Below the pieces are notes generated by a model. That model worked only from the letters and a program-made list of their open reading frames with translations, did not search any database and was not told the DNA's origin. Shown in pieces: positions 1 through 64,000 of a stretch of DNA of 64,000 nucleotides. The translations under genes were made by a program, and so were the position numbers. How positions within the stretch are numbered: position 1 is the stretch's first letter; each line of letters starts with the position of its first letter. The stretch comes from a gamma proteobacterium SCGC AAA076-P13. GTDB taxonomy: Bacteria > Pseudomonadota > Gammaproteobacteria > Magnimaribacterales > D2472. Location of the stretch: positions 70,162 to 134,161 of the forward strand of contig ARRA01000002.1 in the NCBI GenBank assembly GCA_000384935.1, given 5' to 3'.

Positions 1-72
1 GTAATATAAAACTGTGGCTAACAACATCTATATTTTATACAGATTGAGCAGAGCAAAACGAAACACAAAATG

Positions 73-156
73 TTGTAAAGATGTTGTAAAGACAGATTTT
101 CTGCTCGCAAACCCTTATGTAGCAAGGTTCTTAAATAGTGTAACTATTGAGTGGGA
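73..156. repeat. 84-nt repeat unit, copy A
   Basis: Ordered blocks TTGTAAAG-N3-TTGTAAAG (73-91, 11-bp phase), CTCGCAAACC (104-113), CAAGG (123-127), ATTGAGTGGGA (146-156). The same blocks occur in the same order and over the same total length at 2144..2227. Hand alignment gives roughly 60-70% identity. Confidence 0.7.
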
Positions 157-176
157 ATAAAATGATTTGTATTAAA
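144..176. repeat. 33-nt direct repeat, left copy (CTATTGAGTGGGAATAAAATGATTTGTATTAAA)
   Basis: 30/33 identical to 2031..2063. The two copies bracket the two-gene cassette 216..1875. Confidence 0.8.
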
Positions 177-215
177 AAAGATATTTCCTATAACATATTC
201 TGTGATACCCAACTT

Positions 216-782
216 TTAAACAAAAGATTTGGGCTTTCTTAAGAAAATTTCTTTAATCATTGGTATGAAATAATCCAGAGGTTTTGTATCGAAGTCTGGA
301 TCAAATGATATCTGGTCCCATTTTGTACAAAAATCTATACAGTCTTGATAATATTGATGATTTTTATACTTATCTCGAGCATTTCTATCTTCATCATAAT
401 GATGCATCCAATAATATCCCTGAAATAATCCGTGATTTAAAATTATCCAATAATTTTTTTCACTAACATATGGTCTAAGCAGTGCTGCAGAAACTTGAGA
501 ATGGTTTGATGGTGATATCACATCTCCAATATCATGCATTAAAGCACAGACTATAGTTTCTGTATCTGCTCCATCATTGTCTGCTCTTGTAGCAGCCTGT
601 AAGCAATGCTGTAGCCTACTAATTTTATATGGCGATTCGCCGTTCATCATTTCAAGCCAATTAATAACTCTATCGAAAAGCTGTCTTTCATTTTCAGAAT
701 CATGAATTGTTATAAGATCATAATCATCTTTTGTTCCTTCTTTCATTGATGTAAATTCAACTTTTTTTGACAATTTAATCAC
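216..782 (-). CDS. HD-domain protein, PhnZ/TmpB-like candidate diiron oxygenase (C-P bond cleavage)
   Basis: 188-aa ORF with ligand-like pattern H(LQHCLQ)...HD(LMHDIGD)...H(SNHSQ)...H(LNHGLF)...D(KWDQISFD). Its GTG start overlaps the upstream BBOX-like gene by 8 nt; an ATG at 746 is an alternative start. Confidence 0.6.
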   Translation of the reverse strand: MIKLSKKVEFTSMKEGTKDDYDLITIHDSENERQLFDRVINWLEMMNGESPYKISRLQHCLQAATRADNDGADTETIVCALMHDIGDVISPSNHSQVSAALLRPYVSEKNYWIILNHGLFQGYYWMHHYDEDRNARDKYKNHQYYQDCIDFCTKWDQISFDPDFDTKPLDYFIPMIKEIFLRKPKSFV

Positions 783-1875
783 CTCTTCTATTTTTATAAA
801 GAACTAAATTATTTTCTACATTATCCATTTCATAATAAGCGTCTTGAAGATGACGTTTTCCATCTGGTTGAAATTCACACCTTCCATGTAATACTCTGTG
901 CCCATGAACTAAAAGTATATGGCCTGATTCAAGTCTAAATTTTGATTTGTATTTTTCACTATTAATTCTATTACACAACTCATGGTAAGCCATATAAAAT
1001 AAATCTAGGGTATCCTCAATAGGATCAATCATTTGCATCAGCTGATTTGAAAACCTAAATCCAGTAATTTTATTTTGAGAGTTCAATCGAACAATTGGCT
1101 CTTTGGTGTAGGTTTCATTTTCTTCATCAAACTCTCTAAATGGCACTGGAAAACTACATAAAATTTTAAACAAATTAGGGTTATCATTCTGTAAATCGTT
1201 AAGGACAGAATACCCGTCTACAATCATTGATTCACCACCTTCACATTCATTAGCCAGCATATGAAGAGCTTGGACACTAGGAGGCCAGGAGTAACTTGCA
1301 AAATCATTATGGGGAGGCACTTCTAATGAGGTGTGAGCAATATTATAGACATGTGTATCAATTGAAACATTATGGATTCTTTCAAACAACACCTCTCTAA
1401 TTGGACCAAGTCTTGTACTCAACATCTCTAATGAATTTGATAGGGTTGGAGAATTTTTTATACAAATAGCTCCTTTTGAAATGAATTCAGAAATAGCATT
1501 AATAGCTATTTCATCATTATTTAAAAAACCATCCCAGTCAAAATATTCTGGAGTAAAGTTATTAGTCCATAATATTTTTTTAGGCTTCCTGGGTGTTCTT
1601 AATAACTCTATATCTTTTAGCTGGATTACTGTTTTATGCTTATCAGGCCAAGAAACATTGATGATGCCATGGCTTATGTTAACTTCATGAGGTTTTAGGT
1701 CTGGAGGAACACTGCTTAATATAAACCTCTTTTCTTGGGTTTCTTTTATTCTGCATTCATTACAAGGACAGTTGTCTCTAACCCATAAATATGGAAGATT
1801 GTACTCAATTTTTTCATTATTAAAGATTTTTAAAGACCTTTCGCTTAATGTAAATTCAATGATTAACTCTCCCAA
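775..1875 (-). CDS. gamma-butyrobetaine hydroxylase-like Fe(II)/2-oxoglutarate dioxygenase (TmpA-like)
   Basis: N-terminal Cys-rich BBOX/DUF971-type motif WVRDNCPCNECR. HxD facial triad PPHNDFAS plus distal His/Arg in VHGHRVLHGR. TTG start without a clear SD. Confidence 0.7.
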   Translation of the reverse strand: MGELIIEFTLSERSLKIFNNEKIEYNLPYLWVRDNCPCNECRIKETQEKRFILSSVPPDLKPHEVNISHGIINVSWPDKHKTVIQLKDIELLRTPRKPKKILWTNNFTPEYFDWDGFLNNDEIAINAISEFISKGAICIKNSPTLSNSLEMLSTRLGPIREVLFERIHNVSIDTHVYNIAHTSLEVPPHNDFASYSWPPSVQALHMLANECEGGESMIVDGYSVLNDLQNDNPNLFKILCSFPVPFREFDEENETYTKEPIVRLNSQNKITGFRFSNQLMQMIDPIEDTLDLFYMAYHELCNRINSEKYKSKFRLESGHILLVHGHRVLHGRCEFQPDGKRHLQDAYYEMDNVENNLVLYKNRRGD

Positions 1876-2030
1876 CTATCAAATATATTTCTAATAATAA
1901 TATTTCTAAAACATACTATTAACAATAACTTTTTTTAATTTTTTTCCTAAAGTATTTCTTGGATCATTATCTTTTGGATCAAAATTAAAAGGCATTACAC
2001 TGTTACAATAAAGGTTCCAAAGGGTACTAC

Positions 2031-2063
2031 CTATTGAGTGGAAATAGAATGATTTGTAGTAAA
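2031..2063. repeat. 33-nt direct repeat, right copy (CTATTGAGTGGAAATAGAATGATTTGTAGTAAA)
   Basis: 30/33 identical to 144..176. Confidence 0.8.
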
Positions 2064-2143
2064 TTTTACAATTCACAAAGTGTTAAAATGTTAGACAATA
2101 GAGGTTCTTTAATATTCGTGGAAAACAAAATAAAACCAAAAAC

Positions 2144-2227
2144 TTGTAAACTACTTGTAAACTCTATTTTGGCACTCGCAAACCATTGTTCTTACAAGGA
2201 TTATTTTGCGACTACGATTGAGTGGGA
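2144..2227. repeat. 84-nt repeat unit, copy B
   Basis: TTGTAAAC-N3-TTGTAAAC (2144-2162), CTCGCAAACC (2175-2184), CAAGG (2195-2199), ATTGAGTGGGA (2217-2227). An internal hairpin is possible: TCGCAAA / CC(A)TTGT-TCTT-ACAAGG / TTTGCGA. Confidence 0.7.
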
Positions 2228-2233
2228 GTAACC

Positions 2234-2265
2234 GTCACTAATTAAAAGTCTTTTAAATCAGTGAC
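2234..2265. other. imperfect ~15-bp hairpin at the junction between repeat unit B and the truncated gene
   Basis: GTCACTAATTAAAAG-T-CTTTTAAATCAGTGAC. The outer 6 bp are perfect (GTCACT/AGTGAC). Confidence 0.45.
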
Positions 2266-2489
2266 TTAGGTTTTTCAAAAATTTCTGTGGTGATGGTGCA
2301 ACTATTGGTTTTAAGGCAAAAGATACGGCAACTATTGATGAGTGGCATAAAATTGGAGAAGATAATGGTGGGGTAACTTGTGAAGATCCTCCGGGGGTAA
2401 GAGATGGTGGCGGAATGCAGGCTTATTTAGGCTACCTAAAAGACCCATCAGGCAATAAAATTTGTACGATGCATAATATCAAAGCTTAA
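2265..2489 (+). pseudogene. 5'-truncated VOC/glyoxalase-family gene remnant (C-terminal ~70 codons only)
   Basis: The frame is open from 2265 to TAA 2487-2489 and has no start codon. Translation ...GFKAKDTATIDEWHKIGEDNGGVTCEDPPGVRDGGGMQAYLGYLKDPSGNKICTMHNIKA resembles the C-terminal half of ~125-aa glyoxalase/bleomycin-resistance (VOC) proteins. Confidence 0.6.
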
Positions 2490-2535
2490 AAATATTTAAA
2501 CTTTTATACTCCTTGTGAGTAATCCAAATATTAAT

Positions 2536-2570
2536 GACTATCGAGCCCTAGAAACAAAGGCTCGATAGTC
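2536..2570. terminator. bidirectional hairpin terminator candidate
   Basis: Perfect 12-bp stem GACTATCGAGCC / GGCTCGATAGTC with an 11-nt loop, followed by TTT. It lies 6 nt beyond the rimK-like stop and 47 nt beyond the VOC remnant stop. Confidence 0.6.
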
Positions 2571-2576
2571 TTTAGC

Positions 2577-3935
2577 TTAAGTTTTTATAATTCCAGCCTT
2601 TATCTCAAGGTGCTCAATTATCAACCCAGCAATATCTTTCTTACTTACTTTTTCAATACCTTCAAGACCTGGGGAGCTATTAACCTCTAGAACTTTAGGC
2701 CCTGTGCCTGTTCTAATAATATCAACACCTGCAAAGCTTAAGCCAAGTGCTTTAGTTGCTTGAATTGATATTTTTCTTTCTTCTTTGGTTATTATTATTT
2801 TTTTTGCAGTTCCTCCTGCATGAAGATTAGCTCTAAAGTCTTCATCTCCAGCAGTTCTTATCATAGATGCAACAACCTTATTTCCTATAACCAGGCATCT
2901 GATATCGCTTCCACTTGCCTCTTTAACAAATTCTTGAACTATAAATGGAGCATTGAGTTTTTGGAATGCGCTTATTACGCCCGCAGCTGCTTTTCTAGAT
3001 TCTGCTAAAAGAACACCTTTCCCTTGAGTGCTCTCAAGTAACTTTAATACCAAAGGAGCTCCACTCGCTAGGTCTATCAAGCTCTCTGTATCATGAGGAG
3101 AGTTTGCAAATGCTGTGTTTGGCATAGGTATTCTGTGGCTCACAAGCGTTTGATGTGCTGCTAACTTATCTCGAGACAAACCAATTGAAGAGGATGAATT
3201 TAAGCAATACGTTCCCATGGCCTGGAATTGTCTAACCACTGCCATGCCATAAAAGGTAATGGAACTTCCTATTCTTGGAATAATTGCATCGAAATGAGGA
3301 AGAGCTTCACCTTCATAGTGAACCTCAGGTTTATGACTTTGAATATTTAAATAACACCTTCTTGTATTGATTAACTCACATACATGATCTCTTGCCTCAG
3401 CTGCCTCAACGAGCCTCTTCGTTGAATAGTTATTTGGCTCTATAGTTAAAATAGCTATTCTTAAACTCCTTCTTGCCGGCACTTGCTTTTTTATATTTTT
3501 ATATAAATTGTAGGACAAGAAGCCTTGCTCAAAACTTATTTCAGGCTGAACAGTGAAGCCGTCCAAGGCGCTTCTTCCTAAAATCATTTTATATTTCATA
3601 TTCTCTCTATTGGTGAGAGTAATTTCTATTTTCTTCTTTACATCTCCAATAACTAACTCAGTCTCTATTACATACCTAAGTTCAGACATGCCATTGGAAG
3701 ATGTAACCGTTCTAACATCAGAAACATTTGCAGAGCAATATATAGCAAATTGATTGTTGTCCTCAATTGGATTAATTCCGAACCTTACCTTGGGCCTAGT
3801 TTTTGATCCAAATGGCTGTATGTTAAAAGCATGCAATGCGGAAGTTGCCGCGCCAGTATCTGTTTTAGATACAAGTGAAGGCAACCCTAGTTCAGGTAAG
3901 CTTACCCATTCTTCCCAGCCTACATTTAGATTCAT
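2577..3935 (-). CDS. rimK: fusion of retropepsin-like domain (RimB/DUF785-like) with RimK-family ATP-grasp alpha-L-glutamate ligase
   Basis: N-terminal GWEEWVSLPELGL...KTDTGAATSALHA (DTGA aspartyl-protease signature). C-terminal ATP-grasp motifs LVLKLLESTQGKGVLLAES, IRCLVIGNKVV, LEVNSSPGLEGIE. The ATG at 3935 has an AGGA SD; the ORF track extends to 4001. Confidence 0.8.
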   Translation of the reverse strand: MNLNVGWEEWVSLPELGLPSLVSKTDTGAATSALHAFNIQPFGSKTRPKVRFGINPIEDNNQFAIYCSANVSDVRTVTSSNGMSELRYVIETELVIGDVKKKIEITLTNRENMKYKMILGRSALDGFTVQPEISFEQGFLSYNLYKNIKKQVPARRSLRIAILTIEPNNYSTKRLVEAAEARDHVCELINTRRCYLNIQSHKPEVHYEGEALPHFDAIIPRIGSSITFYGMAVVRQFQAMGTYCLNSSSSIGLSRDKLAAHQTLVSHRIPMPNTAFANSPHDTESLIDLASGAPLVLKLLESTQGKGVLLAESRKAAAGVISAFQKLNAPFIVQEFVKEASGSDIRCLVIGNKVVASMIRTAGDEDFRANLHAGGTAKKIIITKEERKISIQATKALGLSFAGVDIIRTGTGPKVLEVNSSPGLEGIEKVSKKDIAGLIIEHLEIKAGIIKT

Positions 3936-4281
3936 TTGTTGTCCTGTATAATTAACCAATCTTATAACGAGATTATATATGGCACATTCACATAACCACA
4001 ATCATAAACATCATTCACCAGAGGATAGTGATTTTACTTTAATGGTGGCAGTTACTATTAACTCTTTATTAACAGTTTTTATATTTTCAATATTGATGAT
4101 ATTTTTTTCATAACTGAAACAAATATACCTGGTTGATATGTTTTGTTGCTCCTGTTTCTGATTGTAAGTTAATATTTTCTTAACTAATAACTTATGGTTA
4201 AGACGTATACTATGCAAAAAATATTAGATTTAATACAAATACTTAAGAAAAAATAACTAAGACATATAAAGGGAAAAAGAA

Positions 4282-5580
4282 ATGTCCAATAATAAGAAAT
4301 ATAAAAATAAGAAAATTGGAGATCATGAGCTTAAACCAGAAACTATGATGATGTCCTACGGTTATGATCCAGAGCTATCAGAGGGTTCAGTCAAACCTCC
4401 TATTTTCTTAACTTCTACATTTGCTTATCAGACACCAGAGGAGGGTGAAGAATTTTTTCAAGTTATGGCTGGAAAAAGGCCTGGGCCAGAAGGCAGTGTT
4501 GGCGGTCTTATCTATAGTCGTTTTAATCATCCAAACTTAGAAATTATAGAAGACCGACTTTCATTATTTGAAGGCTCAGAGCGCTCCGTTGTATGCTCAA
4601 GTGGCATGGGTGCAATAAGCTCAATACTCTTAGCTTATTTGCGTCCTGGCGATGTAATTGTTCAAAGCGCACCCTTATATGGAGGAACAGAGTTACTTAT
4701 TCGCAAATTTTTACCTGATTTTAATATCCAAACAGGAGAGCTTAATGATGGTTTGGATGAAAAAAGCATGTTGGATTCAATCCGGAATGCTAGTAAAAAA
4801 GGTCGTGTTGCCATGGTCTTTATTGAATCGCCAGCCAACCCAACTAACTCACTTGTTGATATTGAAGCTCTAAATAGAGTTTTAGATATCATCAAGTCAG
4901 AAACAGGACATCGTCCAATAAGTGTTTGTGATAACACTCTTATGGGACCTATCTTCCAACAAGTTGTACCCCAAGGTATAGATATAGCCATGTATTCCTT
5001 AACTAAATATGTAGGTGGCCATAGTGATCTTGTTGCAGGTGCTGTTTGCGGAAGTATTGAAATGCTTCGCCCAGTTCGAGCTACACGAGGTATGCTGGGT
5101 CTTACTCTTGACCCACATTCAAGCTGGATGATTTCTCGTTCACTAGAGACTTTAAATATCCGTATGCAACGCTCTGCTGATAGTGGCTATAAGGTGGCAC
5201 AGTGGATCAATGATAATCTATATATTCCTGCAAAGGTTCTTCACCCAGATTTTATAGAAGATGAGGTATATCAATCAGTCTATAAACGTCAGTGCTCAGG
5301 ACCAAGCTCAACATTTTCTTTTGTAATTGATGCTGCTAAGTCAGATGCCTTCCGTTTGATTAATAATCTTTCTATTTTTAAATCTGCTGTAAGCCTTGGT
5401 GGCAGTGAGAGCCTTGTCTGTCATCCTGGAAGTACAACGCATTCCAGCGTATCAGATGATTTACGAGAAAAATTTGGTGTAACCGATGGCTTAATTCGCC
5501 TTTCTATTGGTTTGGAGCATCCAGATGATCTGATTGCTGATCTTGATAATGCTTTTAAAACCACATTCAAGGATGCATGA
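4282..5580 (+). CDS. Cys/Met-metabolism PLP-dependent enzyme (cystathionine gamma-synthase / methionine gamma-lyase family)
   Basis: PLP-lysine motif YSLTKYVGGHSDLVAG and a family-typical N-terminal region (PPIFLTSTF, YSRFNHPN). Confidence 0.8.
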   Translation: MSNNKKYKNKKIGDHELKPETMMMSYGYDPELSEGSVKPPIFLTSTFAYQTPEEGEEFFQVMAGKRPGPEGSVGGLIYSRFNHPNLEIIEDRLSLFEGSERSVVCSSGMGAISSILLAYLRPGDVIVQSAPLYGGTELLIRKFLPDFNIQTGELNDGLDEKSMLDSIRNASKKGRVAMVFIESPANPTNSLVDIEALNRVLDIIKSETGHRPISVCDNTLMGPIFQQVVPQGIDIAMYSLTKYVGGHSDLVAGAVCGSIEMLRPVRATRGMLGLTLDPHSSWMISRSLETLNIRMQRSADSGYKVAQWINDNLYIPAKVLHPDFIEDEVYQSVYKRQCSGPSSTFSFVIDAAKSDAFRLINNLSIFKSAVSLGGSESLVCHPGSTTHSSVSDDLREKFGVTDGLIRLSIGLEHPDDLIADLDNAFKTTFKDA

Positions 5581-5778
5581 TCTTCTCACTTAATTAAGTG
5601 CTAATAAAGTAAAAATTTCTGCCTTAGTATGGTTTTATATACCAGTATGATTAGTTTGCCTACTTGCTATTATCTTCTGTATGTCTATATTGTTTAAGCA
5701 TCTGTTAAGCTAATAAAAAACTTTTCAAGACTTTAATTTTCGTGCTTGAGAGTCTATTAATCACTAAGAGGGAGCAAA

Positions 5779-7056
5779 ATGATCAGAAATCTAATGATAA
5801 ATTTTTTAAAGACTGCCTCTAAAGTTAAAGAGAAAGAAGTTAAAGCTGTAATTTTCTCATTTTTATTTGTGGTCGTCTTGATGTCAGCATATTATATTTT
5901 GCGACCAGTTCGCGACGCTATGGCTAGTGATTGGAGTGATGCAGAGGTAAGTTGGTTGTGGACCCTAAATTTTTTTATTAGCACCGCAATCGTAGCGCTA
6001 TATGGCAGTATGGTTTCGAAGTTTCGTTTTCGATTATTGGTGCCAACTATGTACGGCATTTTTGCCATATCATTTGTTATTTTTTATGCCCTAGGGTCTG
6101 TTTTTGAAGATCGAACTCTAATTGATAAATCATTTTATGTTTGGGTAAGCGTATTTAGCCTTTTTCATATTTCTGTTTTTTGGACTTTTATGTCAGAGCT
6201 ATTCAGTAAAGAGCAGTCAGGTAGGCTTTTTGGTATCATTGCTGTTGGTGCTAGTGTGGGTGGTCTCATCGGACCATCGATCACTGCATTTTTCTCAGTT
6301 TCTTTAGGTGCCGACAACTTGATGCTTATCGCAAGTATGATGCTGCTTATTCCAATTCCTATTATTTTTTATCTTCAATCATTGAAATCAAAAGAATTAA
6401 ATAATGAGGTGTTAGATATACCCGACTCCAATCATTCGATTGGCGGGAACCCACTCGCGGGCTTTAAAATGTTTTTCTCTAATCCATATCTTTTATCTAT
6501 CGGCTTATTTATTTTTTTATATACCGGTATTAGTTCATTTGTTTATTTCGAATTAAAAAACTTACTGAGCGATTTTAGTCGCTCTGAACGTTCTGTTATT
6601 TGGGCTCAAATGGATCTTGCAGTAAATATTTTAGCAATCTCTACTGGGCTATTTGCAACAGGTCGCATTGTTACTAAATTTGGTATGCCTGCAACTATTG
6701 CCATGGTTCCAATAATGATTTGTATCGGTTTGCTAGTATTGGCAATTTCACCTTTATTGGGTGTAGTTATGGTATTGCAGATCATTCGCCGCGCTGGCAA
6801 CTATGCTGTAACTCGTCCTGCTCGTGAAATGCTATTCACACTTGTTAATCAAGAAACTCGTTTCAAAGCAAAGCCTGTCATAGATATTGTTGCTTATCGG
6901 GGTGGAGACATGCTTACGGCCTGGCTGTTTACAGGCCTTACGCAAGGCCTGGGTTTAGGTTTGGCTTCAGTTGCTGCTGTTGGTGCCGGAATAGCTAGCT
7001 TATGGGCACTAGTAGGCATCTATCTTGGAAAATGGTTTGATCGCTATGAATCTTAA
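5779..7056 (+). CDS. 12-TM transporter, MFS-type / ATP:ADP-antiporter (TLC)-like family
   Basis: Polytopic 425-aa protein. N-terminal YYILRPVRDAMAS motif resembles the Npt/TLC-like MFS family from memory. Substrate unknown. Confidence 0.55.
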   Translation: MIRNLMINFLKTASKVKEKEVKAVIFSFLFVVVLMSAYYILRPVRDAMASDWSDAEVSWLWTLNFFISTAIVALYGSMVSKFRFRLLVPTMYGIFAISFVIFYALGSVFEDRTLIDKSFYVWVSVFSLFHISVFWTFMSELFSKEQSGRLFGIIAVGASVGGLIGPSITAFFSVSLGADNLMLIASMMLLIPIPIIFYLQSLKSKELNNEVLDIPDSNHSIGGNPLAGFKMFFSNPYLLSIGLFIFLYTGISSFVYFELKNLLSDFSRSERSVIWAQMDLAVNILAISTGLFATGRIVTKFGMPATIAMVPIMICIGLLVLAISPLLGVVMVLQIIRRAGNYAVTRPAREMLFTLVNQETRFKAKPVIDIVAYRGGDMLTAWLFTGLTQGLGLGLASVAAVGAGIASLWALVGIYLGKWFDRYES

Positions 7057-7186
7057 TCTAAAAATTAATAGAATAAGAAATATGGGTAGCAATCTTAAGG
7101 TTGCATGCAGGATTTATTTGAGGCATCGTAATACTAATCAATTTCACCTATCAATAAACTACAAAAACAACTAACGAGGAAATATT

Positions 7187-8287
7187 ATGAAACACTTATC
7201 TATTATTAAAACTTTTGCATTTATTTTGGTTTTTAGTCCTTTTCTGACGGCAGGCCATCATTCTAGCCATGAGCATAACTCTAAAACAAAATACGTTAGC
7301 TATAGCCAGATAGGCAATCCTGCTGATGTGCTTGAAGTAAAAACAGAAGCATTTCGTGCGCTAAATAAAGGAGAGGTTCGAGTGCAAGTATTAGCTGCAC
7401 CTATTAATCCTTCTGATGTATTACAGATTGCTGGAAATTATGGTGTTGACGCTATATTGCCTGCAAGACCAGGTAGTGAGGGTGTTGGCCGGGTTAAAGA
7501 AATATCTTCAGGAGTAAAGAGTTTAAAAGTTGGTCAGTTGGTACTTCTCGCTAGTGGAAGCACCTGGGCAGAAGAATTAGTGGGTCCTGTTGAGGGCTTT
7601 TTACCACTTCCTAATCTAGGCCCCATTAGTGCTGATGTAATTGAACAGCTTGCAATGTCTGCTGTTAACCCATTAACTGCATTACTAATGCTTACCTCTT
7701 TTAAAGATATTGAAGAGGGTCAATGGATTGCTCAAAGTGCTGCTAATTCTGCGGTTGGTGGTTATGTTATTCAATTAGCAAAACAGCGTGGCATTAAAAC
7801 TGTAAATATTGTTCGCCGAGAAGGTTTAGCTGACGACCTTAAAGCTAAAGGTGCAGATGTTGTTTTAATTGATGGGCCAGATCTTGCTGAACAAATAGCT
7901 GCAGCAACGGGTAATGCACCAATTGTATTAGCATTGGATCCTGTTGGTGGTGATACTTACGGTCGTCTAGCAGAGAGCTTAGGTTATGGAGGTACGTTAG
8001 TAACTTATGGAGTTTTGTCAGGCAAGCCTGCTACTCTTAATACAGGACAAGTTATTTTTAATGATACTCGCCTGAGAGGCTTTTGGCTTTATAAGTGGTA
8101 TCAGACAGCAACTATGAAGGATAAACAAGAAGCTTTTGGGCAGGTAATTCCTCTGATTGCTAATGGCACGTTAAAAGCTAACATTGATTCTCGCTTTACA
8201 GTTGATCAAATTGAGCAAGCTGTCACCCGTGCATGGGAAGGCGGAAGAAACGGTAAGGTGCTTATAGTCCCAAGGCCACTTGAGTAA
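7187..8287 (+). CDS. MDR-superfamily NAD(P)H oxidoreductase, 2-enoyl thioester reductase (ETR/MECR)-like, with hydrophobic His-rich N-terminal extension
   Basis: AAPINPSDV and SAANSAVGGYVIQLAK motifs. The first ~35 aa, MKHLSIIKTFAFILVFSPFLTAGHHSSHEHNS, look like a signal or anchor sequence. Confidence 0.75.
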   Translation: MKHLSIIKTFAFILVFSPFLTAGHHSSHEHNSKTKYVSYSQIGNPADVLEVKTEAFRALNKGEVRVQVLAAPINPSDVLQIAGNYGVDAILPARPGSEGVGRVKEISSGVKSLKVGQLVLLASGSTWAEELVGPVEGFLPLPNLGPISADVIEQLAMSAVNPLTALLMLTSFKDIEEGQWIAQSAANSAVGGYVIQLAKQRGIKTVNIVRREGLADDLKAKGADVVLIDGPDLAEQIAAATGNAPIVLALDPVGGDTYGRLAESLGYGGTLVTYGVLSGKPATLNTGQVIFNDTRLRGFWLYKWYQTATMKDKQEAFGQVIPLIANGTLKANIDSRFTVDQIEQAVTRAWEGGRNGKVLIVPRPLE

Positions 8288-8305
8288 TAGGATACACTAA
8301 TTAAT

Positions 8306-8803
8306 ATGGAACCAAATTTTGCAGCATTTCAACTAATAGGGCAAATCGCTTTAGGAATAATTGGTTTTTCTGCAATATTAATTGGCCTAAGCAGAACCTC
8401 TGAAGGGTTCTCAGGCCCAGATAATTTTAGAGTACAACTATTAACGTACTCTGCTTTTGGTGCTATGTTTGGTTCTATCATTCCATTTGCTATATTTAGC
8501 GGAGAAAATTTTGAAACTGCTTGGCTAATGTGTTTTTGGATTATGAGTATCTACTCAGTAATAGGATTAATAATATTCCCCAGAAAAATGCTTCATCTTA
8601 GATCTTTAGGGCATAAAGATATTTTTCCAATTAAATTATATTTGTTCCAAACAGGGATTCTCTCAACTATATTTGTACTGTCGTTATTAATGATAGTTAA
8701 TAACTTTTATGAGTCATCACAAATATATATTATTTGTTTGATGCTTTTTCTTGTTCAGAGTTCTGTAGCTTTTATTAGGACTATGTTTTTTAGAGTGAGT
8801 TAA
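8306..8803 (+). CDS. hypothetical membrane protein (~5 TM)
   Basis: Long ORF of hydrophobic helices. No recognised family. Confidence 0.5.
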   Translation: MEPNFAAFQLIGQIALGIIGFSAILIGLSRTSEGFSGPDNFRVQLLTYSAFGAMFGSIIPFAIFSGENFETAWLMCFWIMSIYSVIGLIIFPRKMLHLRSLGHKDIFPIKLYLFQTGILSTIFVLSLLMIVNNFYESSQIYIICLMLFLVQSSVAFIRTMFFRVS

Positions 8804-8826
8804 TTCAATACAGAATTTACAAGAAT

Positions 8827-9663
8827 TTATTTTTTAGTTTTGTCTTTTTTCAAGATAATAATTAAGCCTAAAATAGCTGGCCATCCACCTAATATAAATT
8901 CAGTAATAAATATCTGGTTATATTCTGTTCCATGAATATAGATAGCAACTAAGTTAAATATTGCTGCTCCAATAAATATAATTGAAGCTGAAAAAAACCA
9001 TGCTGGGTTTAGGGTGACCACTCCTATAATAGCAAACAAGAAAATAGCTAGAAAAAATGATGTGAAATCCCTTAGAAGAGCATTTTGTGCAGCACTAGAT
9101 AGATCATTTAATACAAAACCAAAATTAGCAGCTGCATTCACTGGTGTGAAAATCCATTCAAGTAACGATCCTAGAATTAAATAAGCATATAAAACACCTA
9201 AAAACCTAATAATAAATGTATAGCTTCTTTCTACAGAAACAAGAGAATAAAAGAAATAGCCTCCCAAAAAACCAGCTACACAGTGAAGTATCTTGCCTAT
9301 GATGCTTCTATCACCTCCTAATAAATATGTTAGAAATAATAGCTCAACCATCAAGAATAGCGCCATTCCAATGGCAACAGCTCCAGCAACTGCAAATAGA
9401 TACTTGCCACTATAAGAACTGTATCTAGAAATTAATCCAGCAACAGAAAAAGCTATACCAAAACCAATAATAACTACACCATATAAGGCAATTCCCAGTC
9501 TTTGAAAATCAAATAGAATAACTTCAATCCAAGTGATAAACCCTACTGGCATATCAGCGGACGTTAGCCAAATTAAGTTTGATATAGATGAAATAGGAGT
9601 CATGAACATTACTGTAAATAATGCTGCAGATAAAATGGCAAAAGGGTACTTTGCTATGTTCAT
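8827..9663 (-). CDS. hypothetical polytopic membrane protein (~8 TM)
   Basis: Hydrophobic 278-aa ORF. Its ATG shares one nt with the stop of the upstream sugar dehydrogenase gene. Confidence 0.55.
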   Translation of the reverse strand: MNIAKYPFAILSAALFTVMFMTPISSISNLIWLTSADMPVGFITWIEVILFDFQRLGIALYGVVIIGFGIAFSVAGLISRYSSYSGKYLFAVAGAVAIGMALFLMVELLFLTYLLGGDRSIIGKILHCVAGFLGGYFFYSLVSVERSYTFIIRFLGVLYAYLILGSLLEWIFTPVNAAANFGFVLNDLSSAAQNALLRDFTSFFLAIFLFAIIGVVTLNPAWFFSASIIFIGAAIFNLVAIYIHGTEYNQIFITEFILGGWPAILGLIIILKKDKTKK

Positions 9664-10745
9664 TATTCTGAAGGCAAGACTTTAATTAATTTACCCTTAG
9701 GCCCATCAGTCAGCAAATAAATTATCCCACTAGGTGAGGCTTGAATATTTCTTAGTCTTATATCAAGTTCAGAAAATAAACTCTCTTGGTTATCAACTTT
9801 ATCTTTAAAAGTAACTTTTTTTACATCTTTAGAAACCAATGCTGTTACTAAAAAGCTATTCTTTAATTCAGGATACACACCACCTTCATAATAAATCATG
9901 TCGGAAGGGGCGATAGATGGAGTCCAATGAAGTAGTGGCTGTTCCATACCTTCTTTTTCTGTAAAAGGGCTTATGATCGCACCAGAATAGTCTATTCCAT
10001 ATGTTATCGCAGGCCATCCATAATTTAATGCTGGTTCTACAAGGTTCATCTCATCACCCCCTCTAGGACCATGTTCATGCTCATAAATATCTCCAGAAGA
10101 AGTTACAACCAGACCTTGCATATTTCTATGACCATAAGAGTAGATTTCAGGAAGAGCATTCTTAGTATTTATAAAAGGGTTGTCCGATGGTACGGAACCA
10201 TCTTTATTAATTCTTATAATTTTTCCAAAATGGTTATCTAGTGTTTGAGCTTGTTCACGATGGTCGAACCCATCACCACTAGCTAATAAAATAGTACCAT
10301 CTTTTAAAAAAGCAATTTTTGCAGCCAAATGGACTGGCGATCTTCTAGGTGCCTTGGCTTCAAATAAAACTTTAGTATTAATTAATGAATTTTCTCTGAG
10401 TTCAGCTGATGATAAAAACAGTGTTGATTTTCCATTTTTGTCTTTAGCTGAATAGCTGAAGTAAATCATATTATTTGATTTAAAATCAGGGTCAAGAACC
10501 ACTTCTGACAATCCTCCCTGACCACCATACTGAACACTAGGAACATTGTTAATGTTGGTTATAGATTTATCTGTTAAAGAAGCAATTTTTAATTTTCCAG
10601 GCATTTCGGTATATAAAACTTTATCTTCGCTTAAAAATACTAAACTCCATGCATCATCCAAGTCATCTAAGATAGTTTCAAACTTATAGTCAGAAAATAC
10701 TGTACTAGAAAAAAATAATATACTTAAAATAACTTTTGTTTTCAT
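9663..10745 (-). CDS. PQQ-dependent soluble aldose/sorbosone dehydrogenase family (YliI-like), secreted
   Basis: Signal peptide MKTKVILSILFFSSTVFS. YSYGHRNMQGL and beta-propeller-type repeats. Confidence 0.8.
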   Translation of the reverse strand: MKTKVILSILFFSSTVFSDYKFETILDDLDDAWSLVFLSEDKVLYTEMPGKLKIASLTDKSITNINNVPSVQYGGQGGLSEVVLDPDFKSNNMIYFSYSAKDKNGKSTLFLSSAELRENSLINTKVLFEAKAPRRSPVHLAAKIAFLKDGTILLASGDGFDHREQAQTLDNHFGKIIRINKDGSVPSDNPFINTKNALPEIYSYGHRNMQGLVVTSSGDIYEHEHGPRGGDEMNLVEPALNYGWPAITYGIDYSGAIISPFTEKEGMEQPLLHWTPSIAPSDMIYYEGGVYPELKNSFLVTALVSKDVKKVTFKDKVDNQESLFSELDIRLRNIQASPSGIIYLLTDGPKGKLIKVLPSE

Positions 10746-10853
10746 ATTGCCCTATTGTTAATACCTTCCTTAATTATATACATAGACATGATTTTAACTA
10801 CAATGTTAATACATAAAAAAACATGATCAATTTTAAGAAAGGAAATATTTAAA

Positions 10854-11729
10854 ATGTTTAAATTTGAAGGAAGAACTGCAGTAATTAGTGGTGGAGCTGA
10901 GGGTATTGGTTTATCTATTGCCAAAGCATTAGGCGAGCAAAAGATGAATATAGTTCTTGCTGATATTGATGAAAAGAATCTACTTAAATCTACTGCAGAA
11001 TTGGAGTCACTAGGAATTCCTGTATTGTCTGCTTTATTGGATGTGGCTGATGAAATGCAATGGAAATCAGTTGCTGAAAAAGCAGTGGAACGATTTGGTA
11101 AGGTCCATATGGTTGTGAATAATGCCGGTGTTGGCGGTGATTCAGGACCTATAGAAAATCAAGAAACTGAAGGCTGGCAATGGGCACTAGGAGTAAATCT
11201 AATGGGAGTTGTTTATGGCGCAAAGGTAATGACTCCTCTTATTAAGGGCCATGGCGAAGGTGGTTGGATCTTAAATGTAGCTTCTATGGCAGGTATGGGC
11301 GGAGTTCCATATAGTGGAGCCTATACAGCAAGCAAGGCTGCTGTAGTTGCTTTGTCTGAAAGTTGGGCTGCAGAGCTAAAAGATAAACGAATTGGTGTAT
11401 CTGTTCTATGTCCTGCTTTTGTTCAAACTCGTATATATGATTCTGAAAGAAATCGACCGAATAAATACAAATCAGAAAACTATCAAATTGAAAATGAAAG
11501 CAGCTTTTCAAAACAAACAAAACAGATGGTGAAAGATGGTATTGATGTTTCTATTGTTGGTAAAAGAGTTGTTGAGGCTATTAATCATGGAGAGTTATAT
11601 ATCTTCACCCACCCTAATTACCGCCAAGTGAATCAACAAAGATTTAATGGTATTGATGAGGCCTTTGCAAGGTCTGCACAAAGTCGATTATTGAAAGATA
11701 TAGTTGATCAAAAAATTGATATGCTTTAA
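10854..11729 (+). CDS. SDR-family oxidoreductase
   Basis: ISGGAEGIGLSIA (TGxxxGxG-type) and YTASKAAV (YxxxK). Confidence 0.85.
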   Translation: MFKFEGRTAVISGGAEGIGLSIAKALGEQKMNIVLADIDEKNLLKSTAELESLGIPVLSALLDVADEMQWKSVAEKAVERFGKVHMVVNNAGVGGDSGPIENQETEGWQWALGVNLMGVVYGAKVMTPLIKGHGEGGWILNVASMAGMGGVPYSGAYTASKAAVVALSESWAAELKDKRIGVSVLCPAFVQTRIYDSERNRPNKYKSENYQIENESSFSKQTKQMVKDGIDVSIVGKRVVEAINHGELYIFTHPNYRQVNQQRFNGIDEAFARSAQSRLLKDIVDQKIDML

Positions 11730-11747
11730 TAAAAGGAGTAAATATAA

Positions 11748-12755
11748 ATGAAACAAATACAACTAATTAAACCAGGTGGTTTAGAAAATATATCAGTCTG
11801 TGATGCTGATGTACCTATGCCAAAATCTGATGAAGTTCTTATTAAAGTAGCAGCAAGTAGCTTAAATTATCATGATTTATTAGTTGCCCTTGGAGCTATT
11901 CCAACTGACGATAAGAGGGTTCCTTTGTCGGATGCAGCAGGAGAAATAATAGAAGTTGGCTCCGATGTTACTGAGTGGAAAGTTGGCGATAACGTAATGA
12001 GTGTATGTTTTCCAAATTGGCAAAGCGGTCCACCTAAGTATGAGCTATTAAGTTTTATTGGAGATCATGAGGACGGATATGCAACAGAATGCATTGCCAT
12101 TAAGGCATCTGCTATTACAAGAACTCCCAGTAATTTTGATTTAAAAGAATCAGCTACTTTGCCATGTGCTGGCCTTACTGCTTGGAGGGCATTGGTTGAT
12201 GACGGCAAACTTAAGGCTGGAGAAACAGTTTTGGTTCAAGGTACTGGAGGGGTTTCTATTTTTGCATTGCAACTAGCCAAATCTATGGGTGCGAAAGTTA
12301 TTGCAACCTCGTCTTCTGCAGAAAAATTAGAAAAACTTAAAGCTTTAGGCGCTGATGAGCTTATAAACTACAAAGAAACACCTGAGTGGGGCAAAGAGGT
12401 TTTAGCTAAGACCAATAATGAAGGGGTTGATCATGTCATTGAAGTCGGTGGCGGTGGTACTTTTGCAGAATCTGTAAGAGCTGCAAAGCTAGGAGGTCAT
12501 ATTGCTCTTATTGGTGTTTTAAGTGGACCGTCTGCTAGTGAGATTGTATTGCCAAGGATATTTTTAAAACAAATTAGACTAAGTGGCATTTCAATGGCAA
12601 ATAAAGATTCTCAATTGGCTATGATTGATTACTTAGAAAAAACTGACATTAAGCCGGTGATAAGTGATACTTTTGACTTATCTGAATTAGCAGCAGCTTT
12701 CCAACATCAAATAGATAATAAACATTTTGGAAAAATATCTATAACGATGGGTTAA
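11748..12755 (+). CDS. MDR-family zinc-type alcohol dehydrogenase / quinone oxidoreductase
   Basis: VQGTGGVSIFALQLAK nucleotide-binding motif and a GroES-like N-terminus. Confidence 0.8.
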   Translation: MKQIQLIKPGGLENISVCDADVPMPKSDEVLIKVAASSLNYHDLLVALGAIPTDDKRVPLSDAAGEIIEVGSDVTEWKVGDNVMSVCFPNWQSGPPKYELLSFIGDHEDGYATECIAIKASAITRTPSNFDLKESATLPCAGLTAWRALVDDGKLKAGETVLVQGTGGVSIFALQLAKSMGAKVIATSSSAEKLEKLKALGADELINYKETPEWGKEVLAKTNNEGVDHVIEVGGGGTFAESVRAAKLGGHIALIGVLSGPSASEIVLPRIFLKQIRLSGISMANKDSQLAMIDYLEKTDIKPVISDTFDLSELAAAFQHQIDNKHFGKISITMG

Positions 12756-12770
12756 CCAGAATATTTTAAT

Positions 12771-13388
12771 ATGAGAAGTGCTACTGAGGTATTTGGGCAA
12801 TGGTTAGAAGAGGGTAAGGATATTGGTATGCAGAATGGGCATACTATCTCTGTTCAAAATATGACTGATTTTGCATTGCAAGAAAGAGTTGATATTGGAG
12901 ACAACTTCAGTTTTTTAGACCTAGGTTGCGGAAATGGCTGGGTTGTAAGGCAAATAGCTAAACATAATTTATGCAATAAGGCGGTTGGGATCGATGGAGC
13001 CGAACAGATGATCAAAGCTGCAATTTCAAGAGGCGGTGATGAGGAATATTTTACTGCTGATATTAATAGTTTTCATTCATTAAAAAAATATGACCTGATT
13101 CACTCTATGGAAGTTTTATATTATTTAAAAAATCCTACTGATGTTATAAATAATATTGCAAAATCATGGCTGAATGATGGAGGAAGATTTATAGCTGGCA
13201 TAGATCTTTATTATGAGAATATAGACTCACATTCTTGGCAAGAAAAAGTTGGTACGCCAATGCTCATGCTAAAAGAATCTGAATGGATAGATATTTTTAA
13301 AATGTCCGGATTGCAAAATATAACTTCATGGAGAGCAAATCAAGATAAAGATTGGCCAGGCACACTTGTATTAACTGGAACAAAATAA
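12771..13388 (+). CDS. class I SAM-dependent methyltransferase
   Basis: Motif I FLDLGCGNGWV. Confidence 0.8.
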   Translation: MRSATEVFGQWLEEGKDIGMQNGHTISVQNMTDFALQERVDIGDNFSFLDLGCGNGWVVRQIAKHNLCNKAVGIDGAEQMIKAAISRGGDEEYFTADINSFHSLKKYDLIHSMEVLYYLKNPTDVINNIAKSWLNDGGRFIAGIDLYYENIDSHSWQEKVGTPMLMLKESEWIDIFKMSGLQNITSWRANQDKDWPGTLVLTGTK

Positions 13389-13390
13389 CT

Positions 13391-14329
13391 ATGAACTACT
13401 TTAGGCCTTTATATCCATATATTTTTGTATTACTAATACTTTTATCTACTTCTGCATTCCATGCTATTAGTCTTATAAATGCATTGGGGCAAGCTATTCT
13501 TTTTACTTTTGTCGTTTGTATACCTATCTGGAAAACAGGACGAATGAGCTATGTTGATATTGGTTGGCCCTGGGGGCTGGTATTGCTTGGATTAATAAGC
13601 TTTGTTTTTAGCGATGGGTACTGGTTAAGATCCTTAGTTGTTAGCGGGGTGGTTATAGTGATTGGTCTTCGTATGGGTCTTGGTGCCCTAAAAATGTGGC
13701 AACTAGGCCTTCTAGATAGAGAATTTCCAAGGTACCAATATCAACGTGTTTTATGGAAGGAAGAGGGCAAAGAAAATACTGCATTGGCTTTACAGATTGA
13801 TGCTATATCCCAGGGTTTGGCAAATGCATCTTTTCTCGCACTCCCAGTTTTTTTAATAGCCTCAAATGGTTCTCAAAACTTTTCCTTAATCGAATTTGTT
13901 GGCTTAGTAATTTTTATTGTAGCCTTCACTATGGAGTCTGTTGCTGATTATCAAAAACTAGCTTTTTTAACAAAGATGAAAAAAGAAGGCAAGCAAAAAC
14001 AAGTTTGCAATGTTGGGTTGTGGAAGTTTTGCAGGCATCCTAATTATTTTGCAGAGTGGATGGTATGGAACGGTGTCTTAATTGCAGCAATTCCTTCATT
14101 GCTTGCTATTGATCCTTTAAGTATAAATTTATTGGGCAATAATTTTAACGACAGCCTTTGGCTTACATTTGCATGCTTAGTTTATGCATCATGGGCCATG
14201 TATAAAACTTTGGTTTATACCACTGGCGCAGTTCCATCTGAGTACTATTCAGTTCAAAAAAGACCAGGCTATAAAGAATACCAACAACAAACAAATAGAT
14301 TTTTTCCTGGGCCAAGAAAGTTAAATTAA
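13391..14329 (+). CDS. DUF1295 / steroid 5-alpha-reductase-like membrane protein
   Basis: FCRHPNYFAEWMVW motif, polytopic. ATG at 13391 preferred over the track start at 13352, which overlaps the methyltransferase. Confidence 0.75.
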   Translation: MNYFRPLYPYIFVLLILLSTSAFHAISLINALGQAILFTFVVCIPIWKTGRMSYVDIGWPWGLVLLGLISFVFSDGYWLRSLVVSGVVIVIGLRMGLGALKMWQLGLLDREFPRYQYQRVLWKEEGKENTALALQIDAISQGLANASFLALPVFLIASNGSQNFSLIEFVGLVIFIVAFTMESVADYQKLAFLTKMKKEGKQKQVCNVGLWKFCRHPNYFAEWMVWNGVLIAAIPSLLAIDPLSINLLGNNFNDSLWLTFACLVYASWAMYKTLVYTTGAVPSEYYSVQKRPGYKEYQQQTNRFFPGPRKLN

Positions 14330-14348
14330 GCCTATTACTTTCTTATTT

Positions 14349-15650
14349 TTATGGCAAAAATATAAATTTAGCTAAAAAAATGACAGCTAAAAACCAAGCT
14401 CCTGAAGAAATATTCTTCATTTCACCTGAAGATATCTTCATTACAACATAAGCAATAAAACCAAGAGCTATGCCATTGGCAATAGAAAAAGTTAGAGGAA
14501 TCATTATTATCATAATGAGTGCAGGTAGAAGTTCGCTTAAATCGGACCAATCTAGTTTTTCCATGCCGCTCAGCATTAATATAGCAACATAAATTAAAGC
14601 TCCAGAAGTCGCATAAGCAGGAACAATTGCCGCAAGAGGTGAAAAGAAAATTGCTATTAAAAATAGAAAACCAACTACAACAGCAGTTAAACCAGTTCTT
14701 CCACCAGCCTCAACTCCCGCCGAGCTTTCAACATAACTTGTAACTGGTGCGCAGCCAAAAAATGAACCAAAAACACTTGAACTACTATCAGCCTTCAGAG
14801 CTTTATCTAAATTTAATATCTCTCCAGACTCATCTATTAATTTAGCTCTTGAGGCGACTCCCAGAAGAGTCCCCGCAGTATCAAATAAGTTAACAAAAAG
14901 AAAAGAGATTATGACGCTGATCATTGCTAGGTCTAAAGCTCCTAAAATATCTAACTTGATAAAAATTGGTGCAATGCTTGGCGGATAGGCAATAACGCCC
15001 TGAAATTGAACTAAATTAAAAAAAACGCCCAATAATGTGACACTGAGGACGCCAATTATAATAGCCCCGGAAACCTGTCTATTTGCTAAAACTGAAATAA
15101 GTAAAAAACCTACCGCCGATAGTAAAGTTTCTATATTCATAAAATTACCTAAGCTTACAAAGGTAGCATCATTGGCAACTATTATTCCGCCGCTCTTTAA
15201 GCCAATAAAGCCAATAAAAAGACCAACACCAGAACCCATAGCTATTCTTAAGTTCATTGGAATGCTATCTAACATCCACCTCCTTAGCGGAGTAACACTC
15301 ATTATCACAAATAATATTCCCGCCAAAAATACTGCACCTAATGCAACTTCCCACGTATATCCCATCTCACCAACAACTGTGTAAGTAAAGAAGGCATTAA
15401 GGCCCATTCCTGGAGCAAGACCAACCGGCCAGTTAGAGTAAATTCCCATTGCAAAACATGCTAGAGCTGCCGCAAGACAGGTTCCAACAAAGCTAGCTCC
15501 ATAATCCATGCCACTCGAAGCCATCATCTGAGGATTAACAAAAATAATGTATGCCATTGTAATAAAAGTCGTAAAACCTGCCAGCAATTCTCTTTGAAAA
15601 GTAGTATTATTAGATTTTAGTTTGAATGTTTTTTCTAATATAGAATTCAT
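14349..15650 (-). CDS. NCS2-family purine (adenine/guanine/hypoxanthine) permease, AzgA type
   Basis: GFTTFITMAYIIFVNPQM and 12-14 TM helices. The second Met (15650) is the likelier start; the track start is 15680. Confidence 0.85.
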   Translation of the reverse strand: MNSILEKTFKLKSNNTTFQRELLAGFTTFITMAYIIFVNPQMMASSGMDYGASFVGTCLAAALACFAMGIYSNWPVGLAPGMGLNAFFTYTVVGEMGYTWEVALGAVFLAGILFVIMSVTPLRRWMLDSIPMNLRIAMGSGVGLFIGFIGLKSGGIIVANDATFVSLGNFMNIETLLSAVGFLLISVLANRQVSGAIIIGVLSVTLLGVFFNLVQFQGVIAYPPSIAPIFIKLDILGALDLAMISVIISFLFVNLFDTAGTLLGVASRAKLIDESGEILNLDKALKADSSSSVFGSFFGCAPVTSYVESSAGVEAGGRTGLTAVVVGFLFLIAIFFSPLAAIVPAYATSGALIYVAILMLSGMEKLDWSDLSELLPALIMIIMIPLTFSIANGIALGFIAYVVMKISSGEMKNISSGAWFLAVIFLAKFIFLP

Positions 15651-15798
15651 AGATATATTAAGTATTGATTTAGCACACAAACTATAAACTTATTAACAAT
15701 AAAAAAACAATTTAATTTTTTATTTGGCATAGCGATTGCATGTCAATAGATAATATTAACTTACATTTGCATATTAGCTATTATGCAGGGGAAACATA

Positions 15799-18135
15799 AT
15801 GAAACTGTCTCGTTTTATAAACAAGTATTTTTTAATTACATTTGCTATTTTTTCAGGCCAGCAAGCTTTTGCTCAACAGAATTATATCGAAGATGTTATC
15901 GTCACTGCTGAAAAGAGAAGTGAAAGTATTCAAGATATATCACAATCTGTTTCGGCATTAACAGATTCTGATCTAGATTCAAAAAATATTACTTCATTTG
16001 TTGATTTAAGTGGCATCGTTCCTGGTGTTACGGTTGCCAAAAATGAGGGATATAAAACTGTTATCTCTATTAGAGGTGTTGGTAACGAAACCAATCAGAA
16101 TGCAATAGCAGCCCCTTCTGTAGCATTTCATATGGATGGAATTTTTATAGCATCTCCGTTTTCTTTGCAGACTGATTTTGTTGATATTGATCGTATTGAA
16201 GTTTTAAGAGGCCCACAAGGAACACTATTTGGACAAAATTCAACTGGTGGAGCTATAAACGTAATTAGTAAGAAACCTACGACTGAAGAATATGGTGGAA
16301 AAGCTGACTTTACTCTTGGGACATATGGCCTAACTAAATTTAGAACATCAAATAATATTCCAATAAACGAAAAGCTTGCTACAAGGTTTTCAGCAACAAT
16401 TACAGAAAGAGATGGGTTTACTAAAAATTTAGTTACAGGACAGGATCTGGATGATGCTAGTAATCTAAGTTTAAGAAGTGACTGGTTGCTAGAAATTGAT
16501 GACCTTTCATCTTTAAGAGTTTTTGGTCAATATTTTAAAGTTGATAGAAATGGTTCTGCAATGAAAGGTGTCGATGATGTTTCTTCTGATCCAAGAGAGT
16601 TATATCAAGATTCATTATCAAAGCATGATTTAACATCTTTAGTGATTGGCGCTATTTATGAAATAGATCTTGGGTTTGCAAATCTAAAAGCAATGGCAAG
16701 TTCACAGGAGGATGACATTTCTGTAGATAGAGACAATGACAGACATAATTTTGGTGATGCGGTCAAAGTAATACCTGGCTTAGGATCTAATGCTACTTAT
16801 CAAAGGGCTGAATATAATTCAGAATCTTCTATAGTTGAAACTAAAACCTTTGAAATCAACTTAGTTTCTAACGAACCTTTATTTGGTGGACTTGATTGGA
16901 CTGTTGGTGCTTTTTATATGGAGCATGATATAGAAAATCATATTAGAGGCTATAGAGATAATAATAATGATGGAAATATTCTTTATGAGTGTTCAAACCC
17001 TAACGCAATATCAGGATCATGTTATGACCATGATTATGGCATACCAGGAAGATTTGCTGTATATGATGCTGAGTGGGATTTTGTAACTGATGCGTTTCCA
17101 AGTAGAGAATCTTATTCTTTATATGCACAAACAACTTATAGCTTTACAGAAGATTTTAGATTAGTTTCAGGTCTTCGTTACTCTGAAGACACTTTTAGTA
17201 CAAACGTAGCTAACTTTTACAATGTAGATGTGTTTGAGGCAGATGGAGATGTAGATAAAGTCACTGGTAAGGTTGTTGGTGAATTTGATATCTCTGATGG
17301 AACCATGGCTTATGTTTCATTTTCTCAAGGCTTCAAGCCTGGTGGAAGCAATCTAACATACGGCTACACTGAGGCAGAAGATATCGCTGCAGGAAGGCCT
17401 GTCGCACCAGCTATGGTTTTTCAAACCTATGAAAGTGAAAACATTGAAGCGATTGAAGTTGGCTTAAAAACTGATCTTGCAGATGGAAGAGCTAGAGCAA
17501 ATATAGCTTTATTTTCTTATGACTATGAGAATCTTCAATTCCAAGCAACAGATCCAGATCCATACAGAGGTGGTGTAGCAAATATACCTGAATCTTCAAT
17601 GACAGGTTTAGAGGTTGAATTAACAGCATTATTAACAGATTCACTAAGTCTTGATATGAATTTAGCTTTTCTTGACTCAGAAGTATCGTCTGATTATGAA
17701 GTCCTAGACAATGTGGACGCCTATCAGTACTTTTTTGGACAAGAGGATCTTCGTTACGGTTTAAGAGAAAATGTTAAAGGTAATGCATTAGCTAAAAGCC
17801 CAGAATTCACAGCTGATATAAGCATGACATATGAATCTGTTTTATCTTCAGGCACTGAGTTTACAGGAATTGTTCAGTATGTAAGAAGAGGTGAGTTTCA
17901 ACAAAGAGTATCTAATAATCTTTTAGTAGACAATATTAAGGCTTACAACATATTAAATTTAACAGCTAGCTATAACTTTGTTGGAGATACATGGGGATTA
18001 GATCTAATGCTATTAAACGCAACCGGAGTTGAGGGCGTAAATTCAAGCATGACAGACGTATTTGGTGTTGCTGCAACGGGTCTAGAATATATTGCTCCTC
18101 GTCAGTTTATGGTTCGCTTAAGTAAAGAGTTTTAA
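15799..18135 (+). CDS. TonB-dependent outer-membrane receptor
   Basis: Signal peptide, plug region EDVIVTAEKRSESIQD...RIEVLRGPQGTLFGQNSTGGAINV, C-terminal beta-barrel ending in F. Confidence 0.9.
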   Translation: MKLSRFINKYFLITFAIFSGQQAFAQQNYIEDVIVTAEKRSESIQDISQSVSALTDSDLDSKNITSFVDLSGIVPGVTVAKNEGYKTVISIRGVGNETNQNAIAAPSVAFHMDGIFIASPFSLQTDFVDIDRIEVLRGPQGTLFGQNSTGGAINVISKKPTTEEYGGKADFTLGTYGLTKFRTSNNIPINEKLATRFSATITERDGFTKNLVTGQDLDDASNLSLRSDWLLEIDDLSSLRVFGQYFKVDRNGSAMKGVDDVSSDPRELYQDSLSKHDLTSLVIGAIYEIDLGFANLKAMASSQEDDISVDRDNDRHNFGDAVKVIPGLGSNATYQRAEYNSESSIVETKTFEINLVSNEPLFGGLDWTVGAFYMEHDIENHIRGYRDNNNDGNILYECSNPNAISGSCYDHDYGIPGRFAVYDAEWDFVTDAFPSRESYSLYAQTTYSFTEDFRLVSGLRYSEDTFSTNVANFYNVDVFEADGDVDKVTGKVVGEFDISDGTMAYVSFSQGFKPGGSNLTYGYTEAEDIAAGRPVAPAMVFQTYESENIEAIEVGLKTDLADGRARANIALFSYDYENLQFQATDPDPYRGGVANIPESSMTGLEVELTALLTDSLSLDMNLAFLDSEVSSDYEVLDNVDAYQYFFGQEDLRYGLRENVKGNALAKSPEFTADISMTYESVLSSGTEFTGIVQYVRRGEFQQRVSNNLLVDNIKAYNILNLTASYNFVGDTWGLDLMLLNATGVEGVNSSMTDVFGVAATGLEYIAPRQFMVRLSKEF

Positions 18136-18155
18136 TTCCTAACATAAATTCAAAT

Positions 18156-18185
18156 GAGACTATGCTATTGTCATGGCATAGTCTC
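18156..18185 (+). terminator. rho-independent terminator candidate after the TonB receptor gene
   Basis: Perfect 10-bp stem GAGACTATGC / GCATAGTCTC with a 10-nt loop, followed by TTTC. Confidence 0.6.
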
Positions 18186-18202
18186 TTTCATAAAATAAAT
18201 AA

Positions 18203-18784
18203 ATGGATAAAAATTTTATACAAGCTCAAGAATTACTTGAAGACTCTTTTAAGCTTGCTTGGCAAGTTTATGAAAGTGGGTTTCGCCCCGATTATATAGT
18301 TGGAGTATGGAGAGGAGGAGCGCCTATAGGGATTGCTGTTCAAGAATTTTTAGATGTTTTGGGTGTAAAGTCTGACCATATTGCAATTAGAACCTCATCT
18401 TACGCTGGCATGGATGAGCGAAGTAAAACAGTGCAAGTTTATGGACTCAATTATGTTATCAAGAAGCTGGAGTCTGAAGATTCTCTTTTAATAGTAGATG
18501 ATGTTTATGACACTGGTCTTTCTATTAATCAAGTTGTTAATGATCTAAAAAAAGCATGTAAAAAAAATACCCCAGAAATAAGAATTGCAACACCATATTT
18601 CAAACCCAATAAAAACAAAACAGATCGTAAGCCTAATTACTATATTCATGAGACTGACAAATGGTTAGTATTCCCTCATGAGTTAGATGGACTTACTGTT
18701 GAAGAATTGAAAGCTAACAAACCAGAGTTAGGCGATTTAGTATCGAAGATATCTCATATAATTGAAGAAAAAAACTCTACCTAG
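18203..18784 (+). CDS. purine phosphoribosyltransferase (Gpt/Hpt-like)
   Basis: PRPP-binding motif SLLIVDDVYDTGLS. VGVWRGGAPIG as in the Gpt family. Confidence 0.8.
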   Translation: MDKNFIQAQELLEDSFKLAWQVYESGFRPDYIVGVWRGGAPIGIAVQEFLDVLGVKSDHIAIRTSSYAGMDERSKTVQVYGLNYVIKKLESEDSLLIVDDVYDTGLSINQVVNDLKKACKKNTPEIRIATPYFKPNKNKTDRKPNYYIHETDKWLVFPHELDGLTVEELKANKPELGDLVSKISHIIEEKNST

Positions 18785-18973
18785 TTGTTTCCAAACACAT
18801 CTCTAGTAAGTATTTTATTAGTAATATCCTTCAAATCATCCTCTACTCTATTTGCAATAATTAAGTCACACTTTTTCTGAAGATATTTCTAATACAGAGA
18901 CAGTATTTCTTTGAGTTATAGCTATTGCATTTGATAACCCAACATAACCAATTCCTACAACTGTAATTTTCAT
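18781..18973 (-). pseudogene. ugd: remnant of UDP-glucose 6-dehydrogenase (N-terminal ~60 codons, frameshifted, rest deleted)
   Basis: Minus strand reads MKITVVGIGYVGLSNAIAITQRNTVSVLEISSEKV then TGA. The +1 frame continues DLIIANRVEDDLKDITNKIL... Rossmann GxGxxG N-terminus typical of UGDH. It ends against the PRT gene stop. Confidence 0.65.
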
Positions 18974-18984
18974 ATCCTATAAAC

Positions 18985-19314
18985 CTACTTGTTAATAATG
19001 TTCTGCATTAATTTTTGGTTCTCATTTCCCCATTTACACCAAGAATCCAATACAGGTCTTAAAGACAGACCCATATCGGTAAGAGAATACTCCACTTTAG
19101 GGGGCACAACTTCATAAACTTTTCTGTTTATTACTTGGTCTCTTTCTAATTCTCGTAATTGCTTGGTAAGCATTTGCTGAGTAATTGGCGTTAGTGCTTT
19201 TTTTAACTCACCGAATCTTGTTGGACCCTTTATTAAATTATAGATTATTGCTATCTTCCATTTACCACCAATAAGCTTAAGTGAATTAGTAATAGGGCAG
19301 TTAGTCTTCTGCAT
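18985..19314 (-). CDS. HxlR-family transcriptional regulator
   Basis: CPITNSLKLIGGKWKIAIIYNL winged-helix signature. Confidence 0.85.
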   Translation of the reverse strand: MQKTNCPITNSLKLIGGKWKIAIIYNLIKGPTRFGELKKALTPITQQMLTKQLRELERDQVINRKVYEVVPPKVEYSLTDMGLSLRPVLDSWCKWGNENQKLMQNIINK

Positions 19315-19317
19315 TGC

Positions 19318-20454
19318 TTATTTGTGAGGGTTTACTAAATACTTTTCACCAGTTGCCTGCTTGGCATAAAGCTTAACAATTTCTGGTTGAAGCATTTCTT
19401 CAAAAGAAATTTCTTGGACATACTTACTAGCAAAAGTGGTCTTTATTTCTGAGGCTACTCTTTCTCTCATTTGCTGAAATCTTTCCATACCAATTTTTCC
19501 TATCATTGGAGTCAGCAGCCATCCACCAAGACCCCATGACATTCCAAATGCTCTCTTAAGAAGAGTTGGCTGTCTGTCTAAACCACCATAGATATAAACT
19601 TGCTTATATGTATCAGATCCATACCTGCTATATTCCTTAGCAGTTGCATTAGCTGCCATCTCCATCGCAGATAGTATTTGGCCAGGTAATTCACCATTGT
19701 TACCACCACCAGTAGCATCAAAACCTAAAGTTGCACCTGTTTCTATTAATGCCTTTACCAGATCTTTCATGAAGTCTGGGTCACTAGTATTACATACATG
19801 CTCTGCGCCTAAACTCTTTAAAAGTTCAACTTGTTCTGGTTTTCTAACAATGTTTACCAAAGGTACTGAGTCGTCTTTACATATTTTCACTAACATTTGA
19901 CCTAAGTTTGAAGCTGCTGCTGTATGAACAAGGGCTGTATGATTTTCCATCTTCATAGTTTCAATAAAAGCTAATGCAGTTAAAGGATTCACAAATGAAG
20001 ATGCAGCTTCTGCTGCTAATGTGCCATCTTCCATAACTAAACAACTTATAGCTGGTACACATCTATATTGAGAATACATTGCCCCACCTGCAAGACCAAC
20101 TGTTTTGCCAATAAGGTCTGTAGCATTTGTCCCTGCATCAACAACGACACCACTTCCCTCATTACCAACTTGCATTGATTCATCCAATCTTGGCTTCATT
20201 GCACCCATCATGGCAGGATGTATTTTAATAGTTGTAACAGTGTCATCTCCTGAGCCTGTTGAAGTGATAGTATCCATATCCGCAGCAAAGCTTAACAATA
20301 ATGCTAAATCCGAAGGGTTAATTGGAGATGCGCCCACTTTAATTAAAACTTCGTCATCTGAAGGAACCGGTATTTTTGATACTGCTATAGAAAGCTCGAC
20401 ATTTCCTTCGCTAGTTACTATTGATCTTATCTCTTTTGAATGCTGTTCTGACAT
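19318..20454 (-). CDS. MDR-superfamily NAD(P)-dependent oxidoreductase
   Basis: GroES-like N-terminus (VLIKVGASPINPSD) and Rossmann core. In an operon with hxlR (3-nt gap). Confidence 0.75.
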   Translation of the reverse strand: MSEQHSKEIRSIVTSEGNVELSIAVSKIPVPSDDEVLIKVGASPINPSDLALLLSFAADMDTITSTGSGDDTVTTIKIHPAMMGAMKPRLDESMQVGNEGSGVVVDAGTNATDLIGKTVGLAGGAMYSQYRCVPAISCLVMEDGTLAAEAASSFVNPLTALAFIETMKMENHTALVHTAAASNLGQMLVKICKDDSVPLVNIVRKPEQVELLKSLGAEHVCNTSDPDFMKDLVKALIETGATLGFDATGGGNNGELPGQILSAMEMAANATAKEYSRYGSDTYKQVYIYGGLDRQPTLLKRAFGMSWGLGGWLLTPMIGKIGMERFQQMRERVASEIKTTFASKYVQEISFEEMLQPEIVKLYAKQATGEKYLVNPHK

Positions 20455-20539
20455 ATTTTCCCCTTATAAAAATGTGATTTATGCGTTTGTTGGCATAATA
20501 TAATCTTTGGAATGATAATAGCAAGTAGTCAATTTAATC

Positions 20540-20549
20540 ATACTAGTAT
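20540..20549. promoter_or_regulatory. 10-bp perfect palindrome ATACTAGTAT flanked by direct repeats AATCATACT; candidate operator
   Basis: Lies in the 199-bp divergent region between the MDR-hxlR operon and the MFS gene. Confidence 0.3.
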
Positions 20550-20653
20550 ATAAAATCATACTTTCAATTGAAAAAGATGCTAAATAATTAAGGAATGATA
20601 TAAAACTTAAAGGTGTTACAATTTTTTGATAATTAATAGTCTTAAAGGGTTGT

Positions 20654-21973
20654 ATGAATAACAAAAAAGTAACAAGTAAAAACTACAGAGCTTTTGCTTT
20701 AGTTCTATTAACTGTTGTTTATGGATTCAATTTTATTGATCGCCAGATTGTTGGAATTCTAGCACCTTTCATTCAAGAAGATCTTGGGCTTTCCAATACT
20801 CAATTAGGCTTATTAATTGGTTTTGCTTTTGCTCTATTTTATACAGTAATTGCTATACCAATTGCGTGGCTTGCTGATAGATATAATAGAGTAAATATAT
20901 TATCTATAGCTTTAGCAACCTGGAGTGGTTTTACTGCACTAACTGGAATGGCTTCAAATTTTTGGCAAATTGGCTTGGCAAGAATGGGGGTAGGTATAGG
21001 TGAGGCTGGTGGCAGTCCTCCATCTCATTCAATAATTTCTGATATGTATCCTAAGGAAGAAAGGGCAGGTGCTCTTGGTGTTTATGCTATGGGTATTCCT
21101 TTTGGCATAATGGCTGCATATTTTGCAACAGCATCTCTTATGGGTTCTGGTGGTGATGTAGATTGGAGAAGAATTTTTATCTTTTTAGGTTTAACTGGAA
21201 TAGCTTTAGCAGGAATTGTTCGACTCACTTTAAGAGAACCTTCAAGAGGTGCAATGGAACTAGATGATGATGTGCAAATTGCCAAACTTCCTTTTATGGA
21301 GTCTCTTAGGTCTTTACTAAAAATACCAGCATGGTGGGCCATGTGCTTTGGTATTGCATTTGGATCTTTTGTGTCTTATGCATCATCTGCATTTCAAACA
21401 AAATTTTTAATTGCCTTAGACCCTTCTTTTGATTTTAAAACAATGGTTATCCTTTTAGGTATTATGAATGGAACCACCTATGCAGGTGGAGCTTTCTTTG
21501 GTGCAAGATTGGCTGATAAATGGGGTGCAAAAAATTTAAGAGCCTATGGCTGGCTCCCTGCAATTGCAATGTCCGTGACTCTCCCTCTTGGTATCTGGAG
21601 TTACTGGGTTCAATCGGTTGAAGCAAATCTAATACTTTCGACCATTTACTTGTTATTTATTGGTATTTATTTAGGTCCAAGTTTTGCTATTGCCCAAACT
21701 CTTGCCCCCATAAATATGAGAGCCATGTCCACAGCTTTATTCTTTTTTATTTTAAATATGGTTGCGCTAGGTGGGGGACCAACTTTTGCGGGATGGCTCA
21801 TAGATGTTTATAAGGAAACCTATTCAGATCTTGATGCTATGAGAATGGCTATGACTGTTACCCATCTTGTATTTATACCTGCTTTGATAAGTTTTCTTAT
21901 TGTATCTAGGATTCTTCCTCGTGATTGGAAACTTGCTGAAAAAAGAAACCAAGAACTTGCTTCAAATGAATGA
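20654..21973 (+). CDS. MFS transporter (Spns-like)
   Basis: 12 TM; FNFIDRQIVGILAPFIQEDLGLS and LADRYNRV loop motif. Confidence 0.85.
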   Translation: MNNKKVTSKNYRAFALVLLTVVYGFNFIDRQIVGILAPFIQEDLGLSNTQLGLLIGFAFALFYTVIAIPIAWLADRYNRVNILSIALATWSGFTALTGMASNFWQIGLARMGVGIGEAGGSPPSHSIISDMYPKEERAGALGVYAMGIPFGIMAAYFATASLMGSGGDVDWRRIFIFLGLTGIALAGIVRLTLREPSRGAMELDDDVQIAKLPFMESLRSLLKIPAWWAMCFGIAFGSFVSYASSAFQTKFLIALDPSFDFKTMVILLGIMNGTTYAGGAFFGARLADKWGAKNLRAYGWLPAIAMSVTLPLGIWSYWVQSVEANLILSTIYLLFIGIYLGPSFAIAQTLAPINMRAMSTALFFFILNMVALGGGPTFAGWLIDVYKETYSDLDAMRMAMTVTHLVFIPALISFLIVSRILPRDWKLAEKRNQELASNE

Positions 21974-22332
21974 TTTATAAAGTACTAACTTTAGATGAGT
22001 GGCAGTTAGCCAAAGAATTAGGAAAAATTGTTACTGATATAGATCAAGAGGATGGCTTTATTCATCTTTCTACATCAAGACAATTAGGTGCAACACTTTC
22101 GATGTATTTTAGAAGTTCAGAACAAGTAATGCTTCTTAAAATAAACCACAATAAAGTAGAAAAAACTCTTAAGCTAGAGCCAACATCCGCATCAAGCTCT
22201 CGAAAAGGTTTTTTTTACCATATCTATGGTGACTTATTGCTAGAGGATGTATCAAATGAATGGGTCTTAGAAAGAAATAGCTTTAATATCCCAGATGCAA
22301 TATTGATTGAAGCTGAAAATGATAATGTTTGA
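21970..22332 (+). CDS. DUF952 family protein
   Basis: DGFIHLSTSRQL ... FFYHIYGDL pattern. ATGA overlap with the MFS gene. Confidence 0.7.
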   Translation: MIYKVLTLDEWQLAKELGKIVTDIDQEDGFIHLSTSRQLGATLSMYFRSSEQVMLLKINHNKVEKTLKLEPTSASSSRKGFFYHIYGDLLLEDVSNEWVLERNSFNIPDAILIEAENDNV

Positions 22333-22763
22333 TTATGACTAAGACTTATTCAGATAAATTTTTAAAAAATATTCTTCAAGAAACAAAATCAATAGCTGTT
22401 GTGGGGGCTAGTTCAAAGGCCCACAGAGACAGCTTTAAAGTTATGGAGACACTAATTAAAAATGGATATATTGTTTATCCTGTTAACCCTTATGAGGTTG
22501 AGAATAAAATTCTTGGCATGCAATGTTACCCTGATTTGAAATCAATAGATGAAGAAGTTGATATGGTCGATATTTTTAGATCTTTAGATGCAGTTTTAGA
22601 AATTACCCATGAATCCATTAATATAAATGCTAAGACGATCTGGATGCAGCTTGATATTGTTCACCCAGAAGCAGAGGAATTAGCTCAAAAAGCAGGCATA
22701 AAGGTTGTGATGGACAGATGTCCTAAAATCGAACTATCAAAGTCATATTGGACTAGTAAATAA
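22329..22763 (+). CDS. CoA-binding domain protein (YccU/YneT-like)
   Basis: IAVVGASSKAHRDSF and VYPVNP motifs. Confidence 0.8.
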   Translation: MIMTKTYSDKFLKNILQETKSIAVVGASSKAHRDSFKVMETLIKNGYIVYPVNPYEVENKILGMQCYPDLKSIDEEVDMVDIFRSLDAVLEITHESININAKTIWMQLDIVHPEAEELAQKAGIKVVMDRCPKIELSKSYWTSK

Positions 22764-22786
22764 AAATATCTTTTAATAGATCTTAT

Positions 22787-23605
22787 ATGGAAATAAATTC
22801 AGAAATATTAATCAAAGAAAAAACTAGTAATGGGGTTCTTCGCTTAGTGATGAATGACTTGAAGACTAGAAATGCTTTATCGGAAAATATGATTAGCGTT
22901 TTGATGGCCGCGATTAATGAGGCTTCTATTAATTCAAGCATCAAGGTTGTTGTCATTGCATCTAATGGAAATGTTTTTTGTTCAGGTCATGATTTAAAAG
23001 AAATCAACATGGCTAGAGGCAATACAGATCAAGGGGATGATTATTTCAAAAAGTTATTCAAAAAATGTTCTATTCTCATGCAGGCTATTGTTAATTGCCC
23101 AAAACCTATTATTGCAGAGATTAACGGGGTCGCAACCGCGGCAGGCTGCCAATTGGTGGCATCATGTGACTTGGCTATAGCTTCTGATGAGTCAAGATTT
23201 GCAACTCCTGGTGTAAATATTGGTCTTTTTTGTTCAACCCCAATGGTGGCTCTTTCAAGGAATATTTCTAAAAAGAATGCTATGAAAATGCTTTTAACAG
23301 GCGATATGATTTCAGCAAAGAAAGCTAAAAAAATAGGACTAATAAATAGTAATGTTAATAAAAGTTATCTTCAAGAAGAGGTTGAGCAGCTAGCATCCAA
23401 TATTGCTAGCAAATCCACTATGACTGTCTCCACAGGAAAGAAAGCCTTCTATGCCCAGGCTGAAATGAGTCTTGCAGACGCTTATTTGTATACATCAGGC
23501 GTTATGAAAGAAAATACAATGAGATCTGATGCTAAAGAGGGTATATCGGCATTTCTTGAAAAAAGAGATCCTAGCTGGCCTGATCCAGAAGATACAAATT
23601 CATGA
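22787..23605 (+). CDS. enoyl-CoA hydratase/isomerase (crotonase) family
   Basis: FCSGHDLKE oxyanion-hole region and C-terminal EGISAFLEKRDPSW. Confidence 0.85.
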   Translation: MEINSEILIKEKTSNGVLRLVMNDLKTRNALSENMISVLMAAINEASINSSIKVVVIASNGNVFCSGHDLKEINMARGNTDQGDDYFKKLFKKCSILMQAIVNCPKPIIAEINGVATAAGCQLVASCDLAIASDESRFATPGVNIGLFCSTPMVALSRNISKKNAMKMLLTGDMISAKKAKKIGLINSNVNKSYLQEEVEQLASNIASKSTMTVSTGKKAFYAQAEMSLADAYLYTSGVMKENTMRSDAKEGISAFLEKRDPSWPDPEDTNS

Positions 23606-24627
23606 CCAATACCAAATCTGAAGACTTATTCGGAAGAGTCATGCTTAGTATTGAAGGGACCTCTCTTTCATTATATGAAAAAGACCTAATTAGCAGTTCT
23701 CAGGTTGGGGGAGTTATATTTTTTTCTAGAAACTTTATTTCCAGACAACAGATTGCCGATCTATGTGATGAAATTTTTTCAATCAAAACAAATATCCTTA
23801 TAGCTGTTGATCAAGAAGGGGGAAGAGTTCAGCGATTTGATAAAGAATTTTCTAAATTGCCTTCTATGCAGGAACTAGGAGATTACTCAATTAAGAATAA
23901 TGATTTTGAAATTTGTCATGATGTGGGCTGGTTGATGTCATCTGAGTTATTAGCTTCAGGTATTGATATTAGTTTTGCCCCCGTATTAGATGTTGATAGA
24001 GATACAAGCAGCATAATAGGCGATAGAGCATTCTCAGATAACCCTGATCTAGTATCAACCCTTGCCAAAAAATTTATTGAGGGTATGAATACCGCTGGAA
24101 TGAAGGCAACAGGAAAGCATTTTCCTGGGCATGGCGGAATTTTTGAAGACAGTCACATTACAGAACCTTCTGATAATAGAAATTATGAAGACTTACTAAA
24201 TAGAGATATAAAACCTTTTTTTGATTTAAAAGATAAGTTAGGCGCTGTTATGAGTGCCCATATAATATTTCCAAAAGTAGATGATAAGTCTGTAGGCTTT
24301 TCTTCTAAATGGCTCAAAGATATTCTTAGACAAGAGATACATTTTAATGGTGTAGTGTTTAGTGATGACCTCTCTATGAAAGGCTCAGGAGATAAATCCT
24401 TCTGTAGTAAAGCAATGAATTCTATCAGAGCAGGTTGTGACATGGTATTGGTATGTAACCATCCCGATGGAGTTTTAGAGGTTGTTAATTATTTTGAAAA
24501 AGAAAATGTAAGTCTCAGTGAAAAAATTATTACTATGAAAAAATCTAAATTTCCAAGTTGGAATGATTTAAAAAATAACAAAAAAAGATTGGAAATACTT
24601 GGGATTATTAAAAAAATAGGAGATTAA
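23602..24627 (+). CDS. nagZ: beta-N-acetylhexosaminidase
   Basis: AVDQEGGRVQRF, KHFPGHG and FSDDLSM motifs. Confidence 0.9.
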   Translation: MTNTKSEDLFGRVMLSIEGTSLSLYEKDLISSSQVGGVIFFSRNFISRQQIADLCDEIFSIKTNILIAVDQEGGRVQRFDKEFSKLPSMQELGDYSIKNNDFEICHDVGWLMSSELLASGIDISFAPVLDVDRDTSSIIGDRAFSDNPDLVSTLAKKFIEGMNTAGMKATGKHFPGHGGIFEDSHITEPSDNRNYEDLLNRDIKPFFDLKDKLGAVMSAHIIFPKVDDKSVGFSSKWLKDILRQEIHFNGVVFSDDLSMKGSGDKSFCSKAMNSIRAGCDMVLVCNHPDGVLEVVNYFEKENVSLSEKIITMKKSKFPSWNDLKNNKKRLEILGIIKKIGD

Positions 24628-24632
24628 GGGGT

Positions 24633-25154
24633 ATGAGAAGAGTAATAACAGGACATGATAAAAATGGAAAATCTATAGTTGTTTTAGATGGCCCGCCAGC
24701 CAGGTCTATAGGTGAGGATGTTGGTGGGCTATTTGAGCTTTGGAACACGGACGGAAATACCATCAATACTCAAGATAGTATTGATAGAGCTGATGATGAA
24801 ATTATTTTATCCCCACCCAGCAACGGCTCAAAGTTTAGGTATTTTCAAATTAACCCAACTCCTGAAGGTATCCCGATGGATATCATGCAGGATATTGCAG
24901 CAGATGCTTTTGATAAAATTGGCGCCGCTCATCATAGAATTGACACAACCAAGCATCCAGCCATGCATAAAACAGAAACTATCGACTACATAATTCTTCT
25001 TAAAGGAGATGTAACATTAATCCTTGATCAGGAAGAGGTTGATATAAAGCCATTTGATGTTGTGGTTCAGCGAGGAACTAATCATGCATGGGTTAACAAT
25101 GGAAGTGATCCAGCGCTCTTAATAGCAGTACTAATCGATAGTGAATTAAATTAA
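24633..25154 (+). CDS. cupin-domain protein
   Basis: C-terminal cupin barrel (HKTETIDYIILLKGDVTL...GTNHAW). Confidence 0.65.
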   Translation: MRRVITGHDKNGKSIVVLDGPPARSIGEDVGGLFELWNTDGNTINTQDSIDRADDEIILSPPSNGSKFRYFQINPTPEGIPMDIMQDIAADAFDKIGAAHHRIDTTKHPAMHKTETIDYIILLKGDVTLILDQEEVDIKPFDVVVQRGTNHAWVNNGSDPALLIAVLIDSELN

Positions 25155-25155
25155 G

Positions 25156-26964
25156 TTAAAAAGGTACTGATCCATTTGCTATGTCTTGATAAGTTTCATT
25201 ATCAAGCTCAACATATGAATTTGTCCCCGGCTTTTTAATAAAAACTTGGTCATTATTTACCTTATCAAGATGATATGCCTCATCCCTTAGCTCATTCTTC
25301 TTAAGCTTGAAAGTTCCTGTTGTCTCAAGCTCTTTAATAATTCTGACGAATACAGGTCTTGCATAACTAGGCAGGGCATCACTCATATATTCTGCAAAAT
25401 TATCCCAATTAAACTCATTTAAATCACAATTAAAAGCAACCATCCCAGCTCTGCCTTCGGCGTTAGGAATCTGCACTCCATAAACATTAGCCATATTTAC
25501 CTGGCTATATTGATTTATTATTTCTGCCACCTCATTGGTAGATACATTTTCAGATTTCCATCTAAAGGTATCTCCTATTCTGTCAACAAATTGGTAATGT
25601 TTTTGACCAACAGAAAATCCAACATCCATAGTTTTAATTAAATCACCACTATTAAACCAAGCATCACCTTCTTCCAATACATTCCTTAAAATTTTCTTTT
25701 CAGATTCTTTCTTGTCTGTATAGCCATTGTATGGCGAATCTGGTGATATTTTTACAGCAAGCAATCCTGGCATTTCATCTTCAGCTTCTATACATAAACC
25801 GTCATCATTTTTAATTAATTCATCACTAGCAACATCATATTTGAGTAAAACTACCGTTGCATTAGTCATCCCAATCGTTTTATCTTTATTTAAACCATTC
25901 ATAAACATGCAAGCACCCTCACTGGCTCCGTATATTTCGCATATTCTTTCGACCCCAAATCTATCTCTAAAACAGTCCCATAGGTCTGGTCTTAATCCAT
26001 TCCCAACCATTGCCCTTATAGGATTATTTTTTTCATCCTCGCATGGCTCTTGAAAACTTAAGTATCTACAAAGCTCACCTACATATATAAATGTTGTAGT
26101 TTGATATCTTTGTGCTTCTTGCCAAAACAATGATGCAGAGAATTTTCGTCTAACAAATACAGAAGCCCCTGAGCTAACCACCGCAGCAAGACCAAGCATT
26201 AAACCAGTTGAATGATAGAGTGGAAGGCAATTATAAAGACGGTCTTCAGAAGTCATTCTGTAGCCTGTATTGCTGATATTAAATGATGCAGCAACAATTT
26301 TTGCATTAGGGAAAATAGCAGCTTTCGGAACACCGGTTGTGCCGGAAGTGAAAATATAAAAAGCTGTATCCTTTGCAGTAACATTTTTAGTCTCAACTAG
26401 ATTTTCATTTTTAGAGTAATCCAAACTACTCCTTAGATTTGTTGCCCATTCTGGGGTCTGGATTGTTTTGGAATCTTCAACCCAATAAATATCACCCTTA
26501 TCTGTAATATTAATATCACTTAAGACATCAGATAATTCTTGAGTAAGCTCTTCGCCAACAATACATTTTTTTGAATCTGAGCTGTTTATGCAATGTATTA
26601 AAGGTGCGCCAGTAAGACTGTTATTTATTAAAACCCCTATAGCACCAATTTTATTTAAAGCTAACAAGGAAATAACATAATCAGTTCTATTTTGCATAAA
26701 TAAAACAACACGATCTTGATGCTGGACACCCTCGCTAGAAAGAAAATTTGCTAAAACGTTAGCTGACTTATTTGCTTCATCATAAGACAATTCATCTTCT
26801 TCAAAAATAAGAAAATTTTTGTCTGAATATTTTGCAACACTCTTTTCAAAACTATGAGCTAAAGAAGCAGCCTCATCAGGAAGAGGAAATTTATACCTGA
26901 GAACTGGAATAATTTGTTTAAATTCACCAAGGACCCTAAAAAACTCTTTCACTTTACCTAACAT
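25156..26964 (-). CDS. long-chain acyl-CoA synthetase, FATP/very-long-chain type
   Basis: AMP-binding motif YIFTSGTTGVPKAA; GDTFRWKSENVST typical of the FATP family. Confidence 0.85.
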   Translation of the reverse strand: MLGKVKEFFRVLGEFKQIIPVLRYKFPLPDEAASLAHSFEKSVAKYSDKNFLIFEEDELSYDEANKSANVLANFLSSEGVQHQDRVVLFMQNRTDYVISLLALNKIGAIGVLINNSLTGAPLIHCINSSDSKKCIVGEELTQELSDVLSDINITDKGDIYWVEDSKTIQTPEWATNLRSSLDYSKNENLVETKNVTAKDTAFYIFTSGTTGVPKAAIFPNAKIVAASFNISNTGYRMTSEDRLYNCLPLYHSTGLMLGLAAVVSSGASVFVRRKFSASLFWQEAQRYQTTTFIYVGELCRYLSFQEPCEDEKNNPIRAMVGNGLRPDLWDCFRDRFGVERICEIYGASEGACMFMNGLNKDKTIGMTNATVVLLKYDVASDELIKNDDGLCIEAEDEMPGLLAVKISPDSPYNGYTDKKESEKKILRNVLEEGDAWFNSGDLIKTMDVGFSVGQKHYQFVDRIGDTFRWKSENVSTNEVAEIINQYSQVNMANVYGVQIPNAEGRAGMVAFNCDLNEFNWDNFAEYMSDALPSYARPVFVRIIKELETTGTFKLKKNELRDEAYHLDKVNNDQVFIKKPGTNSYVELDNETYQDIANGSVPF

Positions 26965-27071
26965 TTGATTTCCCCCTAATAGAAATTAAATTAATGTTAC
27001 TCTAATTATATCATCATGCATATTGTGTGTATTTGCTCGAAATATAAATTTATTTGTGCGAAAATGCATAA

Positions 27072-27947
27072 ATGGATTGGAGTAACTTAGAGTATTTTTT
27101 ATCAGTGGCCAGAGAAGGCTCCCTCTCAAAAGCAGCATTTAAACTAGATGTCAATCACTCAACTGTTGCGAGAAGGCTTGATAAACTTGAATTAGATCTT
27201 AACGTAAAACTATTTAATAGACACAATAAAGGTTATGAGTTGACAAATCATGGACTGGCATTGCAACAAGAAGCTACAGTCGTTGAAAATCAGGTATTCC
27301 AAATACAAAGAGTTTTCCAATCTAAAGAAGCTGAGCTATCTGGAACGTTGACTATTACTAAACCCAGTAATGGGGGAGTGAGCATGACAGATCTATTTTG
27401 TGATTTTAAAGCTCAGTATCCAGATATTGATATATTTATTAAATCTGCTTCTGCACATTCAGACCTTTCATCACAAGAAGCTGACTTATCAATTCAATTG
27501 ACCAATCAACCACCCGACAATCTTGTTGGAAAAAAAATTGGTAGATTACCAATTAATATATATGGATCCCATGAATACTTTAAAAATTTAAACAGTATGG
27601 ATGTGGATGAATTAGAGTGGATTATTTGGGTTGATGAAAGTCATACTTTGGATATGGAATCCTTCATAAGAAAAAATATAAGTGAGCCGAAAATAATTTT
27701 TAAAACCAATGTCTATAATGAAGTTTTCGATTACATGTCTGCTGGAGTAGGCGTTAGTTTAATATCTTCTTTTGGCTTGCCGCCAGTGCATAACTTAAAA
27801 AGATTTATGCCAGATAAATATATATTTGAGCAAGATTTATGGTTGCTGTATCATCCTGATGTAAGAGGCAACGCCAAAATAAATGTATTTAAAAAATTTC
27901 TAATTAATAACTTAGATAGATACACGAATATAGCAGGCATTAATTAA
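27072..27947 (+). CDS. LysR-family transcriptional regulator
   Basis: N-terminal HTH GSLSKAAFKLDVNHSTVARRL. Divergent from the acyl-CoA synthetase gene. Confidence 0.9.
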   Translation: MDWSNLEYFLSVAREGSLSKAAFKLDVNHSTVARRLDKLELDLNVKLFNRHNKGYELTNHGLALQQEATVVENQVFQIQRVFQSKEAELSGTLTITKPSNGGVSMTDLFCDFKAQYPDIDIFIKSASAHSDLSSQEADLSIQLTNQPPDNLVGKKIGRLPINIYGSHEYFKNLNSMDVDELEWIIWVDESHTLDMESFIRKNISEPKIIFKTNVYNEVFDYMSAGVGVSLISSFGLPPVHNLKRFMPDKYIFEQDLWLLYHPDVRGNAKINVFKKFLINNLDRYTNIAGIN

Positions 27948-27965
27948 TTAACTAAGGAAAAATTT

Positions 27966-29141
27966 ATGAACGATTCAAAAAAATTTGATTTTATAGTCTA
28001 TGGAGCATCTGGTTTTACTGGAAAGCTAGTTGTTGAATATATAGTTTCTCAATATGGAAGCGATGAAAACATCTCCTGGGCACTTGCCGGAAGGAATATA
28101 GAAAAGCTTCAATCTGTAAAAGATGCTAAAGGTGTTGCAGATGAAGTTCCAATTATCAAAGTAGATAGTGATGATGTTGAAAGCGTGAATGCAATGGCTG
28201 CGCAGACAAAATGCGTTTTAACTACGACTGGTCCTTATCAGCTTTATGGAAATAATATTGTTGCAGCTTGTGCTGAACTTGGAACAGATTATGTAGATTT
28301 ATGTGGTGAGCCTGGCTGGATGCATGAAAAAATAAACCAACATGCTGCTCAAGCTAAAGAATCTGGATCTAGAATTGTTTTCTCATGTGGGTTTGATAGT
28401 ATTCCCTTTGATTTAGGCGTTCTTTTTGTTCAAAATAAAGCAATTGAAACACATGGAAAGCCAGCTTCAAATGTTCGTGGAAGAGTAAGAGGTATGAATG
28501 GAGAGTTTTCTGGTGGTACTGCTGCATCTTTTGGGGCAACAATGGCATCACTTAGAACCAAGCCTGAGTTATTCGAAATTCTTGCAAACCCCTTTTCATT
28601 ATCAAATGGCCATGTTGGGCCTGAACAAGCTCAGGATTCAAAACCAGTCTATGATGATAAATTAGAGACCTGGGTTGCTCCATTCTTTATGGCACCAATC
28701 AATACTAAGAATGTACATAGATCTAATGCTTTAATGAGCCATGTTTATGGTGAAAATTTTTGTTACAACGAGATGTGGGTAACTGGGCCTGGAGATGAAG
28801 GCAAAGCAATTGCAGACGCCATTGTAAGCGCAAATCCACTTGGTGGCGATGATGCTCCAAAGCCGGGTGAAGGTCCTTCAAGAGAATCTAGGGAAAATGG
28901 CAATTACGATGTTTTATTCTGTGCGGATTGTGATAATGAAACTATACATGCCTCTGTAAAAGGGGATATGGATCCTGGATATGGATCTACTTCTAAAATG
29001 ATTACAGAAAGTGCTATTTGTTTAGTTAAAGAATGCAATGATCTAGAAGGTGGTATTTATACTCCTGCATCATCTATGGGCGAAAAACTTATTGATAGAC
29101 TTCAGAAAAATGCAGGTTTAACTTTTACTATTGAGTCTTAA
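27966..29141 (+). CDS. saccharopine dehydrogenase-like NAD(P)-binding oxidoreductase
   Basis: FIVYGASGFTGKLV Rossmann N-terminus; family architecture recalled from memory. Confidence 0.7.
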   Translation: MNDSKKFDFIVYGASGFTGKLVVEYIVSQYGSDENISWALAGRNIEKLQSVKDAKGVADEVPIIKVDSDDVESVNAMAAQTKCVLTTTGPYQLYGNNIVAACAELGTDYVDLCGEPGWMHEKINQHAAQAKESGSRIVFSCGFDSIPFDLGVLFVQNKAIETHGKPASNVRGRVRGMNGEFSGGTAASFGATMASLRTKPELFEILANPFSLSNGHVGPEQAQDSKPVYDDKLETWVAPFFMAPINTKNVHRSNALMSHVYGENFCYNEMWVTGPGDEGKAIADAIVSANPLGGDDAPKPGEGPSRESRENGNYDVLFCADCDNETIHASVKGDMDPGYGSTSKMITESAICLVKECNDLEGGIYTPASSMGEKLIDRLQKNAGLTFTIES

Positions 29142-29563
29142 TGGCACAACATCATATTCATAAATGGCACTCCCTGATCAAAGGGGAGTTTCCTGGTGGA
29201 TATGATGAATTACTTGCTGATGATGTAATTTTTTATTCTCCGGTGGTATTTACCCCTCAAAAGGGAAAAGACTTAGCGAAGCTGTATTTGATGGCTGCTG
29301 GAAATACATTTGGCGGAGATGATGCTAAAAGCTCACACAATCTTAACGAATCTAGCTTTAAATACACCAAAGAGGTTTTAGATGGCAATCAAGCAATACT
29401 TGAATTTGAAACAACCATTGATGGCAAGTACGTTAATGGGGTAGATATAGTTACTTTTAACGATGAGGGAAAAATATCAGAGTTCAAAGTAATGATTAGG
29501 CCATTACAAGCAGTAAATATAATTCATATGCAAATGCAGAATATGCTTGCAACCATGAAGTAA
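29141..29563 (+). CDS. SnoaL-like / NTF2-fold protein
   Basis: 140-aa protein with NTF2-like pattern. 1-nt overlap with the upstream gene. Confidence 0.55.
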   Translation: MAQHHIHKWHSLIKGEFPGGYDELLADDVIFYSPVVFTPQKGKDLAKLYLMAAGNTFGGDDAKSSHNLNESSFKYTKEVLDGNQAILEFETTIDGKYVNGVDIVTFNDEGKISEFKVMIRPLQAVNIIHMQMQNMLATMK

Positions 29564-29917
29564 ATGGCTGACTTAATTCTTTACCATAACCCAAGATGCA
29601 GTAAATCTAGAGAAGCTTTAAAGCTTTTAGAGGATAGCGATCAAGATTTCTCAACATTCTTATATTTAAATGAAGATTTAAATCATGTTGATCTTGCATC
29701 TCTCCTCGATAGGCTTGGGATTTCTGCGAGAGAATTATTAAGAAAAAATGAAGATGACTATAAATCTAATAATTTAAAGAATATCGAATTGGGAAATGCT
29801 GAGCTTATAGAATTTATGATTCAATTCCCAAAAATAATAGAGAGACCAATTTTAGATAATGGAATGAAAGCTGTTATTGGAAGACCACCAGAAAAAATAT
29901 TAGATTTATTAGTCTAG
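29564..29917 (+). CDS. arsC: arsenate reductase, glutaredoxin-coupled ArsC family
   Basis: YHNPRCSKSR catalytic Cys, plus Arg residues in LLRKN, IERPIL and IGRPPE matching the E. coli ArsC triad positions. Confidence 0.8.
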   Translation: MADLILYHNPRCSKSREALKLLEDSDQDFSTFLYLNEDLNHVDLASLLDRLGISARELLRKNEDDYKSNNLKNIELGNAELIEFMIQFPKIIERPILDNGMKAVIGRPPEKILDLLV

Positions 29918-30301
29918 ATCGCCTTTTTCTCTTAATTCCTTTCTAATTTTGGTTGCACTTATAGAGTGAACTGCTTCATCAAAAACCTCTTGTTCAAAAA
30001 CGTAACCAACGCCTCTGCCATATGAAATATTAACGATATTGGGTACCAGCATAATTTCATACTGATTACCTCTATGAAAATTATCTTTAGCAAGTCCTTC
30101 CTCAATATTTTTACAAACTAAGTCCCAATCAAAAGGATTATCATCTTGACCCATGCCACCAGAAGCACCTTGCACATCTCTTACCTGAATAATTACTTGC
30201 CCAGTTTTCGCAACGCATCTTTTAAAGAGCTCTTGATGACCTTGGTGCCATGGCTGCCATCTTCCAAGCATCTGAACTGTTGGCTTTTTCCAATCAAACA
30301 T
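29909..30301 (-). CDS. small HxGH nucleotidyltransferase (cytidylyltransferase / NMNAT-like fold)
   Basis: GRWQPWHQGH (HxGH) near the N-terminus and SISATKIR (ISxTxIR) near the C-terminus. 130 aa. 8-nt overlap with the upstream kinase gene. Confidence 0.7.
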   Translation of the reverse strand: MFDWKKPTVQMLGRWQPWHQGHQELFKRCVAKTGQVIIQVRDVQGASGGMGQDDNPFDWDLVCKNIEEGLAKDNFHRGNQYEIMLVPNIVNISYGRGVGYVFEQEVFDEAVHSISATKIRKELREKGDLD

Positions 30302-30701
30302 TTTTAAGCTCCTTGGCTATATTGATATGATTTTCATCATTCATTTCAGTTATATGAAAATCTGCCCTTGATGGTTTTTCAAACATTTTATTTGTATCCT
30401 CAAACCTTCCTTCTTTGATTGTGTCCATCCAAATAATTACATCAGGGTCAAAATTCTCTTGAGTATTTTTTGTAGGACATACAAAATCACAAATAACGAT
30501 TCTACCGTGACTTTTCTCATAATCAGCAAATGTTCTCATTCTCATGCTTTGTCTCAATCTACCTTCGGGAGAAAAATCCCAATCATTAGCCATCTCCCTG
30601 ACTTTATCAGCGTTATACCAGGCTGATTCAAGCAAAGGCTGCAATCTTTCAGCTAAATATGTTTTTCCACTTCCAGGTAGACCCATTATTAATATTTTCA
30701 T
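30294..30701 (-). CDS. P-loop kinase, adenylylsulfate-kinase-like fold
   Basis: Walker A GLPGSGKTYLAERL; DWDFSPEGRLRQSMRM resembles the APS-kinase LGFSxxDRxENIRR segment. 135 aa. TAATG overlap with the methyltransferase gene. Confidence 0.65.
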   Translation of the reverse strand: MKILIMGLPGSGKTYLAERLQPLLESAWYNADKVREMANDWDFSPEGRLRQSMRMRTFADYEKSHGRIVICDFVCPTKNTQENFDPDVIIWMDTIKEGRFEDTNKMFEKPSRADFHITEMNDENHINIAKELKNV

Positions 30702-31798
30702 TATCTAATTTTTTTTATTGCAAAGAGCTCATTTTTAAAAAAAACTCTTTCTTCTTTAATAATTACATTTTTTACTCTTTTCAGAGCAGATGCATTTTTT
30801 TCAAGAGCTATTATATCTTTTTCTGGGATTTGGCCAACATATAAAATATTTGCCCATTTAGCATCTAGACCATGCCCAAATAACTCTGAAACAGTCTGAT
30901 CTGGAGTTCTTTTGAATTTAAAACTATAAGGTTTGGGTTTTGAATAAGTGAATCTAGTGTTCTCTCCAACAGGGTTATTCTTTAAATATTCAATAATGTC
31001 CTTACCTTTTACTGGAAATGGATCTTTGTCTTTCCAGGCTTCTTTAAGAATTTTTTCAACAGAATCATCTCCACACGAATGCGTAACAAGCAACTTACCT
31101 GACACATTTAATAATCGCATTAATGGAGCAATAACGTTAGAAACCTTTGTGATGGTAGTTGATATCGCCCTATATGCTTGAGAAGCAATAATTAAGTCAT
31201 AATTGTTATTCTCATAATCATTTTCAATAAATGGCTCAAGATATCTTTTATGATCTTCTCTATAAATTCGTATTAAGCAGGGGTGAGAGTAGGAAGTTCT
31301 ATCTTTTGAATCGATTTCTATTCCCCAATATTTTTTTATAAAATTTCCCATTCCATTAATCTGTTCATTAAAATCAAATGAATTGTCTGCTTTTAATACT
31401 AATGTTAGTTTTTTGACGCTTTTATCTTTTATTTTTTTTGCACTCTCAATTTGTCCAAGCTCTGCAAATTTAACATTTGTCATTGTTACCATTAGATTTG
31501 GATGTTCTACAAATCTATCAGGCATTTTGTCTAATGTATTTTTAAGATCTTCGTAGCTAATTTCTTTGCCTGTAATTAAAAGTGAAGTGTATGGGTGATA
31601 TTTATGAAAACTTTTTATTACATTAGATTTAACAGTCCCATCACCAGTACCTGCATCAAGAATTCTTAGATAGGTTTTATTTTTTGGTAAAGATTTGATA
31701 TGAGGAAAAATTTCAGATGAGATAGCTCTTTTTTCACCTGTATTTTGAATAAATGATAAGTACTTTAGCCTATCATCAAAAAACCTTTTTTTCCCCAT
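30701..31798 (-). CDS. class I SAM-dependent methyltransferase-like protein with large unassigned C-terminal region
   Basis: Motif I LRILDAGTGDGT. AAGGAG SD 7 nt upstream of the ATG. Remainder unassigned. Confidence 0.6.
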   Translation of the reverse strand: MGKKRFFDDRLKYLSFIQNTGEKRAISSEIFPHIKSLPKNKTYLRILDAGTGDGTVKSNVIKSFHKYHPYTSLLITGKEISYEDLKNTLDKMPDRFVEHPNLMVTMTNVKFAELGQIESAKKIKDKSVKKLTLVLKADNSFDFNEQINGMGNFIKKYWGIEIDSKDRTSYSHPCLIRIYREDHKRYLEPFIENDYENNNYDLIIASQAYRAISTTITKVSNVIAPLMRLLNVSGKLLVTHSCGDDSVEKILKEAWKDKDPFPVKGKDIIEYLKNNPVGENTRFTYSKPKPYSFKFKRTPDQTVSELFGHGLDAKWANILYVGQIPEKDIIALEKNASALKRVKNVIIKEERVFFKNELFAIKKIR

Positions 31799-31913
31799 AG
31801 AAATGCTCCTTTAATAATCATATATGAAATTGCAAATTCCTCAATAATCGATTTACTCTTGTATTATTTTGGTATTAAAATAATCTAAATAAGTTTTTTG
31901 GGGGGAGAACTAG

Positions 31914-33065
31914 ATGGCGTCGAAATTACCTTTATTAATTGGAATAGGCTCAAGAGTTAGAAAATCACCATATTTTGATTCAACCATCAAATATGGAGTA
32001 ACTGGCTTTACTGTCTATAACAAAATGTACTTACCTACTGGTTTTACAAGCCCTGAAAAAGAATATAACAGCTTGATAAGTGATGTTACTTTTGGTGATT
32101 TTGCAGCAGAAAGGCAAGTTGAAGTTAGTGGGCCAGATGCATTTAATTTTATAAAGTATATTAATCCAAGAAACCTATCAAAGTGTCATATTGGGGATTG
32201 TAAATACATTATTTTGACTGATTCTGATGGCGGAATTGTAAATGATGCTTGTTTGATAAGACTTGAAGAAGATAAGTTCTGGGTATCACCTGGTGATGGT
32301 GATGTTTTATTATGGTTACAAGGCGTTGCCATGAACTCAGGTATGAATGTATCAATTTGCGAGCCTGATGTTTCACCTCTTCAGGTTAGCGGACCCAAAG
32401 CAGGGAGATTAATTCAAAAGTTATTTAATGGAAGGCATGATGATCTTGGTTACTATAAAGCTGCCCAAACATCATTAGAAAATATTCCTATGGTTATTGC
32501 TAGAACTGGGTGGAGTGGGGAACTTAGTTATGAGCTTTATCTTCAAGATAGAAAATTGGGCAATAATTTGTTTGAATTAGTTTATGAGGCTGCAAAAGAA
32601 TTCAATGGCGCTGTGATAGCTCCAAATACCATAAGGACCATTGAAGGCGGGCTATTGTCTTATGGTTCTGATTTTGGAAGAGAGCATAATCCTTATACTA
32701 TTGGTCTAGATAGATTGGTAGATATAGATCAGGATATAGATTTTATTGGCAAAGAAGCTCTAAAAAAAATTAAAGAAACTGGAGCTGTAAGTAAATTAAT
32801 TGGTGTAGAAATGGATGGAGCTCCAATAGATAAAGTGCCGGAAAATTTTTGGCCTGTCTTCGACAAAAATGGCAATAAAGTCGGGAGACTTTCAAGATGT
32901 TTCTATTCACCTCGTCTTAAAAAAAATATTGGTCTTGCAATTGTAGATTCCAGTGCCACAGATGAGGGCAATCAAGTTATAGTTGAGTCACCTCAAATTA
33001 AATATAATGCAATAGTGGCTAAATTACCTTGGTTTCCAGCTGAAAAAGATACAAACTTAATCTAA
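31914..33065 (+). CDS. dmdA: GcvT-family aminomethyltransferase, DmdA-like (candidate DMSP demethylase)
   Basis: SRVRKSPYFDSTIKYGVTGFTVYNKMYLPTGF, ERQVEVSGPDAF and EPDVSPLQVSGPKA match my recollection of DmdA rather than canonical GcvT. Strong SD GGGGGGAG. Confidence 0.6.
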   Translation: MASKLPLLIGIGSRVRKSPYFDSTIKYGVTGFTVYNKMYLPTGFTSPEKEYNSLISDVTFGDFAAERQVEVSGPDAFNFIKYINPRNLSKCHIGDCKYIILTDSDGGIVNDACLIRLEEDKFWVSPGDGDVLLWLQGVAMNSGMNVSICEPDVSPLQVSGPKAGRLIQKLFNGRHDDLGYYKAAQTSLENIPMVIARTGWSGELSYELYLQDRKLGNNLFELVYEAAKEFNGAVIAPNTIRTIEGGLLSYGSDFGREHNPYTIGLDRLVDIDQDIDFIGKEALKKIKETGAVSKLIGVEMDGAPIDKVPENFWPVFDKNGNKVGRLSRCFYSPRLKKNIGLAIVDSSATDEGNQVIVESPQIKYNAIVAKLPWFPAEKDTNLI

Positions 33066-33592
33066 TGCTAATAAAACTTAAAATATATTTCCTAATTTTT
33101 TTTTCTTTAGGCGCCTCCTCAATGGTTATTGATAATCTAGGGGATACGAGAGCTCAATGGGATGCCATATCTGATAATGTAATGGGCGGGATCTCTGAAG
33201 TTAACTTTTATGAACTTGATGATGGGGCTAATAAATTCTACAGGCTTGAAGGGCCTGTTAGTACTGCAAATAATGGTGGATTTATTCAGGCCAGAACCAG
33301 AGTAAATTTTAAAGCAAACCAATACAAAGGCATCAGAATAAAAATAAGAGGTAATGAGAATGAATATTATATTCATCTAAGAACTCCAAGAACGATGCCA
33401 TGGAATTATTTTTCTGCCAAATTTTATGCAACAGAAGATTGGCAAATTATAGATTTACCACTAAGTGCATTCAGCTACTCCAGAAATCCTAACAAAGGGT
33501 TAGATACTTCAAGAATAAGAGCTCTAGGAATTGTAGCTTATGGCAAAGACTTTGATGCAAGACTAGATATTGCAAATATAGAATTTTATTAA
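33065..33592 (+). CDS. CIA30-domain protein with signal peptide
   Basis: DNVMGGISE ... GGFIQARTRV pattern of the CIA30 family. N-terminal hydrophobic leader. TAATG overlap with the dmdA-like gene. Confidence 0.65.
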   Translation: MLIKLKIYFLIFFSLGASSMVIDNLGDTRAQWDAISDNVMGGISEVNFYELDDGANKFYRLEGPVSTANNGGFIQARTRVNFKANQYKGIRIKIRGNENEYYIHLRTPRTMPWNYFSAKFYATEDWQIIDLPLSAFSYSRNPNKGLDTSRIRALGIVAYGKDFDARLDIANIEFY

Positions 33593-33601
33593 AAAATTTA
33601 T

Positions 33602-34063
33602 ATGTTTTCTGATCAAGATAAGTCTTTCATGAGACTTGCATTAGAAGAGGCCAACAAGTCCCTTATTATCAATGAAGTGCCTGTGGGATCAGTAGTAGTT
33701 ATGGATAATGAAGTTGTAGGATCTGGCCACAATGCTGTTATAAGTAATAATGATATTTCCTCTCATGCTGAGATTATCGCGATCAGAAACGCATCTAAAA
33801 ATTTAAATAACTATAGATTAAATCAAGCAATAATCTATACCACTCTTGAGCCTTGTCATATGTGTGCAAAAGCAATTGTTGATGCGCGAATAGATAAAAT
33901 TATTTTTGCTACTCCTGAGCCAAAAACAGGAAGCTTGATATCAATAGACAATATTCTAGATAGGTTAGACTTCAATCATAAAGTGTCTTACCAACATGGT
34001 TTATTTGCTGATGAGAGCTCAATGCTTCTTAAAAATTTTTTCAAACAAAGAAGAAAGAATTAA
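33602..34063 (+). CDS. tadA: tRNA adenosine(34) deaminase
   Basis: HAEIIAIR and PCHMCAKA zinc motifs. Confidence 0.9.
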   Translation: MFSDQDKSFMRLALEEANKSLIINEVPVGSVVVMDNEVVGSGHNAVISNNDISSHAEIIAIRNASKNLNNYRLNQAIIYTTLEPCHMCAKAIVDARIDKIIFATPEPKTGSLISIDNILDRLDFNHKVSYQHGLFADESSMLLKNFFKQRRKN

Positions 34064-34500
34064 TAGATTAATTTTTCCATAGAGCTGTGAGGTATTTTAA
34101 TATCTGACTCATATGGCCCTGTCTCTATGTAACCCAGTGATTCATAAAATTTTATAGCTTCAGCTCTTGCATTAAGAACAATTTTTTTTGCACCCTTAAC
34201 TCTTCCAACACCCTCAAGTCTACAAATCATTTTTGACCCGAGTCCTGTCCTTCTGTGATTTAAACTTACGCCCATATACCTTATTTGGGCTTCATTGGAA
34301 GTGTTCATATGAATACGACCGCATGCTATAACCCTATCTTTGTTATCAACAGCCATCAAGTGAGTGCTGATATCTTCTAAATCATCTTTGAGTGGGATAT
34401 GGGATAGTTTGAGGGGTTTTCTTAAAATATTCCATCTGAAGTCATCATACTTTGACCATTCGTTGGGTGTTTTTGGAGATCTAATAAGTACATCATCCAT
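34060..34500 (-). CDS. GNAT-family N-acetyltransferase
   Basis: HRRTGLGSKM acetyl-CoA-binding motif. Confidence 0.8.
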   Translation of the reverse strand: MDDVLIRSPKTPNEWSKYDDFRWNILRKPLKLSHIPLKDDLEDISTHLMAVDNKDRVIACGRIHMNTSNEAQIRYMGVSLNHRRTGLGSKMICRLEGVGRVKGAKKIVLNARAEAIKFYESLGYIETGPYESDIKIPHSSMEKLIY

Positions 34501-34507
34501 AGATTTT

Positions 34508-35320
34508 TTATATATCTAGATCTACCCATACCGGACAATGATCGGATGGCTTTTCCATACCTCTTGAGTCATAGTCGATGCCAACATCTTTTATAGAATC
34601 TTTCAGATTATTAGAAACCATAATATGATCAATTCTTAATCCTCTTTTTGGATCGTCATCAAACATTTTTGATCTATAGTCAAACCATGAATAAATTGAT
34701 GATTCGTCGGGATGTTTCACTCTCCAAGAATCTACAAAACCAATATCCTTTATGCTATTCCACATTTCTCTTTCTTGAGGTTGAAATGAGGTTTTTCCGT
34801 CTCTGAGCCATCTCTTCATATTGTCTGGGCCAATCCCTATATCAATATCTTCAGGAGCTACATTAAAATCACCCATGATTATTAGATTTTCTTTAGTTTT
34901 CTTTAGTTTTTTAATATGCAGCTCAAGATCATCATAGTATTTAATTTTTTTTGGGAATTTGGATTCATGATTAATATTTTCACCTTGAGGGAAGTATCCA
35001 TTCATAATGGTGATCTCTGACTTACCGGTTGAAAAGGTGCATTCTATAAATCTTTTTTGATCTTCTGCAGTATCTTTCTTGAAGCCTTTAATGGTTTTTA
35101 TTGGTTTTTTTTTGCTTAAAAATGCAACACCATAATGACCTTTTTGCCCCCAATATTCTGGGTGGTAACCAATTTCTTCAATAACCTCAAGTGGAAAATC
35201 CGGATCATTTACTTTGGTTTCTTGAAGACCAATTACATCCGGGTCAAGTGTATCTCTCAGATGAATGAGCTGGTGAGGGCGAGCCCTAATGCTATTAATA
35301 TTAAATGATACTATTTTCAT
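34508..35320 (-). CDS. xthA: exodeoxyribonuclease III
   Basis: MKIVSFNINSIRAR, LQETK and SDHCPVWVDL. Confidence 0.9.
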   Translation of the reverse strand: MKIVSFNINSIRARPHQLIHLRDTLDPDVIGLQETKVNDPDFPLEVIEEIGYHPEYWGQKGHYGVAFLSKKKPIKTIKGFKKDTAEDQKRFIECTFSTGKSEITIMNGYFPQGENINHESKFPKKIKYYDDLELHIKKLKKTKENLIIMGDFNVAPEDIDIGIGPDNMKRWLRDGKTSFQPQEREMWNSIKDIGFVDSWRVKHPDESSIYSWFDYRSKMFDDDPKRGLRIDHIMVSNNLKDSIKDVGIDYDSRGMEKPSDHCPVWVDLDI

Positions 35321-35324
35321 ATGC

Positions 35325-37397
35325 TTAGTTTACTTCAGTTAAGATAATTTTTTTATTTAAATCTAAGTAGTCGGTAATAATTTTTGTTGATTCAATTAAT
35401 AAAAAATCATTTTCTAAGTCAATATTATTTCTGTCTAATAATTCTTCGTCCTCAGAATCTTCCAACGCTTGGTAGGATGGATAAATTGCCAAACCCAAAG
35501 AAGATCTTCTTTTATTTTCAATCTCAAGTAACCATGATTTCCTTAAATCTTTTTCTTTGACCCGTTCATTTATATTAAGACTTAGTTCCTTTTTACCCTT
35601 GTTATTGTCATATCTTTCTCTTACCTGGCTAAGATAAATTAAATTTGGATCCCTATTTAATCTTTCTTTATGAAGCTCTCTTACAGTTTTTAACTTATTG
35701 TAATTAAGTGGAAATTTATTATGTCTATAAGGCCTAACTTTATCCCATGCTAAAGCAGTAGGGTAGGAGCTCTCTCCAACAGTTTCAATATCCCAGGTTG
35801 ATGGTAATGCTATGTCTGGGACGACACCTTTATTTTGAGTACTAGTACCATCTACTCTGTAATATTTAGATTCAGTAATTTTTATTTGCCCTTTTGATAT
35901 ATCTTCTAAACTTTGAACTGTGCCTTTTCCAAATGTTCTTTGTCCAACAATAATGCCTCTTTGATAATCTTGAATTGCTGCAGCAACAATTTCTGAGGCT
36001 GAAGCTGAATATCTATTAACGAGAACTAATAGAGGCTTATCCCAGATCTGAGTAGCCTTACTATCGCCATATGGCTGTATATATCCAGCACTATGTTTTA
36101 CTTGAACAGTAGGCCCTGAGGCAACAAAAAGACCAATAATCTTATTTGCTTCTATTAGAGCACCTCCACCATTATTTCTTAAATCTAAAATAACTGCATC
36201 AACACCATTCTCATTAAAATCTTCTAGTATTTTTTTTACATCACCACTGCTACTTTTGTAATCATTTGTTCTATTCTGATAAGCATTAAAATCAATATAA
36301 AAAGATGGCAGGTCAATAATTCCAATTTTTGATTTATTTGCTAAATCATAAATTTCTCCTTTAGCTGCTCTATCTTCTAATTTAATTTCTTCTCTTTTTA
36401 AAGTTACTATTTTTCTAACACCTTCGCTTGCCTTAGATGAAATAAATTCAATTTCAACCTCTGTATCAGACTCACCTCTTATTAAATTTACTACCTCATC
36501 TATTCTCCATCCTATAACATCAACATATTCTGATTCTTTATCTTTCTGTCTTATTCTGGTTATCTTGTCATCTGGTGAAATTTTTCCTGATTTTTCAGCA
36601 GGGCCTCCAGGTACAAGGCTTATAATTTTTGTATAGTCATCTTCAATGCCAAGCAATGCTCCAATTCCTTCAAGCTTTAAAGACATATTCATATCAAAGT
36701 CTTCTGCTGATCTTGGAGATAGGTATGAAGAATGTGGATCAAATTGATTAGCCATCACTATCATAGCTATTGAAAAAATGTCTTCCTCTTTTTGCTGATT
36801 AACTCTTTTTATTCTATTTTTATATCTTTTAATCAAGTCTTTTTTTGGATTTGATGATGAGTCATCAGACATCTTAGCTAAAAGAAACTCATTTTTAGTT
36901 TGAAGTTTCCATTGATTATCTAAGGCTTTTTGATCAATAAGCCAATCATTATCTTCGTAATATATATCTAGAAAATCATCTTTTTCAAATGAAAATGAAA
37001 AGCTATTAATTAAGTTAATTTGAAACTCAGAAAATTCAACAATTCTCTTAAAATAAAGATTGATAATTTCATAAGAAATATCAATATCAAAATTTGTCTC
37101 TTTATATAGCTCAGATCTAGCTATAAATTGCTCAACTTCATTTTTAGTAAAGTATTGTTTATTGCCATCAAGCTTATCTATAAGAGCAATAATATAATTT
37201 TTATTAAAATCTTCCCCAACAAAATCTTTTACATAATGACTTTCTTGAATTTTAGTAAAGACCTCTTGGCTAATTTTTATTTTATCGGCACTTAAATTTT
37301 GAGAAACATATTCTTTTTTAATGTGATTGCTATTTCCACATGCAACTATAAAAATACAGCAAACCAATATAGAGATATAAGAATATTTATTTTTCAC
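35325..37397 (-). CDS. prc: carboxy-terminal processing (tail-specific) protease, S41 family, lipoprotein-type leader
   Basis: Lipobox-like IVACGN, PDZ region, NRYSASASEIVAAA (Ser) and GQRTFGKGTVQ (Lys). Confidence 0.85.
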   Translation of the reverse strand: MKNKYSYISILVCCIFIVACGNSNHIKKEYVSQNLSADKIKISQEVFTKIQESHYVKDFVGEDFNKNYIIALIDKLDGNKQYFTKNEVEQFIARSELYKETNFDIDISYEIINLYFKRIVEFSEFQINLINSFSFSFEKDDFLDIYYEDNDWLIDQKALDNQWKLQTKNEFLLAKMSDDSSSNPKKDLIKRYKNRIKRVNQQKEEDIFSIAMIVMANQFDPHSSYLSPRSAEDFDMNMSLKLEGIGALLGIEDDYTKIISLVPGGPAEKSGKISPDDKITRIRQKDKESEYVDVIGWRIDEVVNLIRGESDTEVEIEFISSKASEGVRKIVTLKREEIKLEDRAAKGEIYDLANKSKIGIIDLPSFYIDFNAYQNRTNDYKSSSGDVKKILEDFNENGVDAVILDLRNNGGGALIEANKIIGLFVASGPTVQVKHSAGYIQPYGDSKATQIWDKPLLVLVNRYSASASEIVAAAIQDYQRGIIVGQRTFGKGTVQSLEDISKGQIKITESKYYRVDGTSTQNKGVVPDIALPSTWDIETVGESSYPTALAWDKVRPYRHNKFPLNYNKLKTVRELHKERLNRDPNLIYLSQVRERYDNNKGKKELSLNINERVKEKDLRKSWLLEIENKRRSSLGLAIYPSYQALEDSEDEELLDRNNIDLENDFLLIESTKIITDYLDLNKKIILTEVN

Positions 37398-37405
37398 AGA
37401 TAATT

Positions 37406-38494
37406 TTAAAAATTTTGTATATTTGCCGCTTCTTCTCTTACGAGCTCAGGCGCTCCAAGGATATGCCTGTTAACTCCGATTCTTTTGAACCAATAGTGTA
37501 ACCCCATTAGGTCTGTAAATCCCATTCCACCATGAACTTCTGTGGCTTTTTTAGCTATCATTTTTGATATTTCTGAAACATGAGACTTTGCATGGCAAGC
37601 CATTAACCTGGCCTCATCCGGAGAATTGTTAAAACAATAAGCGGCATGCCAGACCAATGCATAGCAGGGCTCTAAATCAGAAGCCATTTCGGCGCACATA
37701 TGCTTCACTGCTTGAAAAGACCCAATAACTCGACCAAATTGTTTACGTTCTTTTGAATACGCAACTGCTTTATCAATGAGCCTTTGTGAAGCTCCAATGC
37801 TATCAGCTGCAAGAATTATTCGACCGCCATCAACTGCTTTATTAATAGCATCTTTGCTAGACATGGTTTGCTCAAGCACATCTATATCCACATTATTTAA
37901 TGTAACCTCCGAATAACTTCTAGTCTTATCAACGGCAGTTAGTTCAACTATTTCGACTCCTGAAGAGTTTGTAGATACCAAACCAACGACTCCATTTGCA
38001 TCTGAAAGCATTAAATGTGAAGCCTCCTTAGCATCTAAAACAAATAGAGATCTTCCTGAGATTTTATTATTATTTATTTCAATCGTGGAGTTATCTCGAG
38101 CGCCAATATATTGTGAAAAACCAACTCCAATTCTTATAGAGTTGTTAGACATCTGAGTTAGATATTTTTCCTTTTGCCTCTGACTTCCTCCAAAAATAAT
38201 TGCTAAGGGTGCCATTACATAAGATCCAGTAAATGCTATTGGTGCTACTCCACCACCCAAGCTCTGACTTACAGCAGTTGCAAAAAGTAAATCCAATCCA
38301 AGCCCGCCAAACTCTTCAGGTATAAGGAGTGCACCTAACCCTAAATTAACTAGGCCGCTATGGATTTCCCCCTGAAGCTTCAAGGAGTCTCCCTCGGTGA
38401 TAGACCTAATAATATCAAGGCTAGCCTGATCTTCTAGAAATTTTGAAACATTTCCTTGAAAAAATATTTGATCTTCTGATAATCCAAAATACAT
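37406..38494 (-). CDS. acyl-CoA dehydrogenase family protein (small partner of tandem pair 1)
   Basis: ACAD fold (RKQFGRVIGSFQAVKH, EVHGGMGFT). No YEG-type catalytic Glu motif at the C-terminus (ILGAPE). Confidence 0.75.
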   Translation of the reverse strand: MYFGLSEDQIFFQGNVSKFLEDQASLDIIRSITEGDSLKLQGEIHSGLVNLGLGALLIPEEFGGLGLDLLFATAVSQSLGGGVAPIAFTGSYVMAPLAIIFGGSQRQKEKYLTQMSNNSIRIGVGFSQYIGARDNSTIEINNNKISGRSLFVLDAKEASHLMLSDANGVVGLVSTNSSGVEIVELTAVDKTRSYSEVTLNNVDIDVLEQTMSSKDAINKAVDGGRIILAADSIGASQRLIDKAVAYSKERKQFGRVIGSFQAVKHMCAEMASDLEPCYALVWHAAYCFNNSPDEARLMACHAKSHVSEISKMIAKKATEVHGGMGFTDLMGLHYWFKRIGVNRHILGAPELVREEAANIQNF

Positions 38495-38495
38495 T

Positions 38496-39719
38496 TTAAA
38501 CTCCCTGAGCCTTAGGCTCTCTTGGCATTCCTAGACCTCTCTCAGAAATAATATTTTTTTGAATCTGACTAGTACCACCACCTATTATCAAGCCTAAATA
38601 GTACATATATAGAAATTGCCATGAACCACTATCTCTTAAATGAGGGCTATCTTCGTATAATGTTCCAACCTCTCCCATAATATCTACAGCAAAACCTTCC
38701 AGTTCATGCCTAAGTTCTGTACCAACAAGTTTCTGAATCATTCCAGCTATTTTTGTATCCTGGCCTTGATTTAGTTTTGATGAAAGAACTCTTAAGGAAT
38801 TGGATTGAAATGCCATAACCTTTGCTTGAATGGATATAAGCTTATCTCTATAGACAGGCATATCAATCAATCGCGTTCCATCTAGTCGCTCCTCTTTCAT
38901 TCTATCGATTAAAAAATTTACTCTATTAACAGTAGCGTTAGGATCTGTTAATGAGCCTCTTTCATGACCAAGGGTTGCGTTAGCTACAGCCCATCCTTCT
39001 CCTCTTTTACCTATTATATTTTCCTTTGGGATAGTCACATCTGTAAAAAATACTTCGTTAAATCCTGCTTTTAGAGTCATGTCTACAAGTGGCCTTATTT
39101 CCAATCCAGGAGTATCCATTGGCACTAATAGATAACTTATTCCAGCATGTTTTTGTGCATCAGGCTCAGTTCTTACAAGACAAAACATCATTTGTGAATA
39201 CTGAGCAGTACTGGTCCAAATTTTTTGACCATTAATTACCCAGCTATCGTTAATAAGCTCACCTTTTGTTTGCAAACTAGCTAAATCACTTCCAGCACTC
39301 GGTTCTGAGTACCCCTGGCACCAAATCATTTCTCCATGAAGAGTTGGTTTAATATATCGTTTTTTTTGTTCTTCAGTTCCAAGCTCTAAAAGGGTTGGGA
39401 CCAACATATCTATACCTTGACCACCCATTGCAGCTGGTATATTTGCATTTGAGAATTCTGAAGCAATTATTCTGTTCTTAATTATATCGCTGTCACCTCC
39501 AAAGCCCCCATACTCTTTAGGTACAGAGCGTGCAAAATAACCTTTTTCAATTAGTGTAGACTGCCATTCGGACCTAGATATAGTGACGCCAGTGGCTTTA
39601 AAAGCCTGTGTCATTGGTATTTTTGCAGAATCTTTAAAATTAACTCCTTTCCATTCCTTGCAAAATTTTCTAACTTCTTTACGAAAATCTTCGTATTCAG
39701 CTCCGTAGTTCAAATCCAT
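38496..39719 (-). CDS. acyl-CoA dehydrogenase (large partner of tandem pair 1)
   Basis: WCQGYSEPSAGSDLASL. C-terminal IIGGGTSQIQKNIISERGLGMP has Gly at the MCAD-type catalytic Glu position. Confidence 0.85.
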   Translation of the reverse strand: MDLNYGAEYEDFRKEVRKFCKEWKGVNFKDSAKIPMTQAFKATGVTISRSEWQSTLIEKGYFARSVPKEYGGFGGDSDIIKNRIIASEFSNANIPAAMGGQGIDMLVPTLLELGTEEQKKRYIKPTLHGEMIWCQGYSEPSAGSDLASLQTKGELINDSWVINGQKIWTSTAQYSQMMFCLVRTEPDAQKHAGISYLLVPMDTPGLEIRPLVDMTLKAGFNEVFFTDVTIPKENIIGKRGEGWAVANATLGHERGSLTDPNATVNRVNFLIDRMKEERLDGTRLIDMPVYRDKLISIQAKVMAFQSNSLRVLSSKLNQGQDTKIAGMIQKLVGTELRHELEGFAVDIMGEVGTLYEDSPHLRDSGSWQFLYMYYLGLIIGGGTSQIQKNIISERGLGMPREPKAQGV

Positions 39720-39741
39720 ATAATGTCTCTCTAATAAAAAG

Positions 39742-40533
39742 TTAATCCCATTTAGGGTCTCTTTTTTCTAAAAATGCGGCGATACCTTCTTTAGCATCAT
39801 CACCTTTAAAGCATTCTGCAATTTGCTCTTGAAGAAATGGCATTGCTTCATCAAAATCCATCCCATCTTGTTTTTCATATGCTTCTAATCCTAACTGCAT
39901 TGTTCCAGGAGCAAGGCTAGCTAATTCTTTAGCTAAACCATCAACTGTGATGTCCAGCTCGCTTGAAGGCACTGAGTAATTTATCAAACCCCATTGCTCT
40001 GCTTTTTCTGAATTTATAAAGCCACCACGCATAATAAAATCTAATCCTGCTCTTTTTGGCATCACTCTAAATAGCCCAGCCATCACCATAAAAGGCCATA
40101 GCCCGCGTTTGATTTCTGGTGCTGAAAACTTAGCTTCCTTATTCGCAATAGCATGTGTAGCATTAGTTACCATCAATAAAGCGCCCGCCAAAACTGAACC
40201 TTGAATTTTACATATCACTGGTTTGTAGAGATGCCTTATAGCTATACTAATATCTTCTGCTCCATCCAATTTTGGAACATTTGAATCTGATTCTGTTCGA
40301 TTTAAATCAGCTCCTGCACAAAAAATATCACCCTCAGCGGCTATAACCACAACACGAATTTCTCTTTCTTGCTTTGCATATGCTAAGGCATAGTTAATCT
40401 CATTCACCATAACATTATTAAGCGCATTCTTCTTTTCTGGACGATTTAAAGTAATAGTTAAAATATTATTTGAGACATTAATCTTTGTCGCTTTAAAGAT
40501 TAGCCCATTAAGGGATAGTTTTTTATTAATCAT
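39742..40533 (-). CDS. enoyl-CoA hydratase/isomerase family (AtuE/LiuC-like position)
   Basis: FCAGADLN and EGIAAFLEKRDPKW. Confidence 0.85.
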   Translation of the reverse strand: MINKKLSLNGLIFKATKINVSNNILTITLNRPEKKNALNNVMVNEINYALAYAKQEREIRVVVIAAEGDIFCAGADLNRTESDSNVPKLDGAEDISIAIRHLYKPVICKIQGSVLAGALLMVTNATHAIANKEAKFSAPEIKRGLWPFMVMAGLFRVMPKRAGLDFIMRGGFINSEKAEQWGLINYSVPSSELDITVDGLAKELASLAPGTMQLGLEAYEKQDGMDFDEAMPFLQEQIAECFKGDDAKEGIAAFLEKRDPKWD

Positions 40534-42308
40534 ATAATTTTCTCTTTTAGAATTTCATCAGGGACATCAACAAGCTTAGATCCAAGATACTCTCCAAGGG
40601 ATTTAGCTTGACCATCCTTTCTATTATTAGATGAAATACCATCTTGTAAAATATCATGAATATAGAAATTGAGAGATTTAATATTTGGAAGTTCATATCT
40701 ATCAATTTCATATTTTTCTAAGTCTGGCAGCAACTCTTTTAATTTTTTTACAGTTAAGAATTTATACAAGAAAGAATAAGCCATATTACTTTTTGCCCAG
40801 ACTCCTAAATTGGCACATCCCCCTTTGTCGCCGGACCTTGTTCCATATATTTCACCAAAATAAACCGTTTTTCTTGGTCCTTCTGGAGCTTCTGGAATAT
40901 CTATTGGTTCTTTTTGATAGTATTTGTCCTCAAGACCTAATTGGCTTGTTGGAAGGATTTCTATTTTTCTACCATCTACATAAACTTTTTCTTTTATATG
41001 TATGCTATCTATTAGGGCAGGCCAATAAACTATAACAGGGCCGCTTGGCTTCACTCCGCCTTGAGCAAAAAAACCAGGGAAGCTTGCGAGTGAGAGTTCA
41101 ACTACTTTAGCGCTAAACATTCTTCCAACAAGGTTTGGATCCATTGATTTAACTGAAAGAGACAAAGATGCCATTGCCTCTTCATTTGAATTAGGGTTAT
41201 TTTTTTGAGTTTGATGGAGATCAACTGAAACCTCGTCAAACTGATCAACTCCTCCCAAGGATTTAAATAATGTATCAGTAAATGACTTAGCCTTTTCCTC
41301 AATATCTAGACCAGTTAAGATAATTTCCATACCATTTCTAAAACCCCCAGCAAGATTAATACATGCTTTGTGGCTAGAAGGGGGGGAGCTTCCCCTACAA
41401 CCTGACACATAGACCCTATCCTTAGAGACTTTTTCAATTTTTAGAGTATCAAAATGACCTACGACATCAGGATTTATATATGCCGGTGAGCTAATTTCAT
41501 ATAATAATTGAGCTGTAACAGTGCCAACTGAAACTAAGCCACCTGTTCCTGGATGTTTTGTGATTGTAAAGGATCCATTTTCTTCAATTTCAGCAATCGG
41601 ATAACCCACGTTATCAAAACTAGGCACTTCTTTAAAAAAAGAGTAATTGCCTCCAGTGGCCTGACAGCCACATTCAATAATATGACCTGCCGCAAGAGCG
41701 CCAGCTAAAGCATCATAATTATCCCTATCCCAATTAAATTTCCAAGCAGCAGGACCTATAACCACAGCAGCATCGGTAACCCTAGGACAAACAACAATAT
41801 CAGCACCATTGTCTAAAGCTTCTTTAATACCCCAAGCTCCAAGATATGCATTTGCAGTTAAGGTTGTATAGCCTGAATCATTTAGTTTTTTGTTCTTATC
41901 TATGTTGATAAATTCTTCACCAGATGTATTTAATTCTTCCATTCTTGGCATTAAGTCATCACCATCTATATAAGCAACTCTCATATCAATAGATAACTCT
42001 TCTAATATCTTTTCAATTTCATCGGCCATCGAGCTAGGATTAAGCCCACCTGCATTAGTAACAATCTTAATGTTTTTTTCTTTACAGCCTTTTGCAATTT
42101 CTTTAACTTGTTTTAAAAATGTACCGACATAACCTTTATCTTCACCTCTTTGAAGTTTTTGATTGTATAAAATGGTCATTGTGAGCTCTGCAAGATAGTC
42201 CCCAGTCAAAACATCTATAGGACCTCCATCAATCATATCTTTAGCAGCAGATAACTTATCTCCATAGTAGCCGCTACAATTTGCAATTTTAATTACCTGT
42301 GAACTCAA
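40530..42308 (-). CDS. atuA: AtuA-like protein (DUF1446, acyclic terpene utilisation family)
   Basis: 592 aa, N-terminal IANCSGYYGDKLSAAKDMIDGGPIDVLTGDYLAE typical of DUF1446. Function unknown. Confidence 0.7.
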   Translation of the reverse strand: MSSQVIKIANCSGYYGDKLSAAKDMIDGGPIDVLTGDYLAELTMTILYNQKLQRGEDKGYVGTFLKQVKEIAKGCKEKNIKIVTNAGGLNPSSMADEIEKILEELSIDMRVAYIDGDDLMPRMEELNTSGEEFINIDKNKKLNDSGYTTLTANAYLGAWGIKEALDNGADIVVCPRVTDAAVVIGPAAWKFNWDRDNYDALAGALAAGHIIECGCQATGGNYSFFKEVPSFDNVGYPIAEIEENGSFTITKHPGTGGLVSVGTVTAQLLYEISSPAYINPDVVGHFDTLKIEKVSKDRVYVSGCRGSSPPSSHKACINLAGGFRNGMEIILTGLDIEEKAKSFTDTLFKSLGGVDQFDEVSVDLHQTQKNNPNSNEEAMASLSLSVKSMDPNLVGRMFSAKVVELSLASFPGFFAQGGVKPSGPVIVYWPALIDSIHIKEKVYVDGRKIEILPTSQLGLEDKYYQKEPIDIPEAPEGPRKTVYFGEIYGTRSGDKGGCANLGVWAKSNMAYSFLYKFLTVKKLKELLPDLEKYEIDRYELPNIKSLNFYIHDILQDGISSNNRKDGQAKSLGEYLGSKLVDVPDEILKEKII

Positions 42309-42309
42309 T

Positions 42310-42921
42310 TTAACCCTCCAGTCTTATCCCATCTAAAATAACTCTCGTTATTGAATTAGCTGATTTTTCAGGTGAAACATCTATTGATATTCTATTTTTT
42401 TCTTTAGAAAACTCTCTACCAATTCCACCCAATAAAATTGCAAAAGCCCTAGTATCTATCTTTCTTATTTCCCTTGCTTTCAAAGCTTCATTTAATAGTT
42501 TTTCTATATAGCTTGTAATAAAATCTTCATGATAATCTACCATATCAGATGATCCATTCACATTACTTAGACCTCTTGTAAATTTATCAAATTTTGGTCC
42601 TACTGCTTGATTAACTGCACTTAAATACTTTTGTAATTTCTTAAAAGGAGATTGGATACTAGCAATTTCATCTAACGCATCTTTTCCAAGTTTTCTTAAA
42701 ATATTATCAACAGTCATTGTTATTAATGCATCTTTACTTGGGGCAATTTCATATAAAGTTCTTAAAGAAATTTTTAATTTTGAAGCTAACTCAGACATAG
42801 TTAGATCTGGTATACCCTTTTCAAGCATCTGCTCAAGCAAATTTATTATTTCATGATGCCTGCTGGTAAGAGCTTTTAAAGAACTCTTTTCTATATTTTT
42901 TACTTGATCTGAGTAATGCAT
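42310..42921 (-). CDS. TetR-family transcriptional regulator embedded in the operon
   Basis: HTH MSELASKLKISLRTLYEI. 1-nt overlap upstream and 1-nt gap downstream. Confidence 0.8.
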   Translation of the reverse strand: MHYSDQVKNIEKSSLKALTSRHHEIINLLEQMLEKGIPDLTMSELASKLKISLRTLYEIAPSKDALITMTVDNILRKLGKDALDEIASIQSPFKKLQKYLSAVNQAVGPKFDKFTRGLSNVNGSSDMVDYHEDFITSYIEKLLNEALKAREIRKIDTRAFAILLGGIGREFSKEKNRISIDVSPEKSANSITRVILDGIRLEG

Positions 42922-44849
42922 TATTTTGGATCAACCACCATAAGAAGAGCTCCATTTTCCACTTGATCATTCGTTGATACCAATAAATCAGAGACTATTC
43001 CATTTTCAGAGGCTTTTATAGAGTGTTCCATCTTCATAGCCTCAAGAATTATTAAGGTATCTCCTGATTTAACTTTGCTGCCTTTCTTTACTTTAAGATC
43101 AATAACTTTTCCAGGCATAGGCGCAACAAGACCTCCTGCTTGTATTTCAACTCCAGGCATTACAAATCTTGGCATGACTCTTACCATGACATCACCATAT
43201 GGCATATGAACAAGCACTTGATCCTCTGACATTGTTATTCTAGAAAAATGTCTTTTGCCATCGAATTCGACATCTAACCCAAATTCATTCTGGTCATGAA
43301 TTTTCGCAACCTTATTTGAACTAAAAACAAAGCCCTGTTTCTTGACGAAGGAATATTCAACTTTATGAGTTTCATTATTAAGCATAAGGGTTATATTTTG
43401 CTTAGGTAGTCTTCCGTTAGTCCAGCCACTCGGCATAAAATTCAAGATACTTGAATTTTCTTTATTGGTTTTTTGAACCCATAATGCTGCCAATGATATT
43501 ACATGTTCAATTTCATTTGATGATAGGTCTAAAGTTCTTGGAAGATTTACCCGATCAATAAAATCAGTGGTGGTATCACCACTCAAGTATTCATCTGATC
43601 GCAGACAAGCAATTAAGAAATCTCTATTTGTTTTAACTCCGCCAATATGAGCTGACTCAAGAGCTCTAGCAAGCCTCCCGGCAGCGTCTGTTCGAGTTGG
43701 TGCATATGAAATAACCTTAGCAAGCATTGGATCAAAATCTGTCCCAACAACTGAACCACTAGCTACCCCTGAATCCCATCTTGCATCTGCATCATAACCA
43801 TCTTCGAAAGCTATGAGAGTACCTATTTCTGGAAGAAAATTATTACTTGGATCTTCTGCATATAGTCTTGCTTCTATGGCATAGCCACTAAATTCAATAT
43901 CATCCTGTTCATAACCTAGGTACTCACCTCTAGCTATTCGCAATTGTTCACATACCAAATCTATTCCAGTAACTTCTTCGGTTACTGGATGTTCAACTTG
44001 CAGTCTTGTATTAACTTCCAAAAACCAAAACTCTTCTGTTTTATCATCAAATAGAAACTCTACAGTTCCAGCAGATTGATATTTAATCTTTTTAGCAAGC
44101 TTTACAGCAGCATCTCCCATAGCAGCTCTTACTTGATGATTTATTCTTGGAGATGGCGATTCTTCTATAATTTTTTGATGTCTTCTTTGTATAGAGCATT
44201 CTCTCTCACCAAGATGAACAACATTACCATGAACATCTCCTAAAATTTGAATTTCAATATGTCTAGATTTTTCAACATATCTTTCTATAAAAACCCTTTC
44301 ATCACCAAAGCCCGATTTAGCTTCCCTTTGCGCACTTGCAATTGATTCTTTGAGATCTTTTTTATCAACTACAATTCTCATTCCTTTTCCACCACCACCA
44401 GCGGCTGCTTTAATAAGAAGAGGGTAGCCAACATTTTTTGCTTCTTTTGGATCTGAAGTCATTGGCAGGGTAGGAACTTCAGCTTTAATAGCTAATTCTT
44501 TTGCTTTTAATTTATCTCCCATAACAGAGATCACATGGGGTGAAGGACCAACCCAAATTAAACCCTCTTTAATAACTTTTCTAGCAAATGTAGCATTTTC
44601 AGATAAAAAGCCATATCCAGGATGAATGGCTTGAGCTCCGGATTTCTTTGCAGCCTCTATTACCAAACCCACATCTAAATATCCTCCATCTGGTAGACGA
44701 ATAGACTCATCAGCCTCCTTTACAAAAGGGGCATCCATATCCGCATCAACATATACCGCAATGCATCTTATTCCCATTTCATGAGCACTTCTTATAATCC
44801 TGCATGCAATTTCGCCTCGATTGGCAATTAATAATGAATTAAAACTCAT
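42921..44849 (-). CDS. biotin-dependent acyl-CoA carboxylase alpha subunit (BC+BCCP; MccA/AtuF-like)
   Basis: Biotin carboxylase ATP-grasp N-terminus (LLIANRGEIACRIIRS) and EAMKMEH biotinylation motif. Confidence 0.9.
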   Translation of the reverse strand: MSFNSLLIANRGEIACRIIRSAHEMGIRCIAVYVDADMDAPFVKEADESIRLPDGGYLDVGLVIEAAKKSGAQAIHPGYGFLSENATFARKVIKEGLIWVGPSPHVISVMGDKLKAKELAIKAEVPTLPMTSDPKEAKNVGYPLLIKAAAGGGGKGMRIVVDKKDLKESIASAQREAKSGFGDERVFIERYVEKSRHIEIQILGDVHGNVVHLGERECSIQRRHQKIIEESPSPRINHQVRAAMGDAAVKLAKKIKYQSAGTVEFLFDDKTEEFWFLEVNTRLQVEHPVTEEVTGIDLVCEQLRIARGEYLGYEQDDIEFSGYAIEARLYAEDPSNNFLPEIGTLIAFEDGYDADARWDSGVASGSVVGTDFDPMLAKVISYAPTRTDAAGRLARALESAHIGGVKTNRDFLIACLRSDEYLSGDTTTDFIDRVNLPRTLDLSSNEIEHVISLAALWVQKTNKENSSILNFMPSGWTNGRLPKQNITLMLNNETHKVEYSFVKKQGFVFSSNKVAKIHDQNEFGLDVEFDGKRHFSRITMSEDQVLVHMPYGDVMVRVMPRFVMPGVEIQAGGLVAPMPGKVIDLKVKKGSKVKSGDTLIILEAMKMEHSIKASENGIVSDLLVSTNDQVENGALLMVVDPK

Positions 44850-46507
44850 AGTCTAAATACTCCATATTCATCAGCACCTTTAATAGTCTCATTGCTTACA
44901 ATTGATAAGCAAAATCCAATAATGTCTCTCGTGTCTCTTGGATCAATAATCCCATCGTCTGTCACCATACTACTTGCAACCAGACCAAGAGATAGCTTTT
45001 CAAGATAGTCAGTTACCATTATTTTTAGATTTTCATCAGCTTTTTCATCAAACTTTTGACCGTCTCTTAAAGATTTAGCTTTTCTAACAATTGACATTAC
45101 ACCTGCCATTTGTTCTGGGCCCATTACAGCAATTTTTGCGGTCGGCCAAAGAAATGTAAATCTATTATTAAATGCTTTTCCTGACATTGCATATGTTCCA
45201 GCTCCATAAGAAGCTCCTACTATAATTGTAATATGCGGCACCATAGAATTTGATACAGCATTTATTAACTGCGATCCTTTTTTAATTATTCCTTGGCTTT
45301 CAAAATCCTTACCTACTAGAAACCCAGTAACATTGTGGAGAAAAATTAAAGGTATATTTCTTTTATTACAAAGTTGTATGAAAGTAGCTGCCTTTTCAGC
45401 TGATTCGGGATAAATTGGACCATTATTACCAAGTATGCCTATTTGATAACCATGAACTGATGCCCATCCACAGACCATTGTGGGTCCATATAATGGCTTA
45501 AATTCTTCAAATTTTGATGCATCCGAAAATCTAGCTATAACTTCTTTGATATCAACAGCTGATTTTAAGTCTTCACTAATAATTCCAAGCAGTTCATCTT
45601 CATCATAAACAGGATCTGAGCTAAATTTTTGAGGTTCTAAACCTTTCTTATTCCAACTTAAATGAGAAACAACTTCTCTACAGATTCTGAGAGCATCCAT
45701 TTCATCTTCAGCAAGATAATCAGATAGTCCTGATTTTTCAGAATGCATCTTAGCTCCACCTAAAGTTTCATCATCTGATTCTTCTCCGGTAGCCATCTTC
45801 ACAAGAGGGGGACCTGCTAAGAATGCTTTCGATTGATCTTTAATAAAAATATTATAATCTGACATACCTGGTTGATAGGCGCCGCCAGCAGTAGATGATC
45901 CAAATACAACTGAGATTACCGGTATTTTCATTTTTGATAATTCTGTCATTTCATAAAAAAATCTTCCTGTTGCTGCAAAATGCGTTGTTTGTATTGAAGG
46001 AGCAATAGGTGGTGTGTCACCTTGATTTATGCCCGATACACTGAGATCTCCTCCGGCCGATTCAACGAAGCTAATAAATGGAATTTTATTATCTCTTGAT
46101 ATTTCAATAGCTCTTTTCCATTTTTCTCCTACATAGACAGTCATTGCTCCAGCTTTAACGGTAGGATCATTTGCAAAAATAACACATTCAACTCCAGCAA
46201 TTATCCCTATACCTGATACACAACCACCACCAACGTTATATTCCTTAGTTCCGTATCCAGCATAAGGCTGAATTTCAAGAAACGGACTATCAGGGTCGAT
46301 GACGTTCATAACTCTTTCCCTAACTGGCATTTTTTCCCTTTTTGCTAGTCTTTCATGATGGTGTATTCCGCCGCCAAGCTCTGCTAGATCAAGTAAATCA
46401 TCAAGAAAATCTAATTTTTCATGCATCATTTTTTTATTTTGAAGATATTTTTCAGATTTAGTGTCTAAATTTGTCTTAATAGTGGGTGCAATATTTTCAG
46501 TTTTCAT
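44846..46507 (-). CDS. acyl-CoA carboxylase carboxyltransferase beta subunit (MccB/AtuC-like)
   Basis: 553-aa carboxyl_trans family protein (PVISVVFGSSTAGGAY, IIVGASYGAGTYAM). Confidence 0.9.
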   Translation of the reverse strand: MKTENIAPTIKTNLDTKSEKYLQNKKMMHEKLDFLDDLLDLAELGGGIHHHERLAKREKMPVRERVMNVIDPDSPFLEIQPYAGYGTKEYNVGGGCVSGIGIIAGVECVIFANDPTVKAGAMTVYVGEKWKRAIEISRDNKIPFISFVESAGGDLSVSGINQGDTPPIAPSIQTTHFAATGRFFYEMTELSKMKIPVISVVFGSSTAGGAYQPGMSDYNIFIKDQSKAFLAGPPLVKMATGEESDDETLGGAKMHSEKSGLSDYLAEDEMDALRICREVVSHLSWNKKGLEPQKFSSDPVYDEDELLGIISEDLKSAVDIKEVIARFSDASKFEEFKPLYGPTMVCGWASVHGYQIGILGNNGPIYPESAEKAATFIQLCNKRNIPLIFLHNVTGFLVGKDFESQGIIKKGSQLINAVSNSMVPHITIIVGASYGAGTYAMSGKAFNNRFTFLWPTAKIAVMGPEQMAGVMSIVRKAKSLRDGQKFDEKADENLKIMVTDYLEKLSLGLVASSMVTDDGIIDPRDTRDIIGFCLSIVSNETIKGADEYGVFRL

Positions 46508-46534
46508 AAGATATCAATTATTAACTCTAATTAA

Positions 46535-46562
46535 TGGTAATATATAAGCGTTAATATTACCA
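46535..46562. promoter_or_regulatory. inverted repeat TGGTAATAT-N10-ATATTACCA; candidate TetR operator
   Basis: Perfect 9-bp arms, starting 28 nt upstream of the carboxyltransferase start codon, in the 101-bp divergent region. Confidence 0.4.
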
Positions 46563-46608
46563 ATATAAAATAGTATTATAAGTAGTAAATTAAATGAAAG
46601 ACTTCTAA

Positions 46609-47226
46609 ATGATTAAAATATATGGCACTGAAAATTCAAGAGCTATGCGCCCTATATGGACAGCAGAAGAGATGGGCATTGATTATGAATTAATTATGAT
46701 GCCATTTCCTCCTAGGGTCTTTATGAAGGAATATCTTGACATAAATATACTTGGAACTATTCCTTATTTAATTGATGGAGATATAAAAATGACCGAATCT
46801 GTTGCCATGACACAATATTTAGTTGAAAAATATGGACCAACAGATTTAAGAGTGATGCCAGATGAGAAAGATTACCCATCTTATTTAAATTGGCTATATC
46901 ACTCTGATGCTACATTAACATTTCCTCAAACAGTAGTTTTAAGATATAAGTTTCAAGAACCAGGTGTTGCTGATGCAGCAGTTGAAGGCTATAGCAGATG
47001 GTTTGTATCTAGATTGAAGCTATTAGAAAGAGAGCTAGAACATAAAGAATATCTATGCTGCGATAGATTTACTATTGCTGATATATGCGTCAGCTATGCT
47101 ATCAATCTTGCAGGATCGCTAGGAATAGAACAGGCATACAAACCAAATATTAAAAGATGGACAGATCAACTTTTTGATAGACCATCATTTTTAAAAAGTA
47201 GGAGTTATAAATATGAAGAAAATTAG
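46609..47226 (+). CDS. glutathione S-transferase
   Basis: GST N- and C-terminal domain pattern (IYGTENSRAMRPIW, TIADICVSY). Confidence 0.8.
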   Translation: MIKIYGTENSRAMRPIWTAEEMGIDYELIMMPFPPRVFMKEYLDINILGTIPYLIDGDIKMTESVAMTQYLVEKYGPTDLRVMPDEKDYPSYLNWLYHSDATLTFPQTVVLRYKFQEPGVADAAVEGYSRWFVSRLKLLERELEHKEYLCCDRFTIADICVSYAINLAGSLGIEQAYKPNIKRWTDQLFDRPSFLKSRSYKYEEN

Positions 47227-48484
47227 TAATTATTTTTTAATACCGCTTATTTCTTTCTCATTTTTTTTAAATAGTGAAGAGAGTATTCTTACCTCACATC
47301 TTGAAAGTATTGTTTTAGGTTCGGGATGTTTTTGGGGTGCTGAAAAAGGATATGAGTCTATTAAAGGAGTTGAGAATGCAGTCTCAGGTTATTCCGATGG
47401 GTATGGAGTTAAGCCGAATTACAGGTCAATTACCAAGCTACAAAACAAGTTTAATAAAAATAATTTTGCTGAAGTTGTAAAGGTAACTTTTAATAAAAGT
47501 GAAATTTCTTTTGAAAAAATACTACAACACTATTTTGAATCACATGATCCAACTCAGCTCAATCGACAAGGTAATGACATAGGAACTCAATACAGATCTG
47601 TTATTTTATATAATAATGATTCCCAAAAAGAAACAATAGAACGAGTTTTGAAAGACTATCAAGCTTTACTAACAAAAGCTGGTTATGGTGAAATTCAAAC
47701 ATCTATTAAATTGCTTGATGAATTTTATGATGCAGAAGAATATCACCAAGATTACATAAAAAAGAATCCTAATGGTTATTGCCCAGATCATTCTACTGGA
47801 GTTGTGTTTAACGAAGAAAAATTACCCATAAATACATTTGATAATTCGGCATTGCTAATAGGAAAACATATCTTAGTCATCGATTCTGAAGGGTATTGTC
47901 CCTACTGTGAGAAATTTGATAATGATGTTATCAGTGGTTACTCTGGAACGATTCCACTTTCTAAAAGAACAGCTAAAGAATTAAGTGCATTAAGTATAGA
48001 AACGCCTACCTGGGCAACGCCCACCATTATTTTTTTAGAAGAAGGTAAAGAGGTTTTTGGCTACCAAGGCTATATGGATTCTAAAGATTTTTATAAAGCA
48101 TTTGGAGCTTTCAAGCTTGGAAGATCCGAGGCATTTGATGTTGCTTTTAACGAGGGTACAGATTCTAGATTTTGCAAAGAATATCAAATATTTAAAAATA
48201 CACCCGATGGTATTTTCATAGATAAGTTAAGTGGAGCTCCTCTATTTGATACAAAAGATAGATTTGTTTCAAGGTCTGGTTGGCTGTCATTTACAAGACC
48301 TATAAAAGATTCAGTATATGAAACTCCTGATAATAGTTTTGGCATGAGGAGGACTGAAATAAGGTCAGCATCCTCTGATATTCATTTAGGTCATGTCTTT
48401 GATGATGGTCCTAATGGACTGCCAAGATATTGTATTAATGCAACTGTTTTAGAATTTGTTAAGAGGGCAGATCAAAATATTTAG
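47213..48484 (+). CDS. msrAB: secreted MsrA - thioredoxin-like - MsrB fusion (peptide methionine sulfoxide reductase)
   Basis: Signal peptide. GSGCFWGAEKGYE (MsrA). CPYC ... TPTII (Trx-like). HLGHVFDDGPNGLPRYCINATVLEF (MsrB). Confidence 0.85.
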   Translation: MKKISNYFLIPLISFSFFLNSEESILTSHLESIVLGSGCFWGAEKGYESIKGVENAVSGYSDGYGVKPNYRSITKLQNKFNKNNFAEVVKVTFNKSEISFEKILQHYFESHDPTQLNRQGNDIGTQYRSVILYNNDSQKETIERVLKDYQALLTKAGYGEIQTSIKLLDEFYDAEEYHQDYIKKNPNGYCPDHSTGVVFNEEKLPINTFDNSALLIGKHILVIDSEGYCPYCEKFDNDVISGYSGTIPLSKRTAKELSALSIETPTWATPTIIFLEEGKEVFGYQGYMDSKDFYKAFGAFKLGRSEAFDVAFNEGTDSRFCKEYQIFKNTPDGIFIDKLSGAPLFDTKDRFVSRSGWLSFTRPIKDSVYETPDNSFGMRRTEIRSASSDIHLGHVFDDGPNGLPRYCINATVLEFVKRADQNI

Positions 48485-48486
48485 TT

Positions 48487-49641
48487 TTATTCTTTAAATA
48501 AAGCATTCATATTTTCATAGGCCTCTATAAACTCCTCTTTGTATTTTTGAACTGTTTGTCCTGCACTTATACTTTCATTCACTAGCCCAATTCCTTGCCC
48601 AACCCAGTATGTCTCAAGTTTTTTAGCACCTTCATGACCAATTTCTGCTTGATCCCTTACAACTCTTAAAGCAGGTTCACTTACTATTGTTTGAAGAGGC
48701 ATTGGAAGAGGCTCAGGTGCATTTTTAGATTCCCAGGCATCAGTCCAGGGAGATTTAAGTTGTCTAGAGTGTTTGCCAGTTCTGCTTTTTGATCTGACCG
48801 TCTCACTAGACGATGCTGCTACCATTTTTTGTTTTATATTTTCTGAAGTTTCTGCTTCGTTGGTTGGTAAAAAAACAGACGCGCACCATACACCATCAGC
48901 GCCCATAGCCATTATTCCCGCCATTTGCTCACCTGTTGCAATTCCACCAGCAGCAAGTATTGGTATGTCGCCATACTTTTTTAAAGCTCTTCGAACTTCT
49001 GGGACTAAAACCATTGTCGAGACACTTCCACAATGACCTCCGCCCTCAGTACCTGACACAACAACCAAATCAACACCTGCCTCAACTTGCTTTATTGCAT
49101 GCTCTTTTGCCCCAACAAGGGCTGCAACCGCAACATTGTTATCTTTTCCCATTTTAAGCATCCAGTCAGGCGGAACGCCAAGAGCATTTGCAACAAGTTT
49201 AATAGGATGGGCAAAAGCAACATCCAATACTTCTTGTGCAATTTCAAAACCTTTGCCTAAAACTGCATTAGAGTTTTTTTCAGTCTTAGCAGAATCTTCA
49301 CTATTTCTTAAATGATCTGCATTAACATCATATTCTTGCAGCACATCAGCTCTAAAATCTCTATATTCTTGGGGTATCATTTCTCTTAGGTCTTGTAATG
49401 AATTACCTTCCCCTTTTCCTTTATATGAGTTAGGCACAAGAACATCCACGCCATAGGGCATGCCATTGATATTGTCATCAATCCACTTGAGATCAATTTC
49501 TAATTTTTCAGGAGAATGGCCAACTGCTCCTAAAACTCCCATACCTCCTGCTTTAGACACTGCAACAACAACATCTCTGCAATGACTGAATGCAACAAGA
49601 GGAAATTCAATATCAAACATTTCACAGATAGGTGATTTCAT
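48487..49641 (-). CDS. nitronate monooxygenase / 2-nitropropane dioxygenase family (FMN TIM barrel)
   Basis: VVSGTEGGGHCG and PILAAGGIATG motifs. Confidence 0.8.
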   Translation of the reverse strand: MKSPICEMFDIEFPLVAFSHCRDVVVAVSKAGGMGVLGAVGHSPEKLEIDLKWIDDNINGMPYGVDVLVPNSYKGKGEGNSLQDLREMIPQEYRDFRADVLQEYDVNADHLRNSEDSAKTEKNSNAVLGKGFEIAQEVLDVAFAHPIKLVANALGVPPDWMLKMGKDNNVAVAALVGAKEHAIKQVEAGVDLVVVSGTEGGGHCGSVSTMVLVPEVRRALKKYGDIPILAAGGIATGEQMAGIMAMGADGVWCASVFLPTNEAETSENIKQKMVAASSSETVRSKSRTGKHSRQLKSPWTDAWESKNAPEPLPMPLQTIVSEPALRVVRDQAEIGHEGAKKLETYWVGQGIGLVNESISAGQTVQKYKEEFIEAYENMNALFKE

Positions 49642-49651
49642 ATTCTTAAAT

Positions 49652-49667
49652 TATTTAACGTTAAATA
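49652..49667. promoter_or_regulatory. 16-bp perfect palindrome TATTTAACGTTAAATA; candidate operator
   Basis: Lies in the 65-bp divergent region, 11 nt upstream of the NMO start codon. Confidence 0.4.
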
Positions 49668-49706
49668 TATTCTATAATAGTTTTTAGATTTATTACTAAA
49701 ACGACT

Positions 49707-50207
49707 ATGAATCAAAAATTTAAAAATTTTACAGTACCAGATATTTGTGACTTGCATGAAAATGATATTTCTATTGGTGGTAATTTTTTAAAGTCTTTTG
49801 GTGGACTAGAAAAATTTTATGGTGAAATAACCATTGCAGAATGTGAGCATAGTAATAGTGTTGTAAAAGAAATTGTTCAAGAGGATGGCACAAATAAAGT
49901 CTTAGTTATAAATCATACAGGCAAGGATTTATGTTCTATGGTTGGAGATCAAATTGCACAAACAGCATATGAAAATAACTGGAATGGCATATTTGTAAAT
50001 GGATACATAAGAGACATTGAAATTATTAAAGATATTAATATTGGTGTATGCGCAAAAAATACTTACCCTAAAAAAACAAATAAAAGCATAGGAATTGGGA
50101 AAAAAGATATACCATTTAAATTTGGCAATGTTCAAATAAACCCAGGGTCATGGATTTATGTAGATTTTAATGGCTGGGTTGTATCGAAGAAAGAATTAAA
50201 ACTTTAA
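49707..50207 (+). CDS. rraA: RraA family protein (RNase E regulator / HMG-aldolase fold)
   Basis: Collinear with E. coli RraA (PDICDL..., VLVINHTG..., FVNGYIRD). Confidence 0.75.
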   Translation: MNQKFKNFTVPDICDLHENDISIGGNFLKSFGGLEKFYGEITIAECEHSNSVVKEIVQEDGTNKVLVINHTGKDLCSMVGDQIAQTAYENNWNGIFVNGYIRDIEIIKDINIGVCAKNTYPKKTNKSIGIGKKDIPFKFGNVQINPGSWIYVDFNGWVVSKKELKL

Positions 50208-51080
50208 ATTATCCATATCTTGGTCTTTCTTAATCCAGATCTCTTCAATCCAGATTTTAAAATTATCTCTATAACTCTCATCTTCTGAATAATCCTTGTT
50301 TTTTAAATGTCTGGGAATTTCATGTTCTTTTACAAGAATTTTAACGTCTCTCATTTCTCCTTTTAAGAAAGACCATGCATCTCTTTTATCTGATTTATAC
50401 ACTACTGAGTAATCAACCAAGGTTGCTATTTCTGGCATTGCAGATAGGGCAGTAGCCATTCCTCCAACTCTTGGAATAAGAAGGTTTTTGTATGGAGAGT
50501 TTTGACTTTTATGTTTGATTGGGTCATTTCTCGTTCCTTCTGCATAACTAAATATTGTTGAAGGAGATCTCATAAATCTTTTGCATGCCTCAAGAGTATT
50601 TTGATAGTCTTTGAACCTCAGCCCTGGGTTCATTTCAATTTCTTTTTTTGAGTGCCTATTTACAAAAGGCATATTAAGAGTTTTGTTTGCTAAATATATA
50701 AAAGGTATCCACCTTAACTCTTTTTTCATAAAAAATTTTAGCAGCGGTATTCTTTTATGAGCTGCAACTAATAGTACAAATATATCCGCCCAGGATTGAT
50801 GGTTAGACATAGCCATATACCAGGTATTTCTATCAAACCTATTTTCATCAAAAACTTGAATACTATTGCCATGCATTAAAAGCAAAATCATTTTTAATCC
50901 ATATACAGTTAGATCTCCAATTTTATTTGAGATCCTGCTGATATATTTTTTAAAAGATTTTGTAGGAAAAAAAGCTCTAGGAATATTAACTAAAAATAAC
51001 GTACCGAACCCAACCATTAGCTCTAGCAGGATTAGTGTACAAGTTATTATCCCTATTAAATTTGCTTTAATTGAATGCAT
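50196..51080 (-). CDS. lysophospholipid acyltransferase family (PlsC/YihG-like)
   Basis: NHQSWADIF (HX4D) and YAEGTR motifs. N-terminal TM. Confidence 0.8.
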   Translation of the reverse strand: MHSIKANLIGIITCTLILLELMVGFGTLFLVNIPRAFFPTKSFKKYISRISNKIGDLTVYGLKMILLLMHGNSIQVFDENRFDRNTWYMAMSNHQSWADIFVLLVAAHKRIPLLKFFMKKELRWIPFIYLANKTLNMPFVNRHSKKEIEMNPGLRFKDYQNTLEACKRFMRSPSTIFSYAEGTRNDPIKHKSQNSPYKNLLIPRVGGMATALSAMPEIATLVDYSVVYKSDKRDAWSFLKGEMRDVKILVKEHEIPRHLKNKDYSEDESYRDNFKIWIEEIWIKKDQDMDNLKF

Positions 51081-51090
51081 ATAAGCTACT

Positions 51091-52230
51091 TTAGAACCCG
51101 CTTATATTTGCATACCTCTCGGTATGAAACTTTGAACATCCAAAGATTTGCTCTACAACTCTAGATCTTTTTAAATAAAAGCCAAGGTCATATTCATCCG
51201 TTACTCCAATACCACCATGCATTTGAATAGCTTCATTCGAAACAAGATGTAGAGTTTCTCCGGCCATCGTCTTGGCAAGACTTGCTAGTCTTTGAAGTTC
51301 ATTAGAATTATTATCAGCGCCTTGCATTGCTGCCATAATCGAGGATTTTGTAAGTTCGATTTCACAGAACATTTCAGCTGCTCTATGTTGTAGTGCTTGG
51401 AAAGTCCCGATTAATACACCAAATTGTTTTCTTTCTTTAAGATAGTTAATTGTGGATTCAAACGCAGCTTCTGTATTGCCAAGCATTTCTGCTGAGATAG
51501 CTATTCTTCCAATATCAAGAATATTTTCAATTGCTTCACCACCAGCCTCAATGTCTCCAAGAATATTTTCTTTTTGTACAGTTATATCTGAGAAGGTTAT
51601 ATTTGCATAATTCCTTGAATCCGCCATATCTAACTTAACTACATTCATATTGGGTTGATTATTTTCAACAAGAAATAATGTTAGTCCAGTACTATCTCCA
51701 GTTTTTCCTGATGTTCTTGCAACTACTATAAGTAAATCAGCACTAGCACCATCGACTACAAATACTTTTTTGCCATTTAAAATATAGCTGTTATCTTTTG
51801 AAACACCAGACATATTTATATTCAGCGGGTTGTGATGACTGCTTTCATCAATCGCAATTGCTGTGGTAATTTCTCCATTTGCAATTTGAGGAAGATATTT
51901 CTTCTTTTGTTCCTCAGTTCCATATTGAGAAATAGCATAAGCTCCAAGAACGCCGGTAGCAAAAAGAGGTGAAGGGGTAAGAGTTTTACCACATTCTTGA
52001 AGTATCACGCTTATTCCAGCTAAACCAAAGTTTGAGCCACCATATTCTTCAGGAATAAGAATGCCCGACCATCCCAAATTTACCATTTCCTTCCATGTAT
52101 CTTTATCCCATAGCAAATCATCTTTGTTATCCCTAAGTGATCTAAAGTGGTTTACTGGAGTCCTTTCCTCTGCAAAGTTTTTTGCAGTATCTTTTAGAAA
52201 CTGCTGTTCTTCATTTAGTATTAATTTCAT
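51091..52230 (-). CDS. acyl-CoA dehydrogenase family protein (small partner of tandem pair 2)
   Basis: RKQFGVLIGTFQALQH, QMHGGIGVTDEYD. The C-terminus QIFGCSKFH lacks a YEG-type Glu. Confidence 0.8.
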   Translation of the reverse strand: MKLILNEEQQFLKDTAKNFAEERTPVNHFRSLRDNKDDLLWDKDTWKEMVNLGWSGILIPEEYGGSNFGLAGISVILQECGKTLTPSPLFATGVLGAYAISQYGTEEQKKKYLPQIANGEITTAIAIDESSHHNPLNINMSGVSKDNSYILNGKKVFVVDGASADLLIVVARTSGKTGDSTGLTLFLVENNQPNMNVVKLDMADSRNYANITFSDITVQKENILGDIEAGGEAIENILDIGRIAISAEMLGNTEAAFESTINYLKERKQFGVLIGTFQALQHRAAEMFCEIELTKSSIMAAMQGADNNSNELQRLASLAKTMAGETLHLVSNEAIQMHGGIGVTDEYDLGFYLKRSRVVEQIFGCSKFHTERYANISGF

Positions 52231-52257
52231 TTGTGATTACCGTAATATGTATTGTTT

Positions 52258-53466
52258 TTAGCTTGGAAGGCCTAGTACTCTTTTAGAGATAACATTTAAT
52301 TGCACCTCAGAAGTCCCACCTTCTAAAGAATTACCTTTTGTCCTAAGCCATGCTTTTGTTAAATTCTTATCAGAATCATCAAATTCATCTCCATCCCATG
52401 CAACTCCATCAGTTCCCATTGCAGCAATCATTAATTCATGACGTTTTTTATTGTGTTCCGTTCCATATAATTTAAACATGGAGGCTGTAGCACTAGCCTT
52501 GCCACCTTCATCTCCTGCTCTTTGCAGAGTAAGACCAAAAGCATGTTCTTTAATTTTATGGGAAGCAATTTCAGATCTGTAAAATCCATTATTAATTTTT
52601 CCGTTCTCTTCACCGATATGCTTTTTAGCAATAGTTACTAAATCTTTCTTACTTCCTACTGCAGCTGCAAGCCCAAAGTTTGAAATAAATGCTCTTTCAT
52701 GCTGAAGCAGTGCTTTAGCTATAGCCCAACCAGCATTTAATTGGCCTATTAAATTTGATTTCGGTACTTTCACATCATCAAAAAATGTTTCACAAAATGG
52801 CGACTTACCTGATATTAAGGTTATTGGTTTAGTTGAAACGCCATTTGTTTCCATGTCAATCAATAGAAAACTAATTCCATCATGTTTTGGTTCCTTTGGA
52901 CCTGTTCTTACTAGAGCAAAAATCCAATCTGCTTTGTCCGCATAAGAAGTCCATACTTTTTGACCATTTACCATAAAATGCTCACCAATATCCTCTGCTT
53001 TTGTAGCTAAGCTTGCGAGATCAGACCCTGATCCAGGCTCAGAATAGCCTTGGCACCATCTTATTTCTCCCTTGATGATTTTTGGCAGATGTTCTTTCTT
53101 TTGTTCTTCAGATCCATATTCTAATAAAACTGGAGCTAACATCCATATACCAAAACTTAATAATGGAGTTTTTGCCCCTATAGAAAACATTTCTTCATTT
53201 AGAACTTTTACTTCTTCCTTAGAAAGTCCGCCACCACCATATTCAGATGGTACTGTTGGCATAGTCCATCCCTTAGCACCCATTCTATCAAGCCAAACTT
53301 TTGATTCAGGATTCTTATATACAGCTTTTCTTCCTCCCCAAACTTCGTCAAGGGGTGTTTCAGGATCAGCTCCAGCTCTCATAGAGGCTGGGCAATTATC
53401 ATCTAACCACTGTTTTACTTCTTCTCTAAAACTATCTATTTGAGTCATATTATTTTCCCACATCAT
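52258..53466 (-). CDS. acyl-CoA dehydrogenase (large partner of tandem pair 2)
   Basis: WCQGYSEPGSGSDLASL. The C-terminus LEGGTSEVQLNVISKRVLGLP retains Glu. An alternative ATG lies at 53448. Confidence 0.85.
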   Translation of the reverse strand: MMWENNMTQIDSFREEVKQWLDDNCPASMRAGADPETPLDEVWGGRKAVYKNPESKVWLDRMGAKGWTMPTVPSEYGGGGLSKEEVKVLNEEMFSIGAKTPLLSFGIWMLAPVLLEYGSEEQKKEHLPKIIKGEIRWCQGYSEPGSGSDLASLATKAEDIGEHFMVNGQKVWTSYADKADWIFALVRTGPKEPKHDGISFLLIDMETNGVSTKPITLISGKSPFCETFFDDVKVPKSNLIGQLNAGWAIAKALLQHERAFISNFGLAAAVGSKKDLVTIAKKHIGEENGKINNGFYRSEIASHKIKEHAFGLTLQRAGDEGGKASATASMFKLYGTEHNKKRHELMIAAMGTDGVAWDGDEFDDSDKNLTKAWLRTKGNSLEGGTSEVQLNVISKRVLGLPS

Positions 53467-53562
53467 ATTAAAAACTTTTGAATCTCATTATAAGGAGAAA
53501 AAGTATTTTTTCACCCTTTAAAAAAACATACATTGGGTTTTTTTGCAGAGTATAATTACATA

Positions 53563-54429
53563 ATGTTTAAAAAGATTGGAATCTACGTTAAAGAAAAAGC
53601 TTATGAAGGCATTGATAGTAATGCTCTCAATCCTTTGATTAACAATCTATGCAAATATTCAAAAGATGTTTTTATAGAAATATCATCTGATTATAACCAT
53701 CCAAACCTTAAACAAGTTCCAGATAATGAGTTCGTTGAAAACATAGATTTACTAGTAGTTTTTGGTGGTGATGGGACTTTGCTCGGCTCTGCACGAAAAT
53801 TTTTAGAATTTAATATACCCATTCTTGGAGTCAATATGGGTAATGTTGGCTTTTTAACTGATGTAAAGGTAGATAATTTTGAAAACTCAATAAAAGAGAT
53901 TCTTTCAGGTGATTATGTAATTGAAGATAGAAACTTAGTAAGTGCCAGCTTTTCTAACCAGACCGTATATGGTTTAAACGAAATAGTAATTCATTCGGGT
54001 GCATATGCACAGCTTATGCGATATAGGTTAAGTGTAAATGACAAAGTTGTTTATGAGCAAAGATCTGATGGTCTAATAATAGCTACTCCAACAGGATCGA
54101 CTGCATATGCATTATCTGCTGGCGGTCCTATTATTCATCCAAGTTTAGACGTTTGGACAATATTACCAATGCTTCCGCAGAGTATTTCTTCTAGACCATT
54201 TGTAATATCTTCATCTGAAAATGTCTCTATTGAAATCCTAAGAGGACCATTAGATTCAGCAAAAATTTGTGCCGATGGTCAGGATGACACCAAAGTACCG
54301 TTTCTAGAAAATATTAAAATATCAAAGATGGGAAATACACTCAAATTAGTTCATCCAAAGAAAAATGATTTCTTTGAGGCATGCAGAGAAAAGTTAGGGT
54401 GGAGTCTAGATATTTCAAATAATACATAA
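53563..54429 (+). CDS. nadK: NAD kinase
   Basis: VVFGGDGTLL, NMGNVGFL and GSTAYALSAGGPI. ATG at 53563 preferred over the TTG at 53533. Confidence 0.9.
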   Translation: MFKKIGIYVKEKAYEGIDSNALNPLINNLCKYSKDVFIEISSDYNHPNLKQVPDNEFVENIDLLVVFGGDGTLLGSARKFLEFNIPILGVNMGNVGFLTDVKVDNFENSIKEILSGDYVIEDRNLVSASFSNQTVYGLNEIVIHSGAYAQLMRYRLSVNDKVVYEQRSDGLIIATPTGSTAYALSAGGPIIHPSLDVWTILPMLPQSISSRPFVISSSENVSIEILRGPLDSAKICADGQDDTKVPFLENIKISKMGNTLKLVHPKKNDFFEACREKLGWSLDISNNT

Positions 54430-54436
54430 ATATCAA

Positions 54437-55066
54437 TTGAATAATAAAAATTTCCATATTCTAATAATATTTATATCTATTCTAGTAGCATTCTTTTCTG
54501 GTTTTGGAAGATTTGATGGAGTTGTTGAATTCTTAACTTTTCTTAAACCTGCCTCCTTAAATGGAGGCTATTTTAATTTCCTTACTTTTGAAGATACTTT
54601 TATAAAAGCTAATGAATGGTGGAGACTTGTAACACCAATGTTTATTCATTTTTCACTCTCTCACTTAGCATTTAATTGTTTATGGTTATATGTTCTTGGT
54701 TCTAAAATTGAATTGCATGATGGAAAAATTATATTTATAACTCTAATAATTTTTTCTTCAATAACAGCCAATTATTTCCAATATATTTTTTCTGGACCTT
54801 CACTTTTTGGAGGTTTATCAGGTGTTGTATATGGAATGTTCGGTTTCTGTGTGGTCTTAGAATTGGAGTTAAAAAACCTAAGATATGGATTACCTCCAGC
54901 AATATATTTATTCATGCTTATATGGATGTTATTAGGTTTTCTTGGAGTATTAGAGATTTTTGGCTTTGGTAATATTGCAAATTTTGCTCATCTTGGCGGC
55001 CTTATTTCTGGATTGGTTTTCGGAATGGTGTCTAGATATATATCAGTGTTAAAATTAAACAAATGA
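54437..55066 (+). CDS. rhomboid-family intramembrane serine protease
   Basis: GLSGVVYG (GxSG) and FAHLGG motifs, WWRLVTPMFIH. TTG start. Confidence 0.85.
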   Translation: MNNKNFHILIIFISILVAFFSGFGRFDGVVEFLTFLKPASLNGGYFNFLTFEDTFIKANEWWRLVTPMFIHFSLSHLAFNCLWLYVLGSKIELHDGKIIFITLIIFSSITANYFQYIFSGPSLFGGLSGVVYGMFGFCVVLELELKNLRYGLPPAIYLFMLIWMLLGFLGVLEIFGFGNIANFAHLGGLISGLVFGMVSRYISVLKLNK

Positions 55067-55926
55067 ATAAAATAAGAAAAGCCGTCCTGCCTGTTGCTGG
55101 ATTTGGTACCAGATTTTTACCTGCTACCAAAGCAACTCCAAAAGAAATGCTACCAATAATTGATAAGCCATTAGTTCAGTATGCAGTAGAAGAGGCTATA
55201 GACATTGGTATAGAAGAAATAATTTTCATTACTAGCCCATCTAAATATTCCATTAAAAAACATTTTGATAAATCTCTTGACCTTGAGGATAGGCTTATTG
55301 AATCTGGAAAACATGAGTTTGTTGAAAAATTGAACCCATCTAAATTTAGTAAGATTAAGTTTCACTACGTTATGCAACATGAGCAGAATGGATTAGGACA
55401 TGCTATCTCATTGGCAGAAGATTTAATTCATGATGAACCATTTGCTATATTGCTTCCGGATGATTTATTTTTTTCTGAGGATAGCTGTCTAAGTCAATTA
55501 AAAAGAACATACATGAATACAAATTCATCTGTAATTGCTGTAAATAGAATCGATAAGAATAATATTCACAAATATGGAGTTATTAGTCCTGGCATTCAAG
55601 AAGCTAATTCAATTGAGATTTTAGACATTGTTGAAAAACCAAATGCTGATGAGGCTCCATCCGATATAGCAGTTTGTGGCAGATATATTTTAACAAGTTC
55701 TATATTTAAGAAATTAAAAAATGTTAAGCCTGATAAGTCAGGAGAAATTCAAATTACTGATGCAATTAAACTATTAATTGAAGATGAAACAGTTAACGCG
55801 TGTATTTATGAAGGAGAAAAATTTGACTGTGGCAGCAAGCTAGGTTTTGTGGAAGCTACGATTGCCATATCATTGAGAGATAAAGAAATAGGCCATAAAG
55901 TTAAAGATCTGATAAACAAATTATAA
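55063..55926 (+). CDS. galU: UTP--glucose-1-phosphate uridylyltransferase
   Basis: AVLPVAGFGTRFLPATKATPKEMLPI. Confidence 0.9.
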   Translation: MNKIRKAVLPVAGFGTRFLPATKATPKEMLPIIDKPLVQYAVEEAIDIGIEEIIFITSPSKYSIKKHFDKSLDLEDRLIESGKHEFVEKLNPSKFSKIKFHYVMQHEQNGLGHAISLAEDLIHDEPFAILLPDDLFFSEDSCLSQLKRTYMNTNSSVIAVNRIDKNNIHKYGVISPGIQEANSIEILDIVEKPNADEAPSDIAVCGRYILTSSIFKKLKNVKPDKSGEIQITDAIKLLIEDETVNACIYEGEKFDCGSKLGFVEATIAISLRDKEIGHKVKDLINKL

Positions 55927-55927
55927 T

Positions 55928-56914
55928 TTGAATTTACTTTTAAAAATAATTAAAAACTTCCCACCTGAAGCTTCTCATATGATTGCGCTTCATTCATTAA
56001 AGTTACTCCATAAACTTAATTTAGTTAGGCTATTTTTTCCAGTTTTTGAAAATCAAGGGGTTGAATTTCTTGGATTAAAGCTAACGAACAGACTTGGAAC
56101 GGCAGCTGGGCTAGATAAGAATGGGGATTTTATAGATTCTGTGGGCTCCCTTGGGTTTGGGTTTTTGGAGGTAGGAACTGTTACCCCAAAAGCACAAATT
56201 GGTAATCCGAAGCCAAGAGTATTTAGGGTATTTGATGAAGAGGCAATTATTAATAGGCTTGGGTTTAATAACAAGGGAGTCGATTATTTGGTTAAAAGAC
56301 TTCAAAAAAAGAAATTCCAAGGTATTGTCGGGGTCAACATAGGCGCAAATAAAACATCACAAGGCCAAAAAAGAATAGACGATTATATTGAATGTTTTCA
56401 AAAAGTTTATCAGTATGCTGACTATATTACAGTCAATATCTCTTCACCCAATACGCCCGGCTTAAGAGATCTTCATAATTCAGATAATTTAAAGAAACTA
56501 ATTGATTCAATAGATAATCAAATTTATGCATGTAAATATACAAAACCAATCTTTTTAAAAATTTCACCAGATGAAGATGCAAATTCTATTTCTGAAATTA
56601 TTCATATTATTAACAACTCTTCTTTTTCAGGTCTAATTGTTTCTAATACATCAGTTGATAAATCATTGCTGTCTAGTAAACAGTTTCATGAATATGAGGG
56701 TGGCTTGTCTGGGAAGCCAATTATGAATAAATCTACAAAACTATTAAGCACTATCTTTAAGGAAGACCATTCCATACCTTTAATTGGAGTTGGCGGGGTC
56801 ATGGGATATGATGATTTTATTAAAAAAATAGATGCAGGTGCTAATTTAGTGCAGATCTATTCAGGTTTTATTGTAAAAGGGCCTCAGATCGTTAAAGATA
56901 TTTTAAAAGATTAA
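55928..56914 (+). CDS. pyrD: dihydroorotate dehydrogenase (quinone), class 2
   Basis: NISSPNTPGLR, GFLEVGTVTP and IGVGGV motifs. TTG start. Confidence 0.9.
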   Translation: MNLLLKIIKNFPPEASHMIALHSLKLLHKLNLVRLFFPVFENQGVEFLGLKLTNRLGTAAGLDKNGDFIDSVGSLGFGFLEVGTVTPKAQIGNPKPRVFRVFDEEAIINRLGFNNKGVDYLVKRLQKKKFQGIVGVNIGANKTSQGQKRIDDYIECFQKVYQYADYITVNISSPNTPGLRDLHNSDNLKKLIDSIDNQIYACKYTKPIFLKISPDEDANSISEIIHIINNSSFSGLIVSNTSVDKSLLSSKQFHEYEGGLSGKPIMNKSTKLLSTIFKEDHSIPLIGVGGVMGYDDFIKKIDAGANLVQIYSGFIVKGPQIVKDILKD

Positions 56915-56919
56915 GTTTT

Positions 56920-57354
56920 ATGGAATTAATTATTATTTTGACTGTGATTATATTTTTAATTGGCACAGTAAGCATTGCACTCCCATCAAAGTCAACAAGG
57001 GAAATCTCTAACTTAAGATTAGAAGCATCAAAGCTAGGATTTAAGATTATTTCATCTAAATTGAGTACCCAATCTTTTAAAAATAAAGATTTTTCATTAG
57101 TTTGTTATCAGTTTAAAAATGAAACAAATATAAAAGAAGCACACTTTATTAGAGACAAAGATGATTTAATTTTGTATTCTCCACTCAAACTTAAGTACTC
57201 TGATGGGTATGATGAGATAAAAGTTAAGCTAAGTAAATTCTCTTTAAAGGTACATGAGATTATTTATTCAAAAACTCTGATAGCATTTTTATGGGAAGAA
57301 AAATCAGGATTAGAAGAGCTTAAAAATATTTCTAGTTCTATAAAAGAATTATAA
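56920..57354 (+). CDS. hypothetical protein with one N-terminal TM helix
   Basis: 144-aa ORF filling the pyrD-topA gap. No family recognised. Confidence 0.45.
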   Translation: MELIIILTVIIFLIGTVSIALPSKSTREISNLRLEASKLGFKIISSKLSTQSFKNKDFSLVCYQFKNETNIKEAHFIRDKDDLILYSPLKLKYSDGYDEIKVKLSKFSLKVHEIIYSKTLIAFLWEEKSGLEELKNISSSIKEL

Positions 57355-57413
57355 ATATCTTGTCATTTATGCTTAATTAATGTTATTTGTAAAAAAAGGA
57401 ACTAATTTTTATT

Positions 57414-60035
57414 ATGGCAAAATCACTTGTAATTGTAGAATCGCCGGCTAAAGCTAAAACGATTTCTAAATATCTTGGTAAAGACTATATTGTTGAATCA
57501 AGTGTGGGACACATAAGAGATTTACCAAAGAAAGCTTCGCCGGCATCCAAAAGAGCCTCCATCCCAAAAGATATTTCTCTTGAAGAAAAACAAAAGTTAA
57601 AAGCAGTTAATGATCGAAATAGACTTATCAGAAGAATGGGTATTGATCCTGATAATGGTTGGACTGCTGATTGGCAAATAATTCCTGAAAAAGAAAAAGT
57701 TATAAAATCATTAAGAAAAGCAGCTAAAGGCGTTGATCATATATATTTAGCAACTGACCTTGATAGAGAAGGTGAAGCAATAGCATGGCATCTAAAAGAA
57801 GCTCTCGGTCCTGAAAAATATAATTATTCAAGGGTTCGCTTTAATCAAATAACTAAATCAGCAATTATTGATTCTTTTGCTGATCCAAAGGAAATTGATT
57901 TAGATCTAGTAAAGGCATATAGAGCAAGAAGGTTTCTAGATAAGGTTATTGGGTTTGAGCTTTCTCCACTCCTATGGAAAAAAATAGCAAGAGGCTTATC
58001 AGCCGGAAGAGTGCAGTCAGTTGCACTTAGGGTTCTCGACGAGAGAGAAAGGCTTATTCAGGAATTTATTCCAGAAGAATACTGGGAAGTTTCTATGAAG
58101 TTACGCTCATCTGATAAAAATATTATTCCATTTGCACTTAATAGAAAGAAATCTGATCCGCTTCTTCAAAAAGATGAAGCTAAAAAAATAAAATCTTTAA
58201 TAGAATCTACAGAATTAAAAATATCTGAGATTGTTAAAAAGCCTGTAAAAATAAAACCAAAAGCTCCTTTTATTACATCAACACTCCAGCAGGCAGCAAG
58301 CACAAAATTAAGCTTTAATGTTAAAAGGACAATGAGGGTTGCTCAAAAGCTTTATGAGGGCGGTCACATAACGTATATGAGAACCGATGCTCCTAGTCTT
58401 AGCAAAGAGTCTATCCAAGATGCAAGAAATTATATAAGTGATAAATTAGGAGAGAACTATCTTACAAACGCTCCAAGAATTTACTCAAGCACAGAAAATG
58501 CTCAAGAGGCCCATGAGGCAATAAGACCCACAAATGCATTTATGCATCCAGATGACCTCATAGGGTCATCTGAAGAAGAGAGAAGGCTTTATAGTTTGAT
58601 TTGGCAACAATATATTTCTTGCCAAATGCCCGATGCTGAATATTTATCAACCTCAGTAAAAGTTGCTGTGGGAGACTATTATTTTTCAGCTAAAGGCAGA
58701 GAGGTTGTATTCGATGGTTACACCAAGGTATCAAAAAATAATACTGATGCCGAGGATGATATTTTGCCTGTAATGCATGAGGGCGAGGATCTGGTTCTGG
58801 AAGAACTAAACCTTGATCAGAAATTTACAAAGCCACCTGCAAGATTTTCTGAAGCAGCTTTGGTTAAAGAGCTTGAAAAAAAAGGAATCGGCAGGCCATC
58901 AACTTATGCAAATATTATTTCTACAATCCAAGACAGAGGGTATGTAGAAATTCAAAATAGAAGATTCTTTGTGAAAAAAATTGGCCACATTGTTACAGAA
59001 AGGTTAATTGAAAGCTTTGATGACATTATGAATTATGATTTTACTGCCAATCTTGAAAATAATTTAGACCAGGTTGCAAGCGGAAATTTAAATTGGAAAA
59101 ATGTTTTGGATGACTTCTATAAAGCTTTCCAAGATGACTTAGCATCGGCATCAATTGATGATGGAGGTATGAGAACTAATAAGCCAACTGCTACAGATAT
59201 TATCTGCCCAGATTGCTCAAAAAGTAAAATGGTAATTAGAAATTCTTCAAATGGAGTTTTTTTGGGTTGCTCAGGTTATGACAATGAGGGCGATGATAAG
59301 TGCAAAAAAACTGTCAACCTTATTTCTGGCGATGAAGCTATCAGTGTAGATGATAAAGAGGAAGCTGAAAATTTACTGATTAAAAAAAGGTGTAGCAAGT
59401 GTGAAACCAGCATGGACAATTATCTGATAGATGAGCATAGAAAATTGCATGTCTGCGCAAAAAGCCCTGACTGCGATGGTTATGAAGTTGAAGACGGATT
59501 ATTTAAGATTAAAGGCTATGACGGACCAGTATTAGAATGTCATAAATGCGGTTCTGAAATGCAGCTTAAAACTGGAAGATTTGGTAAGTACTTTGGCTGT
59601 CTTAACGATAATTGTGGGACAACAAGAGCACTTCAAAGAAATGGGGAACCAAAACCTCTAACAATGGAACCAATTTCTATGCCTGATCTTGCTTGCATTA
59701 AATGCGAAGATCATTACTTACTAAGAGATAGCATGAAAGGTCTTTTCTTAGCTGCAAGTAAATATCCAAAAAATAGAGAGACTAGAGCTCCTAAAGTATC
59801 TGAAATAAATCACCTAACAAGTGAAATAAATGAAGCATGTAGGTTTTTACCTGAAAAAGATAAACACGCATATTTAATGTCAGCCCCAGAAAAAGACAGA
59901 GATGGGAATGCTTATGTTATTAGATATAACAAATCAGAAGATGTTCATTATTTAGCTTCGGAAAAGGATGGCAAAAAAACAAAATGGACTGCTATTTATA
60001 ATAATGGTGAATGGGCTCAAAACCTTAAAAGTTAG
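57414..60035 (+). CDS. topA: DNA topoisomerase I
   Basis: VIVESPAKAKTISKYLG (Toprim), ITYMRTD (active-site Tyr), and multiple C-terminal CxxC zinc ribbons. Confidence 0.95.
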   Translation: MAKSLVIVESPAKAKTISKYLGKDYIVESSVGHIRDLPKKASPASKRASIPKDISLEEKQKLKAVNDRNRLIRRMGIDPDNGWTADWQIIPEKEKVIKSLRKAAKGVDHIYLATDLDREGEAIAWHLKEALGPEKYNYSRVRFNQITKSAIIDSFADPKEIDLDLVKAYRARRFLDKVIGFELSPLLWKKIARGLSAGRVQSVALRVLDERERLIQEFIPEEYWEVSMKLRSSDKNIIPFALNRKKSDPLLQKDEAKKIKSLIESTELKISEIVKKPVKIKPKAPFITSTLQQAASTKLSFNVKRTMRVAQKLYEGGHITYMRTDAPSLSKESIQDARNYISDKLGENYLTNAPRIYSSTENAQEAHEAIRPTNAFMHPDDLIGSSEEERRLYSLIWQQYISCQMPDAEYLSTSVKVAVGDYYFSAKGREVVFDGYTKVSKNNTDAEDDILPVMHEGEDLVLEELNLDQKFTKPPARFSEAALVKELEKKGIGRPSTYANIISTIQDRGYVEIQNRRFFVKKIGHIVTERLIESFDDIMNYDFTANLENNLDQVASGNLNWKNVLDDFYKAFQDDLASASIDDGGMRTNKPTATDIICPDCSKSKMVIRNSSNGVFLGCSGYDNEGDDKCKKTVNLISGDEAISVDDKEEAENLLIKKRCSKCETSMDNYLIDEHRKLHVCAKSPDCDGYEVEDGLFKIKGYDGPVLECHKCGSEMQLKTGRFGKYFGCLNDNCGTTRALQRNGEPKPLTMEPISMPDLACIKCEDHYLLRDSMKGLFLAASKYPKNRETRAPKVSEINHLTSEINEACRFLPEKDKHAYLMSAPEKDRDGNAYVIRYNKSEDVHYLASEKDGKKTKWTAIYNNGEWAQNLKS

Positions 60036-60472
60036 TGGATTCAAAAGAGCTAGTTAATTTATATTTAGATATTTCCGAAGGTTTACTATCTAAACTTTCT
60101 TTGAATAACTCTTCTGAGGAAGATTTTGATAAGTATTTATTTATCCTTTCGGTTGAGCAAAGTCTTGATTCTCTTGCAATCAGCATTGCCTCAAATTCTG
60201 AATTTGAGAACTCTCAATTCAGCTCTTATGACTATATAAATAAATGGAAGGAGCTCTCGCAGAATCATTCTACTAAAAACATCATTAAGAAAGAATTTGA
60301 TGCAGACGGCATTTTTAATATGTTAGTTTTAATTAAAAAAGCACTTCATGAGCCCATAAATGAGTCAATAATAGTTTCAAATGAAACGCTCAACTTGAAA
60401 AAACTTAATTTGTTATTAGATAGGTATAAAGAATTTATTATCATGCTTCGCAAAACCCTCGAGGAATGCTAA
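60035..60472 (+). CDS. hypothetical protein, translationally coupled to topA
   Basis: The GTG start shares one nt with the topA stop (TAGTG). 145 aa, predicted helical. Its position matches the unknown ORFs that follow topA in Pseudomonas, from memory. Confidence 0.5.
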   Translation: MDSKELVNLYLDISEGLLSKLSLNNSSEEDFDKYLFILSVEQSLDSLAISIASNSEFENSQFSSYDYINKWKELSQNHSTKNIIKKEFDADGIFNMLVLIKKALHEPINESIIVSNETLNLKKLNLLLDRYKEFIIMLRKTLEEC

Positions 60473-60494
60473 GCTTGATATAAGAGGAAAATAT

Positions 60495-60752
60495 ATGTCG
60501 AATTACCTAGAATTAGCTCAATTACCAGATGGAAGTATAGTACTTAGAAGATCCGATGATCATGAAAACCCAATTGTAAAAATTGATTTTTCATCTGAAT
60601 CTAAAGAATTTCTTCAAGGTCAAGAATTATCTGTTGCAAAGGAAATGATAAGAGCTGGTATAGAAAGTGTTAGCGGAAATGTTAGTGATTTTGATGAATT
60701 TTTTGATGGACAAAAAGAAAGGCTATCTAAAAAACCTGTAATTCTTCACTAG
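60495..60752 (+). CDS. hypothetical small acidic protein
   Basis: 85-aa ORF. Overlaps the convergent lexA stop by 4 nt. Confidence 0.45.
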   Translation: MSNYLELAQLPDGSIVLRRSDDHENPIVKIDFSSESKEFLQGQELSVAKEMIRAGIESVSGNVSDFDEFFDGQKERLSKKPVILH

Positions 60753-61363
60753 TTTTCTCTAATTAGGCCTACGCTTTTTCCTTCGATAAATAGTTCTGTA
60801 TGCTCTAAATCAATTTCAATGTTACTAAAGTCTTCATTTGCCGGTTGAAGATGAACTATTTTTGGCGAGTGTCTATGAAAGTATTTAACAGTAACTTCGT
60901 CATCAATTCTAGCAATAACAATATCGCCATTTTTAATGTCTTGTGTTTTTTTCACTGCAATTAGATCATCTTCCATAATTCCAGCATCTTTCATACTAAG
61001 ACCTCTGACACGAAGAAAGTAATCAAAATTTGAGCCAAAAAAACCTTGAGGGCAATTAAAAACCTTTTCTACGTTCTCAGTTGCAAGAGTAGGTGACCCA
61101 GCTGCAACTAACCCAATAATTGGGTAATCATTACCATCATGTTCAATTTCTGGGTTAATAATAGAAATACCTCTAGATGTTCCACTTTCAATTGAGATAA
61201 AGCCTTTCTTCTCTAATGCTCTAAGATGTGTTTCAGCTGAATTTGGCGATTTAAAACCTAATTCTTGGCATATATCTGCTCTTGTTGGCGGAAAACCAGT
61301 TTTCTTTATGTATACTTGGATACAGTTAAGTACCTTATTTTGCTGAGATGTTATGTCTTTCAT
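60749..61363 (-). CDS. lexA: LexA repressor
   Basis: N-terminal winged HTH, VAAG cleavage site, GLSM (Ser) and VTVKYF (Lys) catalytic dyad. Confidence 0.95.
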   Translation of the reverse strand: MKDITSQQNKVLNCIQVYIKKTGFPPTRADICQELGFKSPNSAETHLRALEKKGFISIESGTSRGISIINPEIEHDGNDYPIIGLVAAGSPTLATENVEKVFNCPQGFFGSNFDYFLRVRGLSMKDAGIMEDDLIAVKKTQDIKNGDIVIARIDDEVTVKYFHRHSPKIVHLQPANEDFSNIEIDLEHTELFIEGKSVGLIREN

Positions 61364-61377
61364 AATACTTTTATTAA

Positions 61378-61397
61378 TACTGAATATATATACAGTA
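61378..61397. promoter_or_regulatory. SOS box (LexA operator) TACTGAATATATATACAGTA
   Basis: CTG-N10-CAG gamma-proteobacterial consensus, 15 nt upstream of the lexA ATG. It overlaps -10-like hexamers of both divergent promoters: TATAAT 61396-61401 on +; TATACT on - with TTGATA -35 at 61423-61418. Confidence 0.85.
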
Positions 61398-61430
61398 TAA
61401 TGCAGAATCTATATTTATATCAACTTTTAA

Positions 61431-62330
61431 ATGGAAGAAAATAGAAAATTAATAATAGGAATTTCGTCAAGAGCTTTATTTAATCTTGATGAAAGTCATG
61501 ATATTTATGAAAAAGATGGGCTTGACTCCTATCGCGATTATCAAATAGCTAATGAAGATAAGACTCTTGATCCAGGAGAGGCATTTAATCTAGTTAAAAA
61601 AATATTAGATATTAATTCTCTATATGAAGATCGTCAGAGAATTGAGGTCATCCTCTTATCAAGAAATACATCTGATACTGGATTAAGAATAAGAAATTCA
61701 ATTGAGGCTCATGGGTTGGATATTAGTAGAGCTGCTTTTTGTGGTGGCGAAAGCCCTCATAGGTATGTTAAAGATTTTGGTGTTCATCTTTTTTTATCAA
61801 GCAGCATGGAAGATGTGAAATTAGCAATCAAAAGCAATGTTGCTGCTGCAACAATTATCTCAAGGGATAATGATAATAATTTTCTTTCAGAAGATGGTCA
61901 GCTAAAGATAGCATTTGATGGAGATGCAGTAATTTTCTCAGATGATTCAGAAAAAGTGTTTCATGAAGAGGGCTTAGAAGCATTTATTGAGAATGAAGTA
62001 ACTGCAACAACTGCATTAAAAGAAGGGCCATTTAAATCCTTTCTTGTTGAACTTAATGATATCCAAAATGATTTTGATATTAATGATTGCCCAATTAGGA
62101 CCGCTCTAGTTACAGCAAGATCGGCCCCATCTGATAAGAGAGTCATTAAGACACTAAGAGAATGGGGAGTAAGGATTGATGAGTCTCTATTTTTAGGCGG
62201 CATGTCAAAAAAAGATTTTCTTAAATCTTTTCAAGCAGATATCTTTTTTGATGACCAAAAAAAACATATTATAGATACACAAAATACTACAGCATCAGGC
62301 CATGTGCCTTATGGAATTAAAAACACGTAA
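61431..62330 (+). CDS. 5'-nucleotidase family protein (PF06189-like)
   Basis: LIIGISSRALFNLDESHDIYEKDGLDSYRDYQ ... VILLSRNTSDTGLRIRNSIEAHGLDISRAAF pattern recalled for this family. Confidence 0.65.
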   Translation: MEENRKLIIGISSRALFNLDESHDIYEKDGLDSYRDYQIANEDKTLDPGEAFNLVKKILDINSLYEDRQRIEVILLSRNTSDTGLRIRNSIEAHGLDISRAAFCGGESPHRYVKDFGVHLFLSSSMEDVKLAIKSNVAAATIISRDNDNNFLSEDGQLKIAFDGDAVIFSDDSEKVFHEEGLEAFIENEVTATTALKEGPFKSFLVELNDIQNDFDINDCPIRTALVTARSAPSDKRVIKTLREWGVRIDESLFLGGMSKKDFLKSFQADIFFDDQKKHIIDTQNTTASGHVPYGIKNT

Positions 62331-62346
62331 CCTATAGGCATACAAA

Positions 62347-62955
62347 ATGGAAATAGTTTGTTTCGACATGGAAGGCACTTTAACACCGGAGATATGGGAA
62401 AAAGTAGCGACCAATACAGGCATAGAGGAATTTAATAAAACGACTAGAGATATTCCAGACTATGGAAACCTCATGGATTTTAGGCTTGGCGTTATGAAGA
62501 CACATGGCATTAAGCTTTCAGATATTCAAAACGCAGCTAATGAATTAGAGCTACTGCCTGGGGCTGAATCTTTTTTAGCAAATGTTAGAGAAAACTTTCA
62601 AGTTGTAATTCTTTCAGATACTTTCCATGAAATCGCTCAACCATTAATGAAAAAAATGGGATTCCCATTACTTCTATGTCATAACTTAGAAGTTGTTCAA
62701 GACGAGGTTATTTCATATAAACTTCGTAACAATAAAGCAAAAAAACAGGCCATAGAGAGCTTTCAATCCATAGGATATAGATGCTTAGCTGCCGGAGACT
62801 CTTACAATGATCTTCAAATGTTCGAAGTAGCTGAAAAAGGTTTTTTTATTAATGCTCCTGAAAAAATTTCAGATGCACACCCAAATATACAATCCTTTCA
62901 TAATTATGATGATCTTGAAAAAGGTCTCTTATCAAATTCATTATTTCAAGAATGA
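62347..62955 (+). CDS. thrH: phosphoserine phosphatase / homoserine phosphotransferase
   Basis: [17 protein letters not shown] ... TTRDIPDY ... VVILSDTF ... AAGDSYND, collinear with Pseudomonas ThrH. Confidence 0.85.
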
Positions 62956-63614
62956 GTGACCATTTAAAATTAGATAATTTTTCTAGGCCTGTTTTAAGCA
63001 TGCCAAAGGAAAACTCTAATCTTCTCCTTCATAGCTGTTGTGCTCCATGTGCTGGTGAAATTATGGAAGCCTTGGCTGCATCAAATATAAAAACTACCGT
63101 ATATTTTTATAACCCAAATATTCATCCAATTGAAGAATACGAAATTAGAAAGAATGAAAATAAAAGATTTTGCGATAAGTTAGGTTTTGAATGCATTGAC
63201 GGTGATTATGACAAAGACAATTGGTTTGAAAGAATCAAAGGTTTAGAGGATGAGCCTGAAAGAGGAAAAAGATGCACTCAGTGTTTTGATATGAGGTTCG
63301 AAAGATCTGCATTATTTGCTCAAGAAAATGGTTTCGGAGTATATGCAACAACTTTAGGTATTTCTAGGTGGAAGGATATGGAGCAAATCAACTCTTCTGG
63401 CCTTCGTGCAGCTAAAAGATATGAAGATGTATCTTACTGGGACTTTAACTGGAGGAAGCAGGGCGGCTCTTCAAGAATGGTTGAGATTTCCAAGAGAGAA
63501 GAGTTCTATCAGCAAGAGTATTGTGGCTGTGTATACAGTTTAAGAGATACCAATAGATGGAGACGGAAGAATAATAAAGATAGGATTATTAGAGGCGTAA
63601 AATTTTATAGCTAG
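62952..63614 (+). CDS. queH: epoxyqueuosine reductase QueH (DUF208)
   Basis: [18 protein letters not shown] and YCGCVYS cysteine motifs. Confidence 0.85.
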
Positions 63615-63661
63615 CTATAAATTTGGGAACAGGCATCTTCTTGACTTATAATCCCACAACT

Positions 63662-64000
63662 ATGACAGCAGGCACAAAATTTAGAGAAGCATTAAAATCA
63701 GATTCCCCATTAGTAATACCAGGGACTATAAATGCTTATTCTGCAATCTTAGCTGAAAAAGCAGGACATAAAGCTGTCTACCTTTCCGGCGGAGGAGTAG
63801 CCGCAGCATCATATGGAATGCCTGACCTAGGAATAACATCCATGGATGATGTCTTAATTGACGTTAAAAGAATATCCAATTCAACATCACTTCCTTTACT
63901 TGTAGATATCGATACTGGTTGGGGAGGAGCTTTTAATATTTCAAGAACTATAAAAGAAATGATCAATGCTGGGTGTGGAGCCGTGCATATGGAAGACCAA
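63662..64000 (+). CDS. prpB: 2-methylisocitrate lyase (partial, runs off the window end)
   Basis: KFREALKSDSPLVIPGTINAYSAILAEKAGHKAVYLSGGGVAAASYGMPDLGI...LLVDIDTGWGG...HMEDQ, collinear with E. coli PrpB. Confidence 0.85.
   Translation, partial: MTAGTKFREALKSDSPLVIPGTINAYSAILAEKAGHKAVYLSGGGVAAASYGMPDLGITSMDDVLIDVKRISNSTSLPLLVDIDTGWGGAFNISRTIKEMINAGCGAVHMEDQ

Follow-up and report, generated by a model that had tools for sequence, protein, structure and literature searches.

The stretch of DNA analysed here, referred to as the window (64 kb), contains near its left end two cargo genes on the minus strand that overlap by 8 nt and are surrounded by short repeated elements. The first (216–782, minus strand; Pfam HD) encodes a PhnZ/TmpB-like HD-domain protein (PDB matches: PhnZ, E=7e-5; TmpB, E=5e-3), and the second (775–1875, minus strand; Pfam TauD and GBBH-like_N) a GBBH/TmpA-like Fe/2-oxoglutarate hydroxylase, for which GBBH (E=9e-36) scores above TmpA (6npb, E=6e-30) in the PDB. 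Domains and gene order fit an oxidative C-P cleavage operon of the TmpAB / PhnY*-PhnZ type, the similarity of the HD protein to PhnZ and TmpB being weak, and the two genes represent a probable organophosphonate or quaternary-amine oxygenase pair. Further to the right, a glyoxalase/VOC-family C-terminal fragment of 66 codons plus stop (2289–2489, plus strand) lacks its N-terminal half (Pfam Glyoxalase positions 69–120 of 121, E=0.0033, under the gathering score), with no ORF present upstream of it, and is followed by a rimK-like ATP-grasp gene (2577–3935, minus strand; Pfam RimK, Rimk_N and Zn_protease).

An 18-nt core is found three times around these genes, at 143–160 (ACTATTGAGTGGGAATAA, plus strand), 2030–2047 and 2214–2231 (ACGATTGAGTGGGAGTAA, plus strand); the 11-mer ATTGAGTGGGA within it is exact at 146–156 and 2217–2227 and has one mismatch at 2033–2043. 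The core (11–18 nt, ACT ATTGAGTGGGA ATAA) is established as the end of guaA, namely its final five codons and stop (TIEWE*). In contig L009 the flank matches GMP_synt_C (E=5e-43) and terminates in this peptide, and in L009, L010 and L355–L364 the guaA 3' terminus is the identical core 18-mer. The guaA gene is 84–93% identical to that of SAR86 MAG/SAGs, and the host organism is, judged by sequence, a SAR86 gammaproteobacterium. Among 46 internal cores, 41 are followed by A or G plus TAA, TAG or TGA, so that any cassette is able to terminate guaA. Small ORFs with a terminal TIEWE that gene callers place across att sites are spurious, and metagenome assemblies are prone to break at guaA array sites.

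The original prediction, made from the letters of this DNA, had described a 33-nt direct repeat (144–176 vs 2031–2063) and two 84-nt units (73–156 and 2144–2227). All its coordinates hold, as do the match of 30/33, the core positions and the block order of the units, which align gap-free, while the repeat really reaches 53 nt (124–176 vs 2011–2063, 77%). Its caveat that the units might be 3' ends of a small protein family was correct in that the core derives from coding sequence, but the protein concerned is guaA. Judged inside the window alone, a chance origin of the repeats is excluded only moderately: the core with at most one mismatch has 4 matches vs 1.26 expected (equalled in 4 of 100 shuffles), and the double TTGTAAAS repeat 2 matches vs 0.49 expected (9 of 100 shuffles). 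Decisive evidence for their reality is provided by external recurrence and by breakpoints at the core. Further copies, proposed earlier as something to look for in relatives, were found: the combination of core, spacing and repeat architecture recurs in 31 distinct units (≤85% identical) from metagenomes and SAR86 genomes, and homology between contigs stops precisely at the core.

The block that travels as one piece extends from 143 (or 161, behind the core) to 2231, i.e. 2,089 bp, and comprises the tmpAB-like genes, a decayed internal att copy and the module termed unit C; it thus replaces the 1.85-kb cargo first delimited by the 33-nt copies, the one at 2031–2063 being internal and decayed. 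Across L001–L010 and L355–L364 (~20 contigs from different samples and assemblers) the block is 98.8–99.9% identical. Core copy 1 forms its left recombination junction, homology with these contigs beginning at 143–149, and core copy 3 its right one, where homology with other contexts stops at 2226–2231 and the base behind GGGA varies with the right-hand neighbour. These exact boundaries are established in many contexts, with at least seven distinct left and six distinct right ones, and the breaks always fall within the core. On the left, the block is adjoined by guaA, unit A (see below), a methyltransferase cassette, a GTTACACG unit, a GTTACAAA unit, a peptidase M2 or a 208-aa gene; on the right, by a decayed P' arm/metC-like gene, a P' remnant with the truncated VOC gene and rimK, an Acyl_transf_3 cassette, an MFS gene, a 204-aa cassette or TetR/SDR genes. 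An empty site, foreseen as a check, exists in L012, in which guaA is directly followed by the same MFS gene that comes after the block in L005/L006. The proposal of att-type junctions of a site-specifically inserted cargo is supported. The junction of L002 (peptidase M2) misfits a simple insertion, as its right flank equals that of the window.

Within the block, the left end (AATGATTTGTATTAAA..., 161–215, plus strand) occupies the position of a P' arm and has no direct-repeat pair, and its first 16 nt reappear at 2048–2063 behind the internal core. This internal att (copy B, 2011–2063, plus strand) consists of the core ATTGAGTGGAA at 2033–2043 followed by ATAG and the repeat of the block left end; it has no direct-repeat pair upstream and is found in every block copy. 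The loci compared contained no circular junction of the tmpAB block. Given this result and the missing P' repeat pair, the many contexts of the block possibly arose from moving neighbours or from homologous recombination between cores or units.

Both outer cores are preceded by a module of similar layout. Unit A (39–142, plus strand) includes a pseudo-core ATTGAGCAG at 43–51, a pair of TTGTAAAG repeats at 73–80 and 84–91, with an 11-nt period and ending 54 nt before the core, and an AAACC...GGTT motif at 109–129; it is 100% identical in L001/L004 and 92% identical in L333, as the end of an Acyl_transf_3/SGNH cassette. Unit C (2144–2213, plus strand) has its repeat pair (TTGTAAAC) at 2144–2151 and 2155–2162, reduced to one copy by an 11-nt deletion in the L003 variant, and an inverted repeat TCGCAAA/TTTGCGA (2176–2182 / 2205–2211) that encloses AAACC...AAGG. 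The sequence to the left of unit A (1–38) is presumably the end of another cassette: it has no match among the loci compared, and L001, L004 and L333 match only from 39/35 onward, in line with the earlier view that the window begins inside an array.

The geometry of the arm repeats is conserved well beyond the window and can be regarded as established. Most of the 31 distinct units show an 8-nt direct-repeat pair with an 11-nt period that ends 52–58 nt before the core (in some cases 44–47 nt upstream of it), a second pair is present 39–43 nt past the core in L001, L010, L228/L244, L286, L300 and L280/L322, and one motif is common to both arms of an element. A lambda-type attP is recognised by short direct repeats that flank, at fixed distances on either side, a core in common with attB, and the “84-nt units” are P arms of attP-type sites. 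Each of them was imported by a cassette, and the guaA 3' end is the sole original target, in place of the reiterated target into which the cargo was first thought to have been inserted. At times the module homology ends at the outer edge of the repeat pair, which is not explained by integration at the core.

The same units had been described as a structured DNA or RNA element with a preserved hairpin, and a structured non-coding RNA, or a regulatory or terminator element unrelated to recombination, would account for the short inverted repeat that many units carry ~20–45 nt before the core, often with a T run behind it, as well as for a mean folding z-score of -1.0, with 42% of units below -1.5. 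However, Rfam gave no matches, RNAalifold found no consensus helix in the unit body, and the named helix is paired at 59.6% vs 56.2% in shuffles (45/500 shuffles), with no excess covariation; the hairpin is a conserved palindromic motif, AAACC...GGTT. Moreover, the guaA core forms the end of every unit, and the units coincide with the points where homology breaks off. As a stand-alone explanation the RNA or regulatory reading is largely refuted and we consider it extremely unlikely, although a terminator role of the palindrome is compatible with recombination at the core.

The right end of the array shows clear signs of decay. Window positions 2214–2275 match the guaA-core and P' arm of L340 in 57/62 nt, whereas the following 25 nt agree in only 8/25; L338–L340 run on into a 426-aa integrase. 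The stretch 2232–2275 (plus strand) corresponds to a shortened P' arm of an integrase-bearing element of the P0032 type, its identity ending before the expected repeat pair and integrase gene. Read from these alignments, the array would end on the right in this shortened arm fused to the broken VOC gene. The segment 2232–4150, including the rimK-like gene, is variable and missing from six near-identical contigs (L355 and L357–L361), in which the core is joined straight to window 4151. Positions 4151–4170 (plus strand), the rest of a decayed TTGTAAAG-type P' arm (CCTGTTTCTGATTGTAAG), mark the right limit of the array; in L355–L361, including L356, this sequence comes after the core plus GTAATAACACGCCCTACAACCC..., a P' arm type of which L356 has an intact version, with two TTGTAAAG copies, at another place.

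As originally stated for the window, no recombinase is encoded there: neither an integrase nor a resolvase homologue was detected in the 64 kb or in the SAR86 loci beside arrays, and no tyrosine integrase adjoining attL was found for the window element or the SAR86 array loci. Relatives of the same architecture do encode an integrase (L286, L244, L332–L352, L366), a guaA-adjacent tyrosine integrase of ~420 aa in which the catalytic residues R, K, xxR-H and Y are invariant. A complete element is present in L286, with guaA-core, repeat pair, a 426-aa Phage_integrase, ~8.5 kb of cargo, repeat pair and core. Six of the seven integrases looked up (P0007, P0032, P0031, P0115, P0079, P0096) directly follow guaA, the seventh (P0023) lies directly behind a complete attP, and the P' repeat pair is present for all seven; the contig of P0040 is short and does not show guaA. 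The marine integrase family defined in this way is large, with 703 homologues at E≤1e-10, and in NCBIfam it matches only XerA/integron-integrase and XerD, both weakly (19.7 and 19.2 bits, with cut-offs of 220 and 330).

The sequence of the arm repeats follows the integrase clade (ATACAAAC, TTACAAAG, GTTACAAAG, ATACACAC, GTTAGAAAG), a correlation which suggests that the integrase N-terminal domain binds these repeats. The TTGTAAAS motif of the window is two transitions apart from TTACAAAG, and no integrase with TTGTAAAS arm repeats was found in the integrase elements searched. It is also established that the integrase-bearing relatives share the geometry of the window and that one of them occurs in circular or tandem form: a 6.27-kb integrase element assembles as a circle or tandem (6,268-nt period in L341, 55-nt terminal overlap in L344) with a complete attP. 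In L228 the P' arm equals that of L244 up to the repeat pair, after which a lipoprotein gene takes the place of the integrase. Finally, L333, L334–L337 and L342 contain an integrase element followed by integrase-less cassettes.

Next to the integrase, five of the seven looked-up element types that show the adjacent gene carry a Resolvase + HTH_7 gene, which opens the possibility that a small serine recombinase of the resolvase/invertase type moves or reshuffles the cassettes through the AAACC...GGTTT palindromes instead of the guaA core. The GAAACCC/GGGTTTC inverted motif is kept in both P and P' arms, and the AAACC/GGTTT half-sites resemble the hix/gix sites of DNA invertases. The half-sites of such invertase sites are ~2 nt apart, whereas those of the units are separated by 10–32 nt, and the block boundaries lie at the core and not at the palindrome. 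In GIsul2, furthermore, deletion of resG had no effect on excision or integration (PMC9376610). We regard this alternative as very unlikely.

Taken as a whole, window 1–~4170 is with good confidence the distal part of a tandem accretion array, in which integrase-less cassettes were inserted at the guaA 3' end and moved in trans. A circular cassette would carry an attP-like module that starts with the 8-nt arm-repeat pair of 11-nt period, followed by ~54 nt with GAAACCC-type motifs, the 18-nt core equal to the guaA end, ~41 nt and the second repeat pair. A lambda-type tyrosine integrase would bind both arm repeats and core, and strand exchange may take place inside (G)TGGGA of the core, a crossover point placed from flank divergence; in the same way, the assignment of protein to motif is our inference. 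Integration would restore the last guaA codon and the stop, leaving a core copy at either side of the cassette, and every core in the array could in turn be used as a new target, so that cassettes stack. As the window cassettes (tmpAB-like block, unit-A module and rimK/VOC segment) encode no recombinase, their integrase would be supplied in trans by rarer integrase-plus-resolvase elements at the same site in related cells. Integrase-less cassettes are probably still mobile. Several att modules of the window are already in decay, as seen in copy B, in the tmpAB block with its absent P' repeats and in the shortened P' arm at 2232–2275.

The same signs of decay, together with the single-repeat variant of L003, are compatible with a different history, in which the array is a fossil: old integrase elements would have lost their integrases and decayed, and the contexts would vary only by RecA-dependent or transformation-type exchange between short shared cores or units, with no ongoing site-specific mobility. 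The lack of an integrase close to any SAR86 array of the window's lineage and of a circular block junction among the loci compared would agree with such a scenario. However, the junction identity of just 11–18 nt is short for efficient homologous recombination, and the block has kept an identity of 99.7–99.9% though neighbouring genes differ between backgrounds (87% identity for the MFS gene, L005 vs L012). In addition, integrase elements of the same architecture are found at guaA with SAR86-type synteny (L334–L337), besides the one recovered as a circle or tandem, and TTGTAAAG cassettes with both arms intact occur in L356 and L333. A fossil array is therefore unlikely, and in trans mobilisation of integrase-less cassettes remains the preferred reading.

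Short cassettes between imperfect 80–100-nt elements, with no recombinase within the cassettes, bear a superficial likeness to an integron-like system with attC units, folded single strands and an IntI-type integrase, and an integron integrase had indeed been named as something to look for. No IntI, attI or attC-type ends were found at the junctions or array loci examined. The ends are the guaA core GAGTGGGA and not RYYYAAC/GTTRRRY, the arms hold direct repeats and not paired R''/L''-L'/R' inverted sites, cargo genes are found in either orientation and have upstream regions of their own, and the recombinase of ~420 aa is placed behind guaA and matches XerA/integron-integrase and XerD models weakly. 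An assembly artefact at a short repeat is likewise improbable, as the 18-nt junction repeat is far below the assembly k-mers given in the contig ids (k119, k141) and the same junctions were recovered from independent samples as well as from a single-cell genome (L013) and the NCBI assemblies L211 and L356. Taken jointly, integron-like system and artefact have a next to negligible probability.

Among the uncultured heterotrophs of the surface ocean, SAR86 is one of the most abundant, with a small genome and few recognisable mobile elements. For the turnover of accessory genes in such small genomes, this locus offers a concrete and testable mechanism: the docking site is the terminus of one housekeeping gene, and recombinase-less cassettes gather there and differ among otherwise near-identical cells, in this population with a probable oxygenase pair, acyltransferases and methyltransferases as cargo. 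Cassettes without their own recombinase would allow a very small genome to swap accessory genes cheaply. A wider reading, which we put forward tentatively and hold somewhat less probable than not, is that guaA in SAR86 and other marine Gammaproteobacteria serves as a shared gene-capture platform with an integron-like outcome and lambda-type att sites. Minimal cassettes, consisting of cargo and a ~170-bp attP module with clade-specific arm repeats and each built to restore the guaA stop codon, may circulate between lineages, and rare “driver” elements, encoding a previously undescribed integrase family and a companion serine recombinase, may insert, stack and excise them in trans. This may be a main route for the exchange of niche-specific metabolic genes, such as the tmpAB-like pair, in streamlined uncultured bacteria. 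The attP geometry is clean and could serve to find cassettes automatically in metagenomes.

Among known systems, GIsul2 uses GAGTGGGA in guaA for integration. Its integrase can in addition excise and integrate CR2-sul2, a sub-unit lacking an integrase and bordered by att copies, which is made possible by a third, internal att copy; the resolvase gene resG is present but dispensable (PMC9376610). PIMEs are defined by the regulator alpA and by repA/repC and trbJ/trbL modules (bioRxiv 10.64898/2026.01.12.698999). The array shares with both the insertion at the guaA 3' end, core copies at both ends and the core GAGTGGGA, which is contained in ATTGAGTGGGA of the window, and with GIsul2 also the internal third att copy and the resolvase gene, carried by the marine integrase relatives too. 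In contrast, the marine integrase P0007 has no detectable similarity to the enteric guaA-adjacent P4-type integrase, and its best match in PLSDB plasmids is one from Rhizobium at only 26% identity. Neither alpA, rep nor trb appear in the Pfam lists of the marine elements compared, which comprise Resolvase, AAA, GNAT, DoxX, R-M and similar families besides many small ORFs without a Pfam match. The dominant forms here are 0.1–2.5-kb cassettes without mobility genes, several deep, in a free-living streamlined host and with metabolic, not resistance, cargo.

Tycheposons are described from Prochlorococcus genomic islands, with tRNA genes as targets and partial-tRNA repeats (bioRxiv 10.1101/2020.12.28.424599). 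They resemble the array in their streamlined and abundant marine host, in repeated integration at one site that pushes older elements inward, in scattered partial target repeats and degraded elements, in the rarity of complete elements and in nutrient-use cargo (bioRxiv 10.1101/2020.12.28.424599). The target described here is instead the protein-coding guaA, whose stop codon must be rebuilt, as read directly from the junction flanks, and the integrase family and companion genes, here with a small serine recombinase, differ as well. No connection with genes for phage-like replication or packaging was observed, and neither conjugation nor mobilisation genes were seen in the loci compared.

CIMEs, known from Streptococcus ICESt1/ICESt3 at the fda 3' end, are att-flanked and lack recombination genes; arranged in tandem with an integrase-bearing element, whose integrase mobilises them in cis or trans, they occupy the 3' end of a housekeeping gene and are decay products of conjugative elements in Firmicutes. 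The block 143–2231 is likewise att-flanked, free of recombination and transfer genes and located at the site of integrase elements, whereas the cassettes here are far smaller and more numerous, and many keep both arm-repeat sets. In the lambda attP, the core equals the attB core, arm-type direct repeats follow helical-turn spacing and the integrase gene adjoins one arm. The guaA-identical core, the fixed-distance arm repeats at helical-turn spacing on both sides and, in the integrase-bearing relatives, the integrase gene beside one arm recall this layout, with repeats that the integrase would bind. At the level of outcome, the array is similar to an integron in that small cassettes gather on a fixed platform in the chromosome and the recombinase is not encoded by the cassettes themselves, but it differs in its double-strand attP-type modules and in cassettes that bring their own expression signals, in either orientation.

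The 33-nt direct repeat of the original prediction (144-176 and 2031-2063, 30/33 identical) was borne out; it is contained in a longer 53-nt repeat (124-176 and 2011-2063, 77% identity), and an 18-nt core is present in three copies (143-160, 2030-2047 and 2214-2231). The two 84-nt units also aligned with each other without gaps, as described. Within the window alone the repeat statistics are modest: the core gave 4 matches against 1.26 expected, which was reached in 4 of 100 shuffles, and the double TTGTAAAS gave 2 matches against 0.49 expected (9 of 100 shuffles). An exact look-up of the HD-protein sequence retrieved ten contigs from ten samples, in two of which the gene to the left of the core matches GMP_synt_C (E=5e-43) and has the C-terminus ...VVYDISSKPPATIEWE*. 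Because this gene ends there, the core (ACT ATT GAG TGG GAA TAA) represents the last five codons and the stop codon of guaA. The nearest guaA genes in reference genomes belong to SAR86 metagenome-assembled and single-cell genomes (93, 89 and 84% identity), and on these relatives a SAR11 origin was rejected. In one population (contig L001) guaA lies ~1.7 kb to the left of the units found in the window, and to the left of position 39 the window and L001 diverge. Two small plus-strand ORFs of 48 and 65 aa (14-160 and 2034-2231) terminate in TIEWE*, since both run into the guaA-derived core; the second has been annotated by gene callers as a 60-aa gene in many contigs, a call that is probably spurious.

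A metagenome scan with the 18-mer core returned 120 contigs, of which about two-thirds were guaA ends of many taxa and about one-third were non-coding units on contigs of 26-58% G+C. After near-duplicates were dropped, 31 distinct units were left, most of them carrying a direct-repeat pair with an 11-nt period that ends 52-58 nt before the core; in smaller classes the pair ends at 44-47 nt or at 66-73 nt. The repeat itself differs among units (TTGTAAAS, GTTACACG, GTTACAAA, GTTACACAAA, ACTACACACTA, TGTGTCAAA, CTTACAC, TGACAAAC, GTTAGAAAG and ATACAAAC), but within any unit the two copies always vary in concert. Intact cassettes show a second pair of the same motif from 39-43 nt past the core (loci L001, L010, L228/L244, L286, L300 and L280/L322). 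Lambda-type attP sites have the same layout, with arm-type sites on both sides at fixed, helical-turn-spaced positions and a core in common with attB. The 84-nt units, predicted to be members of a structured repeat array, are real, but by the layout of the arm repeats around the core they are P arms (unit A, 39-142; unit C, 2144-2213), and the integrated element has the P' arm as its left end and the P arm as its right end. In two pairs of loci (L244 and L228, L003 and L007) homology of the att module ends precisely at the repeat pair's outer edge, with different genes attached; in L003 and L007 one common P-arm unit closes two different cargos. This suggests that cargo and att modules may be joined at a defined point by a process other than core integration.

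The genes bracketed by these sites were compared by blastn of the window against the HD-protein loci and ten longer contigs found via the TmpA-like protein. They form one block (143-2231; 2,089 bp) that is 98.8-99.9% identical throughout, and both ends of the homology fall inside the core. Its commonest left neighbour is guaA itself (L009, L010, L211, L355, L357-L361, L364). In other cases it adjoins unit A (window, L001, L004), a methyltransferase cassette (L356), units of the GTTACACG type (L003) or the GTTACAAA type (L006, L008), a peptidase M2 gene at its 3' end (L002) or a 208-aa gene (L363). On its right the block is followed by a decayed P' arm and a metC-like gene (L355, L357-L361), by a P' remnant, a VOC fragment and rimK (window, L001, L002, L211), by an acyltransferase cassette (L356), by a TTGTAAA-type P' arm and an unidentified gene (L010), by an MFS gene (L005, L006), by a 204-aa cassette (L007, L363) or by TetR/SDR genes (L364). 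NCBI assembly GCA_028339505.1 is 99.993% identical to window positions 143-13935, and to the left of 143 it carries guaA where the window carries unit A. The junctions recur in independent samples, one single-cell genome (SAG) and two NCBI assemblies; since they do so independently, and since the 18-nt junction repeat is shorter than the k-mers in the contig identifiers, assembly artefact is no serious rival. A circularised block would be predicted to show the junction ...TTTTGCGACTACGATTGAGTGGGA + ATAAAATGATTTGTATTAAA, and an empty site guaA-core followed directly by GTAATAACACGCCCTACAACCC... or by the MFS gene. The latter arrangement, guaA and then the MFS gene directly, was found in a relative (SAG contig L012), and no circular junction of the block was present among the fetched loci; the diversity of contexts suggests that the block is presently mobile. 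In L002 the block (left junction at window-equivalent 148) stands behind the peptidase M2 3' end, ...CGWE* (GGGTGGGAATAA), with core identity restricted to GTGGGAATAA and the right flank as in the window, which reflects either a chimera or insertion at a secondary site with later rearrangement.

The cargo of the block consists of two genes with an 8-nt overlap. The 366-aa protein combines a TauD with a GBBH-like N domain and matches gamma-butyrobetaine dioxygenase (E=9e-36) and TmpA (E=6e-30), and the 188-aa HD-domain protein resembles PhnZ and TmpB weakly. The two may reasonably be read as a hydroxylase and HD-oxygenase pair of the TmpAB / PhnY*-PhnZ type. Elsewhere the cargo includes acyltransferases, methyltransferases, GNATs, an APH-type kinase, an M20 peptidase and many proteins without Pfam match.

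On the right side of the block the base past GGGA (A or G) and everything beyond it vary with the neighbour, and core identity at the L002 junction starts only at GTGGGAATAA; together these point to strand exchange within about (G)TGGGA, a segment that falls inside GAGTGGGA, the proposed core of GIsul2 (PMC9376610). Of the 46 internal cores that the search pattern had not pre-selected, 41 have A or G as the next base and a stop codon (TAA, TAG or TGA) directly after it, and whichever cassette came to lie next to guaA would complete its last codon and supply a stop. As all three stop codons occur, this points to selection acting on the stop codon and not to mere sequence identity.

Relatives of these cassettes carry an integrase. 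The complete element in L286 consists of guaA-core, 39 nt, two copies of GTTGTTAGAA, a 426-aa Phage_integrase protein, ~8.5 kb, two copies of GTTAGAAAG, 44 nt and core, and L244 shows core, 41 nt, two copies of TTCATACAAAC and an integrase that shares 37% identity with the L286 enzyme. With the L244 integrase as query, a database search returned 703 homologues (E<=1e-10), mostly marine, of which eight were looked up individually. Six of these proteins (P0007, P0032, P0031, P0115, P0079 and P0096) are encoded ~150 nt past the guaA stop and P0023 directly behind a complete attP, and P0040 lies on a short contig with no core within view; the P'-arm repeat pair is present in all seven cases with a core in view. 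The residues R, K, xxR-H and Y are invariant, at the positions expected for tyrosine recombinases. The sequence of the arm repeat tracks integrase relatedness: ATACAAAC accompanies integrases at least 65% identical to that of L244, (A/G)TACAAA accompanies P0031 and P0096, TTACAAAG P0032, GTTACAAAG P0115, ATACACAC P0079 and GTTAGAAAG the L286 integrase. The TTGTAAAS of the window is two transitions apart from TTACAAAG. An identical P0007 protein occurs behind guaA in three different chromosomal backgrounds, one of which shares the aldolase-fumC-pterin-4a ... guaB-guaA synteny with the lineage of the window. The P0023 element (L341, L343, L344; 6.27 kb, integrase and resolvase) comes from TARA metagenomes. 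Its 55-nt terminal overlap (L344), its 6,268-nt period (L341) and its junction, a complete attP (repeat pair, 44 nt, core, 41 nt, repeat pair), indicate that it is either excised as a circle or arranged in tandem. In five of the seven elements showing the adjacent gene, the integrase is accompanied by a small serine recombinase (Resolvase + HTH_7, 181-203 aa), whose gene overlaps or abuts that of the integrase in three types, is divergent in P0031 and lies 2.5 kb off in P0079. One integrase element also carries a type I restriction-modification system (HsdR, HsdS; L352 12794-17254) and another a second Phage_integrase ORF of 201 aa (L349/L350 ~6978-7583).

No integrase with TTGTAAAS arms was found, the seven family members giving other repeat variants only, and no integrase of any kind lies near the window's array, with reference genomes read to 10-kb flanks. 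Scans of viral sequences for the TTGTAAA-type P arm, or for the P' arm with core, gave nothing or chance coding matches, and a scan of viral contigs with the 14-nt core gave nearly only chance matches inside phage genes, besides a few guaA ends beside proviruses of other taxa. Mobilisation by Xer/dif (IMEX) received no support, as XerD-based tblastn and phmmer searches gave unrelated integrases only. A 431-aa ORF beside guaA in L001, considered as a divergent integrase, has an HHxxxD acyltransferase-like motif and no Pfam match and was assigned to the cargo. In other taxa, comprising 26-29% G+C marine organisms and enteric bacteria, predicted proviruses or integrases from unrelated families likewise lie behind the guaA 3' end (L133, L134, L159, L205, L288, L314; L136, L139, L157, L158; L321, L272); it appears that guaA has been used recurrently and convergently as an attachment site.

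Integrase-less counterparts share these att modules. In L228, which has a SAR86-type guaA, the P' arm is that of L244 through the end of the repeat pair, after which a lipoprotein gene stands in L228 and the integrase in L244. Complete TTGTAAAG-type cassettes with both arms are present in L333 and L356, with an Acyl_transf_3/SGNH gene or a methyltransferase as cargo, and the L333 cassette has a P arm that shares 92% identity with unit A despite a different host guaA. Three modules in the window are decayed: copy B (2011-2063), whose core is mutated and which lacks a repeat pair; the left end of the tmpAB block, which lacks one as well; and 2214-2275, which matches the core and P' arm of P0032-type elements at 57 of 62 positions, the identity ending just short of where repeat pair and integrase would come. 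A VOC-family gene starts mid-domain 13 nt further on. Six independent contigs (L355, L357-L361) lack the segment 2232-4150, with the P' remnant, the VOC fragment and rimK, but are otherwise 98-99.8% identical to window positions 143-2231 and 4151-7767; therefore, rimK itself belongs to the variable array and has lost its own att site on the right. In these six the core leads into a decayed TTGTAAAG-type P' arm, the tail of which corresponds to window positions 4151-4170, so that the array spans from before position 1 to ~4170. Unit C of L003 (copy of window 2144-2162) has a single TTGTAAAC, through an 11-nt deletion, where others have two, as well as several substitutions and a mutated core (ATTGTGTGGGA), which shows that arm-repeat decay is ongoing. 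Further to the right, window positions ~14.3-18.7, 20.7-21.9 and 22.9-27 kb match SAR86 SAG contigs (L012, L013) at ~70-74% identity in another arrangement relative to guaA, one block lying upstream of guaA in L013, and these two contigs hold no counterpart of 2.3-14.3 kb; the guaA neighbourhood is a larger variable region.

A short inverted repeat lies 20-45 nt ahead of the core in many units, often with a T run behind it (mean z-score -1.0); it has the consensus CTCT-AAACCCTT ... AAGGGTTT. It had been read as a conserved hairpin, and a structured RNA was dropped as an explanation after consensus folding and pair counting in 19 units: RNAalifold returned no helix in this region, and for the AAACCC/GGGTTT helix 59.6% of cells are paired, where shuffled data give 56.2% (45 of 500 shuffles reach the observed value), which is not above versions slid by +1 or +2 columns. 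These results argue for a conserved palindromic sequence motif and not for a covarying structure; an Rfam scan of the whole window also gave no family match. In the ATACAAAC-type attP the halves of the motif flank the core (GGGTTTCAGAG - 10 nt - core - 11 nt - CTCTGAAACCC), and the motif may possibly be an accessory-protein binding site or a terminator.

In the literature on SAR86 guaA, genomic islands and integrases, of which coverage was incomplete, no prior description of the SAR86 guaA locus was found. Among known systems, GIsul2 is inserted at GAGTGGGA, at the guaA 3' end, and bears int and resG. The integrase acts on the whole island as well as on the integrase-less CR2-sul2 unit, which is bounded by an internal att copy, excising and integrating either one, and deletion of resG left this unchanged (PMC9376610). 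The PIMEs, mobilisable islands next to guaA, form a large family in Pseudomonadota (bioRxiv 10.64898/2026.01.12.698999), and Tycheposons stack and decay at tRNA sites in Prochlorococcus islands (bioRxiv 10.1101/2020.12.28.424599). The marine guaA cassettes work like these systems, with three differences. First, the integrase family appears to differ: the marine integrase shows no similarity to an enteric guaA-adjacent integrase, and its best match among plasmid proteins is at 26% identity. Second, PIME modules were not seen in the marine elements. Third, minimal cassettes prevail here, which have a full attP module but lack any mobility gene and are stacked in an uncultured marine bacterium with a streamlined genome.

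What the first reader, a model, noticed from the sequence alone, without database searches (positions are those of the whole stretch)
29909..31798. Translationally coupled triad of unknown pathway: methyltransferase -> APS-kinase-like P-loop kinase -> mini HxGH nucleotidyltransferase
Three minus-strand genes are chained by TAATG and 8-nt overlaps behind one strong SD (AAGGAG). The first is a 365-aa protein with SAM motif I (LRILDAGTGDGT) and ~200 unassigned residues. The second is a 135-aa kinase with Walker A GLPGSGKT and an APS-kinase-like DWDFSPEGRLRQSMRM segment. The third is a 130-aa nucleotidyltransferase with GRWQPWHQGH and ISATKIR. Phosphorylation, methylation and nucleotidyl activation together resemble known logics. 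One is a split NadR-type nicotinamide-riboside kinase plus NMNAT. Another is the kinase / phospho-base N-methyltransferase / cytidylyltransferase route to CDP-choline-like head groups. A third is a CoaD/CoaE-like pair. However, the sizes and the kinase fold fit none of them cleanly. The last gene even overlaps the convergent arsC by 9 nt. This is my best candidate in the window for an undescribed small-molecule activation pathway.
Basis: partly seen in the sequence, partly recalled or inferred. Interest (0 to 1): 0.6.

Follow-up and report, generated by a model that had tools for sequence, protein, structure and literature searches.

The report
Mini sulfate-activation gene pair plus methyltransferase
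Two tiny overlapping genes in this SAR86 ocean bacterium most likely make "activated sulfate" (APS/PAPS), one of them probably being a new kind of ATP sulfurylase that SAR86 and SAR11 were thought to lack, while the upstream methyltransferase is a local add-on.

Summary
The three minus-strand genes, their TAATG and 8-nt overlaps, both AAGGAG sites and the 9-nt overlap with arsC are all confirmed.

The conserved unit is the kinase plus nucleotidyltransferase (NT), not the triad. The two co-occur in the same 26 of 41 SAR86 genomes. They are fused in many phage proteins, and they recur in SAR11, other marine Alphaproteobacteria and over 550 viral contigs.

Four independent contexts point to APS/PAPS:
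- a sulfotransferase takes the methyltransferase's place in a sister SAR86 family;
- CysQ (PAP phosphatase) sits directly upstream in marine Alphaproteobacteria;
- APS reductase aprM-aprB-aprA sits alongside in SAR11;
- in 121 SAR11 genomes, 69 of 71 with AprA carry the NT and only 4 of those 71 have canonical Sat.

39 of 41 SAR86 genomes lack Sat and CysD.

Best reading: a compact APS kinase plus an NMNAT-derived, non-orthologous ATP sulfurylase. No enzyme assay exists.

The 365-aa protein is a true small-molecule SAM methyltransferase by fold (nearest histamine N-methyltransferase). It is confined to one SAR86 genus, is dispensable at this locus, and is never found with the pair elsewhere.

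Earlier agents of this scan reached the same PAPS reading on other genomes.

The parts
31806..31811 (-). Shine-Dalgarno AAGGAG, 7 nt before the methyltransferase start codon
   Evidence: Read directly from the sequence.
31799..31913 (-). Shared upstream (promoter) region between the divergent dmdA-like gene and the operon
   Evidence: It aligns with the region that directly precedes the kinase in the methyltransferase-less genomes G004 and G014. It holds a weak sigma-70-like site at 31844-31817, which is not above chance.
30701..31798 (-). 365-aa class I SAM-dependent small-molecule methyltransferase of an unnamed family. It is an accessory first gene of the operon.
   Evidence: AlphaFold model pTM 0.83. 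Foldseek top hits are histamine N-methyltransferase (E 3e-9, probability 1.0), GtmA, RoqN, JHAMT and NNMT. Motif I is DAGTGDGT. No Pfam model passes its cut-off. Distant homologues sit beside MetK in two genomes. The gene is restricted to one SAR86 genus.
30294..30701 (-). 135-aa compact APS-kinase-family kinase, proposed to convert APS to PAPS
   Evidence: PF01583 scores 29.6 bits against a cut-off of 21.1. The best PDB hit is APS kinase 2yvu, E 2.5e-7. The full-length alignment with a true CysC domain keeps the P-loop, D-x-x-R, F-S..R..R, F-x-x-P and F..(F/Y)E-x-P, with a lid deletion of about 27 residues. It is the only APS_kinase hit in four pair-bearing genomes.
30309..30314 (-). Internal AAGGAG inside the kinase 3' end, 7 nt before the NT start (translational coupling)
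   Evidence: Read directly from the sequence.
29909..30301 (-). 130-aa minimal HxGH nucleotidyltransferase, proposed to be a non-orthologous ATP sulfurylase (sulfate adenylyltransferase)
   Evidence: The motifs are GRWQPWHQGH, invariant YGRxVGY and ISATKIR. The fold matches PPAT and archaeal NMNAT. It co-occurs with the kinase in the same 26 of 41 SAR86 genomes and is fused to it in phages.
29564..29917 (+). Convergent arsC (glutaredoxin-type arsenate reductase) overlapping the NT stop by 9 nt. It is a neighbour and not part of the module.
   Evidence: TIGR00014 scores 110.4 bits against a cut-off of 106. The gene is absent from this position in some syntenic genomes (L013).

Best explanation
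The kinase and the mini nucleotidyltransferase (NT) form a self-contained two-gene sulfate-activation module.

Proposed steps:
1. The NT transfers AMP from ATP to sulfate, giving APS and pyrophosphate. This is ATP sulfurylase chemistry on an NMNAT/PPAT-like HxGH scaffold (inferred).
2. The compact APS-kinase homologue phosphorylates the 3'-OH of APS to give PAPS (inferred from family membership and context).

Tight coupling by overlap or fusion is what a GTPase-less sulfurylase needs, because APS formation is strongly unfavourable and must be pulled by the kinase (established knowledge of PAPS synthases).

In this SAR86 genome the PAPS would feed the genome's three sulfotransferase genes, and a CysQ-like phosphatase would remove PAP. 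In SAR11 the same pair accompanies APS reductase AprBA. There the NT could run in reverse (APS + PPi to ATP + sulfate) to finish sulfite oxidation.

The 365-aa first gene is a genuine small-molecule SAM methyltransferase. It has been placed between the pair's promoter and the kinase in one SAR86 genus. It is co-expressed but is not a core partner, and its substrate is unknown.
For: Unit:
- Kinase and NT occur in the same 26 of 41 SAR86-order genomes, and in 25 of them they are adjacent.
- A single phage family profile, phrog_10255, covers both.
- Fused proteins in the order kinase-NT occur in Xylella, Xanthomonas and Stenotrophomonas phages. There are 5242 database relatives, and some sources name them adenylylsulfate kinase.

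Kinase:
- PF01583 is above its cut-off, and APS kinase is the best PDB hit.
- The substrate-segment residues are kept against a true CysC domain.

Context:
- Sulfotransfer_3 (E 1e-39 to 1e-48) lies directly upstream in SAR86 family f2, and similar genes do so in 9 of 80 genome loci.
- CysQ (287 bits, cut-off 229) lies directly upstream in marine Alphaproteobacteria.
- aprM-aprB-aprA lies alongside in SAR11 and MarineAlpha5 loci (AprA 991-1010 bits).
- A sulfotransferase and glycosyltransferases lie beside the fused gene in phage contigs L124 and L125.
- A kinase homologue lies in the glycosyl/sulfotransferase cluster of phage RSL1.

Profiles:
- SAR86 families with sulfotransferases (f1 24 of 24, f2 6 of 6) carry the pair (20 of 24, 5 of 6). 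Families f3 and f4 have neither, except G033, which has CysD instead.
- 39 of 41 genomes lack Sat and CysD.
- In SAR11, NT against AprA gives [[69,10],[2,40]], and 24 genomes have the two genes within 4 kb. Sat is found in 6 of 121 genomes.

Literature: 'most SAR11 lack ATP sulfurylase' despite having AprAB (PMC10356861).

NAD rival weakened: NadD is present in pair-bearing f2 genomes. Genus g1 has a CinA-like/NadD-like fusion.

Methyltransferase as an add-on.
Against: - There is no biochemical evidence for any of the three proteins.
- The NT profile has no detectable similarity to a canonical Sat domain (hhalign probability 0.8%).
- Its fold matches PPAT and NMNAT, and no ATP sulfurylase appears among the top 50 hits.
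- The invariant YGRxVGY segment is modelled with pLDDT below 50.
- The SAR86 kinase lacks about 27 lid residues.
- Five sulfotransferase-bearing SAR86 genomes and eight SAR11 genomes show no pair. The five SAR11 genomes tested also have no Sat.
- Nine SAR11 genomes have the NT but neither AprA nor Sulfotransfer_3.
- In the 80 viral loci a sulfotransferase was detected only once. Most neighbours there are replication or sugar-nucleotide genes.
- Some phage copies follow a PurA-like gene.
- All the counts are from related genomes and are not corrected for phylogeny.
- The AprA search of the SAR86 genomes had no positive control.
Confidence: 0.6

Rival explanations
1. The kinase is a true APS kinase, but the NT is not a sulfurylase. 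It would carry out another nucleotidyl transfer linked to APS/PAPS metabolism. Alternatively, it would adenylylate a different anion or small molecule that the kinase then 3'-phosphorylates.
For: The NT's sequence and fold are closest to NMNAT, NadD and PPAT, not to Sat. Phage contexts are heterogeneous: PurA-like, QueC-like and sugar-nucleotide enzymes. RSL1 carries the kinase without this NT.
Against: The genomes with sulfotransferases or AprBA and this pair have no other candidate for sulfate adenylylation. Strict pairing or fusion with an APS kinase in the PAPS-synthase domain order is most simply explained by consecutive steps.
Confidence: 0.22
2. A split NadR-like salvage pair: the kinase phosphorylates nicotinamide riboside and the NT adenylylates NMN to NAD.
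For: The NT's best family hits are archaeal, NadM and NadR NMNAT models (E 1e-6 to 3e-3). The motif GRWQPWHQGH resembles GRFQPFHxGH. Canonical NadD was not detected in genus g1. The kinase weakly matches AAA_28.
Against: - All NMNAT scores are far below the cut-offs (25.6 against 181 bits), and the match covers only residues 11-85.
- The kinase scores better, and above the cut-off, as an APS kinase. AAA_28 scores 19.6 bits against a cut-off of 27.
- Family f2 genomes carry both NadD (over 150 bits) and the pair.
- Genus g1 has a CinA-like/NadD-like fusion protein.
- The neighbours are sulfotransferase, CysQ and AprBA, never NAD genes.
- The near-perfect co-occurrence with AprA in SAR11 has no explanation in NAD metabolism.
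Confidence: 0.06
3. One reading: all three enzymes act on one small molecule (phosphorylation, methylation, nucleotidyl activation). An example is a phospho-base N-methylation and CDP-activation route to a head group.
For: The three genes are translationally coupled behind one SD in this genus. Foldseek hits for the methyltransferase include phosphoethanolamine N-methyltransferases, at low rank. One SAR86 locus has psd-pssA downstream of the pair.
Against: - The methyltransferase is missing from the same slot in G004 and G014, and it is separated from the pair in G021.
- It is absent from every non-g1 locus and from all 80 viral loci.
- Its distant homologues never neighbour the pair.
- In the sister family a sulfotransferase occupies its position.
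Confidence: 0.06
4. A CoaD/CoaE-like pair that makes a CoA-like 3'-phospho-ADP compound.
For: The top Foldseek hits of the NT are PPATs. The order 'nucleotidyltransferase, then 3'-kinase' is the same.
Against: A separate canonical CoaD-like gene is present (85.8 bits). The kinase belongs to the APS-kinase family, not the CoaE family. No pantothenate or CoA genes lie nearby.
Confidence: 0.02

Closest known systems
Bifunctional PAPS synthase (metazoan PAPSS1/2; fungal and bacterial Sat-CysC fusions)
   Same: Two consecutive steps, sulfate to APS to PAPS, by an HxxH-type nucleotidyltransferase and a P-loop APS kinase. The two are tightly coupled or fused. The fused phage and bacterial forms have the PAPSS order, with the kinase N-terminal and the transferase C-terminal.
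   Different: The transferase part is only about 115-130 aa and has no PUA-like N-domain. It has no detectable similarity to the Sat family PF01747 (hhalign 0.8%) and derives from the NMNAT/NadD/PPAT branch. The SAR86 kinase is about 45 aa shorter than CysC, with a truncated lid. No activity has been shown.
NodP/NodQ plus NodH (rhizobial dedicated PAPS synthesis next to a sulfotransferase)
   Same: A dedicated sulfate-activation module is encoded next to the sulfotransferase it serves, in genomes where bulk assimilation is separate. Nearby decoration genes (carbamoyltransferase, methyltransferase) recall NodU and NodS.
   Different: NodPQ are CysD/CysN-CysC homologues and use GTP hydrolysis. 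The pair here uses an unrelated mini transferase and no GTPase.
Apr-Sat pathway of sulfite oxidation in sulfur oxidisers
   Same: In SAR11 and related Alphaproteobacteria the pair sits beside, or co-occurs with, aprM-aprB-aprA. That is where Sat is expected.
   Different: Canonical Sat was found in only 4 of 71 AprA-bearing SAR11 genomes. An APS kinase accompanies the candidate sulfurylase, which the classical pathway does not need. No AprA was found in the five SAR86 genomes searched, including the window's own.
Archaeal/NadM-type NMN adenylyltransferase and NadR
   Same: The GR(F/W)QP(F/W)HxGH and ISxTxIR motifs, the Rossmann-like fold, and (for NadR) the pairing with a P-loop kinase.
   Different: The scores are far below the family cut-offs. 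The protein is about 40 aa shorter, and the region after strand 3 is replaced by an invariant YGRxVGY segment. The kinase is of the APS-kinase type, not the NadR RNK type, and the genomic context is sulfur, not NAD.
Histamine N-methyltransferase-like small-molecule methyltransferases (for the 365-aa protein)
   Same: A class I SAM fold with an inserted substrate-binding subdomain. HNMT is the top Foldseek hit. Motif I is GxGxG.
   Different: About 11-12% identity, roughly 80 aa longer, no Pfam model, and an unknown substrate. The family is sparse in Pseudomonadota (11 of 400 genomes).

Membership tests
APS kinase (Pfam PF01583 / CysC) | Pfam model score above the gathering cut-off | tested here: met
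   29.6 bits against 21.1, but only residues 3-82 match profile positions 5-90 of 152. The whole-genome search gave 27.5 bits, over the cut-off.
APS kinase (Pfam PF01583 / CysC) | P-loop, D-x-x-R, and the F...R...R substrate segment and F-x-S-P strand seen in true CysC | tested here: met
   The alignment with the G033 CysC domain and 2yvu keeps GLPGSGKT, (N)AD-x-x-R, DFS..GR..Q..R and DFVCP. The first Asp of DGD is Asn in SAR86 but is retained in phage Salvo. The Ser of ISP is Cys or Ala.
APS kinase (Pfam PF01583 / CysC) | Full-length equivalog score and an intact lid region | tested here: not met
   TIGR00455 scores 23 bits against a cut-off of 138.7. About 27 lid residues are deleted in the 135-aa form and are present in the 164-aa SAR11/MarineAlpha5 forms.
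APS kinase (Pfam PF01583 / CysC) | Phosphorylates APS at the 3'-OH | not testable with these tools
   This needs an enzyme assay.
ATP sulfurylase, Sat type (PF01747) | Sequence or profile similarity to the Sat catalytic domain | tested here: not met
   There is no Pfam or NCBIfam hit. hhalign of the NT family against the G025 Sat domain gives probability 0.8%. No Sat appears among the top 50 Foldseek hits.
ATP sulfurylase, Sat type (PF01747) | Motif order R-x-x-P-x-H-x-x-H ... G-R-D ... I-S-G-x-x-x-R | tested here: inconclusive
   The NT has GRWQPWHQGH ... YGRGVGY (YYGRDVGY in the fused forms) ... ISATKIR, in the same order as G025 Sat (HTRNPAHGVH ... GRDHTG ... ISGSDVR). The first and last motifs are generic to the superfamily, and the spacing differs.
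ATP sulfurylase, Sat type (PF01747) | Catalyses ATP + sulfate <-> APS + PPi | not testable with these tools
   Only context and phylogenetic-profile evidence is available.
Archaeal/NadM-type NMNAT (TIGR01527, PRK01153) | Family model score above the cut-off over the full length | tested here: not met
   25.6 bits against 181.2, and 27.7 against 127. Only residues 11-85 match. PDB 1f9a gives E 0.0095 over 35 residues.
NadR (NMNAT + ribosylnicotinamide kinase) | Kinase belongs to the NadR RNK family (AAA_28) | tested here: not met
   AAA_28 scores 19.6 bits against a cut-off of 27, weaker than APS_kinase.
HxGH (cytidylyltransferase-like) nucleotidyltransferase superfamily | Rossmann-like fold with HxGH and ISxTxxR motifs | tested here: met
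   H19-x-G-H22 and I114-S-A-T-x-I-R120 are invariant. Foldseek gives PPAT and NMNAT at probability 1.0, TM 0.45-0.51 over about 85 residues. PF01467 itself scores only 14.7 bits against a cut-off of 21.
Class I SAM-dependent methyltransferase (HNMT-like small-molecule type) | Seven-strand methyltransferase fold with the GxGxG SAM motif | tested here: met
   The model has pTM 0.83. Foldseek gives HNMT at E 3e-9 and probability 1.0, and 65 hits at E<=1e-3 that are all methyltransferases in the top 50. G50 and G52 are nearly invariant across the family.
Class I SAM-dependent methyltransferase (HNMT-like small-molecule type) | Match to a curated methyltransferase family model | tested here: not met
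   The best is Methyltransf_31 at 16.3 bits against a cut-off of 27. Only 2 of 22 family members hit any Pfam family, one each. The profile against PDB sequences gives HNMT at only E 0.5.

The most novel reading that the evidence does not exclude
The 130-aa protein founds a new, NMNAT-derived family of ATP sulfurylase. It would be the 'missing' sulfate adenylyltransferase of SAR86 and SAR11, the most abundant heterotrophs of the surface ocean, and it would be spread by their phages. In SAR86 it would work forwards with its APS-kinase partner to make PAPS for sulfation. In SAR11 it would work backwards with AprBA, turning sulfite from organosulfonates into sulfate plus ATP.
Probability: 0.55. 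Interest if true: 0.85.

Novelty: new variant of a known kind. Interest (0 to 1): 0.72.

Why it matters
SAR11 and SAR86 are textbook cases of genome streamlining that have 'lost' sulfate activation. Yet both keep enzymes that need APS or PAPS: sulfotransferases, CysQ and AprBA. The literature explicitly notes that most SAR11 have AprAB but no ATP sulfurylase (PMC10356861).

A 130-aa enzyme that fills this gap would do three things:
- It would complete the sulfite-oxidation and sulfation pathways of very abundant marine bacteria.
- It would add a third, non-orthologous solution to sulfate activation beside CysDN and Sat.

Its presence on more than 550 viral contigs would make it a widespread auxiliary metabolic gene. 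The hypothesis is directly testable by complementation in E. coli and by a simple coupled assay.

Tried and rejected
- **NadR-like NR kinase plus NMNAT.** Rejected as the main reading. The scores are below the cut-offs, NadD or a NadD-like fusion is present elsewhere in the genomes, and the neighbours are sulfur genes.
- **CoaD/CoaE-like pair.** A separate CoaD is present and the kinase is of the wrong family.
- **The triad as one pathway.** The methyltransferase is dispensable and lineage-restricted.
- **The 365-aa protein as a disguised sulfotransferase.** I considered this because a sulfotransferase of the same size takes its place in family f2. BLAST found no similarity, and the fold is clearly that of a methyltransferase.
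- **Homology of the NT to Sat.** Sought by hhalign and Foldseek and not found.
- **Promoter and terminator scan.** Nothing above chance.
- **Literature.** Searches for any description of this pair, or of SAR86 sulfotransferases, returned nothing relevant.
- **Structure prediction with distant methyltransferase homologues.** The model therefore rests on a shallow alignment (68-92% identity).
Full report
**1. Observation**

- The first junction is TAATG, with one shared base.
- The second junction is an 8-nt overlap (ATGTTTGA).
- AAGGAG sites lie 7 nt before the first ATG and 7 nt before the NT's ATG.
- The NT stop overlaps the convergent arsC by 9 nt. That gene is a glutaredoxin-type arsenate reductase (TIGR00014, 110 bits against a cut-off of 106).
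- All quoted motifs are present.

The organism is a SAR86-type gammaproteobacterium. Close homologues come from SAR86 MAGs and SAGs. The assembly is 1.31 Mb and 87% complete.

**2. What the three proteins are**

*Kinase.*
- Pfam APS_kinase is above its cut-off (29.6 bits against 21.1), matching the N-terminal two thirds.
- The best solved relative is the Aeropyrum APS kinase 2yvu (E 2.5e-7).
- I aligned it with a genuine CysC domain from a relative (G033 CysNC). It is colinear end to end. It keeps the P-loop, D-x-x-R, the F-S..R..R substrate segment, F-x-x-P and the terminal F..(F/Y)E-x-P.
- It lacks about 27 lid residues. The 164-aa versions from SAR11 and MarineAlpha5 retain them.

*NT.*
- The invariant motifs are GRWQPWHxGH, NPF, YGRxVGY and ISATKIR.
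- Family hits are weak: archaeal and NadM NMNAT at E 1e-6, far below the cut-offs.
- An AlphaFold model (pLDDT 76) matches PPAT and archaeal NMNAT over the first 85 or so residues. The YGRxVGY segment is poorly modelled.
- Its family profile matches a NadD-type domain (hhalign probability 59%, E 9e-5). It does not match a canonical Sat domain (probability 0.8%).

*365-aa protein.*
- No curated family matches.
- A confident model (pTM 0.83) sits among small-molecule class I SAM methyltransferases. Histamine N-methyltransferase is the top hit (E 3e-9, probability 1.0).
- An exhaustive search finds 448 cluster representatives, including full-length relatives at 25-36% identity.
- In a draw of 400 other genomes of the phylum, 11 carry it. 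Two of these, from different families, have it beside S-adenosylmethionine synthetase. None has it near a kinase, NT or sulfotransferase.

**3. The unit is the pair, not the triad**

- Kinase and NT occur in the same 26 of 41 SAR86-order genomes, and in 25 of them they are adjacent.
- One phage family profile (phrog_10255) spans both.
- They are fused, kinase first, in Xylella, Xanthomonas and Stenotrophomonas phages. The fused form has 5242 database relatives.
- The pair recurs in Pelagibacter (including cultured HIMB strains), other marine Alphaproteobacteria and a Woeseia MAG.
- It is also on at least 553 viral contigs. In the 80 best, the kinase is adjacent in 50 and fused in 4.

The methyltransferase gene, by contrast:
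- was found only in the window's genus (18 of 24 congeners, 0 of 16 genomes from other families of the order);
- is missing from the same syntenic slot in G004 and G014;
- stays alone in that slot in G021, beside a 20-codon kinase relic, while the pair lies 58 kb away in a polysaccharide locus;
- is absent from all 80 viral loci.

The sequence upstream of the methyltransferase gene in the window matches the sequence upstream of the kinase in the methyltransferase-less genomes. The gene is therefore a clean presence/absence between a shared promoter region and the kinase.

**4. Evidence that the pair handles APS/PAPS**

(a) *Sulfotransferases.*
- In the sister SAR86 family f2, a Sulfotransfer_3 gene (E 1e-39 to 1e-48) takes the position that the methyltransferase takes here, directly upstream of the kinase.
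- Similar genes occupy this position in 9 of the 80 genome loci.
- A metagenomic phage has sulfotransferase - 202-aa gene - DUF2061 - fused gene - glycosyltransferases.
- Phage RSL1 has a kinase homologue in a glycosyltransferase/sulfotransferase cluster.

(b) *CysQ.* In marine Alphaproteobacteria the gene directly upstream is CysQ, the PAP phosphatase (TIGR01331, 287 bits against 229).

(c) *APS reductase.* In SAR11 group-1 and MarineAlpha5 loci the pair abuts aprM-aprB-aprA (AprA 991-1010 bits against 642; AprB 190-193 bits against 136). L098 and L084 were annotated. The other loci show the same ORF pattern.

(d) *Phylogenetic profiles in SAR86.*
- Families with sulfotransferases (f1 24 of 24, f2 6 of 6) carry the pair (20 of 24, 5 of 6).
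- Families f3 and f4 have neither. The exception is G033, which has a weak sulfotransferase-like hit and a canonical CysD.
- Sat occurs only in G025. That is also the one genome where kinase and NT are on separate contigs.
- In four pair-bearing genomes the pair's kinase is the only APS_kinase hit.
- The window's genome has three sulfotransferase genes and a CysQ-like gene.

(e) *Phylogenetic profiles in SAR11 (121 genomes).*

| Comparison | Table | Odds ratio |
|---|---|---|
| NT against AprA | [[69,10],[2,40]] | 138 |
| NT against Sulfotransfer_3 | [[44,35],[8,34]] | 5.3 |

- 26 of the 35 genomes with the NT but no sulfotransferase hit are AprA-positive.
- Sat is present in only 6 of 121 genomes, and in 4 of the 71 that have AprA.
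- By my reading, NT and AprA lie within 4 kb in 24 genomes and far apart in the rest. Co-occurrence therefore does not depend on adjacency.
- These counts are not corrected for phylogeny.

[quoted passage not shown] I found no paper describing this pair.

**5. Mechanism**

- *Shown:* family and fold assignments, gene coupling, fusion, context and co-occurrence.
- *Inferred:* the NT adenylylates sulfate to APS, and the kinase makes PAPS.

From established knowledge of PAPS synthases, APS formation is very unfavourable and is pulled by APS kinase and pyrophosphatase. That explains the obligate pairing or fusion, and the absence of a CysN-like GTPase.

In the window's lineage no AprA was found (that search had no positive control). 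The module should therefore run forwards, for sulfation. In SAR11 it may also run backwards, after AprBA.

The methyltransferase is co-expressed with the pair in this genus. Its substrate, and any link to sulfation, are unknown.

**6. Rivals**

- *NadR-like NR kinase plus NMNAT.* The NT's ancestry fits, and canonical NadD is missing in genus g1. However, g1 has a 367-aa CinA-like/NadD-like fusion (GSFNPLHDGH ... ISSTELR; PF01467 34 bits). Family f2 has both NadD and the pair. The kinase is not of the NadR type.
- *CoaD/CoaE-like pair.* A canonical CoaD-like gene exists separately.
- *NT with another function.* A residual rival keeps the kinase as an APS kinase but gives the NT a different nucleotidyl-transfer role. 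This cannot be excluded without an assay.

**7. Weak points**

- There is no biochemistry.
- The NT shows no similarity to Sat.
- The kinase lid is truncated.
- Five SAR86 genomes and eight SAR11 genomes have sulfotransferases but no detected pair. The five SAR11 genomes tested also have no Sat.
- Nine SAR11 genomes have the NT with neither AprA nor a sulfotransferase hit.
- Viral neighbours are mostly replication genes and sugar-nucleotide enzymes (UDP-glucose dehydrogenase, epimerase, carbamoyltransferase), and a sulfotransferase was detected only once.
- Some phage copies follow a PurA-like gene.

**8. Relation to earlier scan notes**

I recorded the PAPS reading in my notebook and again when I first queried the notes, before I saw any note on this pair. 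Two earlier follow-up agents had reached the same reading on other genomes (e1-2361293 and e1-5148903). Those are unchecked AI notes and are not counted as evidence.

- the CysQ and AprBA adjacencies;
- the SAR11 co-occurrence tables;
- the survey for Sat across SAR11;
- the fold assignment of the methyltransferase and its MetK-linked relatives;
- the promoter-sharing indel.

**9. Verdict**

- The finding is a new variant of a known kind: sulfate activation by a non-orthologous mini enzyme pair.
- It is well supported by comparative genomics, untested biochemically, and of high interest for marine sulfur cycling.

Noticed in passing
L038 6776-6997, L124 6779-6997, L126 6776-6997; 13 of 80 viral loci (e.g. 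L168 5793-6008): A 71-73-aa DUF2061 membrane protein sits directly upstream of the fused or paired kinase-NT genes in many viral contigs. It may be a third, membrane-bound component, possibly for anion uptake.
   Followed up: partly
G000:C7:29311-30414 (locus L120 1311-2414, minus strand): Genus g1 lacks a canonical NadD. It has instead a 367-aa fusion of a CinA/PncC-like N-domain (21 bits, just under the cut-off) and a NadD-like C-domain (GSFNPLHDGH ... ISSTELR; PF01467 34 bits). No NCBIfam model matches it.
   Followed up: partly
window 31914-33065 (+); second copy at G000:C1 (L122 192-1337): A divergent DmdA-like aminomethyltransferase lies upstream (NF009133 339 bits, below the cut-off of 410). 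A second copy (385 bits) lies two genes from the 676-aa TPR-sulfotransferase gene of the same genome.
   Followed up: partly
G021:C2:9610-9669 (locus L021, just after the methyltransferase gene at 5520-6617): A 20-codon relic of the kinase N-terminus with an internal TAG remains beside the methyltransferase gene. An intact pair sits 58 kb away between ManC-like and Wzz polysaccharide genes. This is a trace of the pair's loss from this locus, or of its relocation.
   Followed up: partly
L034-L037 (phage contigs), fused gene at L034 7001-7768: The fused kinase-NT gene overlaps by 4 nt a short (341-aa) adenylosuccinate-synthetase-like gene. Nearby are an IMPDH-like gene and B12-binding radical SAM genes. 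This is a nucleotide-metabolism context that the PAPS model does not explain.
   Followed up: no
L129 951-3104 (G025:C7): The only canonical Sat in the 41 SAR86-order genomes is a 717-aa protein. Its N-terminal half looked pyruvate-kinase-like to me by eye, which I did not test. The same genome is the only one with kinase and NT on separate contigs.
   Followed up: no
G000:C1:87925-88500 (L122 2240-4270) and many SAR86/SAR11 genomes: Large (440-740 aa) proteins that carry a Sulfotransfer_3 domain are widespread in SAR86 and SAR11. In the G000 copy (676 aa) the N-terminal part is TPR repeats. The acceptors are unknown.
   Followed up: no
L106 2307-8998 (Pelagibacter HIMB1587 and relatives): In one SAR11 group the pair is embedded in a same-strand run of genes: DMGDH-like (801 aa), Methyltransf_11 (211 aa), creatinase/M24-like (411 aa), kinase, NT, HalD-like Fe/2OG enzyme (283 aa) and enoyl-CoA hydratase. 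This is a second, unrelated methyltransferase near the pair.
   Followed up: no
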